Assembly (NCBI GenBank): GCA_964016885.1
Contig: OZ024740.1
Span: 67,146,001 to 67,210,000 of the forward strand
Direction: 5' to 3'
Length of the DNA: 64,000 bases
Origin: Eledone cirrhosa
Lineage: Eukaryota
Of this stretch, positions 1 through 64,000 are shown piece by piece; positions within the stretch are counted from its first letter, which is position 1, and each line of letters starts with the position of its first letter. The translations under genes and the position numbers were made by a program. Under the pieces are notes generated by a model. It did not search any database. It saw only the letters and a list, made by a program, of their open reading frames with translations, and was not told where the DNA came from.

Positions 1-855
1 CTGGTTGATCCCAGGATTGTGCTCATGCCGCCACTGAACATTAAGTTGGGGTTGATGAAGCAGTTTGTGAAGGCTCTCAACCAAGAATCAGCCGCTTTTA
101 AGTACCTTCTTGAGTTCTTCCCCAAGTTATCTGAGGCCAAAATCAAAGGTAGAATTTTTGTTGGACCACAGATAAAGAAGGTGTTTGAGTCTCCCGAGTT
201 CTCCAATAAACTCAATAGGATTGAGAGAACAGCATGGAACTATTTCAAGGCAGTTGTTAAGGGCTTCATGGGCAACTACAGAGCTGAAAACTACCAGCAA
301 CTGGTAAAGGATCTGATAAAGGCTTTTGGCGCCTTGGGATGCAGGATGTCGCATAAACTCCATTTGCTGGACGCTCACATGGAAAAATTCAAGGACAATA
401 TGGGCGCCTACTCAGAAGAACAAGGCGAACGATTCCACCAAGATGTAAAAGAAATAGAGCGGAGGTACCAGCGCCACTACAATGAAAAAATCATGGGGGA
501 CTATATCTGGGGGCTAGTGTGGGAATGCGACCTGGAGTACAACCGCAAATCCAGGAAATCCAGTCATTTCTGACGTATATAAATTGCTTTATAAGTGTTA
601 TTTGTTTTTACCTGTTTGCTTTTGATAAGCTTGTGTAATAAAATAAATATATACTCTGTTGATTTAATTATATGAACTGATAAATTTTAAAAAAATGTGT
701 TTTTTCTTGAAAAATATGAAAATTCTGAAATATCAAACTCCTAACCACAAACCCAAACTTCTGATTAAATAATAGTGTTTTTTTTATAATAATGGGATAT
801 AACAAACCATGAAATGACACTTAGAACCGGGGAACAAAAAAAAAGTTACACGGTG
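1..855 (+). mobile_element. 3' end of a Chapaev3-like (CMC/Transib-related DDE) DNA transposon
   Basis: Transposase C-terminus followed by an AT-rich 3' region ending ...GAAATGACACTTAGAACCGGGGAACAAAAAAAAAGTTACACGGTG (855), which resembles Chapaev3 terminal inverted repeats (CAC(T/C)GTGTAAC... on the other strand). The 5' end lies outside the window. Confidence 0.7.
19..573 (+). CDS. Chapaev3-like transposase, C-terminal part (open reading continues upstream of the window)
   Basis: Motifs PPLNIKLGLMKQFVKAL, FPKLSEAKIKGRIFVGPQI, KLHLLDAH, SEEQGERFHQD and DYIW. Confidence 0.75.
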   Translation: MLMPPLNIKLGLMKQFVKALNQESAAFKYLLEFFPKLSEAKIKGRIFVGPQIKKVFESPEFSNKLNRIERTAWNYFKAVVKGFMGNYRAENYQQLVKDLIKAFGALGCRMSHKLHLLDAHMEKFKDNMGAYSEEQGERFHQDVKEIERRYQRHYNEKIMGDYIWGLVWECDLEYNRKSRKSSHF

Positions 856-864
856 TTACCAGGG

Positions 865-1380
865 GTTTCTGAAACATGAAGGAATTTAGTTGGATACTTT
901 TAAGGTTACAGGCCCAACGCAACCAAATTACTAAACAGTGCGGTCGCCGGGCAAAATTTTGAAATCTTTTTCAGTCAAGAAAACTTCTGAAAGTTAAGTA
1001 ATGCATATGCAAAGTTTAAACAAAATCGGTTGGGTACTTCTCGAGTTACAGGCCCTTACGCAACCAAAATGTTTCAAAAAATCGGTTTTTCGCATAATGC
1101 GGTCCCTGGGGTGAAGAAATGAAAAAAATCGTTTTTACTCAAAACACTTTAAACGACATAAGTAATGCAAATTTTGAAGAAATCTCCTTGATTATTGTTC
1201 CGTTATACCTAAAAAAATCCTTTAAAGCCTAAAATATGAAGTTTTTCGCCTAATTGCTCGAGATTTACTCTAGGGTTCTTAAATATTTGATATATATTTA
1301 TCCTTATCGAGCCTCGAGAAATAAATACGTTTGTTTATATTTTCTGATTGTGTATGCAAAAATATCTGTACACGAATATA

Positions 1381-1420
<40 letters not shown>

Positions 1421-1600
1421 TAACAGATTAAAGTTTAAGCAAATAATCGCTGCTTTCACTCTTAACGGGATCTTCTGAAACTAAAAAAAATCAATCTGTG
1501 AACGCAGAAGTAAATATTTCGAAAAACGTTACACACTATATATATATATACACACACTATACACACACACACACACGCACACACGCGCGCACGCACACAC

Positions 1601-1694
<94 letters not shown>

Positions 1695-1972
1695 ACACAC
1701 AGCTACGTCATAATGTCGTAATGCAGACAGACATATATTATAAGGGCGTAACGTTATATCTATGTATCTATCTAAAAAGAGAAAGACTAAGAGTTATAGA
1801 GAGAGATAGCTAAATCGCCTAAGGCATTGAAAAGTTGAAATTGTTTTTGCGCAAAACACTCACAGGACCATAAGTATTTCATGTGTAAAGTTTGAAAACA
1901 ATCGGTTGGGTGGTTCTCGAATTTTAGTGAGCGGACAGACAGATAGACATTCTCTGTTTTAGATATATAGAT
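865..1972 (+). mobile_element. Possible non-autonomous Helitron/Helentron-like remnants
   Basis: Internally repeated AAGTAAT...CAAAGTTT...AATCGGTTGGGT...TCTCGAGTT units (~1000-1050, ~1870-1920) ending GACAGACAGATAGAC...TTTTAGATATATAGAT. Classification is by resemblance only. Confidence 0.3.
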
Positions 1973-2022
1973 AATGATGAAGGTGATAAAGAAATGATGA
2001 TCATATATATATATATATATAT

Positions 2023-2720
2023 CCTATGATGGTTGGAAGATCACTGATGAAGGACAAACTTTTTTCATATGTAACCCATTTGCAACTCCGCAGCGCCCTT
2101 ATTTTCATATTTACACATATTTTTTCCTCTGCTGCTACATGTCTTTTTCGTTCTATGTATCTTTACCCTTTCTAGCAGTCTCTCTCTCTCTCTGTTAGCC
2201 TCTTCCTCACTCTTCACTCACTCATTCTCTGTCACTACCTCTCCTCCTCCTCTTTCTTCCCGTTTGACCTGTGTGTAATTCTTTTCTCCCGCACGCTGGC
2301 GAAGCTGGTATGAATTTTTTCTCTCTCTCGTCTACGATTTCACAGAACTTATGTTTACCGAATTCACAGACCAGACCCCTTCTTCCTCCCGTTAGACCTG
2401 TGCGAAATTCCTTCCTTGCTCACATTTCAACCAGGTTTGATGGTCTTTATTCTCTCGTTCAGGATTTCACCGAATTTAAATTCATAGAAATCTGGGACTT
2501 GTCTCTTTCTTCCTCACTTTCTGTTGCTTCACCATTTTGTTTGTTTACCCTCGCATCCCCTTTATTTACGTGTCCCAACGTCTTTTTTTAGCCGTTGCTC
2601 GCACCAACCTGAGGTATATGGTCTTTAAAGCGATGAAATGCCTATGATGGTTGGAAGATCACTGATGAAGGACAAACTTTTTTCATATGTAACCCATTTG
2701 CAACTCCGCAGCACCCTTAT

Positions 2721-2726
<6 letters not shown>
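2023..2726 (+). mobile_element. Non-coding element with ~85-bp terminal direct repeat (period 618), inserted in (TA)n
   Basis: CCTATGATGGTTGGAAGATCACTGATGAAGG...ATTTTCATAT occurs at 2023 and 2641, with (TA)n on both flanks. Confidence 0.6.
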
Positions 2727-2791
<65 letters not shown>

Positions 2792-2824
2792 AAAGAATAG
2801 AGGTGTAACACACAAGTTATTATA

Positions 2825-3338
2825 TATTGGTAAACGGAATAGAAAATGCTGACAAATTGTTCACAGTTGAAAAATGGTTTAATTAGGAATAAAAGAGTAT
2901 TAGTGATTGTATGGGTTAGTATTCAGTTGTGGTTTTAAGTTTTTAAGTTTTTACCGGTTGCGCATTTCTAAATGCTTTTCAAAAATAAGTTTGAGATAGA
3001 GTGTCCGTGCTGTTTGCTCTGATCTGATTAGTTTTGGGAATTCTACCTGTTTTTATGTTAAAAAAGTGGCTCCAGCGTTACTTTGGTGTTGCAAAAATTC
3101 TTGTGGTCAAAACAATTTTGATTGGTCGGTAGAGGTCATGTGAATGTAAAAAATTGATTTTGCGACAAGACTGTTTTTATGTTTAAAAAGTGGCTCCAGC
3201 GTTATTTGGTGTTTGCAAAAATTCTTGTGGTCAAAACAATGTTGATTGGTCGGTAGAGGTCATGTGAATAAAAAATTGGTTTTGCGCCAAGATTGAGAAA
3301 TGACTCTTTCACAACAAATATGTGTGTGTGTGTGTGTG

Positions 3339-3400
<62 letters not shown>

Positions 3401-3612
3401 TAGTAGTAGTAAGGTGTTCGATGTTGTGATAATGGTTAGCAGCGATGTGTGTCAAATGGCTATTAAGATAAGTGTGTGTGTGTGTGTGTATCTGTGTATA
3501 GCAAAGTAATTCGTGGTGGCAGGGATGGTCAGTAAGAATGTGTCTGAAAGCAATGGGGGGTATTTTAGCATGTCAAAAATATATTCAGCTTTTGTCTTAT
3601 ACGGAGAAGTGC

Positions 3613-3643
<31 letters not shown>

Positions 3644-3867
3644 AGTCTCTTTGTATGTTGATGTACGCGTTTTTATGTGTGTGTGTATATATATATATAT
3701 GTGTGTGTATGTGTGTGGACCAGTATTTTTCCCCCTGGTAAAATGGTGTACATTATTCGATTTTTTCAGTAAAATCGGTTCTCTTAATAGAACATCAAAA
3801 ATCTTAACAATAAAAGGTGTGAAATGATATTCACTATATATATATACACATACATATATTCACTATA

Positions 3868-3913
<46 letters not shown>

Positions 3914-5524
3914 TACACATATATACATACATATATGCACATATATTTTTTTGTGTTGCACCATAGAGCATGTGTGTTTACGTATGTCATTGTGTTTATA
4001 TGTGGGTAGAGATGTGTGCTGATTTAGGTATGTATGTTGACGTGTGTATGTTGTGGGTTCGTCTTAGGGAGAAGTGTTTAGACGGGGTCCGTATTTGTTA
4101 ATGAAGTAAGATTCCTTGCTGATGCGCTGGGTGTGGGTGGAATTATCTTTAAATTTGTAGAGGGGAAAGATTCTGAAGTTGGGATGATTTTGGGCGGCAC
4201 AGGTATCAATGTGTTCACTCAGTGGTATTTTCCTGTATTCCCGTATTTTAATTTGGGATCTATGGACAGTCATGCGTTGGCGGAGGCTGTTTTGGGTCTG
4301 GCCTATGTATTGTTCTCGACAACCTGAACAAGTTAATACATATATTAGATTTTCCGATGCACTTGTGAAATTGTGTTTTACTATAAAACGTTGAACAGCT
4401 CTCTATCTAAAATCTGCAATCTCTGCCTAAATGAAAAATTTACCATTATCTCTAATCTAGATTCTATAATAAATAGACGAACTGATTTGTTTTCTATCTG
4501 CTTGCATAAATTCCATAAAACATTTCACAAAGTATACAGCTAATATTCAATTCTTTATCAATTTAGAATCTTTTTCTCAAAGGCACATATACATACACCT
4601 CTTTTAAAATATACCCATCTTCCTACCTTATTTCAAAGGGTATTATACACTCTATAATACTTGTTTACTCATTACCCTTACTCTATTTTCACCTTGTAAA
4701 ATCCTTCGTAACATATACATTTGTTTTGACGCCAGATTATTCATCCTTAATTCATTATTTTTTTTTCTCCCTATCATCTAACTCATTCTCAATACATATT
4801 AACTCTTTCTTCGCACATATTATCAATTCCTTCAATATACAAACCTTAACTTCACATTATTTTTCTCAAATCCTTCAATACACAAACCTTAATTTTTTTT
4901 CTCTTCGTTAATTATCAAATTTCCATAATACTTGTAGACAAACACACTTTTTTTTGACGTTAGAGTATTCATCCGCAATTCATTATTTTATTCTCTCTAT
5001 CATCAAACTCATTATTCTAAATACATATTAACTCCCTCTCCTTCGTCGCACATATTTTTCCCTGCGTTAATTTTCAAATTCTTTTAATTTATACATTATC
5101 TTCCAACAGTTTTCAACATCTCTATGTAAAACAATATATCTTTCTCAGTTATAAAAACTATCTCTCTCTCTCTATCACCCATCTCTCCTCCTATCTCATC
5201 CTTCCTCATTATATTCCTCCCTCTCATCTCACCTTCACTCACATCTCCTCCTCTTTTTTTCATCCTTCCCCCCCCCCCCCCTCTAAATAAAATATTTTTC
5301 CCAATATCACACATCAATCTAAAACTACTTCTCATGTGTTGATTTAAAACTGCACTATCTACAAGTGTTTTTTAGCCTTCATATCATGTCCTCCTGTTTT
5401 ATCTGATGAAAACACAAATATTATTGCATGATGATGTTTGTTTTTGAAATGCGCATAATAAAATACATGGAACTCCTTTAGCCATCTTTTGTTCTTATAT
5501 ATTATATGCATGTATATATGTGTA

Positions 5525-5556
<32 letters not shown>

Positions 5557-5707
5557 GTGAATATATGTATGTGTATATATATATAGTGAATATCATTTCA
5601 CACCTTTTATTGTTAAGATTTTTGATGTTCTATTAAGAGAACCGATTTTACTGAAAAAATCGAATAATGTACACCATTTTACCAGGGGGAAAAAATACTG
5701 GTCCACC

Positions 5708-5746
<39 letters not shown>

Positions 5747-5927
5747 ATACACACACACATACACACGCGTACATCAACATACAAAGAGACTTATATACAC
5801 ACACACACACACACACACTTCTCCGTATAAGACAAAAGCTGAATATATCTTTTGACATGCTAAAATACCCCCCATTGCTTTCAGACACATTCTTAATGAC
5901 CATCCCTGCCACCACGAATTACTCTGC

Positions 5928-5958
<31 letters not shown>

Positions 5959-6029
5959 TTATCTTAATAGCCATTTGACACACATCGCTGCTAACCATTA
6001 TCACAACATCGAACACCTTACTACTACTA

Positions 6030-6105
<76 letters not shown>

Positions 6106-6592
6106 TTGTTGTGAAAGAGTCATTTCTCAATCTTGGCGCAAAACCAATTTTTTATTCACATGACCTCTACCGACCAATCAAAATTGTTTTGACCACAATA
6201 ATTTTTGCAAACACCAAATAACGCTGGAGCCACTTTTTTAACATAAAAACAGTCTTGGCGCAAAATCAATTTTTTACATTCACATGACTTCTACCGACCA
6301 ATCAAAATTGTTTTGACCACAAGAATTTTTGCAACACCAAAGTAACGCTGGAGCCACTTTTTTAACATAAAAACAGGTAGAATTCCCAAAACTAATCAGA
6401 TCAGAGCAAACAGCACGGACACTCTATCTCAAACTTATTTTTGAAAAGCATTTAGAAATGCGCAACCGGTAAAAACTTAAAAACTTAAAACCACAACTGA
6501 ATACTAACCCATACAATCACTAATACTCTTTTATTCCTAATTAAACCATTTTTCAACTGTGAACAATTTGTCAGCATTTTCTATTCCGTTTA

Positions 6593-6598
<6 letters not shown>
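2825..6598 (-). mobile_element. Decayed Penelope-like element with ~1.1-kb inverted repeats
   Basis: 2825-~3940 is the reverse complement of ~5503-6598. A GIY-YIG C-terminus lies at 4064-4390 on the minus strand. (TA)n lies at or near both ends. Confidence 0.75.
4064..4390 (-). pseudogene. PLE GIY-YIG endonuclease fragment
   Basis: YIGQTQNSLRQRMTVHR...PLSEHIDTC...RISKESYFINKYGPRLN. Confidence 0.75.
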
Positions 6599-6657
<59 letters not shown>

Positions 6658-6839
6658 ATCATTATCCTTTTTGATTCTCCGCTGATTATATGTGTGTTAT
6701 GAGGAAGGTGTGGCTGCTATTTTCACTATGTCATGTGACCACTGTTTGTTGCAATGTTTGTTTTTAATCTGAAGTAAAAAATTACTTACAAACACACACT
6801 CAAACGCCCACGTATGTATGTATTTATGTATGTATGTCC

Positions 6840-7220
6840 ATAATTTTGAGGACGGACGCATAGAGCATCATAATATCAAACGGGATGTGCGTAAGCATTG
6901 CCCTGGTGAATCTCTCGAAACGATCGGTGTCTCCACTGAATTAGTGTGCCCTGAGTGTGGAAAGATTTGCTTGAGCAAATCTGGTCTCAGGAGACATAGT
7001 TGCAGCTATGTTCAAAGAAAACCAGTGAACTATGATCTTCGCGTATTGTAAATGTTCACAGGCAACCTGATGCAAGATCTCAGACCAGGGAGATCCATAG
7101 TTGTCGTCGATGTACGAAGCCGAGCAAGTCTCTACAGGCTTGAAAAGCCATATCTGAGCGTCACACATCTGAATCTGACAAGCGATTGCAATACTCTTAG
7201 CAGAATTTGCAGCCATCATG
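6840..7220 (+). pseudogene. Decayed 3' end of a LINE (RTE-like) with C2H2-type zinc-finger remnants
   Basis: CPECGKICLSKSGLRRH, plus further degenerate Cys/His segments (TGLKSH). Confidence 0.4.
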
Positions 7221-8777
7221 TATAGATGGATTTATAGATAGATGGATGGATCGATTATGGATCGAGGAATGATGGATGTATAGGTGCATGGGTGATAGAT
7301 GGATAGATGGAGGGATAGGTATGCGGATGGACGAACCCGTAAGTCTTGATGGAGTCGAAGGAGCACTGTAGACTTGTGAATTTAAAACCTGTCAGAACTT
7401 ATCACTCTCCAGGTGTAAATAAACTTCATTTCGTCTAGTGGGGGAGAGCGGAGTGATATTGAAGAAGTAGGAAAGTATAGAGAAGGACGCTGCCCAACGA
7501 TTGGACTGTTTATTATTTCATTCACTTCGAAAGTATTAAAAGTATTAACCTCGGTAAGAATTGAACCTAAAGCGCAAAACCCAGAACGAATAATGCAAAG
7601 CATTCTAGCCGATGCTCTAACAGCTCTGATAATTCGCTGTCTATATGCCAACATTTACGTACAAAGACACAGACTTAGGCACATACATATATACATAACC
7701 TTTTATATTCGAAAAACTATTGTGCTATAACTATCACACTTATGCACATACTTAAACCTATAAACATACTCATACATATAGAATTATTTATATGGTTTAA
7801 ATCGACTCCGGCAATTGGCCCTGATTGCCAAACCTATTCACGGATCACAGGAGTATGTCGATAAACAGTCAATCAGTGTACACCTACAATACTGAGTGAC
7901 TTTGAGGCTCTACTTGACTGAGAACTAATAGAAATTTTGACTCGTATCTTATTGTTGTTAGAGTTATGAAAGGAGAGGTTGAATTTGGCTGGATTTGAAA
8001 TCAGAACTTTTATAAAACGAATACGCACCAAAAAACACCAACGACTCTTCGAATTATTTGTTCTATTTAGAATATAATATTGCATACTCACCATGATTAC
8101 CATTATAACAATCATTAACATCATCACACTTTCATAATAACCATCATCTTCACCATAAGAAACAGCAGTGTTAACATAATCAGAATATCATTGATTTCAA
8201 ATTTGCATGCTTAAGCATCATTTTCCGACCTGTGTTATTGGCTAATTATATGTAGCATTAATTGCTTTAAAATAAAGGCAAAACAAACAAACAAATATTT
8301 ATAGTAAAATAATAAAATAAGATAATACAAATATTCATGATTCGTTCCTGTATTTTTGTATTAGTTTGTTTTATTTAACGTAAGAAAATATCGTTTTATA
8401 GAAATCACTTCATCCGGAGGCACGTGTGTCAATTTGTCTAATTAACAGAAATACCATGTAACCATGTAAAAAATCGTAATGCAGAGTAAACGGCCACATT
8501 ACTGTAAATGTTTTCTTATTGATCATGGCCATGCTAATCATTTCTTAATTACGAAAAAGTCCTTTAGTTGATGCTCAACTACAGTTATTTTGCCATTTTT
8601 TGTAGCCTTCATACTGTAAAATACACAGGATGTTATTCATTATAGTTTTGCAGAGATGCCGGATCTCTGCATTTCAGATGAAATGAGAGACAAGAAAGAT
8701 TCTGAGAAACCTGGATTTAATTCAATGAAGAAATTTACCAGTTTTCTCAATATCTTTCTGTCTCTGTCTCCCCCCAC

Positions 8778-8877
<100 letters not shown>

Positions 8878-9262
8878 CATACACACAGAAATATATAGAA
8901 ATATTCAGAGAGAGAGAGTGAGAAAGAGGGAGAAAGAGAGGGAGAGAGAGAAAGGAGAACTGATAAATTGCTTCATCGAATATACATGTATTAATGATTA
9001 TATTATTCAAGGTGTAGAAAGTAAAATGCCACAGATTTACAGATACGTTTATCTCAATGGCAAATCATTTGAGCGAGTACCATATCAATACAAAATACAC
9101 ACCTTACTAAGAGGGGTAATCATTCCCGTTAATAATTTGTACACACACACTCACATACTCATATATATATATATATGTCTCTCCCTCTCTCTCTCTCTTT
9201 CACTCTCGCTCTCTCTACCTCTCTCTCTATATATATAAAGGGTAAACATAAATAACAACAGA

Positions 9263-9480
9263 CCTAGTGGTAAGGGTGTTGGACCTATGCCCATAATGTT
9301 GTGGGTTCAATTCCTGGACTGGGTTGTGTGTTGTGTTCTTGAGCAAAACACTTCAGTTCATGTTGCTCTAGTATACTCAAATGAAAATGAGTATCAGAAA
9401 TAGCTGGGAGTTTAACCCCTGCGGTGGTCTGGCCTCCTATTCAATGGGGAGTATTGTACTCTCAGTCGCTTAACGCTTGA
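9263..9480 (+). mobile_element. tRNA-derived SINE
   Basis: A-box-like CTAGTGGTAAGG, B-box GGTTCAATTCC and CORE-like GTGTTCTTGAGCAAAACACTT. Confidence 0.65.
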
Positions 9481-10380
9481 GACAGACTTTAGAGATATAA
9501 ATAATAATTCAAAGCTCAAATGTGATTTTATTGTGCAGACAGTTCAGAGTTAACTCTATAAATTCCCAATTATAGTAGTTTTACAATAACAGAGCATATA
9601 AATAAGATGAATAAAAATAACAAGGATTAAATCCCATTAAATTATTTGATTGATTTATGAACCTTTCATGCAATAGGAAAATACATTTCCTTGCATTGAT
9701 TTCTTCAGAAGCTATAAAACAACATAAATGATATAATTATTTACCAAACACACGTCTAAACATTTCTGAAAACATAAACAAATTTAAAATACAGTTGGGA
9801 AAACGTTAACACTTTATAGAATACAAAACACGACTGTTTCAACACTACATAATTTTACATGAATTGAATAGTCAGTTTCAAAATTATGGATTAACATCGG
9901 CATGTGTTTGTTATTAGCATAATATGCAAAGTGTTCATACTCGTTAGAGAGATCGAAATGTCAGTTCAACATACGTTGTTCGTAATCACGCGTCACAAGA
10001 TTTGCCAATAACCAGATCAGCTATAGGGCCGATTTATTCATCAGATACAATGGAGACGAGAATCGGAATATTCATTTCTGTATATTATTTTTGGCAATAT
10101 TATAACAATATGACCCTCCCCAAATATAAGTACACATCTATCTATCTATCTATCTATATATCCATTGGGATGGACACACGCGTATAACTTGCTGAGTAAG
10201 TTCTGTTTAAATTTCTATAGAAATTTCTTGTCTGATAACTTTAATTTTTGTACCATTTTGTAGCGGGACTGCCAGGTCAAACTTTGATCTGGTCAGTCTC
10301 TCAAAAAAGTCTACGCCTTTAGGCGAAATAGTTAAACAAAAAAAAGTTTTTTCTTGTTGAAAAGTCAATATTTTTTTTAA

Positions 10381-11802
10381 ATGGCCGAAGCTTCTTCACC
10401 AAAATTCGAAGGAGGAAAGGGGAAGATAAACTTACAGCTTCCCCCTGCCACTGTCACAGTAGCAGAGGTCAAGAAGAAAGGTCAGCCAGAGGAAGAATTC
10501 TCTCCACCTGTTAACCGACAACTTGACGTTGCCATGGCAACAACCCAAAGAACCAGCAGCAACAGCAACAACAACAACAATGCGACGGACGAAAACAACA
10601 CCAATAACAATAACAACAACAACAAGACCAATAACGGTGACAACAACAACAATGATAACAACAACACCACCAACGACAACAACAACACAAACAAACAAAA
10701 TTTCTCCTTCGCCGAGACGACAAGGAAAACCCTCGACTATCTGCCAGTAGATATAACCAAAACGAAGGAGCTACTGGCAGATGCGAAAAAATATATAGTG
10801 TACGGAGAAAATGGTTCATTCACAATCCATTCCCCCCCGGAACTAAAAAGCCAGAGACTCCTAAACACGGTCATGTTTAGGACAATCTCGAACAAAAGTA
10901 AAAAACCAGCTCAACAATCACAGTGTGAGATAGAGCTGGTTTTAAAAGACGTCATGAAGGACATCACCTTCATTCAGAAGGATAGACTCTACGGGAGTCT
11001 ATCCATTCTCATGAAGGACAGGGACACAGCAGTGAAACTGTCCATCAAACCAATCACATCCACCGCATACACCTTCTACCCTACGTACATGGGTAGAAGA
11101 ACACAAAAAATAAAAATCCACACCATCGTGCCGATTATGGACATATGGTGGGTTTTGACAGGTTTTCTGGACCTGGAGGATGACATGCTGGTGTCCATGG
11201 GAAAGGCATCGGGTGACGCGTTCAGTGGAACGAGCTTCGAACTTGTAGTTCAAATGAGGCCCGAAAGGATCGCCCAGATCCCTGAACGCGTCATACTGGA
11301 TGATCTAACCTTCATCAACATTACCGTTGAGGGTAGACGGCCCTCGTGTTACCTCTGCGGAACCAGAGGTCACCTGAGGGCTGTCTGTCCCCAACTTATT
11401 AAGAAAACCCCAATCCTGCCTACACCACCAACAACTGCACAACCAACACAATCACCACAACTACCACTACAAAAACAACCACCACAGCTCAAACCAAAAC
11501 AAAACAATGTCCAACCCATCCCCTCCACTCAAAAAACAAAAACAATTTCCAAAACACCCGTACCGCAAACACAACCCGAAAATATACCCCTCCCCTCCAA
11601 CGCGGAAGATGACCCTAGTTCGTCGTCAGACGAGGAGGAGCGCTTCCACACAATCAAAAGAAAAAAAAGAAAACACACCTCAGACACACAAATGAAAACA
11701 ACCCCTCCCCAAAACATAACACTGACACCAACACAAAGAGCTCACAACAACAGCAAACAAAAAACACCACACAAAAACAAAAACATGCATACACATACAT
11801 AA
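10381..11802 (+). CDS. Tx1 ORF1 gag-like nucleic-acid-binding protein (same frame continues to 12168 after a probable premature stop)
   Basis: 473 aa; EGRRPSCYLCGTRGHLRAVC zinc knuckle; Asn- and Pro/Thr/Gln-rich tracts. Confidence 0.8.
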   Translation: MAEASSPKFEGGKGKINLQLPPATVTVAEVKKKGQPEEEFSPPVNRQLDVAMATTQRTSSNSNNNNNATDENNTNNNNNNNKTNNGDNNNNDNNNTTNDNNNTNKQNFSFAETTRKTLDYLPVDITKTKELLADAKKYIVYGENGSFTIHSPPELKSQRLLNTVMFRTISNKSKKPAQQSQCEIELVLKDVMKDITFIQKDRLYGSLSILMKDRDTAVKLSIKPITSTAYTFYPTYMGRRTQKIKIHTIVPIMDIWWVLTGFLDLEDDMLVSMGKASGDAFSGTSFELVVQMRPERIAQIPERVILDDLTFINITVEGRRPSCYLCGTRGHLRAVCPQLIKKTPILPTPPTTAQPTQSPQLPLQKQPPQLKPKQNNVQPIPSTQKTKTISKTPVPQTQPENIPLPSNAEDDPSSSSDEEERFHTIKRKKRKHTSDTQMKTTPPQNITLTPTQRAHNNSKQKTPHKNKNMHTHT

Positions 11803-12192
11803 ACACAAAAAACAAAAAAACTGTTAAACATTGTGTACAACAACAATCTAATAAAAACACAAGGGCCTAACTTTACCCAGGCAGGGGATTTCCCCCACCT
11901 CAAAATGATTAAGGCCCCACAGGACACCTATAAAACTTTAAAAAACAATTTTAAAGAGGACGTGGGTCCCCCCTGCGTCGGGCCCATTAACCGCGTCCTC
12001 CTAAAAAACTATCCCACCCCCTCCCCAAACACCCACACAACTCCAAGCTCCCCAACCACACAACACACTGATGCCCCTACACTTCCACAAACCACCACCC
12101 CACCCAACAACCCATCCCCCACCCTAATGGAAATTGTGCAGCCCGATACCCGGGACGCGGAGAGGTAAGTGCCTTTTCTCTTCACCACCAAC

Positions 12193-15100
12193 ATGGCTAT
12201 ACTAAGAGTAGGCTGTTTAAATGCGCGTGGCCTGGGCTCAACTTGGAAGCAAGCAATGCTTCTAAATGACCTCAGGTCACAACGTATAGATGTGATGGTT
12301 ATTTGCGAGACCCGGATCAGCAACGTGCGACAGCTGGCCCCCACCTTTGATGACTTTGAGATGCACGCATCTGGGTCTCGCAATACAGATGGTACATTTG
12401 GACCCGGAGGGTCGACTAGTGGTTCTGGACCTTGGCAGTGGTAAAGGCGGAGCGTTTAGGTTGGTAGCCGCCTACGGCCCTTTCGGGTCAATGCGGCCGG
12501 ACTTCTTCCATCGTCTGGAGACTTTTCTAGGGACGTCCCGCTCCTTGCTATTAGTGGGGGACTGGAATGGTATCCTAGATGCACGCTGGGACTACGTAGG
12601 GGCCTGTCCCGATAGAGAGGGGTGTAATAGCCTCAAAGGGTTAATCGGTCGATTTGACCTGGCCGATAGATATCGACTAGATTTTCCGACTGCGCCAACC
12701 TGGACTTGGGCAAATCGTAGCGGAACATCTAGGTCGTACCTAGATAGGTTCTTAGTTAGAATTAAGGATAAGGACTTTTTAAGTTGTCCAAAAATGCGCA
12801 TGGTTGGCTATTCAGACCACAAATTAGTGACCTGCATGGTCAACCTTGACAGAACTCATAGACAGGGACCCGGTTACTGGAAGCTCAACTTGTCCTTACC
12901 GGCAAGTAAGGCTTACAGGAACCGGATTAGCACTTTAGTTAAGGAGTGGTTGACGGGCGCCATCGTCAACAGCAGGTGGTGGGGATCTCTCAAAAGAGAG
13001 AATAGAGTAGTCTCTATAGAATTTAGTAAGGAGTTAGCCTCCAATAGAAATAGGAAGGAAAGGGAGTTGGTAGATAGTGTAGAAGAGGCAATTAGAAGCG
13101 GCGACGTGGCCAGAGTGCTAGCGTCGAGAACGGCCCTGGGCCAGTTCTTCGACGCGAAACACGAAGGCTGCATCGTCCGAAGCAAAATACGTGCTCTGGG
13201 AAACGAGGGGACCAAAGCTGTTAGCTGGGCCCGCGTGACAGAAGCCAAAAGAGGGAGCAGATCCACTATCCGGTCTTTGCGAGACCAGGTTGGACGGGTG
13301 ATCCTTGAACCTCAGCAGATGTGCGAGGCTTTTCAAAAGCACTTTGCCGAATTGTTCGGAAAGGGCGGGGGGCCGGTTGGGACGTGGACTTCGGTCCATA
13401 CCTCGACGGCCTGCCGCGTCTCTCGGACAGGGAGGCGAAGTCCTGCGAGGAGCCGATTTCAGCCGCTGAGATAGAGGACGTGCTGAGCCAATGCGGCAAA
13501 CGCAAATCCCCGGGGCTCGATGGTCTTCCATACGAACTATATCTAGCTATGCCGGACTTGTTCCCCGAACTCCTCGAGGCGGTCTACTGCAACTGGCGAC
13601 AGAACGGGAGTATTCCCTGTGCTGTGACCAAGGGCGTAGTCACGCTAGTGAGGAAGGACGAGAACAAGGGGGACGATATAAATAATTTCAGGCCCATAAC
13701 TCTGATAAATACAGATTTTGGCCAAAGTGCTAGCAAAGAGGTTGGCGCTTGTCGTGGGCAACCTGGTGGGAGATGCGCAGACATGTGCTATCCCGTCCAG
13801 GTCCATCCACGGTAACCTCCACCTCATGCGATACATCATAGAGAGGGTTGGGAACGAACCCGGCTTTGGTGGGGCCCTGATCAACTTGGATCAATCTAAG
13901 GCATTCGATAGGGTCGACCATGGTTACCTGGATGCGGTGCTAGCGGCGGCAGGCTTCGGACCCGTTTTCAGGGGCTGGATCAATGCCATGTACAGCAGCC
14001 GCATCTGCTCTAGGGTCAAGGTGAACGGCTACCTCTCGGAGCCGTTCGAAATCGCGCGGTCCATCCGACAGGGGTGCCCTCTCTCCTCCCTTCTGTACGT
14101 AGTGACTCTAGAGCCACTGCTGCGGAAGTTGGAGTTGTTGCAGGGCATCCCGTTGGAACCGGGATTGCGGAAAGCGGTGTCAGCCTACGCCGATGACGTA
14201 ACAGCAATGGTGTTGACAGCCTCGGAAATCGGGGCGATCGGCACCTTACTGGAGGAGTACGGAAGGTTTACAGGGGCTAAGCTGAACCGGGACAAGTCGA
14301 TCGGTCTGCAACTCGGCACGTGGAGGGGCAGATCGATGCCCTCCGATGGCGTCGTCGGGCGCTGGACGGAGGGCCCGGTGAAATTGCTCGGGGTCTGGTT
14401 CGGACCAGACCCCCAGGTGGAGAAGAACTGGGGTGAGGTGACGAGCAGGGTGTTTGCACTGACCCAGAAGTGGGCCGAGTGCAAACTGTCACTGAAAGGT
14501 CGGGCGGAGGTGGCGAACACTTATATAGCGTCCGTCATCTACTACCGCCTGACCGTGGTGCCTTGCCCAAGGGAAACCCTCGCCAAAATGGAGCGCGCAC
14601 TCTTCCAATTCCTTTAGAAGAAGCGGGCTCCTATGGTGAGGAGATCCATCTGCTGTCAACACCCTTCGAAAGGAGGGCTGGGGATGCCGTGGCTGATGAT
14701 ACGTAAACACGCATAAAGGCTACGGCACCTTTAGGTATTCCTCTCCGGTCAACCGGTGTGGGCCCCGTTTGTGAGGCGAGCCTTTCCCAGACTCGTCTCA
14801 CTCACCGAGCTGCAATCCTGGGTCAAGCAAAGACCGAGAAAACTGGGCGTCTGGCACACCGAGTGTGCCCAGGCGCTCACGGCTCTCTGGCAGGCGGACC
14901 CGGCTGTCAGTGGAGAATCCACCTCGTCATTCTCTAGAGGGCTGGTGGTTAGCAGGTGCGACGACGCCCTCAGAGAAGCCCTAGGCATGGAGGAAGACGA
15001 ACTGGCCAACCTGTTCGGTAGGACATTCAGCCCGGGACCCATGGATAACTTCCAGAGGTCCCTGGCCTGGCAATGCTACAGAAGGGCTCTGCCCGTTCGA

Positions 15101-15568
15101 GAAAGGCTCTACAGACACGGGCGCCCGGGTAGGGACCCATCGAAAAAGGTCTGTCCCAGATGCGTGTGCGACGAGGAAACCGTTGCACACGCATTGGTAC
15201 ACTGCTCGGGCATTGCCGATCTGTGGGGCTATGTCGAACAACTGCTGTCAAGGGTGGGACCGATCCGGTTGACCACCGAGTCTATTGTAACGATCAAGCC
15301 GCCTCCCCTCTTCAAAAACGAAGGAGAGGTGGTGTTTCTGTGCGTAATAGCCATGGCGAAAGAGGTTGTATGGTGGACGCGTCTGAAAGGACTGAGGTCA
15401 GACACCTTTCTCTCTGGCCAACAACTGCTCCGTTTCTTCCGATATCATTTCGGAAGAAGGATCAGGATGGAGAGAGAGGTGCTGCACCCCAGCCGTTTCT
15501 ATGAAAGATGGGTGAAAGTGGCGAGAATGGCCCGTGTGAATGGGCCTTCACTGTACATCAGACTATAG
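12193..15568 (+). pseudogene. Tx1 ORF2 (APE endonuclease, reverse transcriptase, C-terminal zinc finger), disrupted
   Basis: LNARGL, GDWN, YLDRF, SDHK, KSPGLDG, FRPITL, LDQSKAFDRV, RQGCPLS, YADD and CPRCxxxxETxxHxxxxC. Several frameshifts and stops. Confidence 0.92.
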
Positions 15569-15833
15569 GTGAGGAAGATGAAAGACCAAGGGAGCACCCC
15601 TTCTCTGTGCTCCTGGGGAGAAGGGTTGCACACTTTTTTCGGGGGTGTGTGCGACCCCCCAAGGCGCCTCCTCTCTATTGAGGACTTTGTTATAAATTTT
15701 ATTTTTTGTTATATTTTATTTTATTTTTATATATTGTTATTGCCTCCTCCTTATTGAGGACGCCTTGTTTTGTAAAATCCCCCCATTGTACTTGTCCCAC
15801 TTTTGATGCCCTGGTGGCAAATAAAGGAAACAT

Positions 15834-15836
15834 ATC

Positions 15837-15903
<67 letters not shown>

Positions 15904-15945
15904 TTATCTATCTATCAATCTATCTATCTATCTATCTATCATATA
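15834..15945. repeat. (TATC)n microsatellite / LINE tail
   Basis: Directly visible. Confidence 0.95.
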
Positions 15946-15956
15946 TATAAAAGGTA

Positions 15957-16033
<77 letters not shown>

Positions 16034-16094
16034 GCGGTGCCCCAGCATGGCCTCAGCCGGATAGCTGAAACAGGTAAAAGAGTAAAAGAGTAAA

Positions 16095-16288
16095 TATAAC
16101 AAAGGAATTGTGGTAAGGAATCAGATGGACCATAACGCACCAGAGTACACAATACTTAGGGTAGTAGAGTGGGAAATAGGAAAAAGTATGACCCCGACGG
16201 CAGAGCTCAAGCCGTTTCAACGGATATTTCTGGAGTCCAGATATAGCCGTCGAAATGGCTTGAGCTCTACCGTCAGGGTCATACTTTT

Positions 16289-16293
<5 letters not shown>
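16095..16293 (-). mobile_element. Foldback element with half-hammerhead (family copy 1)
   Basis: ~125-bp palindrome plus an ~80-bp tail, homologous to copies at 41880, 60640 and 63400. Confidence 0.75.
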
Positions 16294-16359
<66 letters not shown>

Positions 16360-17364
16360 CATGCATACATCCATACATATATATGTATATATATGATATG
16401 AATGCAAATATATATATGATATGAGGCCAAGTAACACAATGCTCAAGTGAGCTTTTTAAGTACATATTAACATTTCGTACACTTAACATTTATGCGTGAC
16501 CTTTGGTTTTGGTGTCCAGTCATAGCCACCGCTATATAATGGAGGAGCCGATCTAAAACTGATTACATCACGAAATATAACCATTTAAATATAAACCATT
16601 ACATCACAAAATATAATCATATTTTGTTCCTCAAGAACAAGGTGGTATCACTCAAAAGAAATCCTAAAATTTCCTAAATTATAATGCTACAGCACTGCTT
16701 GCTTTATATGGAAATGTATGTAGAATATGTACGTTACTTAAGTTGTAAGATATTAAAATAAAAATGTTAAAAGGCCTTAAAGGAGCTCGGTACAATTCGG
16801 AAAGCCTTGTATATTGGAAACTGTTCATCCGTAAAAAAACTATAGGATGTAATTCTTTCTTGGAAATGGAGGTAGGGTGGGTGGTGAGCTGGACGAATTA
16901 TTTCTCCTCCTATGCGCATAATGAAGGTTGTATGAGCATGTTTGAATAGAAATATATGTGTTACCTAGTGTGTAATGTATTTTGTAAAACTTAAACCGCT
17001 TCTAAGAGCTTCTAAAAACATAGAATCTGAACAATAAAAAAGCTACGAATTGCTTTTCTGTTAGCTAGTGTATAATGTAATTTTGTAAGAGTTAAACCGA
17101 CTTTTATAAAAAAATGTTTCAAACAATTTTCTCTCAAAATTAAAACGTGAACGCTCAAAAATAGGAGGGACCTCGTGATGTGGAGTATATATATTGTGTG
17201 CGTGTCTGCGTGTTTGTGTACGCACGTATGTGTGCGTGCGTGTGTGTGTGTATGTTTGTGTTGTGTATGCTTGGGGAGCTGTTATGTGTATCTCTTTTGT
17301 GAGAAAAGTAGGGCCATGTAGTATTTAACAGGTCTGGCGAGGAGGCACTGTTGGGATGTATATA

Positions 17365-17427
<63 letters not shown>

Positions 17428-17661
17428 GTATATATATATATGTATATATATATGTATATTTATATGTATATATATATACATTTATATTTTATAGTTGAAA
17501 CAGTAAACAAAAAAACAACGTGGAAGCGAAGAGGCAGTACAAGTGTTAATATTAGTTTCTCGCATTTTAACTTTTAATATCCTATTACTGGTTTCATTCT
17601 TTAGACAGAAGCATGTTAATTCACAAGCGCACGCACATACACATACACATATCTAATTCTA

Positions 17662-17755
<94 letters not shown>

Positions 17756-17960
17756 GGGAAAACTACAGACCCTCCTTCTCAACTCTACTTTTGAAAAGCA
17801 GAAGAACTGCGAAGCCGGTAAAGGAACCAAATAAATATATATATTTTTTAAAAAATAAGACGCATTTGCATTTTCGATTTCATCTTGTTTTCTTTATATT
17901 TTCTCTCGTGTAGGACGCCTCGGTTATTTTTCATTTTGTAAAAATAACCCTCACTTTCTA

Positions 17961-18009
<49 letters not shown>

Positions 18010-18029
18010 TATATAGATATATAAAAGTA

Positions 18030-18492
18030 TGTACAGTTATATACATATATGTATACAGACGTACAGTAGTATGTATATATATATATACATACATGCACAT
18101 ATATATATATGTACGTATGGATTCACGGAACATTTATTATAATGCTCGGTGTGTTTGTAAACAAACATCCCGAATTAAGCCGTACAGTGTTTAGCAACCA
18201 TCGTTACTCATTTGTTCAACACTGACAAAGGAACGCTGTACTAGTTTCAAGCTTATTAGCTATCGTCAGCAACGTATACCTTCCTGCCAGATGATTGAAC
18301 GTTTGAAAGTATATACTTTCCTTATGCATATTAATCCATACGTACCTATATATATGTGTGCATGTATGTATATATATATACATACTACTGTACGTCTGTA
18401 TACATATATGTATGTACGTGTACATACTTATATTTAAGTAACAGCCGTACTAAGAGTGAGAAATGAAATTTCGTTTCATTTTTTCCGTTTAT
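18030..18492. repeat. Dispersed repeat with internal inversion (same family as 61548-62090)
   Basis: Shared CAACCATCG...TTCAACACTGACA...TTCAAGCTTATTAGCTATCGTCAGCA. The CAGCCGTACTAAGAGTGAGAAATGAAAT segment is inverted relative to 61560. Confidence 0.65.
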
Positions 18493-19938
18493 ATATATAT
18501 ATATACGCACACACATATATTATGGGTGTATTTATAATATACATACTTATATTTCTGTATTAAAGATATTTCGTATTTTCTTTTTCATTTAGTCCTTCTT
18601 CATATTTGGGGTGAATCAACGTCTCAGGTTCATTCACGTTTCCTGATTTTCCAGATCTCATTTTAGTGGCGAGAGTTATTGTTCAATTATAGACGAATCA
18701 TTTAGAATAATGTTGTGTCTGTTATTTATTATTTAACAATTTTATATTATTTTTTTACTTATTGCCGCCACTTTCCCTTCAGTAATCGGATGATATTGTA
18801 ACTGGTATTATATGTATTTCGATGTTCTTGTTGCTGCAACGGCGGATTAGCAGAGTTGTTAGAAACACTGTTTATCATTTCAGTATTTACATTAATCTGT
18901 ATGTACTAGCATATTTTAACAGTAAAGGCATTATCTTACATAATAGTTCACATAATTTCGAATCTATGAGATTTTGATATTATTTATTTTGAGAACAATA
19001 AGTTAACATCATTATGAGTGGCTGATTCCAGCCGGTTGAACAGAAAAATGTGAGAGAATTCTGGTTTGATATAGCCGGCTTAAGTGCTGAAGTGTTAAAT
19101 ATCTCCGTATATATTCCAGCACTCTTCGCTCTGTGTTCATATAATCCTGTGTTCAAAGTCAATGAATAAGGTACAAGTCCTGGGATGATGGAATAGTAGA
19201 ATTGTTAAAAGTTTGGATAATATATTTTCCTGTATTTGTTCCGGTTCCGCCTTTGCTAAGATTTGCTATCGACAGATAGTATCAGTAATAAAAAGATCAG
19301 CAACGTTTTATTGGTTCGATTTGTGTTCAGGCAAATCATTTGTAAAACTAATTCCAGCATTAACCATCTAATACTTTTTTTTTCCTTCAGTGTAATTTGG
19401 ACTATATTAAACAATGTATCCTTTCTTTTAAGACAATAAAGTGTGATTTTAGAGGAACTTCAGAGCTATTTCAACCAGGCTGATTGATCGTATAGAAACC
19501 TCGTTGCTCGCTTTGTCTGATGTATTTGTTCTATTTTTTTATTTATTTATTTATATATTTTGTTAAGGTGTAAAGTGTATGCGTTCAATTTTTCACGATA
19601 TATTTTCTATTAAAAGATCTTCAATGACTAGTATACTCATTTATTTTGATTTAATTTTGTTTCAATTTTGTATGAAATAATTGTATTAACTAAAATATTT
19701 GTTGTATTCGTTGTTTTGTTTGTTTTTTTTTATACATATTTTTCTAGAAACTCAATTCCATTTTGTAGTTTACAATATAATGTATTTCAATAGAGAGATA
19801 AGGTAAAAATCCTATGTCCAATGTAACAATTAGTGTCATGAAGTTCACAACTTTAATGTTTGCATATGAATTTAGAAAGTACATTAATCATCTAGATTAT
19901 TCAGCGGCCTGCTGACTTGCTGTTTGCTTTTAATGGGG

Positions 19939-19979
<41 letters not shown>

Positions 19980-20946
19980 ATATAATTGTGTGAGTATATA
20001 CATATATTTATATATATAGTAAAATAATATATATATATATATATATCATGTACTATAATGTATTATATTACATTATATTATATTCATTTTGCAGTTTGTA
20101 ATGTTTTATTAATACGAATTTATCATTTATTGGTTGTATTAATAACTAGTCTGTTGTTTCTGTGTATGTTTAGATAACTTGTGGAAATAATCAAGTACCA
20201 TCCGGTTCAACCCCAGTATGATTTTATTTTATTTTGTTTTGTTTTGGTGTGTCTCATTTTGCTTTTTGCTTTACTGCATTTGTTTTATTCATTAAGATTA
20301 GTTAGTAATAACTTGTATTGTTGTATAATTCAGTCGACTAAATTACATCCATTGTTGCATAATTTACACTACTAAATTATTTGTATATATACACAGTTAT
20401 AGTCTAGACATTGTTTTATTCCATCGATTACGTTTTGCAGTGATTTAATTGTGTATGAGAATCAAAAGGGCTCCTCTCATAGAGTATTGTATAGTTTTGT
20501 CTGAAGAAGAGTACAATAAGAATAATTGCTCTGTCTGGGAAGTGAAGAATCTAAGGTTTAGAGCACATGTGCATAATCTAAGTTTACTCATACAGACAAA
20601 TGCCTTGGTGTTTCTGTTGTTTGACACAATCTCACAACAGCGTGGGAGTTAAAACAATATTATTGTACATTCATAAAATGTAAATCATTTTAATTATGAG
20701 CTTTCAGAATTTCTTTACAGTCGTATGATACACTTTATCCAATGCTTTTTAAAATCCTTTTTAAGACAGTAAGCAAATTTAGATTGAGATTTTAGCCTGT
20801 ATTTGATCAATCGGAATCAGAGAATTTCTCGTTGGATGAAACATACGTACAAACATACATACATAAATTCATACATACACACGCACATACATACATACAT
20901 ACATACATACATACATACATACATACATACATACATACATACATAC

Positions 20947-21355
20947 ATGGTGGCTGCCAACTCGTTTTCGAGTACGGCCACTACTTTATATCCATGTAGG
21001 AGAACCCCTACCGATGCGCTGAACGAGTGTGACTTTTTAGTCCAGCCAGCGACTTGAAAACTCTGGTACAAACACTACACTTGTGACAATTACTGACACA
21101 TAGTGCTGGGCCCATGGTACCATGTGACGACAAGTGCAGAGAGATCTCCAGATACAAAGCAATGCCTGTGCCGTGAAGCTTTTATAGTGAGCAAAGGCAC
21201 TGCACAAAGCCAGTCCCACTCTCTTAACCAAGATGATATTTACCAAAAAGAAGAACAAGTCAACATCATTGGATACCATCAGGGTTGCAGGTGTTATATC
21301 AGAGTTTTCCTTCTCCTAGAATTCTGCCTTGACAAAGGCTAAGGGGTCATCTCTC
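20947..21355 (-). mobile_element. Non-autonomous retroelement (probably RTE-derived), inserted in (TACA)n
   Basis: Highly similar to 44703-45110 and to the reverse complement of 45812-46155. Strand inferred from the longer copy. Confidence 0.6.
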
Positions 21356-21619
21356 ATACATACATACATACATACATACATACATACATACATACATACA
21401 TACATACATACATACATACATACATACATACATACATACATACATACATACATACATAGTTTATACAGCCGTAATTAAATTATGAAACCTTACTGAAGAG
21501 AGACCCCAGTACTCCAACGTAGAATAGAACAGTAAAATGGTAAATTAATGTACTGAATGACCCATATGACCTATCCTTATATCATTTCCTTATAGTATTG
21601 TAGTATTGTATTTCATGCC

Positions 21620-21682
<63 letters not shown>

Positions 21683-21826
21683 ACAAATGTACATATATGT
21701 GTACATACATATGTGCATGATTGTGCTACTTAGTAAAGCACTGAAATAGCAGATTCTTTTTACCATCTGATGCCCGAGCTCTTTAGTGAAGTGTTTCTGA
21801 AACATCTCATTCAGATTGCTAATAAT

Positions 21827-22007
21827 TGTTTCTACTTTTGGCACAAGGCCATCAATTACCCAGTGCATTACTGGTACTTTATTTTATCGACCCCGTAAGG
21901 ATGAAAGGCAAAGTTAACCTCGGTGGGATTTGAACTCAGACCGAAAGGGACGTAACTATGCTGGAAAGCATGGCGTCCGACCCTCTACCGATACTGCCAA
22001 GCCACCA
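21827..22007 (-). mobile_element. tRNA-derived CORE-type SINE (octopus OR-like) with 20-bp target site duplication
   Basis: B-box GAGTTCAAATCC and TTTGCCTTTCATCCTTACGGGGTCGATAAAAT. TSD TCATTCAGATTGCTAATAAT at 21807-21826 and 22008-22027. Confidence 0.85.
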
Positions 22008-22101
22008 TCATTCAGATTGCTAATAATGATAGTTATTATTATTTCTTTTTAAAAATAATAATAATAATAATAATGATTATATATATATATATATATATAC
22101 A

Positions 22102-23060
22102 CAAAATTAAGATAATCAAAATTATGGATGTCATGCCAGGAAGACATGCGCCTTATCACCCGCAAAACAAGATCTAAGATTCTAATGAATATGTCCGAGC
22201 ATTTTATAATAACTAGAAATTGATTAACATATAAATAAACATGAATAATCACAGGAGATAATTTTTACAAGTGTGTAAGCAGACATAGCTAGGTAGGTAA
22301 CTAAATAAATTTAACCAGAACTTCAAAAATAGATACCTTATAATATGATTAATCTTCCCTGTATATATTCCATTAAAGAAATATATTTCACCAATTAATC
22401 GAATGATACACCATGGAGGCCGGTACTTGGATTTTCAACAAGGAAGAAGTCCAGCTATCTATGTTTACACTTCAAGTTCAAATCAGCGACTGGCCAGGAA
22501 CACGTGCTGTATCTACTAGAAATACACACATCATGCCAGCTTCGTCACAGTGGCGTGAATAGGGTTATCGACAACTAGAAACAGCAGCAGTCAAATCCTT
22601 TCAACAGAGTTAGCTCTACAATTAAGGAGCCGTATGTATATATCTATATCCAAAATTAAGATAATCAAAATTATGGGTGTCCTGCCAGAAAGACATGCAC
22701 CATGTCATCCGCAAAATAAGCTCTAAGATTCTAATGAATAGGTCCGAGCATTTTATAACTAGAAATTGATTAACATATAAATAAACATGAATAATCACAG
22801 GAGATAATTTTTACAAGTGTGTAAGCACACATAGCTAGGTAGGTAACTAAATAAAGTTAACCAGAACTTCAAAAATAGATACCTTATAATATGATTAATC
22901 TTCCCTGTATATATTCCATTAAAGAAATATATTTCACCAATTAATCGAATGGTAAACCATTGAGGCCGGTACTTGGATTTTCAACAAGGAAGAAGTCCAG
23001 CTATCTATGTTTACACTTCAAGTTCAAATCAGCGACTGGCCAGCAACACGTGCTGTATCT
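22102..23060 (+). repeat. Tandem ~549-bp unit, 1.7 copies
   Basis: CAAAATTAAGATAATCAAAATTATGG at 22102 and 22651. A related copy lies at 62780-63246. Confidence 0.85.
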
Positions 23061-23726
23061 TGGTTGGACAATAAGTATAATAAATTTCGCGCCAGATCGC
23101 ATTACAAAGTTCTTCAAACAAGGGGGTGGGGGGCTCAGGTTGGTTTTTCATATATGAGTGTTTGAATTTCTTTTTACTTAATATAAAGGGGCTCAAAAAG
23201 GCTTTTTTTTTTATAAATGTAATTTGATTGGTTCTAAATGAAATTATGGCAGTCACGTGAACAAGTTCATTAAATCTCGCGCCCGTATTTGGGAATTTAT
23301 TTTGTAGCCTTTTAGAGACTTTTATGACAAACAAAATATAATCGTCAAGATAAATGAGATGGGAGAATTGTTCTGGTTCAGTGAATATGACTGGTTCGCT
23401 GGGGTGTCAGAATTCAGATTTTCTATTCAAATAAAGAAAGTAAAGATATGTATGTTTTTTTGTGTGTTTATGTGTGTATGTGTGTGTGTGTAGGAAGATG
23501 ATTCTATTAGTAGAAATGGGGGAGGGAGTTCTGTGTGTGTATATGGGTGTTATGTGTGTGGGGGGGGAGTATGTTAAGATGGAGAGAATATACATATTTG
23601 GTGTGTGTGTGATTCTATTAGTAGAAATGGGGGAGGGAGTTGTGAGTGGGGGGGGTGTTATGTGTGTGTGGGAGTATGGTTAGCATGTTAAGATGAAGAG
23701 AATATATATATATATATATATATATT

Positions 23727-23790
<64 letters not shown>

Positions 23791-23983
23791 GAAAATGATT
23801 CCGTTAGTAGGAATACTTTTTAATGAACATATTTTCCTTACTTATTCGTATTTTTTTGCTGTATTGTCAGCAAACACGTATGTTAAGGTTTATTAAGTTC
23901 GGGTTTTTATTTTCTAAAGTAGAAGGTGTTATGTCTGTCTGCGTTTAGATGGTTACCATGTTATGGTGTTGAAATAATGTATA

Positions 23984-24628
23984 TTAAACCATATTTAATG
24001 GTGGTCTATATTTTTGAATAAACATATTTTCCTTATTTATTCGTATTTGTTCTGTTATATTGTCAGCGCAAAGGTAAAATGGGAATACTTGGAATTTGGG
24101 TATCTTATTACTTGCGCATATGTCTAAATATGCGCTTAGTGGTATCTGTCTCGTGGTTGGATCTCGTAATTGTTGGCGATGAACTGTCATTCTGTTTCTG
24201 AGTGTGAGTTTAGTTTGTCCTATATAATCTTCATTGCATCCTTTACATTTAATTGCATAAATTAGATTTTTTGATGAGCAAGTGAAGTGATTTTTTACAG
24301 CAAAATGTTGTCCTCATTTAAATGTATACGTGTTGCCTTCAATGAGGTGAGTGCAGGTTCCACAATTAGAGCGACCTCATTTTTTGACAGTTGGTTGTGG
24401 ATTTGTGGTAGGTAATTTGGCATTGGTGAGTAATGTTTTCAGTGATTTCGGTTGTCTTTTGCTTTTGATTATTTTGTGTGTTTCAAGGGCTTTTTTCATT
24501 ATTGGGTCTTGTTTCAGTAGTGGGATGTTCTTGTGAATAGTAAGCTTCCGCATTTCTTGGGTTGTTTGTTGAGATATATGATAGAATATTGGACGTACCT
24601 TGAATTGATAATGCTCCGATGATTCCAA
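23984..24628 (-). pseudogene. PLE GIY-YIG region fragment (related to 4064-4390)
   Basis: KSKRQPKSLK, Cys-rich linker, NLIYAIKCKGCNEDYIGQT...RMTVHRQ...KENMFIQKYRPPLN. A terminal sequence shared with 2827 occurs at 24952-25135. Confidence 0.75.
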
Positions 24629-24699
24629 ACGAGAGTTTGGAAGAAACGATTGTCAGCTATTAAATGATTTGAACACAACTTTGATAATTGTCTAATTTA

Positions 24700-24799
<100 letters not shown>

Positions 24800-25999
24800 C
24801 ACGTGTGTGCGTGTCTCTGTGTGTGCGTGTGTTTGTATGTCTACGTATGTATATAGACATATATTCATACATACGTAGAGATAAAAACACACGCACACAC
24901 ACAGACACACACACACACACACACACATGTATATACATATATATATATATATTGGTAAACGGAAAAGAAAATGGTGACAAATTGTTCACAGTGAAAAATA
25001 GTTTAATTAGGAATAAGTGAGAATTAGTAATAGTATTGGTTTTATTCAGTTTTGGTTTTAAGTTTTACCGGTTGCGCATTTCTAATGCTTTTCAAAAATA
25101 ATTTTGAGATAGAGCGTCCGTGATGTTTGCTCTAATATATATATATACATATATATATATATTCTATATATATAAATATACATGTGAGTGCTTGTGTCTG
25201 TGTGTTTGCGTGTGTTTTTATGTCTACGTATGTATGAATATATGTCTATATATATATATACATGCGTGTATCGCTGTGTATGTATACTTACATATTAATA
25301 TATAAATATATTATATGAATATATCTTTATATCTTTCTTTCTTTATCCGGTAACTCCTGAGGGCACCGCAAGGGTGCCATATTGACATATATCTGAAGCC
25401 ACACATACAAACATACACTTGCGATCGAACTAATGTCATTTAGATCCTTTTTATGAATAGAAACATTAGTTTCTATATAAACCAAGAGAAGTCACTAGTG
25501 AATCCATTGAATCCTGACCTGTTGAACACCACTTCCACCATAACCACAAAATACATATCAGGAAACATTTTGACAGAAATTTGATATATGTTCTAACTTC
25601 CAACAGATTTTATGAACTAATGTTTTAATATTTGATAAATTAACATAACAATCGAAACCGGTAATATTTGACAAAGTTTAAATCGATTAGATCTAACATT
25701 GAAAAAAAGAATATTTATTCTGTCGGATTACACAAAGAACATGTTAAATGTACACTTCTGCTTTTTAATTTTATTTATAAATATAAACACTTACATACAT
25801 ATGGATAAACATATTTGATACTACCGTCGGTCTAGTCATATGATAGTCCAAGAGCTATGCTTAATTATTAAATGTTTAATGCTGTCTATGTTAGTTATAA
25901 TGAAAGCTTAATCCACAAAATGATTTGTTGACAGGTCCACAGTGGCTGGCATGAACGATCGAGACATTATCTTCGCTATAATTTCTTTAAGATGATCTA

Positions 26000-26400
26000 A
26001 ATGATTTATTTCTTAGATTCTTATGTCTTTGTAGCTAGTTAGTCTTCCTTTCTTGCAAATCTATTTTTCAAATGTTTTTGGGGGAACCTTTAAAGTTTTT
26101 AGATATATTTTGAGCTTGTTCGTGAAATTCATCCATGGTGTTCCTACATTTCTTCTTCTATCATGCATCTGGCTATACATGAGTACTTTTGAAGTCCAAT
26201 CGTCACTCATTCAGACGATATGACAAGCCCATCTTAAATGAGATTGCAAAACAAAGAAGGCAATATCATCTGCTTTATAGTTTTAGAGAATAAATCAATA
26301 TTCGATATTCGTTCACTTACGCTAAATCCATAACAGGTTCGAAGACATACAGCTGGTTAAGATATTATCGAAAGGAGACCCAATATTCTGACCTTTTCAG
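26000..26400 (-). pseudogene. Highly decayed RTE-like LINE fragment
   Basis: Minus strand LQSHLRWACHIV...SDDWTSKVL-like segment. Confidence 0.35.
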
Positions 26401-26538
26401 GTGAGTGTAAAGACAAATTATTGTTTGATATTAATATGTTTGTTTGTGTGTAGGTATGTAAGTATGTATTTCTATGTATGTATGCATGTATGTATCTATG
26501 TATGTATGTATATATGTATGTATGTATGTATGTATGAA

Positions 26539-26601
<63 letters not shown>

Positions 26602-27065
26602 AAATTTGTGTGAATGTCTATGTGTATGTATATAATGAATGAATTTGTGTGAGTACTTGTATTTACATTGATGCAAAAAAAAAAAATAGAATATATATTT
26701 TTGTAGAAGATTATGAAGAAGATTGATGGAAGGGCAAAATCTGATAAAAATAATAACAATAATACAAACATAAAAAAATATATATCTTCTTGTTTTCTCG
26801 CTATAAAGTTGTCTTGATGTTAAGAAGGGGAAAATATATAGAATAAACAAAAAACAAAGTTAACAGAGAATGGCAATTTAGAATGAATGAAAAAATAACT
26901 AAGTGCTACAAAGAAGATACATCATTCTGTTGTCTTTTTAATTCGTTTTGTTGTTATTGTTTTTACTCTTTTTTATCCTTTTAAAATACAAGTTGCCACA
27001 GACATCTTGAAAGCTTAAATTCTTTATTCTATTTCAGTTTATTTCATTATTCTATTTTAAATTGT

Positions 27066-27079
27066 ACTACTACTGCTGG

Positions 27080-27153
<74 letters not shown>

Positions 27154-27170
27154 GTACTGCTGCTGCTGCT
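27066..27170. repeat. (CTA)n/(CTG)n microsatellite
   Basis: Directly visible. Confidence 0.95.
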
Positions 27171-27294
27171 GTGTTTTTTTTCCTTCATCATTTTCTCCTT
27201 CTTTTTCTTCTTATTTTAATTGGTCTTTTTGCTCCCTCTCGTAAATTTATTTATTTACCTGTCAAAACTTATTTATTGTATTTTGTTGTTGTTG

Positions 27295-30292
27295 TGTAAG
27301 GCATACAAGCCCTTGGACTTTGCCCAGTGAAGGGGAAAGAATAATATTTGGGCCTTTTGGCCCAAAAGACCCAAATATTTCAACTCTTTTACATTTAAAA
27401 AAAATATAAAAAAAAAAAAGAAATGGCTGAGTCACGCCCCCCCCCCCCCCCCCAGCGGTGCATTATAGTTGCATCTCAGCACAAACCAAAAGGACAGCTT
27501 TAATTCAACAAGCAGATGTCGAAGTCGCGCTGAGTTGCATCAGAAAAGACACCGAATACATAGAGAGGGGGCAGACAATACGGCACCATTTCGGTGCTGT
27601 TCAATTCAGAAGCCCTCGCTATGAAACACGCTATGACTCCTTGCAAAACCAGCAAGGTCATAATGTACCCCTCCCACATGGGAAAAAGAACGGATCGTTT
27701 CCGCATTCCCAGAATCCCACCAGGACTTGACATGCGGTGGCTTCTGGGATGTGTGATTGTGGAGGGGATGGATACAGTCCCGATAGAAGTGACAAGAACG
27801 GCCAGAGAGGACTGGTCCGGGGTTGACCTGGAGATACTTCTTCAGATCAGGCCCGAGAATGTGAAGACAACTCCGGACCACATCCGCTTTCAGAATGGGA
27901 CGGTCATTCACATTCTGACCGTGGGCAAAAGGCCGCATTGTTTTGTTTGTCGGCTGCATGAGGCGAAAGTCATCCGGTCTGGATGGTCTGCCCTACGACC
28001 GTTACGTAAATATGCGAAACTTTTTCTCCATTCTTCTCGAAGCTCTAAGCTGGCAGCAGAACGGGAGTATTCCCAGTTCCGTGAGCCGGGGCGTAGTGAC
28101 GCTGATGAGGAAAGACGAGAACAAGAGGGACATATTAGACAATTTCAGTCCCATAACTCTGCTCCACACAGAGTTTAAGATTTTGGCCAGGGTGTTAGCG
28201 AAGAAGTTGGCGCTTGTCGTCGGGGATTTGGTTGGGGAGGCGCAAACTTTCGCAATCCCAACCTGGTCCATACACGACAACCTCCACCTAATGCGATACA
28301 TCATAGAAAGGGTTGAGTATAAACCTGGCTTCGGTGGGGTTATGATCAATTTAGATCAATCGAAAGCATTTGATAGGTTCAACCATCGGTACATGGAGGC
28401 TGTCCTCAAGGCGGCTGGCTTCGGCCCCGTCTTCAGAAGCTGGATCGATGCAATGCACAGCGGCACCTGCTCGGTGGTCAATATTAATGGCCAACTCTCG
28501 GAACCGTTTATGGTCTCCCGATCGGTCCGTCAAGGGTGCCCTCTCTCCCCACTTCTGTTCGTATTGACTCTCGAGCCTTTAATGCGGAAGCTGGAGCTGT
28601 TGCAGAGCATTCCGCTCGAACCGGGACGCGGATAGGCTGTGTGGGTTATGCGGACGACATCACCGTGATGGTGTCGGACACCTCAGAAATCGAGGTGGTC
28701 GGCAACTTATTGGAGGAATATGAAAGGTTGACGGGAGCAAAACTTAACCCGGAGAAGTCGGTGGGCTTGCAACTCGGCACCTGTTGAGGCAAGTCCATGC
28801 CGTCCAACAGCGTCGTTAGGCGCTGGACGGACGGACCGATAAAGTTGCTCGGGGTTTGGTTCGAGCCAGACCTCCAGGCGGATAAGAATTGGGACGACGT
28901 GACGGGCAGGGTAGCCAGTCTCACCCAGAAATGGGCTGCGAGAAAGCTATCACTGAAAGGTCGGATAGAGGTGGCGAACGCGTACATCTCGTCCGGCATC
29001 TACTACCGTCTGACTGTCGTCCCTTGCCCCCGTTCGCGCCTCGCCATCTCGGATCGGCTCCTCTTCAAATTATTGTGGAGGGGTCAGGTTCCGCTGGTGA
29101 GGAGGTCCATCTGCTGCCAGCACCCTCTACGTGGAGGGCTGGGCATGCCGTGGCTAATGATGATCAGACACGCGCTCAGGCTGCGGCATCTCCAGATATT
29201 CTGCCTAAACGGTGAACAGGTGTGGTCGCCGTTTGTCAGACGGGCCTTTCCGCAGCTGGTCTCTTTGACTGAGCTGCAGTCCTTTGTCAAGAAGAGACCG
29301 AGACTGGGTGACTGGCATCAGGAATGTTGCCAGGCACTCACTGCCCTCTACCAGGCGAGCAATGCGGTCAGTGGAACTTCCACTCTCGAGTTCTATAGAG
29401 AATTTGTGGTGGGCAAATGCGACGACGCACTTGGAGAGGCTCTGGGAGTCGACGAAGTCAAACTAACCAGTCTGTTCCGGAGGACTTTCGAGCCGGGGAC
29501 GATGGATAATTTCCAAAAATCCCTCGCTTGGCAGTGCTACCGGGTTGGGGGGGGGGGGGGGGGTACCGGTTGGAGATAAACTCTATAGACACGGAAGTGA
29601 TGTCAGACGTATCTGCCCGAGATGCGCGCAGAGCGACGAAACCATTCTGCACGCACTTGTCCAGTGTCCGTGCATTATTGACTTGTGGAGATATGTCGAA
29701 CAGCTGTTGTCGCGTGTAGAACGGATCCGGCTATCGGCCGAGTCCATAGTGAAGATCGACCCGCCGCCTTCCTTTGGCCAGGAAGGGCAGGCAATTTTCC
29801 TCTGTCTGGTGGCAGTAGCGAAAGAGGTTTTTTGGTGGACGAGGTTGAAAGGACTGAAGAGAGACACTTTTCTCTTCGGCCAATCCCTCATCAACTTTTC
29901 AAGTTTCACTTGGAAAGGAAGGTGAGGGTGGAGAGAGAAGTGCTGCTCACCAGTACATTTGCCGAAAGGTGGGTGAATGTGGCGAGAATCGCCCGTGTGA
30001 ATGGGCCTTCTCTGGTCATGCACCTGTAGGTGGGTAAATTTGAGGAGGAGAGGGGTGCTCTTCCAGGAGGCTCTCGAAGAATCGGGCCGTTTAGGATTGG
30101 TGGGGTACCTGAGCAAACCTTGGATTTTCATCCCCCCTATTGGGAAATTTTTCTTGTATTTTTCTTGTTACTTTGTTATTGTGATTCATATTGTTTACTC
30201 GATTTTTCTGTAAAACCCCACTGTCCCAGTCTTTTGTATTGTCCCCTAAATGTCGGCCCTTATGGCCAATAAATGAAATCATTATTATTATT
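27295..30292 (+). mobile_element. Internally deleted Tx1-clade LINE (ORF1 remnant joined to ORF2 RT; APE domain missing), (ATT)n tail
   Basis: ORF1 GKRPHCFVC is joined at ~27950 to ...SGLDGLPY. LDQSKAFDR, RQGCPLSP, YADD and CPRC follow; stop at 30029, then AATAAA and (ATT)n. Confidence 0.88.
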
Positions 30293-30426
30293 GGTCTGGA
30301 TTGGCAGTATCGGTAGAGGGTCGGACGCTATGCTTTGACACAAAGAGTTACGGCCCTTTCCATTCTGAGTTCAAATTCCGCCGTGGTTAAGTTTGCCTTT
30401 CATCCTTACGGGGTCGATAAAATAAA
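30293..30426 (+). mobile_element. 3'-truncated CORE-type SINE
   Basis: GGATTGGCAGTATCGGTAGAGGGTCGGACGC...GAGTTCAAATTCC...GGGGTCGATAAAAT. Confidence 0.8.
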
Positions 30427-30596
30427 ATGAAATAATCGAAAAAAAACAAAACAAACAAAATTGGGCTGAGCCACGCCCCCCAGCGATATGTTTGCTGTCG
30501 TGTGACAACGACGTAAAAGTTGAGAGGATGCTACTGCGAAATTAACAGAAATTGATACAACAAACACCACAACAAACAATGTGAACAAAGACAGCA

Positions 30597-31337
30597 ATGA
30601 TTCTGTTGGTGAGGCGGTCCATCTGCTGCCAGCACCATCTACGTGGAGGGCTGGGCATGCCGTGGCTAATTATGCGTAGACTCGTCAAGTGTCCGAGCAT
30701 TGCTGAGTTGTGGGTTTATGTCGAACACCTGCTGTCGCGTGTAGGACGGATTCAGCTATCAGCTGAGTCCATCGTGAGGATTGCCCCGCCATCGTACTTT
30801 AGCCGGGAAGGGCAGGCAGTTTCTATCTTTTTGGTGGCCCTGGCGAAAGAGATAGTATGGTGGACGCGTTTGAAAGGGCTGAAGACGAGCACTTACTTCT
30901 TCGGTGATGCCCTGTTAACTTTTTCAAATTTCATTTGAAAAGGAAAATCAGGGTAGAGTGGGAAATGCTTTCTTCCCAGCATTATGTTAAAAGATGGGTG
31001 AGAGAGTCAAGAATCGCCGGGGTGAATGGGCCTACTCTGAGTATGTGCCTGTAAATTAAGGGTGGAACCCTGGGAGAGGGCTGTTGCCCTTGTGGTCAGG
31101 GTCACCGTGGCTTTTTTAATGGGCTTTCTCCACGAATGTCCCTCGGAAGTCTCTCCCCCCCCCCCCTATTGGGGAATTTTTCATTGTATCCTTTTTTTGT
31201 TACATGCTATGTTTCATTTTTTTCTACACGCAGAAATACCCATTTGTACCGTCCTGTATTATCCTGTATAGTCCTTAATGTCTTACTTTGTGTAAACCAT
31301 TGTGGTTAATAAAGAAAGCATTATTATTATTATTATT
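30597..31337 (+). mobile_element. 5'-truncated, internally deleted Tx1 LINE 3' end (same subfamily as 31338-37289)
   Basis: Close match to 36060-36140 and 36610-37240; (ATT)n tail. Confidence 0.85.
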
Positions 31338-31541
31338 GGCGACCTACGTAGTAAATCGTATGATCGTGAGCTCCGCAAAGGTTTGTTATTTCCGTTTGTT
31401 AAAAATTGTCATTTATGGAAAATTTTATTAACTGTTTATAAGCGCACATACATTGTTTTCCGAAAAGGACACCCAAAAAGATTGGGGCCTTGTGCCCAAA
31501 ATTTAAACTTTTATTATTATCAAAAAAAATTCTTTGAAAAT

Positions 31542-33533
31542 AATGGCTAATTCACCTCTGCACGAAGCAGCTGAAAGCGTTCCTCACAAATGAACACCTC
31601 ACACCGACACCACCATTGTAAATGTTACTACGTTTGCCAACACCAAAAAAAATATAAGCACTAGCAATATTTTAAATTTGTCTCAGGCAGACATTCATTT
31701 CCCGCCATTACCAATGACTGCAGGTGTTAAAGTCTCCACCACCACCACCACCACCGCGACAACCACCACCACCACCACCACCGCGACAACAGAAACAAAA
31801 GAAGAAAAAAATAAATTAACTCGTGATGTCGAAATGAAATCAAGCAAAATGGACTCTTCCCCACCAAAGACGACTGACGTCACCACCACCACAACTGAAA
31901 CTAAAATTAATATTAACGATAGCAACAACAACAACAATGACATTATAACCCCCCCCCCCTCAGTTTCGCCAGAGTAGCAAAACAGTTCGAAGCATTTAGG
32001 GTAACTCAGGAGGATTTAGAAAATGCCAAACAAATGGTAAAGAAAGATGGGTACAGGGTCAGCCTCACCCCCCCACCTAATAAAATGGAGCATCGGCGCC
32101 TATGCACCATGTCGTATAGAACAATAAATGTAAAATCGCGCCAAGTGGAACGGGCATCCGAGTCCCAAATCCAAAAAGCTTTGGGACATGTGTGGGCAAG
32201 AAAAACCCACATCAGACGTGGGCAAAAGTATGGAACCGTGGATGTGTTCTTTGAAACACCAGAGGAGGCTAGAGAACACTCCATGGCCCCATTAAAAAGT
32301 GACGACTTCACACTCGTCCCAAGCTATTGTGGCCAGAGACTCGTAAAGATCAGGGTGACCCACGTTCCACCGGCCATCGAAATTCCCTGGCAAATAGCGG
32401 CTGTCCTCGCCGGCATCGAAGCCAACACGAAAATAATAGCAATAGCAAAAGAAAAGCAGGAGAACTGGTCCGGATCTGGGATGGAGCTCCTGATCCAAGC
32501 GGACCAAAAAAGCATTGAGGAGATCCCAGAGGTAATAGACCTCACTGACGGCAGCCACCTCACGGTAATTGTCGAGGGCAGAAGACCTAGGTGTGTCGTT
32601 TGTGGTGAAGGAACCCACCTAAGGGCTTTCTGCCCTCAGGCTAAAAGGTTGAGGCAAACCTCTCCTACCCACCCCAGTGACACAACCATCAACACCACCA
32701 GTAGCAGAGATGGCAGCAACAACTGTAGCAGCAAAAACAAAAGCAACTATAACAGCAACAACCCCAGCAACAGTAGCAAAACCAACACCACCACCACCAC
32801 CAGCAAAACCAACACCACCACCACCCAACGCTTCAGAACTAGCACCAGCGCCTACACCATCCACCACGCCACAACCAAAACTAACGGCTGTGGAGGATTT
32901 TCCACTCCCCGGCCTATCACAACTGGAGACAGATTGTGACGACGAGGAGTGGGAAACGATATCCGGAAAAAAAAAAGAAACCAAAAAAGAAAAAATTCTC
33001 TTCCTTCCCCCTCCAAAAACAAAATACAGAGGGAAACAAATAAATTAAGAAACAAGAAAGTTAGGACAGATATGCCACCATCCACACCAGCATCACCAAC
33101 CCCATCAACCCAAACACCAACACCATCACCATCATTAACCCCAACACCACCATCACCTACACCACAAAAGTCACCAAAATGCGAAACAGAAACAAACCCA
33201 CAACAAACGCAAACAAAACAAAACAACCAAAACGATACACACTAGACAGCATTAAATTTGAACAACAAGCAATTATTACACTACATCCAACACAACACCA
33301 GCATCACAGAAAAAGACTACACAACAATCCCAAAATTCACACCACCTCCACACATACAAATCACTCGCATCACACAGAAAACGTACATGACACTAAAACA
33401 AAAATTCCCCAAAGACATCGGAGACTTCCGACAAGCACTCTCCAGGAGGATTTATAAGGACATCCTTCCTGAGGAGGCCACAAGCAGTGAAAAGGATGGA
33501 AAAACCGTCCTTCCCCTACGAGAAGTAAGGTAA
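31542..33533 (+). pseudogene. Tx1 ORF1, frameshifted
   Basis: EGRRPRCVVCGEGTHLRAFC knuckle and Thr/Pro-rich tracts, spread over several ORFs (31678, 32034, 32677, 32949, 33258). Start position approximate. Confidence 0.75.
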
Positions 33534-33567
33534 GTGGTCTTTCCCATCTTTTCCACTCCTTTTCAAC

Positions 33568-36500
33568 ATGACCTCACTCAGAATAGGCAGCATAAATGCG
33601 CGTGGCTTGGGGTCGTCTTGGAAGCAGGGCCACCTGCTCAACGACCTCAGGTCACTAAACATAGATGTAGTGGCCATCAGCGAGACCAGAATCTCCGAAG
33701 CACAGGCTTTCGCACCGATCTTCGGCGGCTACGATGTGTACGCATCACCCAGCCGTCCGGGATCGGGGGGAGGAGTTGCTGTGCTTTTTCGGAGAGGTTT
33801 GGATCTTGCCATACGGGCCATCTTCCTGGACCCAGAAGGTAAGTTGGTGTTGCTAGACGTGACCAGCGGAGACGGGCAAGCTTTCAGGTTAGTGGCCGTT
33901 ATGCCCCGACAGGAGCAGGGCGGCCTGATTTCTTCCGGCGTCTGGAGACCTTTCTTGGAACTCCCGCTCTTTAGTGTTAGTTGGCGACTGGAACGGGATC
34001 TTAGATGCACGCTGGGATTGTGTGGGATTAGTGGATAGGGAAGGAGGGTGCAAGAGTCTAACCAACCTGCTCAGACGTTTTGAACTGTCTGACAGGTACC
34101 GAATGGATTTCCCGAATGTACCAATGTGGACTTGTACAAATCGCATAGGGTCATCCAGATCATATCTAGATAGAGTATTCTGTAGGGAAATAGATAGGTC
34201 TAGCATAGGCTGTCCACAATTCAAGATAGTCAGCTACACGGACCACAAATTCGTGATCTGTGTGCTTGACTTAGATAGGCTTCATAGACGAGGACCCGGC
34301 TACTGGAAGCTAAACGCGTCCTTACCAGCGCGCAAGGCCTACAGAGACCGGATTAGCGAACTAGTTAAGCGGGCGTTGACGAGGGCCATCGTCAACAGCA
34401 AGTGGTGGTTTGCTCTGAAAAGAGCAATTAGAATAGAGTCCATTAGGTTTAGTAAGACTTTAGCAATAGAGAAAAATAGAGCAGAGGGAGAATTAGTTAG
34501 AAAATTAGATGAGGCGCTTAGCAAAGGCATCGCGACCGACGTACTTGCGGCGAAATAGGCCCTTGACCAATTCTTCAATGCAAAGCACGAAGGCTGCGTT
34601 GTCAGAGCTAGGGTGCGTGCTCTCAGACACGAGGGGACGAAAGCCGTTCAATGGGCCCGAGTGGCGGAGGCGCGTCGTGGCAACAAAGCCACGATCCGGT
34701 CTTTGGTGGACCACGACGGGCGCATACTACTCGATCCCGGGCAAATGTGTGAAGCTTTTCAGCGACACTTCGCTCAACAGTTCGGGGGCAGTGGCGGGCC
34801 GGATCGAGGAATGGACTTTAGTGTCTACCTCGACGGACTGCCGCGGCTTTCGGCCACTGAGGCGGAGTGTTGCGAAAAGCCGATAACAACCGCTGAAGTA
34901 CGGGATGCAATGACTAGTTGCACAAGGGGTAAATCGCCTGGTTTAGATGGTCTGCCCTATGAACTTTACGTACAAATGCCAAACTTGTTCGGAGGCCTCT
35001 TGGCGGACGTCTACTGCAACTGGCAACAAAACGGGAGAATTCCCAGCTCTGTGAGCCGAGGAGCGGTGGCGCTGCTGAGAAAGGATCCGAACAAGGGGGA
35101 TAACATAGATAATTTTAGGCCCATAACTCTGTTAAACACAGAGTTCAAGATTTTGGCCAAGGTGCTAGCAAAGAGGTTGGCGCTTGTCGTTGGTGGTCTG
35201 GTGGGAGAGGCACAGACATACGCCATTCCCGACAGATCCATTCACGACAACCTCCACCTCATGCGATACATCGTAGACAGGGTAGCTAGGGAACCTGGCA
35301 CGGGTGGGTCTTTGATCAATTTAGATCAATCGAAAGCCTTCGATAGGGTCGACCATCGTTACCTAGCGGCAGTCCTGAGGGCGGCTGGCTTTGGGCCCGT
35401 CTTCAGAGGCTGGATCGCTGCCATGCACAGCGACATCTGCTCTGTAGTGAGAGTGAACGGTCACCTTTCGGAACCGTTCAACATCATGCGCTCGGTCGGC
35501 CAAGGATGTCCCCTCTCGTCCCTATTGTACGTATTGACTCTCGAGCCATTACTGCACAAACTGGAGACGTTGAGGGGGTCCCGCGCGAACTAGGATGCGG
35601 AAGATCCGTGTCAGCATATGCCGACGATGTCACCGTAGTGGTGTCGAACGCCAAACACATCGAGGCGATCGGCACTACACTAAGAGAATACGAAGCGGTG
35701 ACAGGAGCAATGATCAAACAGGAAAAGTCAGTGGGCCTGCAGCTCGGCACCTGGAGAGGCAGGTCCATGCCGTCCAACAGCGTCGTCGGGCGCTGGACGG
35801 ACGGATCAGTTAAATTGCTAGGGGTCTGGTTCGGTCCAGACCTCCAGACGGACAAAAACTGGGACGAGGTGACGAGCAGGGTGGCTTCTCTCACCCAGAA
35901 ATGGGCCGAGAGGAAGCTATCCCTGAAAGGTCGAGCGGAGGTGGCTAACGCGTACATGGCGTCCGTCATCTACTACCGCCTGACCGTCGTACCTTGTCCT
36001 AAGCCCCGCCTGACTGCGCTGGAGCGTTTGCTCTTTCGCTTCTTGTGGAAGGGACGCGCTCCGATGGTCAGGCGGTCCATCTGCTGTCAACAGCCGCTAC
36101 GTGGAGGGCTGGGCATGCCGTGCCTGATGATGCGCAGACACGCGCTCAGGCTACGACATCTCCACCTCTTCCTCGACGGTGATCAGGTGTGGTCGCCGTT
36201 TTCTAGACACGTTTTTCCCCAGCTCGTCTCCTTGACGGAGCTGCAGTCCTTGGTCAAGCGAAGACCGAGAGGGAGCGCTTGGAGGCTGGAATGTCTTCAG
36301 GCGCTCACAGCCCTCGACCAATCGGGCAATGTGATCGGTGGAAACTCCACCTTGGCGTTCTATAGGGGATTAGTGGAGGGGAAGAGCGACGACGTACTTG
36401 GAGAAACTCTAGGCGTCGACGAAAATCAACTAGCTAATCTCTTCGGAAGGACTTTCGGGCCGGGGCCTATGGACAACTTCCAGAAATCCCTGGCCTGGCA

Positions 36501-36984
36501 GTGCTACCGGGGTGCTTTGCCAGTTCGGGATAAACTTTACAGGCATGGAGGTGCCGTCAGCCGGGCATGTCCGAGATGCGCACAGGGCGACGAAACCGTC
36601 CTGCACGCACTCGTCCAGTGTCCGAGCATTTCTGACTTGTGTGTTTATGTCGAACACCTGCTGTCACGTGTAGGACGGATCCAGCTATCAGCTGAGTCCA
36701 TCGTGAGGATTGCCCCGCCATCGTACTTTAGCCGGGAAGGGCAGGCAGTTTTTATCTGTCTGGTGGCCATGGCGAAAGAGATAGTATGGTGGACACGTTT
36801 GAAAGGGCTGAAGACGAGCACTTACCTCTTCGGTGATGCCCTGATTAACTTTTTCAAATTTCATCTGAAAAGGAAAATCAGGGTAGAGAGGGAAGTGCTC
36901 TCTTCCCAGCATTTTGTTGAAAGATGGGTGAGAGAAGCAAGTATGGCCCGAATGAATGGGCCTTCTCTGAGTATGTGTCTGTAA
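33568..36984 (+). pseudogene. Tx1 ORF2 (APE, RT, zinc finger) with a few frameshifts and stops
   Basis: INARGL, SETR, GGVA, GDWN, YLDR, TDHK, KSPGLDG, FRPITLLN, LDQSKAFDRV, QGCPLS, YADD and CPRCAQGDETVLHALVQC. Confidence 0.93.
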
Positions 36985-37226
36985 ATTAAAGGTGGAAAAC
37001 TGGGAGAGGGCACTTGCCCTGGTGGTCAGGGCCACTGTGGTCTTTTAATGGGCTTTCTCCACAAATGTCCCTTTGAAGTCTCCCCCCTATTGCGGAATTT
37101 TTCTTTGTTATTTTATTTCAACCTCTGTTTTTTTACACGCAGAAATGCCCATTTGTACCGTCCTGTATTGTCCTGTACTGTCCTTAATGTCTATTTTATG
37201 TGAACCCTTGTGGTTAATAAAGAAAA

Positions 37227-37289
<63 letters not shown>

Positions 37290-37540
37290 GTTAATTCCTT
37301 TAAATATTTTATTTTAAATATGAACCATTGACAAAATGTAATCAAACTAAATGGCAGAGGAAGACAATGGATTCATCGAGAAACAACCACATACTATGTT
37401 TCTAAATGAACGAGAGAATAATAGTAAGACGAATGTGGTGAGAATGATGATGATGATGATGATAATGGAGAAGAAGAACAACAGCAACAACGAAGAAGAT
37501 GAAGACTCCACCCTAACGGATCCTCTCAGGAATGAGTGGC

Positions 37541-38112
37541 CGAAGAAGAAGAAGAAGAAGAAGAAGAAGAAGAAGAAGAAGAAGAAGAAGAAGAAGAAGA
37601 AGAAGAAGAAGAAGAAGAAGAAGAAGAAGAAGAAGAAGAAGAAGAAGAAGAAGAAGAAGAAGAAGAAGAAGAAGACAAATAAGTAGGAGAAGAAGAAGAA
37701 GAAGAAGAAGAAGAAGAAGAAGAAGAAGAAGAAGGGGAAAAATAAGTAGGAGGAGAAGAAGAAGAAGAAGAAGAAGAAGAAGAAGAAGAAGAAGAAGAAG
37801 AAGAAGAAGAAGAAGAAGAAGAAGAAGAAGAAGATGAAAAATAAGTAGGAGGAGGAGGAGAAGAAGAAGAAGAAGAAGAAGAAGAAGAAGAAGAAGAAGA
37901 AGAAGAAGAAGAAGAAGAAGAAGAAGAAGAAGAAGAAGAAGGGGAAAAAATAAGTAGGAGGAGGAGGAGAAGAAGAAGAAGAAGAAGAAGAAGAAGAAAA
38001 AGAAGAAGAAGAAGAAGAAGAAGAAGAAGGAGAAGAAGAAGAAGAAGAAGAAGAAGAAGAAGAAGAAGAAGAAGAAGAAGAAGAAGAACAACAACAACAA
38101 CAACAACAACAA
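37541..38112. repeat. Long (GAA)n polypurine tract with recurring AAATAAGTAGGA interruptions, ending in (CAA)n
   Basis: Directly visible; four interruptions at about 37677, 37740, 37839 and 37948. Confidence 0.95.
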
Positions 38113-38508
38113 GTTGATGATGATGGTAATGATGGTCCTCATTATCATCATCATCATCTTCTACTTTGTTTTTGTTTTTCTGTAGAGGTATATGGCAAAA
38201 ATAAATTGAAGGAAATTAAAAGAAAAAGAAAAAACAAAACATGTAAAAATTATTTTGAGAAGAATTGATATAAATGCATGAAGGAATAGATGTGTAAAAA
38301 AGGAAAAGAATATGATATCAAAAATAGTTTTTTACGGATGAAATAAATGTATAAAATTAAAACAGAAAAAAATATGGCTTTCAAACTATAAACATAGACA
38401 TCCATCAAGGCTGTGAAGATAGAAAATGACAAGCAAAGAAATAAATAAAGCAAATAATAAAGAATGAAAGGTAGTTAGATAGATAGGTTGATGGATAGGC
38501 AAACAGAC

Positions 38509-38582
<74 letters not shown>

Positions 38583-39361
38583 GGTAAGTGGGTGTGTACT
38601 TATTTGGGTGTATGTCATGGTGTGTGAGTGTGTATATATATATATATATGAGTTAAGTGGGCGTGTGAGGGATTAGGTGTGTGTGTGAGTGTATGTGTGT
38701 ATAAATATATATATATATACACACACACACACACTCTCATACACACCTAATCCCACACATATATATATGTATATATATATACAGAGGAGAGAGGAAAAGA
38801 AAAAGAGAGATTGAGAGAGAAGGAAACAAGGAAAAAACGAAAGATTGACAGATAAAAAGAAATGATAAAGAAAGGAAGAAAGAAAGAATAATAGTAAAGA
38901 AAACACAAAAAAGTGGAGGGGCATGAAGAGAAGGAGAGGATAAGGAGGCAATGAAAATAAATGACAACTAAAGCGGCGAAGTGAAGGAGAAAGCGGTGTG
39001 GAACGTAGTTTGCGATGAAAGTAGAAGAATCAAGGCGAATAGATTGAAAATAATAATGAATAATAATACTATCAATACGATCATCAACAACAACCACAAC
39101 TAAAGGAACAATAAGAACGACAACAATAGCAATAACAATAACAACAATTTTAACAACACAAGGTACATAGTTTTCAAGAAATGTGCACGAATATTAAGAT
39201 AATAATAACAAAAAAGACTATAGACCACAAAATGGGTTTGACAATAGAGAACAAAATCAGCCCAAAGTGTGAACGATAGAAACGTGTCATTAACGCGACA
39301 TGTGGAAAATGTTATTAGCTATATAAGTGCCGTGCACTACGGAGCGAAAATAATATGAATA

Positions 39362-39393
<32 letters not shown>

Positions 39394-39745
39394 GGTCGAG
39401 ATAACATGTGATCGTTTTGACTGCTGCTGTTTCTACTGGTAGTAGATTGACCTCTCCGCCTCTGCCTTCTATCTTTGCACACGGTACTGGACATAATTGC
39501 TTCCACATCATTCATTCCCATCTCGGGAACGATTTTGAATAGCGCCAGTTCGTAATTCGAACTCGGGAATTTTATATTCTCCGAGTGAAAAGAACCTTCT
39601 GACGAGAGTTTTTCTTTTCAATGGAGGCCCGTAAGGACTTTCCATTTATTTTTGAGACTTGAAACCGTACAGTAAAGGTAACCATAGCAGAGACAGTGAA
39701 TTTTTTTAATTTATTTTAAAACTTCTTCTTATTTGCTAAACCTTG

Positions 39746-39838
<93 letters not shown>

Positions 39839-40049
39839 GAATGGTAGAGTTAGTAACTCATACTGAAACCCTGTAATTAACAAGCACCTAAAAGTGAAAA
39901 TTTCACCTCGTGCGATTTACTATGTTTATTGCTGTATATATATATATTTGGTTCTTTACCACACTTCCTTCGTTATATATATATATATTCTTTTCCTTTT
40001 TTTCAAATACACACACACATATGTATATATATATATATATATATATATG

Positions 40050-41017
<968 letters not shown>

Positions 41018-41847
41018 ATGTGTGTGGGTGTAAATATATATATGTGTGTGTGTGTGTATTCTCTAAGTTGATAGCACAACAGTAAAGCATTCAAATATTT
41101 AAAGCTCAGATGTGGTTTATTCAATACCCAGATTACCGTAAGTTATTTCAGAGGTACATCCAGTTAGTTTACTTCCCGTTATCTTAGATTTATAATCAGA
41201 GAGCATAATATTAACACAAAAGTTTGATCACCAATAACCAACAATAAATACGTTATTTATTTTATTTACACATGTTTCATTCTCTTCAATACCTTTACAG
41301 AGAAATAATCAAGATCAATTATATACAACATTTAAAAGATGTTTATTTAGCGACTGTTGTGGGTGCGTACCCTCTTTTTTGAAGCGACAAAATGTCAAAT
41401 CGTTCTCTATTCAATATACGGTGAACTATTTTAACTCTATTTTCAATAATTTCAATCGGCACAGTTTTTTAATTCAGAGCTACTCATGTAAACAGACGGC
41501 GATTGTAATTTGAAAATCGCAGTAGAACCTTTCGTAGTAAGTTATTTTTTACTATAGAAAATAGTCCAATAACAGGGCATTCAAGCACCGACAAACATTA
41601 AATAAAATGATATATTCACATGCAGTCAAAATACGATGGACAAAATGTGACAGTAACGTCTACGATTCATTATGCTGAGACGAACTGGTAGGTTTTTCAT
41701 AAAAAAAACTAGTCTTAAACTAGGTTTCCAGTTTCACTGAGACGATCCATAGATGTGCATATATATACTGAAACTCACACACATACAAACACATACATGT
41801 ACAAACATGCACATACACACCCATTCACACCCAGCATATAAATATAT

Positions 41848-41879
<32 letters not shown>

Positions 41880-41884
<5 letters not shown>

Positions 41885-42073
41885 GGAACGAGTAGGACCC
41901 CGACGGCTGAGCTCAAGCCGTTTCGACGGCTAATCCAGTCCAGAATTAGCCGTCGAAATGGCTTGAGCTCAGCCATCGGGGTCCTACTCGTTCCTATTAC
42001 CCACTCTACTACCCTAAGTATTGAGTACTTTGGTGCGTTATGGTCCATCTGGTTCCTTACCACATTTCCTTCG

Positions 42074-42077
<4 letters not shown>
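41880..42077 (+). mobile_element. Foldback element with half-hammerhead (copy 2)
   Basis: Palindrome ATAGGAACGAGTAGGACCCC...GGGGTCCTACTCGTTCCTAT plus tail, in (TA)n. Confidence 0.78.
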
Positions 42078-42104
<27 letters not shown>

Positions 42105-42379
42105 AGTAGAATTTTCGTTACTCCTGCAGAAGGTAGGAAATATGCCTCCTTGACGAAAAATGCAACATACCCAGCTTGGTATATAAAGGAGTCATCTTGA
42201 CTGAACAGAATCAGCAGAAGAAAGACAAGACATCTGAAGGCTTGTTGGAGGTTCGCTTTAAAAGTCGTGTCCTTAACCATAAAATGACACTTTGACACCC
42301 ACACAGAGTCATGCCCCCAACGTGCAAATCATGTGAGGACCCTCAAAGATAGCGGCACGAATTTCTCCATTAAAGCACA

Positions 42380-42990
42380 CCTCCAACCATCCCACTGACC
42401 TTGACTTTGTGGATGACAATGCGCTTCTTGCGCACCAACATCAAAGTAATGAATAACAGTGATATCAATCAAGCCGAGGATTTTACGGATCTTGGGTCCT
42501 GGATCATGGACACTGGAAATGATTTTGCCATCAGAAAAGTCTAAGCATCGTCAGCTTGCAACAAGATGGATTGAGTTTGCGCTCAACTCTTTCCAAACAC
42601 ACCAAAATCAGACTCTTCCAAGAAATAATTCAACCGATCTTACTATATGGAAGTGAAACATGGATGCTTTCATCCAAACGACAAAAGCGCCTTGATGGTA
42701 CCTACACTCGCTTACTTCAACGCATTCAGAATGTAAGCTTCCGACATCTGATTTTGAAAGAAATATATGGCGGCCTCCCACGCATATCTGTTGTACGTAA
42801 AAGGAGAGTAAGATTTGCTGGCCACTGCCATCGTACCACCTCTGAAACTGTGTCCCCACTATTGCTCTGAAAACCACAAGCAGTCACTGCTAACAGGGGG
42901 GGGGGGAATTCTCCTATCCAGATATTCTGGTATTAAGATCCCAAGTTGAGATCAGTTGTTGACTCGATATCGGCTGAGAGAGCCGGATGA
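42380..42990 (+). pseudogene. RTE-clade LINE ORF 3' fragment
   Basis: LDFVDDNALL, KIRLFQEIIQPILLYGSETW and RRVRFAGHCHR. Confidence 0.75.
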
Positions 42991-43454
42991 TGAAATGTAA
43001 GAATTTAGAAAGATGTAAGCTCTATTCAAAAGGAACGAAGACGTGTAAGTTTTTTATAGATGAAAGCTGTAACCCCTAAAAAAATTCAACGTACGAGTAA
43101 CTACCTAACTAAAAGAACACGTCTTCAAACATCGTACAGATATGTTCAAACTTAAAACTAAACGAACATACAGTTTGAAATATGTTACGAGTGGAATGCA
43201 GAACAACATACTACGACGCACACTTCACCTCTCCCTGTGAATAATTAACTTCTGTAATCCGTCCTCTTGTTTGTCACCATCACCCATCTTACAGATCTCC
43301 GTACAATGTTTTCCATATCTCAGGCTTATGCCTCTACCCTATTTTACACAGTCAGAAAACGTTATGCCTCCACCCTATTTTACACAGTCAGAAACCTACA
43401 AATTCAAAAATTCCTATCGTTCAACGGTTTTAATAGATTGCTTATATATATATA

Positions 43455-43793
43455 ATAGAAACAAGGAGGAAGTTTCGTTTACATATGAAACATATTTATT
43501 GCGTATCGACCTGTTACGCGCGTTTCGCAGAGGATTGTCCCGAGGACAAAAGATATATATCTTCTGTCGCATCACCAGTCTGAGGAGCATATCGATACTG
43601 GAGTCGGGTCCATAACTCCCGCGGGCCACCTTGAGCCAATCCTCTGCGCAACGCGCGTAACAGGTCGATACGCAATAAATATTTTTCATATGTAAACGAA
43701 ACTTCCTGTTTTTTTTCTTTCTATTACATACACTCTGCCTGTGCATAGAGTGCTTGATTTGGTTCCAACACCAGTATTTCACGGTACTACCTA

Positions 43794-43800
<7 letters not shown>
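43455..43800 (+). mobile_element. Inverted-repeat element containing a type I hammerhead motif (43575-43664)
   Basis: CCAGT-CTGAGGA-GCA...TGC-GCAAC-GCGC-GTA-ACAGG. The inverted arm (43510-43529) keeps the canonical GAAAC. Confidence 0.65.
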
Positions 43801-43849
<49 letters not shown>

Positions 43850-44702
43850 TGGCAAATGTGTAGGATTATATAGCAATACCTGTACTGTATTTTTAATTAA
43901 AACTCTGCTTTAGTTTTCACTCTCTCTGTTAACATTATGGGTAATTAAAGAGACAGAAACATCATAACTAAGATAGAATGGTGTCAAAAGGTTGCGGAGA
44001 GTAAATATAAGTATATAAAATTACACTTTGAGTATGGTTATATTAGTTATGTGTGTGTCAGTGTGTGTATGTGTGGATGTGTATTTGTTCGTGCCTGTGT
44101 GTATGTATGCTTGCATGTGTGTATATATGCAAGTGTATATGCCTGTGCTTAACTATACGTTTCACTTAAAAATCACGAGTAAAACGTAGTCAACACAGAG
44201 GCAGGATGTATATATTTATTGCAGCTGAGCATATACACTTTCTAAAACTCCTCAAATTATTGTGATTGTGAATATCGTTAGTCACGTAAATTTACAAAAT
44301 GTTGCATATGACGATAAATATAAGTTGACAGGTATTTAAAAAAAGATGTATGAGGAAACATATAATAATATATATGTAGAAAAGATATATATAAATTTCC
44401 ACACACACAGACACACACACACAATAAAGAAAATTTGAAGATGGCAAGAAAATGTGACTGAACGGGTTTGTGAGAACAATAAAACAATATTGAAGGCGGT
44501 TGACGTTAAGAATTGAAAATAAGGAGGAGAAAAAAATATGGCCAATACAAAAAGATGATTGGTTGAAGAATGTAAAATTTAAACCACATATAATGGAGTT
44601 AAAATAGTGTGTATTGTTAAATGACACTTATGATTTCTGAAGGAGACACAAGCTCGTCTATACGTATGCATCCGTATCCTTCCTATATATATATATATAT
44701 AT

Positions 44703-45310
44703 ATGGTGGCTGCCAACTCGTTTTCGAGTACGGCCACTACTTTATATCCATGTAGGAGAACCCCTACCGATGCGCTGAACGAGTGACTTTTTAATCCAGG
44801 CAGCGACTTCAAAACTCTGGTACAAACACTACACTTGTGACAATTATTGACACATAGTGCTGGGCCCATGGTACCATGTGACGACAAATGCAGAGAGATC
44901 TCCAGATATAAAGCAATGCCTGTGCCGTGAAGCTTTTATAGTGAGCAAAGGCACTGCACAAAGCCAGTCCCACTCTCTTAACCAAGATGATATTTACCAA
45001 AAAGAAGAACAAGTCAACATCATTGGATATCATCAGGGTTGCAGGTGTTATATCAGAGTTTTCCTTCTCCTAGAATTCTACCTTGACTAAGGCTAAGGGG
45101 TCATCTCTCCCGGTGATTTTGGATCGCCATTGACTCTTAAGAGCTCCTTTGCCCTTTGACAGGTTTTGTTTTTAGTCCTGCAGGATGTCCAAAGTCACCC
45201 TCCTCACCAAGAAACCTTGGTGGGGTTGCCAGTTTAGTCGCCAACGACCCGACCATGAGACAGGTTGTACTGGGATACATGTTACCAGTAGCACCAACTG
45301 GTGACCTGAC
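44703..45310 (-). mobile_element. Non-autonomous retroelement (probably RTE 5'UTR-derived), longest copy
   Basis: Same family as 20947-21355. Minus strand reads GGTGCTACTGGTAACATG...GGCGACTAAACTGGCAACCCCACC. Confidence 0.55.
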
Positions 45311-45640
45311 ATATATCCACATACATACATGCATAGATGCATACATGCCTACTTACATATGCACACACGCACGCCCATATATACATTTTCACCAAGATAA
45401 AGCATTGACTTTGATTCTTATGAAGATAGCAGATATTGAAATACAATTTAGAAATGCACACAATTATTTTCACGTACGTATATGAATGAATAAAAATAAA
45501 CGTATGCACAAATTCTCACATACACAAAAAAAGAAGTGTAATAGGTGGTGTTTTTTAATTCAGATTGAATACAACACATATAGGAATACGTTATATGTGC
45601 CTGTGTGAACGCGTACATGTGTTTATAAAAGTCAATAAAC

Positions 45641-45683
<43 letters not shown>

Positions 45684-45811
45684 TTTTGAGTTTATGTTGG
45701 TTGTATACCAACACCCCGCTATATATATATATATATATACACACCAGTTTATTGACTTTTATATATACATGTGTGTGTGTGTGTGTGTGCGTGTGCGTAT
45801 ATATGCATATA

Positions 45812-46155
45812 TAACACCTGCAACTCTGATGGTATCCAATGATGTTGACTTGTTCTTCTTTTGGGTAAATATCATCTTGGTTAAGAGAGTGGGACTGGCT
45901 TTGTGCAGTGCCTTTGCTCACTATAGAAGCTTCACGGCACATTGCTTTATATGTGGAGATATCTCTGCACTTGACGTCACATGGTACCATGGGCCCAGCA
46001 CTATGTGACAATAATTGTCAAAGGTGTAGTGTTTGTACCAGAGTTTTTAAGTCGCTGCCTGGATTAAAAAGTCACTCGTTCAGCGCATCGGTAGGGGTTC
46101 TCCTACATGGATATAAAGTAGTGGGCGTACTCGAAAACGAGTTGGCAGCCACCAT
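45812..46155 (+). mobile_element. Same family as 44703-45310, opposite orientation
   Basis: Reverse complement of 44703-45052. Confidence 0.65.
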
Positions 46156-46176
46156 ATATTTTATATATATATCTAC

Positions 46177-46242
<66 letters not shown>

Positions 46243-46279
46243 GTATATGTATATATGTGTGTGGGAGTGAGTGTGTGTG

Positions 46280-46409
<130 letters not shown>

Positions 46410-46541
46410 TATATATATGTGTGTGTGTCTGTGTGTATAGGTGTGTGTGTGTGTAAGTGTGTTGTTTATCTTATCAGCCATTTCAGAAGCTGAACTCACA
46501 GCTGCTACTAATTTTGTACTACAAATCAGTGAATTTCTTAC

Positions 46542-46720
46542 TGGTTCAAGTTCATGAGTTTCTTGTATTTCTTTTTGATTTTTATACTGCAATAGTGGTG
46601 TTGCGGGTGGAGGTTTTGTTTCTGCTAAACCCGGGTCGAATAGATTTAATGGTTGAAGACATTCTATAGCATTGTCAGTTCTACCGCATTTATGATTGCA
46701 TTTTCTATATTTCAAATCAG
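46542..46720 (-). CDS. Candidate host exon B
   Basis: acag|CTGATTTG...GAACCA|gtaaga; open frame [12 protein letters not shown]...HELEP; phase-compatible with exon A. Confidence 0.3.
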
Positions 46721-47531
46721 CTGTACTTCAATTTTAGGGATATTTGAGTTATACATATGTTTTCAAATAGTGCAGATTCATAGAAACCTAGTCGTTTACG
46801 CTTGCACATTTCTGTCTTTGCCGGGATTCGTTTCATTACTGACGCAAGCTTAATCGGAATTACCCTCTAGAGGCACGTCAGAACCAGGTGATAGTATTGA
46901 AAAGGCATCGGATTAATTCTACTACCTAAGTAGGCCAAAGTCTAGTTTGAATTCCGAACTGAAAGAGGGATAACAAAAACTGCTAGACAACTCATCAAAC
47001 ACACAATTCCGCTAATCTATCAACCTTGATTATTGTATTTTATTGACACAGAAAGAATGAAAGTTAAAGTTGCCACAATCGTTTATATTACGACTCAGAG
47101 CGCATAGAACCGGAAAAAACTATTGCAATGCATCTCGTCGTATGCGCTAACGTCTGTGCCATTTCAACGCAAGTATATAACATTCATGCTCTTAAAATTG
47201 GCTTTAAAAACTGAACTTATATCAGCTATGACTCATTTACTTGCGGGTTGTATTAAATATACAGATATATCATTAGATATGCAGAGAAATATTATCTGTC
47301 GCTATCAGATCAACATAATTATGCAGTGCTTGCATTTCCCCTCTATGGAAATGAATGGTTAATGAGACAAACTGCATTAGGCGATTTATTGTCCATATTT
47401 TAATCACCTAAGTTTCTGAGAATTTACTATGAATAATATTCTAGATTCGATTCTATCCAGCTTATTCTACTGCTATGTATTTCCCTTTTTTTATTATAAT
47501 TTAACAATAATACATTTAACTTTAAGATATA

Positions 47532-47713
47532 ATTGTTTCTACTTTTGGCACAAGGCCAGCAATTAGTCAGTGTATTACTGGTACTTTATTTTATCGACCT
47601 CGTAAGGATGAAAGGCAAAGTTAACCTCGGCGGGATTTGAACTCAGATCATAAAGGGCCGTAACTTTTTGTCTAAAGGATGGCGTCCAACCCTCTACCGA
47701 TACTGCCAATCCA
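47532..47713 (-). mobile_element. CORE-type SINE
   Basis: Homologous to 21827-22007. Confidence 0.82.
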
Positions 47714-47955
47714 TATAATTAATATAACTGCGAAGGCGATAATATGTCTGATGTAGAAGTTCACGGAATATAAAATAGAGCCTTTTATTCAAACGTATGG
47801 AATTAACTGTTCTCATTCGGGTATCCATAAACGGTCAATTCTCACTTTAATTACTTACCCCACTGAGATCAAATTTGCATTTTACTCTTTCCTTCTCTAA
47901 AATCTTTTTGTCTTTTGGTTAAATTAGAAACTATTAGAAGCCACTAAATATTTAC

Positions 47956-48093
47956 TTGTGAACACAATATCTTGTTCCATTGGATCTGTATTATATGTAG
48001 ATAAATTAGCTCGGGAAACGAACTCACGACAAGCAGATAGAGTACAGCTTCTAATGCTTATCCCAATATTATAAGAGCATTGCCCACTCAATT
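47956..48093 (-). CDS. Candidate host exon A (138 bp, phase 1-1)
   Basis: ttacag|AATTG...TTCACAA|gtaaat; ELSGQCSYNIGISIRSCTLSACREF...DIVFT. Confidence 0.3.
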
Positions 48094-48233
48094 CTGTAAT
48101 CATCAAACATATGAAACGTGGTGCGGTATCTCGCGAATATATACATGTATATATACATTTTTGTTTTATATTAACATGACATCTAATGGAATAGAACATT
48201 TTCATTCGTATATATAAATATATATACATATAT

Positions 48234-50676
48234 GAATATAGACATAGAATATTCGAAAATATTCTGTATGTTTATAATAAACATTTTGAAGACCTAATCG
48301 CTATAGAATAGAATACGTCACGTATTACAATTAGATTCTCGATAAAAGCAAGGGAAGTAATCTACGCGTTTCATTCTTGTTAGAAATCATCAGGACCACA
48401 TATCCAGTGCTTTTATCGAGAATGACACAGCTAGAGACTTATAGAATACTTAGCTGTGTACAGGAACTGGTTTGAAAGAGCGGTTGCCGGTCCGGCAGAA
48501 ATTAGAAATTGGAATAAATGCTCTGAAATAGCGATATATATGTGAATATAGACATAGAATATTCGAAAATATTCTGTATGTTTATAATAAACATTTTGAA
48601 GACCTAATCGCTATAGAATAGAATACGTCACGTATTACAATTAGATTCTCGATAAAAGCAAGGGAAGTAATCTACGCGTTTCATTCTTGTTAGAAATCAT
48701 CAGGACTACATATCCAGTGCTTTTATCGAGAATGACACAGCTAGAGACTTATAGAATACTTAGCTGTGTACAGGAACTGGTTTGAAAGAGCGGTTGCCGG
48801 TCCGGCAGAAATTAGAAATTGGAATAAATGCTCTGAAATAGCGATATATATGTGAATATAGACATAGAATATTCGAAAATATTCTGTATGTTTATAATAA
48901 ACATTTTGAAGACCTAATCGCTATAGAATAGAATACGTCACGTATTACAATTAGATTCTCGATAAAAGCAAGGGAAGTAATCTACGCGTTTCATTCTTGT
49001 TAGAAATCATCAGGACCACATATCCAGTGCTTTTATCGAGAATGACACAGCTAGAGACTTATAGAATACTTAGCTGTGTACAGGAACTGGTTTGAAAGAG
49101 CGGTTGCCGGTCCGGCAGAAATTAGAAATTGGAATAAATGCTCTGAAATAGCGATATATATGTGAATATAGACATAGAATATTCGAAAATATTCTGTATG
49201 TTTATAATAAACATTTTGAAGACCTAATCGCTATAGAATAGAATACGTCACGTATTACAATTAGATTCTCGATAAAAGCAAGGGAAGTAATCTACGCGTT
49301 TCATTCTTGTTAGAAATCATCAGGACCACATATCCAGTGCTTTTATCGAGAATGACACAGCTAGAGACTTATAGAATACTTAGCTGTGTACAGGAACTGG
49401 TTTGAAAGAGCGGTTGCCGGTCCGGCAGAAATTAGAAATTGGAATAAATGCTCTGAAATAGCGATATATATGTGAATATAGACATAGAATATTCGAAAAT
49501 ATTCTGTATGTTTATAATAAACATTTTGAAGACCTAATCGCTATAGAATAGAATACGTCACGTATTACAATTAGATTCTCGATAAAAGCAAGGGAAGTAA
49601 TCTACGCGTTTCATTCTTGTTAGAAATCATCAGGACCACATATCCAGTGCTTTTATCGAGAATGACACAGCTAGAGACTTATAGAATACTTAGCTGTGTA
49701 CAGGAACTGGTTTGAAAGAGCGGTTGCCGGTCCGGCAGAAATTAGAAATTGGAATAAATGCTCTGAAATAGCGATATATATGTGAATATAGACATAGAAT
49801 ATTCGAAAATATTCTGTATGTTTATAATAAACATTTTGAAGACCTAATCGCTATAGAATAGAATACGTCACGTATTACAATTAGATTCTCGATAAAAGCA
49901 AGGGAAGTAATCTACGCGTTTCATTCTTGTTAGAAATCATCAGGACCACATATCCAGTGCTTTTATCGAGAATGACACAGCTAGAGACTTATAGAATACT
50001 TAGCTGTGTACAGGAACTGGTTTGAAAGAGCGGTTGCCGGTCCGGCAGAAATTAGAAATTGGAATAAATGCTCTGAAATAGCGATATATATGTGAATATA
50101 GACATAGAATATTCGAAAATATTCTGTATGTTTATAATAAACATTTTGAAGACCTAATCGCTATAGAATAGAATACGTCACGTATTACAATTAGATTCTC
50201 GATAAAAGCAAGGGAAGTAATCTACGCGTTTCATTCTTGTTAGAAATCATCAGGACCACATATCCAGTGCTTTTATCGAGAATGACACAGCTAGAGACTT
50301 ATAGAATACTTAGCTGTGTACAGGAACTGGTTTGAAAGAGCGGTTGCCGGTCCGGCAGAAATTAGAAATTGGAATAAATGCTCTGAAATAGCGATATATA
50401 TGTGAATATAGACATAGAATATTCGAAAATATTCTGTATGTTTATAATAAACATTTTGAAGACCTAATCGCTATAGAATAGAATACGTCACGTATTACAA
50501 TTAGATTCTCGATAAAAGCAAGGGAAGTAATCTACGCGTTTCATTCTTGTTAGAAATCATCAGGACCACATATCCAGTGCTTTTATCGAGAATGACACAG
50601 CTAGAGACTTATAGAATACTTAGCTGTGTACAGGAACTGGTTTGAAAGAGCGGTTGCCGGTCCGGCAGAAATTAGA
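48234..50676 (-). repeat. 310-bp tandem array, left arm (~7.9 copies), each with a minus-strand hammerhead; non-LTR retrozyme-like
   Basis: GACATAGAATATTCG at 48241, 48551, 48861, 49171, 49481, 49791, 50101 and 50411. TACGCGTTTC...TCATCAG occurs in every unit. Confidence 0.95.
48335..48423 (-). ncRNA. Type I hammerhead ribozyme (first of 8 minus-strand copies, period 310)
   Basis: Reverse complement of the motif at 50979-51067. Confidence 0.85.
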
Positions 50677-52134
50677 TAAAAGCACTGGATATGTGGTCCT
50701 GATGATTTCTAACAAGAATGAAACGCGTAGATTACTTCCCTTGCTTTTATCGAGAATCTAATTGTAATACGTGACGTATTCTATTCTATAGCGATTAGGT
50801 CTTCAAAATGTTTATTATAAACATACAGAATATTTTCGAATATTCTATGTCTATATTCACATATATATCGCTATTTCAGAGCATTTATTCCAATTTCTAA
50901 TTTCTGCCGGACCGGCAACCGCTCTTTCAAACCAGTTCCTGTACACAGCTAAGTATTCTATAAGTCTCTAGCTGTGTCATTCTCGATAAAAGCACTGGAT
51001 ATGTGGTCCTGATGATTTCTAACAAGAATGAAACGCGTAGATTACTTCCCTTGCTTTTATCGAGAATCTAATTGTAATACGTGACGTATTCTATTCTATA
51101 GCGATTAGGTCTTCAAAATGTTTATTATAAACATACAGAATATTTTCGAATATTCTATGTCTATATTCACATATATATCGCTATTTCAGAGCATTTATTC
51201 CAATTTCTAATTTCTGCCGGACCGGCAACCGCTCTTTCAAACCAGTTCCTGTACACAGCTAAGTATTCTATAAGTCTCTAGCTGTGTCATTCTCGATAAA
51301 AGCACTGGATATGTGGTCCTGATGATTTCTAACAAGAATGAAACGCGTAGATTACTTCCCTTGCTTTTATCGAGAATCTAATTGTAATACGTGACGTATT
51401 CTATTCTATAGCGATTAGGTCTTCAAAATGTTTATTATAAACATACAGAATATTTTCGAATATTCTATGTCTATATTCACATATATATCGCTATTTCAGA
51501 GCATTTATTCCAATTTCTAATTTCTGCCGGACCGGCAACCGCTCTTTCAAACCAGTTCCTGTACACAGCTAAGTATTCTATAAGTCTCTAGCTGTGTCAT
51601 TCTCGATAAAAGCACTGGATATGTGGTCCTGATGATTTCTAACAAGAATGAAACGCGTAGATTACTTCCCTTGCTTTTATCGAGAATCTAATTGTAATAC
51701 GTGACGTATTCTATTCTATAGCGATTAGGTCTTCAAAATGTTTATTATAAACATACAGAATATTTTCGAATATTCTATGTCTATATTCACATATATATCG
51801 CTATTTCAGAGCATTTATTCCAATTTCTAATTTCTGCCGGACCGGCAACCGCTCTTTCAAACCAGTTCCTGTACACAGCTAAGTATTCTATAAGTCTCTA
51901 GCTGTGTCATTCTCGATAAAAGCACTGGATATGTGGTCCTGATGATTTCTAACAAGAATGAAACGCGTAGATTACTTCCCTTGCTTTTATCGAGAATCTA
52001 ATTGTAATACGTGACGTATTCTATTCTATAGCGATTAGGTCTTCAAAATGTTTATTATAAACATACAGAATATTTTCGAATATTCTATGTCTATATTCAC
52101 ATATATATCGCTATTTCAGAGCATTTATTCCAAT
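50675..52134 (+). repeat. 310-bp tandem array, right arm (~4.7 copies), inverted relative to the left arm
   Basis: CTGATGA at 50699, 51009, 51319, 51629 and 51939. Confidence 0.95.
50979..51067 (+). ncRNA. Type I hammerhead ribozyme (representative plus-strand copy), predicted cleavage after GTA at 51039
   Basis: ATTCTCGATAAAAGCA..GTGGTC-CTGATGA-T-TTCT-AACA-AGAA-T-GAAAC-GC-GTA-GATTAC..TGCTTTTATCGAGAAT. Confidence 0.85.
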
Positions 52135-52164
52135 ATACATATATATATATATGAATAAATAAAT

Positions 52165-52824
52165 AAAAAATTTCACTCTACATGGCTGAATACAATAAAG
52201 GTAATCTGAGTTTTTAAATGTGATCTGTGTTTAATAACAATAGTCGATTCGTTTGCAATTATCCAACAAGCCTCATTTTTAAAGCCATGTCAGTAGAATG
52301 GACCCTTTATTCTTGCTCTTGTGTTGGCATGTAAGCAGAACTGCAGACACTACTGTTTCTGGATGCTTGTTTGCATAATTGCAAACGAATAGAATAATAT
52401 TATTAATATTCGAAAAACTCATATTACATTTATTGTATTCAGCCATGTACAGCGAATTTTTTTTTTTTAAATTTGAATATGGCAAAGACGGCCATTGATC
52501 GCTCGTATACAGGAAACTGACTGGCTAGTCTGCTGATATGCAAATCTGGCTGATCAGTGGATTTGCTAATATGCAGATCTGAGTGATCAGCCAGTCTGCT
52601 AATATGCAAATCAGGCCGACCAGCTCTGACAGTTGGCAGGTGGACAGTGAACTGTACTGATGAAGGTTAATAACCAGAAACATTAGTGTCTGCAGTTCTA
52701 TTTACATGCCAACACAAGAGCAAGAATGAGGGGCTCTTTCTACTGAAATTGCTTTAAAAATGAGGCTTGTTTGCATAATTGCAAACGAATGGAATATTAG
52801 TATTAACATTCAAAAAGTCAGAAT

Positions 52825-52830
<6 letters not shown>
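52165..52830 (+). mobile_element. Retrozyme-like element: ~400-bp unit with terminal direct repeat and inverted partial copy
   Basis: GCTTGTTTGCATAATTGCAAACGAAT at 52365 and 52765. 52165-52362 is inverted relative to 52674-52830 and 52420-52470. Confidence 0.75.
52649..52698 (+). ncRNA. Type I hammerhead ribozyme motif
   Basis: GAACTGTA-CTGATGA-A-GGTTAATAACC-A-GAAAC-ATTAGT-GTC-TGCAGTTC, with distal stem I GTTGGCA/TGCCAAC. Confidence 0.8.
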
Positions 52831-52863
<33 letters not shown>

Positions 52864-52982
52864 GAAAATAGAATAGCTTTCACCGTATTTTTGACTAAAG
52901 GAATTTTAGCGTGATAGTGGTGTTTAGAACCCTCAGATAAATGAAAAAAGATGAGTATTGACGTACATGGGACGTACTTACT

Positions 52983-53050
<68 letters not shown>

Positions 53051-53099
53051 CGGCGATGAATTAGTTTTGCGAGGTTTTTTTTATATGAAATCGTGTGTC

Positions 53100-55205
53100 G
53101 AAACAAATATTGTTATACTGTGAAAAGGTGTATGGAGATGATCATTGAGAGTGAGGTGGAGTTCTGCGACGTCGACACAGACGAACTGGGCCTCCTACTT
53201 AGACTTACCTACGACACTGACTACCTAGACAGCCATGACCTTAGACGTTTCTGCCCTAGTAGACCTATAAGAGGTAGACCCCCCACCATAACCTCAATGG
53301 CAAAAGAAACTACCATGGGAAGGTGGATTGGGTGGACCAAAGCTATACGGACCCCCCAAAACAATGATCAGGTAAGAAAAATGGTCGCACATGCAATAGG
53401 GGCTAGTATCAAAACTACCCTAAAGGGCCACATATTTAAGTTCAACGAGAAGATCTACACTCAAAATGAGGGAGCAGCCATCGGCGTCAGTATAGCTGGT
53501 GATGTTGCCAACCTTTTCATAGTATGGTGGGAAAGGAGACTTAAAGATCTCCCTAATGAGAGCTCCATAGACCTCATCATGTACTCTCGTTAAGTAGACG
53601 ATATCAATATAGTTATAAGAACACCCCACTAGAGAGCACTAACACGTTTGATTTAGAACGTAGCACGATGGAAAGCATCCAGCAGATAGCTAATTCCATA
53701 CACCAGAGTATAACTGTAACTATCGACTTCCCTTCCAAACACCCTAACAATAGACAACCTGTATTAGACACAGAACTCTGGATTAACACTATAGACGAGA
53801 GAGCCCAAATTCTCCACTCACACTATGCTAAACCCATGGCCTCTAAATACCTGATACTCAAAAACTCAGCAATGTCCAGTAGTGCTAAGTTTAATATTCT
53901 GATAGCAGATTTGGTACGAGTGATGAAGAATGTGTCCCGCATGTGCAACCCAACAGAAATGGAAAGATACATCCAACACTTCATCAACCGCATGCAGTTC
54001 TCTGGCTACAACCAAAGAGACAGAGTTAGAGTATACGAAGGAGCCATGGAGAAGTATAAGACCCTCATAGAACTGGACATGAAAGGAATTTACCCATAAT
54101 ACAGGAGCAAATCATGGAATAGCTTAGATAGGGCTAGACATAAGATAGGGAAAGCCACCTCATGGTACGACAACAAGAGATACCAGAGTGTCATGTTTGT
54201 GGACGCTACCCCTGGAGGGAAATTAGCTAACCAGTGTAGAAAGGCCCTGAGAAAGACCGACTTACAAATAAAGGTGGTAGAAAAGCCAGGTGACCATAAA
54301 ATCCCTGATCAGCAAAACCTACCCTTTTAAGAAAACCCACTGTACCAATAGGAAATGTATCATATGTAAGGTGAACCCCCGGATAAACTGTAAAACTAGA
54401 AACGTAGTCTATAGCATAAGATGTACAGAGGGTATTTGCAGAAACATGACAACAACATACATAGGTGAGACAGCTCGTAGCATAGGTGAAAGGATAGACC
54501 AACACTGGGGGGGGGGGGGACTAAAAGGACGAAAAAACGGATCAGTACTATACGAACATGCTAGACAACAACATGTCGGTAACATAGACAACATAGAAAT
54601 TAGAATAATATCTAAACATAGAAATGACCCAGCAGATAGGCAAATCAGAGAGGCCAGTGAAATAGAAATTAGAAGACCAAGGCTAAACAGAAAGAATGAA
54701 TGGAATAACAACAACACCCAAACAAACAACACTGACCTAAGAGAAGTATAAATAAGTAAATAAAATAAAATAATTAAATAAATAAATAAATAAATGTATA
54801 CATACACAAGCACAATAACAACAAGCACATAAACACACACTAGTCACCCATCACACATCATACAAAACACTATACACACATGCAAATAAATGAATAAATA
54901 TATAGACAGTCTGAATAAAAATGGCGTAGACATACAATACAACAGGAGGAAAATATAGCACCACTGACGATGTTGCAGATGTGCAACGAAAGATTTATGA
55001 TAAACTATATATATGTGTTTGTGTCTATATTGTATCTGTATTATTTTTGACCGTCGGTCAGTCAATGGCAACATTGAGGACCGAGTAAGTTAGATTACCG
55101 ATATAAAAGACACAGAAGCGAGAAGCGAAATCCAACCATAGAGTGAGTGTGTTCTGTTATCAATTCTGGCGATATTACACAAATATGACCCTCCCCAAGT
55201 ATAAC
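53100..55205 (+). mobile_element. 5'-truncated Penelope-like element (RT + C-terminal GIY-YIG) between (TA)n tracts
   Basis: Coding remnants plus a 3' non-coding terminus. Its end ATATGACCCTCCCCAA recurs at ~10108. Confidence 0.88.
53120..54751 (+). pseudogene. PLE reverse transcriptase-GIY-YIG ORF, disrupted
   Basis: FKFNEKIYTQNEGAAIG, YSR*VDD, PVLD, HYAKPM, CTNRKCIIC, NVVYSIRC...YIGETARSIGERI and IREA...PRLN. Confidence 0.9.
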
Positions 55206-55890
55206 TATATATATATATATATATATATAATGGCTTAGTGGTGAAACTGCAGGGCAACAAGGCTCACCATGTAACCGTAATAACTGAACATTTATACTCT
55301 ACTTCAGTATACCAATAACACCCACACACACACATATATATATATATATTTAACCCCCCCCATATATATATATATATATACTGATATCCTTTATGGTGAG
55401 GCCGATAAAATTGTTAAAACTCAGTGCAACCTTGAAGAGTTAGTTTCAGGCAGATTATATGGCGAAAGCTATGATTTTTATAGCAGGCTCACATCGCAGA
55501 AGTGTTCCCTCGAATATTCTACTCGAGCTATGAAGACATTTATTCGTATGTATGTGTGTACGTATTGAACCACGAAAATAGAACAACATTCGAAGATAAT
55601 TTCAGAGGGTTGATTTATCGTGGTAAATCGATATATTGACTAATAAGTAATGGTTATTTCACCACCAATTTCTTGTCTTGGACAGTGAAATGAATCAAGC
55701 ATTCCGGAATAGGAGGCGATATAACCAATAACAATTTGTCAATATCTCGATTTCCATGAAGATCAAACCCTCTTAAACGATCGTAAAACAATGAACGAAT
55801 TATGAATATATCTTCGACGTTTGTTTTGTTTTTATCGTTTAAGACACACACACACACACACACACTCTCTCCCCTCTCTCTCTCTCTGTA

Positions 55891-55959
<69 letters not shown>

Positions 55960-56189
55960 TTTGTGTGTATGTGTGTATAACTAATAAATTGCATAAATAT
56001 GAAATAGACATTTCTAAACTCCGGGTGCAGAGGAAGGGTTTGGTGGACGATGCACTTTTTCGTGGGATTCGTAAAAGTGAACAGATTCCACGGCTATCAT
56101 GTGTTGGCTTTACTAATAAATCTCAATTTGCGAAGTTCCTAACTTCTCTTTCTTGACTTAGAAAACAATATTCTGTCACATATTTTCAG

Positions 56190-56230
56190 TTGTTACGCTC
56201 TAAACATGTCTGCCCAAGAAAACGAAAGCG
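56190..56230 (+). other. Candidate short host exon containing a start codon (MSAQENES)
   Basis: tattttcag|TTG...AAACATGTCTGCCCAAGAAAACGAAAGCG|gtaagt in non-repetitive sequence. Confidence 0.3.
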
Positions 56231-56936
56231 GTAAGTTTATGACCAACTTAGTACAGCTATCTCAAAGATTCAACATACGGAAAAACTTGTTATAATGGAA
56301 GATTTCAATATTTGAGTGGCGCTGACTATGAAGCATGTCGTGGTATTTTGGATCTGCATGGAATGAGGGGGATTCATTCAAATGGTCGGCGACGCCTTTC
56401 CCGAATTCCCCGCCAAAACGGGGGTTACCACCGCCAATACGGGGGTTACCTCCCTTTGAGGAAACCACGTGTCTATAGCGAAAATTACTGCTAGAAAACA
56501 CCCCTGCCGAACCTATAGAACGCAAGATTGTTGACAAAGTAAATTCTTTGTTCCTTCGTCAAAGGCCGTTAACTTGAATACCCCTGAAAGCGGAATTAGT
56601 CGAAATCGGATTTACAGAAACATAGCGTGGATGTTGTATGTATATGTGATGTATGTTGTATGGTATACCATATCCGTTATGTGTTGCATTCGATGTCCAC
56701 GTGATGGTTCAGGTCAGTCAAAATCTTTCCCTGAGTTCAGTTTTTTTCGATGCTATGGCAATGCGCCTGGACTGCCGGTCGCTATATTTGATGTGCAAAG
56801 CTGTCTAAACGTATTGTTATAACTCTGGGGTATTAATCTCCATCGAGTGCTAAGCTGCATTCCGAATCTGCATTCGTTAGCTTAGCCGCAACCTAAAGCT
56901 TCGTTAATGCTGTACTAACATTTGTATATATATATG

Positions 56937-57053
<117 letters not shown>

Positions 57054-57094
57054 AGTGTAAGTTTCTACACAAAACGAAGGTTATAGAGAAAATG

Positions 57095-58599
<1,505 letters not shown>

Positions 58600-58600
<1 letters not shown>

Positions 58601-60355
58601 AAGCTAATTCACCTCTAGGGGTTGTATCGATGAACATTGCACACTGGTATATATTGCTATCATACCATGAGTTTATTCTATTAGCCTTATTCCTAGTTCT
58701 TTCTATTCTATTCCAAAATGTGCTCCTATACAAGGGGCAGGTCCCATTTGTGTCATTATTTACCATTTTTTCCATTTGGTTCTGGCTCATCTATACACTC
58801 TGATTTTATCTTTCTGATTGTAAGCAGAGAACTGCATACGGTGGATGAAGTGTTGTATCTGTCTCTCTAGTTCTTCGGGGTTGCACATGCGGGACGCGTT
58901 TTTCATCACCCGTACCAAATCCGCAATCAGTATGTTGATTTTGGTATGGTCCGAAACAGCTGAGTTTCGGTGGATCAGGTATTTGGAAGTCATGGGTTTG
59001 GCATAATGGGAATGGAGGATTTGTTTTTTGTTTTTAATTGTTTCTACTTTAGGCACAAGGCCAGCAATTACCCAGTGCATTACTGGTACTTTATTTTATC
59101 GACCCCGTAAGGATGAAAGGCAAAGTCAACCCCGGAGGGATTTGAACTCAGATCGTAATGGGACGTAAATATGCTAGAAACAGGGCGTCCGACCCTCTAC
59201 CAATACTACCAATCCACCGCATCTTTTTTGTTATTAATGGCATCTAACCAGATCTCTGTGTCTAGTACAGGTAATCGATGGTTGGGGTGTTTACTTGGGT
59301 AGTCTATAGTAACTCTAATACTCTGGTGGATGGATTTAGCTATTTGCTGGATGCTTTCCATTGTGTTTTCTCTAATTCCTGACTGTTCTCTAGTGGGGGT
59401 GTTTTAACTACGATGTTTATATCATCAACGTAGCGGGAGTACATTATCAGGGTTAAGCTGTCTTCTAATTGTTCTTTAATTTTAAGTTTAAGTCTACTGT
59501 CCCACCATACCATGAATAATTTAGCTATGTCGCCTGCAATGCTAACACCAATAGCTGCTCCTTCCTCTTGGGCATATGTTTTTCCATTAAATTTGAACAT
59601 ATGTTCCTTAAGGGTTAATTTTATGCTGGCCCCCACCGCATGTGCAATCATTTTCTTTAGTTCATCGTGGTTTTCGGGTGTCTGTATGGCTCTGGTCCAC
59701 CCGTTACATCTATCTGTGTGGGTTTTCTTGGCCATTGAGGTAATGGTAGGTGGTCTGCCTCTTGCTGGTCTTGTAGGGCACAGGTTGCTAAGGTCATATG
59801 TGTCTAGTTAATTATTACTATAGGTAAGTTTAAGTAGGAGTCCCAGCTCACTGGTATCAATCCCACGGAACTCAACATTGCTCTCACTGATCATTTCTAC
59901 GCAAAATCCCCGTCAATAGATGGATACAGGGACACAACATCCATACTACCTATTATGCAGTTTGTTAGGTCCCTAGATCGGTTAATCTCGCCGATTCCGC
60001 TGAGGAGGTCCTCCATGCTGTCACATATGAAGTATGACAGTCTGTAGTTACTACCAATGTTAGCTCCACAGACTGGCCGTGTTGGTGGTCCCGTGACAGG
60101 GTCACTGCCTGTGTTATGATCTTTTCGAAGCCCATACAACTCTGGCACGCCATTGTTCCAGGTCTGGAAGTTGTTGGCAGTCCTTTTGTTGGGCTGCATT
60201 ATATTTGTCCACATAACCATATGGGCATTGAGGACTTTTTCTCAATCCTCATGCTCTTGTGGTGTTACTTCTCTTGTGTTAGTGATGTGGGTTTGCAATG
60301 CCTGGATGTAGTTTGGCAGACTGTCAACCGACATTCTGCCAGACTTGTCTGTTGG
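58600..60355 (-). pseudogene. Penelope-like RT fragment (related to 53120-54751), interrupted by a SINE
   Basis: PELYGLRKDH, PTRPVCGA, GSMDVVSLYPSID, EEGAAIG, YSRYVDD and HYAKPM. Confidence 0.88.
59035..59220 (-). mobile_element. CORE-type SINE nested in the PLE
   Basis: Homologous to 21827-22007; splits the PLE frame. Confidence 0.82.
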
Positions 60356-60404
<49 letters not shown>

Positions 60405-60407
<3 letters not shown>

Positions 60408-60565
60408 AAGGCGGGTAAAATTCCCGAGATCCATGGACGAGTTCTCTCCAGCGTCTCTGTCCCTCATTATCGCTGCCATGTCCTGCGCCTCCAACAGACC
60501 AGTGTCTATCCTTAGGGCATCAACATATGTTAACCTTTGTCTTCCTCTTCTAGTGTGTCCATGTA
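60405..60565 (-). mobile_element. RTE LINE 3' end (same family as 62130-62750)
   Basis: HGHTRRGRQRLTYVDALRIDTG. Confidence 0.7.
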
Positions 60566-60608
60566 GTATATACAATATAGAGGTTTACATATACATAAAC
60601 TAGACAGA

Positions 60609-60639
<31 letters not shown>

Positions 60640-60644
<5 letters not shown>

Positions 60645-60843
60645 AACAAGTAAGACCCCGACGGCTGAGCTCAAGCCGTTTCGACGGCTAATTCTGTACT
60701 CAGTACAGAATTAGCCGTCGAAACGGCTTGAGCTCAGCCGTCGGGGTCTTACTTGTTCCTATTACCCACTCTACTACCCTAAGTATTGAGTACTTTGGTG
60801 CGTTATGTTCCACCTGGTTCCTTACCACATTTCCTTCGTTATA
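60640..60843 (+). mobile_element. Foldback element with half-hammerhead (copy 3)
   Basis: Near-perfect ~120-bp palindrome plus tail, in (TA)n. Confidence 0.8.
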
Positions 60844-60929
60844 TATATATATATATATATATGTTTTTGGCAACCATTCACGTTGTGTCTCAATGACGAA
60901 TTAATTAATTAAATAATGAACAATCAGAG

Positions 60930-61510
60930 AAATATATAAGAAAGTAAGTTCATAGAATCAGCAGATAAAATATATACAGTATTTCTCCTCCCAATCAGCA
61001 TAATCCACCACATAAAAAATCAATTAAACGAGGCTATAAGTTTAAAATGTATCTATGAAGAAACAATATATATATAAATGATAGCTATTTCATCCGCGAT
61101 CAACAGCCACAGAAGATTTGCCCAGTATTTCTAATAGCCTGTAAAAATTTACTAGACATATAGTTAACCATACACAATTAGGTACAAAATCAAAGTTAGG
61201 AGAAAAAATGTACATAAACATACCAAAATTAATTTTTTCTTCTAACTTTGATTTAATACCTAATTGAGTATGGTTAGCTATATGCCTAGTTCATTTCTAC
61301 GGGCTATTAGAAATACTGGGTAAATCTTCTGTGACTGTGGATGGCGGATAAAATAGCTATCATTTATTTATCTATTATATCTTCATAGGTACATTTTAAA
61401 CTTATAGCCTCGTTTAATTGATTTTTTATGTGGTTGATTATGCTGATTGGGAGGAGAAATACTGTATATATTTTATCAAATGTTTCTATGGACTTACTCT
61501 CTTATATATA
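60930..61510. mobile_element. Foldback/MITE-like long inverted repeat (~275-bp arms)
   Basis: 60930-61208 is the diverged reverse complement of 61232-61510. Confidence 0.75.
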
Positions 61511-61547
61511 TATATATATATACAAATATAAATATATATATATATAT

Positions 61548-62069
61548 GGAAAAGAACGAAATGAAATTTCATTTCTCACTCTTAGTACGGCTGATACTTG
61601 AGTGTAAGTATGTATGTACACGTACATACATATATGTATACAGACGTACAGTAGTATGTATATATATACATACATGTACGTATGGGTTTACCGAACAGTT
61701 ATTATACTGTTCAGTTTCTTTGTAAACAACAGCCCGAATTACACCGTACATTGTTCAGGCAACCATCGTCGCCTTTTTGTTCAACACTGACACAGGAACG
61801 ATGTACTAATTTCAAGCTTATTAGCTATCGTCAGCATCGTATACCTTCCTGTCAGATGGTTGAACGTCTGAAAGTATATACTTTCCCTATGCATATTAAC
61901 GGCTGAGCAGCCTAATTTGCATATCGAGTGAGTCAGGCGGCCGGGCGCACCGAAAACGATAAATGGAAAAGAATGAAACGAAATTTCATTTCTCACTCTT
62001 AGTACGGCTGATACTTAAGTGTAAGTATGTGTGTACACGTACATACATATGTATACAGACGTACAGTAG

Positions 62070-62090
<21 letters not shown>
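61548..62090 (+). repeat. ~417-bp unit with partial tandem copy
   Basis: GGAAAAGAA...GAAATTTCATTTCTCACTCTTAGTACGGCTGATAC at ~61549 and ~61965. Confidence 0.75.
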
Positions 62091-62111
<21 letters not shown>

Positions 62112-62129
62112 AATGTAAAGTGAATGAAA

Positions 62130-62750
62130 CAAAATAGAGAATGTTGAGAAGACAGAGGGAATCACTAATGTAGGTGGGAAACCGCTAGAATTGGTTGAGG
62201 ACTTCCTGTATTTGGGAGCAAAGATTGGGAATACGGAAGATGATGTGGTTGAGAGGAAGAGCAAAGCCTGGGCGGTTTGCCAGAGCTTGAGATCGGTGTG
62301 TTAGTCGGACCTTCGTAAAGGCCTGAAAATCTGCCTCTTCATTGCTGTAGTGGAGTCTGTGCTGTTGTACGGGTCTGAGACTTGGACACTGACCAAGAAC
62401 CTCCCTCAGATTGTGGATGGGTGCTACACGAGAATGATGAGGATGGCTCTGAACATTAATCAGTAAACACTGAGAATGAAAAACTCAGAGCTGTATGGGA
62501 GCCTCCCAAAAGTCAGCTCAAATGTGACACAGAGGAGACTGAGGTTAGCTGGACATGCTCACCGACTACCCAGAGTTGACATTGCACTCAGTGCTCTTGT
62601 GGGATCCCCTACATGGACACACTGGAAGATGAAGACCATGGTTAACGTATGTTGATGCCCTAAGGGCAGATACTGGTCTGTTGGAGACGCGGGACATGTC
62701 AGCGATAATGAGAACTAGTCCATGGATCTCGTGAATTTTATCCGCCTAGA
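62130..62750 (+). pseudogene. RTE-clade LINE 3' fragment
   Basis: LELVEDFLYLGAKI, KICLFIAVVESVLLYGSETWTL and RRLRLAGH. Confidence 0.8.
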
Positions 62751-62779
62751 AAAATCCATAAATGTATATATATATATCA

Positions 62780-63246
62780 TAACAAGAAATTGATTAACAT
62801 ATAAATATACATGAATAATCACAGGAGATAATATTTACAAGCGTGTAATCACGCATAGCTAGTTTGGGTAATAATTAAATTTATACCTTTAAGTATGATT
62901 AACCTTCCTTGTATATATACCATTAAATAAATATATTTCACCAATTAATCAGATAGTAAGTCACGGAAAGTGGATATTATTGGATTGTCAACAAGGAAGA
63001 ATAATGTCCAGCTATCCATGCTCACACAACGAGTTCAATCCTCATCTGGCCGCTACCAAGTGTTGTATCTACACATCATAGCAGCTTTGTTTCAGTGGCG
63101 TGAATAGTTATTCGACAACTAGAAATAGCAGTCAAATTCAACAGAAATAGCTCTACAATTAAGGAGCCGTATATATATATATATCTATATCCAAAATTAA
63201 GATAAATTAAATGAATTTAATCCAAATCGAAATTGTGGGTGTCATT
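62780..63246 (+). repeat. Circularly permuted copy of the 549-bp unit
   Basis: Starts mid-unit and runs through the unit junction CTATATCCAAAATTAAGATAA. Confidence 0.7.
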
Positions 63247-63314
63247 GGATATATATATATATATTTTTTTTTCTTTAAGTCGTTATTTTTTCATTATATT
63301 CTCTCTCATGTTCA

Positions 63315-63399
<85 letters not shown>

Positions 63400-63403
<4 letters not shown>

Positions 63404-63615
63404 GGAACCAGTAAGACCCCGACAGCTGAGCTCAAGCCGTTTCGACGGCTAATTCTGGACGGCTAATTCTGAGTCCAGAATTAGCCGTCGAAACGGCTTG
63501 AGCTCAGCTGTCGGGGTCTAACTGGTTCCTATTATACCCACTCTACTACCTCAAGTATTGAGTACTTTGGTGCGTTATGGTCCACCTGGTTCCTTACCAC
63601 ATTTCCTTCGTTATA
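63400..63615 (+). mobile_element. Foldback element with half-hammerhead (copy 4)
   Basis: Palindrome with a duplicated GACGGCTAATTCTG at the centre, plus tail. Confidence 0.8.
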
Positions 63616-63680
63616 TTTCCTTATTAAAATAACAGATTAACTTTTAAGCAAAGAATCGCTGCTTTCACTGATAACAGGAT

Positions 63681-63865
<185 letters not shown>

Positions 63866-64000
63866 TGTATATATATATACACGAAACATACTATGTATAT
63901 ATATATATATAAGAAACATACTACGAAAAGGCTGAATACTACAGTCAACATAAAATTAAGAGAAACCTAAAAACTCTGATCAACCAATAGAAAGAAGGAC

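Follow-up and report, generated by a model that had tools for sequence, protein, structure and literature searches.

Introduction

Metazoan non-LTR retrozymes are dispersed arrays of tandem, non-coding units of 150-450 bp, with low GC content and one type I hammerhead ribozyme per unit. A circular RNA template and mobilization by Penelope-like elements (PLEs) have been proposed for them, and their target duplications exceed 4 bp (PMC7229834; bioRxiv 10.64898/2026.07.22.740005). The preprint derives the arrays from local amplification of PLE ends (bioRxiv 10.64898/2026.07.22.740005). Both the enzyme that moves animal retrozymes and the origin of the inverted ends and one-sided tail of Penelope are stated to be open across PMC7229834, PMC8557442, and bioRxiv 10.64898/2026.07.22.740005.

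PLEs that bear an endonuclease (EN) carry an inverted, 5'-truncated copy beside a 30-40-bp tail, which is often present at one end only (PMC8557442). They insert into microsatellite or AT-rich targets, with duplications of 8-10 bp in some copies (PMC8557442, PMC3846280), and non-autonomous head-to-tail multimers occur among them, as in MRC1 of Chlamys (PMC8557442, PMC3846280, PMC11167929). A purified PLE starts reverse transcription (RT) at two internal sites that bound the tail, cuts and extends both DNA strands, and is predicted to form a dimer; in vitro, the start site was alike on both strands (PMC11167929). In twin or dual priming of L1, two cDNAs from the two cut strands end up inverted to each other, with short microhomology and a single duplication; the second cDNA starts at an internal site that varies, and there is no overlap between the arms (PMC2837659).

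Here, we describe an inverted hammerhead array in a 64-kb stretch of DNA (hereafter the window, meaning the whole 64,000 nt analysed) and its relatives elsewhere in the genome. By the features that can be read from its sequence, the element fits the non-LTR retrozymes, with the insertion anatomy of a PLE. It shares with metazoan retrozymes the type of unit, the dispersed arrays, and a duplication longer than 4 bp, and with PLEs the AT-rich target, the short duplication, and the multimers. Unlike PLEs, the retrozyme has no ORF, both of its arms comprise multiple units, the two-armed form is nearly obligatory (115/124 arrays), and there is no palindrome at the junction. Unlike in L1, both starts are fixed, 32-34 nt apart, the arms repeatedly cover the same sequence, and there is no poly(A). 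In contrast to the local amplification proposed in the preprint, the arrays look as if they had been inserted as ready-made multimers, and a search of 24 loci from two PLE families revealed no homologous PLE end. Inverted two-armed arrays, the tail, and fixed paired ends are absent from the main texts of PMC7229834 and bioRxiv 10.64898/2026.07.22.740005, and our searches of an open-access library turned up neither two-armed retrozyme arrays nor twin priming by PLEs.

Results

Structure of the array in the window

A preliminary description of the window, made from the sequence alone, had reported an array that flips polarity at a 2-nt microhomology, with the RNA 3' ends pointing outward into TA-rich flanks. 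Tandem Repeats Finder placed two 310-bp arrays that meet at 50675-50676, and base-by-base comparison agreed: the GA at this site fits either arm. The left arm (7.9 units) and the right arm (4.7 units) are arranged head-to-head and are bordered by TA-rich DNA at both outer ends. The right arm, 50675-52134, shows no differences from the 310-bp unit in the ribozyme sense (+), and the left arm, 48233-50676, repeats the right-arm unit in reverse complement, with one internal difference, at 48707. The 87-nt asymmetric spacer and the pairing of about 1.46 kb were likewise reproduced, since the closest inverted pair, 49128-50587 and 50675-52134, is 100% complementary over 1,460 nt, with 87 nt in between. 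As described, the junction falls within the 16-bp distal stem I: the right arm begins at unit position 1, in the 5' strand of that stem. The preliminary description had not mentioned a 12-bp target duplication (48222-48233 = 52133-52144) around the whole insertion. The features are as follows.

48222-48233, no strand: left copy of the 12-bp target-site duplication, identical to 52133-52144; its C interrupts the TA repeat
48234-50676, minus strand: short-end arm, 7.9 units with 8 hammerhead cores; presumed first templated base, unit position 184
48707, no strand: lone unit with the family-majority allele (A at unit position 21), not mirrored in the other arm
50588-50674, no strand: unpaired 87-nt spacer, which simply reflects the different unit positions (222 and 1) at which the arms start
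50675-50676, no strand: head-to-head junction with 2-nt GA microhomology, also found at another locus (L059) on a different haplotype
50675-52134, plus strand: tail-end arm, 4.7 identical units with 5 hammerhead cores; presumed first templated base, unit position 218, followed by AT common to the target
50979-51067, plus strand: one complete type I hammerhead, read from the sequence, with 16-bp distal and 6-bp proximal stem I
51009-51015 and 51030-51034, plus strand: hammerhead core parts CUGAUGA and GAAAC, respectively; 2-bp stem III within a palindrome
51039, plus strand: predicted cut after GUA
52099-52132, plus strand: 34-nt 'tail', unit positions 185-218, at the right end only
52133-52144, no strand: right copy of the 12-bp target-site duplication

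The target of this insertion was a TA tract adjoining an older head-to-head repeat at 52160-52830. The older repeat, which adjoins the array on the right, is built on a unit of about 400 bp and shows a hammerhead-like motif at 52657; there are 2,374 candidate places for it in the genome, and the best copies are 78-87% alike.

The unit and its predicted ribozyme

The unit is 310 bp long, has 34% GC, and is non-coding, with no frame of at least 100 aa listed within the array. It thus belongs to the tandem units of about 150-450 bp, below 50% GC and without an ORF, that characterize non-LTR retrozymes, and lacks the ORF with RT plus GIY-YIG of an autonomous PLE. A type I hammerhead motif can be read in 13 units of the window array: CUGAUGA occupies unit positions 25-31 and GAAAC positions 46-50, the GUA cut is predicted after position 55, and positions 305-10 pair with 68-83 in the 16-bp distal stem I. 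Rfam at gathering thresholds gave no hit in the window; the Hammerhead_HH9 model matched weakly (17.7 bits, E=0.079, under the cut-off of 52). Because the 2-bp stem III lies in a palindrome, we presume that the predicted cleavage would need a dimer. PLE-type hammerhead variants reportedly cleave as dimers, according to the title of one study. In all features testable here the unit fits non-LTR retrozymes, for which self-cleavage and a circular RNA would be predicted.

Variation within the family bears on the ribozyme. Variants that are fixed array-wide preserve the base pairs of the ribozyme in 8/8 cases versus 7/24 for variants in single units (p=0.0006), so propagation likely passes through an RNA in which the ribozyme fold is selected. 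None of the 34 array-wide variant types falls in the catalytic core (about 1.3 expected, which is not significant alone).

A young dispersed family of two-armed arrays

The 3.0-Gb genome contains 1,056 exact tail-end junctions, that is, at least 1,056 insertions of a dispersed family, and 14,783 exact matches to an internal 36-mer of the unit. We fetched 120 stretches: 20 by unit match, 97 by tail end, and 3 others. The 97 all come from contig 1, among the first 100 tail ends listed there, and one long array accounts for two of them. Both orientations were present in 115/124 arrays, namely 59/63 in the first set, which includes the window, and 56/61 in the second; the remaining 9/124 were single-armed. 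In the two-armed arrays of the first set, the RNA 3' ends always pointed outward. Since most loci had been selected by the tail end, only the opposite end is a free test at such loci; 18 of the 20 loci selected independently of the ends were two-armed. We conclude that the flip is the normal form of this young repeat and that the window junction is ordinary in its family.

Of two near-duplicate arrays (L071), one was left out when junctions and haplotypes were counted but retained in the 63-array and end-type tallies. The two are near-identical, share the same junction, lie on opposite sides of an N gap, and are probably an assembly duplication. At L154, one array is nested within another of different haplotype, so that the repeat can serve as its own target. 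Sister families with units of 319 and about 306 bp, 68-85% alike, were found at L049:4-602, L056:4-273, L088:4018-4518, L093:1-457, and L099-L128. They retain unit positions 114-225 as well as a long distal stem of other sequence (stem judged by eye), and this conserved block, 114-225, is a candidate enzyme-binding signal. By eye, the 319-bp sister retrozyme family ends at the two homologous sites; no PLE frame was attached to it in 30 loci.

Fixed, unlike outer ends and the target site

All arrays in which both ends could be read had one long and one short end, never two alike (105/105; 57/57 and 48/48 in the two sets), and divergent end pairs taken from two independent pattern lists gave the same result (40/40). 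The long end is unit position 218 plus AT, with a few extending to 221-227; the short end is position 184 in 62/101 arrays and 186 in 39/101. The resulting offset of 32-34 nt amounts to a tail at one end only, which matches the one-sided 30-40-bp tail described for PLEs (PMC8557442). The flanks end or begin in AT at 99/101 and 100/101 sites. Target duplications were visible in 10/101 arrays, six of them exactly 12 bp, against 48/10,100 in a null of mismatched pairs. At the 10 sites with an impurity no more than 12 nt from the end, identical 12-mers were present in only 4, and four impure sites lacked a 12-mer.

The family combines what marks a PLE-type insertion: a head-to-head inverted copy, a one-sided tail, and a TA-repeat target with a short duplication. 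The earlier attribution to PLE-mediated insertion is supported by this layout, with its tail of 32-34 nt and its duplication of about 12 bp; autonomous PLEs are arranged alike, both in this genome and in print (PMC8557442, PMC3846280).

Central junctions across the family

Of 112 junctions, 84 were flush and 28 had extra bases. In 8 of these 28, at least 10 nt of the extra bases matched the unit; some of the inserts probably reflect nearby substitutions. The mean overlap was 2.13 nt versus 0.75 for random junctions, and 48/84 flush junctions overlapped by at least 2 nt versus 18% expected (p ~1e-15). A single 2-nt overlap is weak evidence by itself, because 18% of random junctions reach it. 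The arm starts were spread across the unit (chi-square p=0.19), with no enrichment at the ribozyme cut (5 vs 5.1 expected), a mild one in distal stem I (33/224 vs 23.1 expected, p=0.024), and no preference for small loops (offsets of up to 15 nt in 13/112 vs 11.2 expected). The position of the window junction recurred once, at L059, on a different haplotype. As junctions are distributed over the whole unit, neither the location in stem I nor the 87-nt spacer, both noted in the preliminary description, is supported as special: the former is mostly chance, the latter of little meaning, and the GA overlap is typical. The junctions of two loci, L051 and L042, are complex: the switch is repeated or there is an internal jump, which suggests repeated template jumping during joining.

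Haplotypes and lengths of the arms

Thirteen haplotypes are in use at 11 diagnostic sites. The two arms of one array agreed in 99/101 cases, whereas arms of different arrays agreed in 1,415/10,100 (14%); the two exceptions were the nested insertion (L154) and an array with a mid-arm switch (L073). Single-unit variants were mirrored in both arms of two arrays only (L045, L082). These mirrored variants and the mid-arm switch are not predicted by a monomeric circle.

The short-end arm was longer than the tail-end arm by more than one unit in 31/112 arrays and the reverse held in 52/112, seven arrays being cut at the edge of the fetched stretch. Variants recur at intervals in long arms, which reach 45 units (L085-L086, L063, L064). 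This periodicity, a sign of either multimeric templates or satellite-like growth of the inserted array, implies that arm lengths were partly altered after insertion in such long arrays (L063, L064, L085).

PLEs in the same genome

A young PLE family with a 784-aa RT + GIY-YIG frame showed the same layout as the retrozyme in those 9 of its 16 loci that had both ends in view, and its tail is about 40 nt. Many intact copies of it exist in the genome. The window itself contains a head-to-head copy at 2788-6600, set in TA repeats, whose tail of about 40 nt is confined to the left end. A second PLE-like family is represented by broken copies at 53050-55205 (+) and at about 58787-60241 (-); the former is flanked by TA repeats on either side and includes, at about 54964, a minimal hammerhead motif. 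Elsewhere this second family has frames of up to 1,304 aa, without a meaningful Pfam hit. No sequence shared with the unit was found in the second family (8 loci) or in the 784-aa family (16 loci).

Discussion

A two-fork model and its alternatives

We consider it probable that a PLE-type RT/endonuclease uses the two ends of a staggered cut as primers on one RNA circle, and that the products are then end-joined. Transcripts of an array would self-cleave and circularize. The enzyme would cut each strand of a TA repeat, with a stagger of about 12 nt to judge from the duplications. Each 3' end, in AT, would prime at unit position 218 or at 184/186, where the arrays are observed to end. Both cDNAs would then circle the RNA and halt at near-random points, consistent with the multimers and with the spread of arm starts. 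Finally, the cDNA ends would be joined through the 0-7 nt of microhomology or the short inserts seen at the junctions, followed by fill-in along a presumed repair route. The rolling-circle template named in the preliminary description gains indirect support, in that the arms are homogeneous multimers whose starts are not at the cleavage site. A purified PLE has equal start sites on both strands (PMC11167929), so we infer the strict complementarity of the ends from genomes.

The preliminary description left the choice between twin priming and template switching; the data favour the former and speak against switching by fold-back. Fold-back or self-priming, in which a single cDNA, or an antisense template, folds over and serves as its own template, has been put forward for head-to-head Penelope copies (PMC3846280), and it would account for the shared haplotype as well as for the joining of L056 via the 16-nt stem I and of L203 via 7 nt of stem I. 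A copy made in this way, however, is at most as long as its template, yet either type of arm exceeds the other by more than one unit (31 and 52 of 112), and small hairpin loops are not in excess (13 vs 11.2 expected), which makes it very improbable. Dual priming, with two RNAs, one for each cut end, an asymmetric PLE complex, and one dominant donor locus per cell, would yield an equal head-to-head layout with free arm lengths and would not need two enzymes on one 310-nt circle; it has been named for L1, where the authors were unable to distinguish it from twin priming (PMC2837659). It is unlikely, given that the arms match in 99/101 arrays despite 13 haplotypes and 14% agreement between loci; this agreement and the strict rule of one long and one short end would both require extra assumptions. 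Twin priming might also have used a multimeric template in place of a monomeric circle, either a circle of several units or the multimeric transcript of a donor array, linear and uncleaved. The mirrored variants of L045 and L082 and the mid-arm switch of L073 are in line with such a template, and for a purified PLE uncleaved RNA is the main substrate and ribozyme cleavage is dispensable (PMC11167929). Most single-unit variants are unmirrored, however, and 34 variant types are fixed array-wide, as expected from one amplified unit; donor arrays are two-armed, yet only 2/63 daughters have more than one internal break; and selection on ribozyme pairing suggests that the ribozyme matters. A multimeric template is thus quite unlikely.

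Origins outside reverse transcription fare worse. Nested insertion into an array does happen (L154), but an inversion at the DNA level after insertion, or two independent back-to-back insertions, should hardly be entertained when a single duplication encloses the whole structure, the haplotypes match, and the outer ends are always complementary in type. The preliminary description had named support by single chimeric fold-back reads alone as what could undo it. The window junction was indeed not bridged among the contig pieces listed from four runs (X1, X2, X3, and X13). X1-X3 are three runs of one sample in which the position-21 allele of the window is nearly absent, so they may represent another individual and provide no test either way. 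They do contain head-to-head joints at other unit positions, one of which matches the assembled L034 (1/15 joints listed). Distinct unique DNA flanks each side of the structure, with a target duplication, and a read fold-back cannot yield two different fixed outer ends in 105/105 arrays. The fixed paired ends, the duplication, and the flanks exclude an artefact at the level of the family, and for the window an assembly error is extremely improbable.

Beyond the two-fork circle itself, two-armed insertion may be the normal PLE reaction, with a dimer, two fixed start sites, and one RNA, so that a retrozyme circle would carry two forks on a 310-nt ring; for this generalization we see the case as evenly balanced. 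If this holds, the arrays would be a natural record explaining the PLE tail and inverted ends, and would reveal a route of ribozyme circles into animal genomes. With its haplotype marks and more than 1,000 insertions, this young family distinguishes between models that the L1 data had left undecided, namely one or two RNAs, and twin priming or fold-back.

Double-stranded RNA and editing

With 14,783 units, the family adds at least 4.6 Mb of near-perfect inverted repeat to the genome, a large possible source of double-stranded RNA. A read-through transcript of the window array, if made, could pair over 1,460 nt. On the RNA strand, array-wide changes comprised 11 A>G versus 4 T>C (p=0.026), whereas single-unit changes comprised 21 versus 26. 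This excess is consistent with template editing, but selection for G-U pairs would account for it too, because 6/11 A>G changes lie in ribozyme stems. The ADAR context is weak, with a 5' U in 6/11 A>G changes versus 39% in the background. Through the arrays, A-to-I edits of the circle may also become heritable as A-to-G changes, a reading that is confounded by pairing selection.

Other repeats

Further hammerhead motifs occur in other repeat families, some as inverted pairs, in the window at 18269 and 61834 (-) and at three other loci (L094, L130, L143). Several broken LINE copies with endonuclease- and RT-like frames, recognized by eye, lie in the window at 10381-15568, 27500-30170, and 31941-37044.
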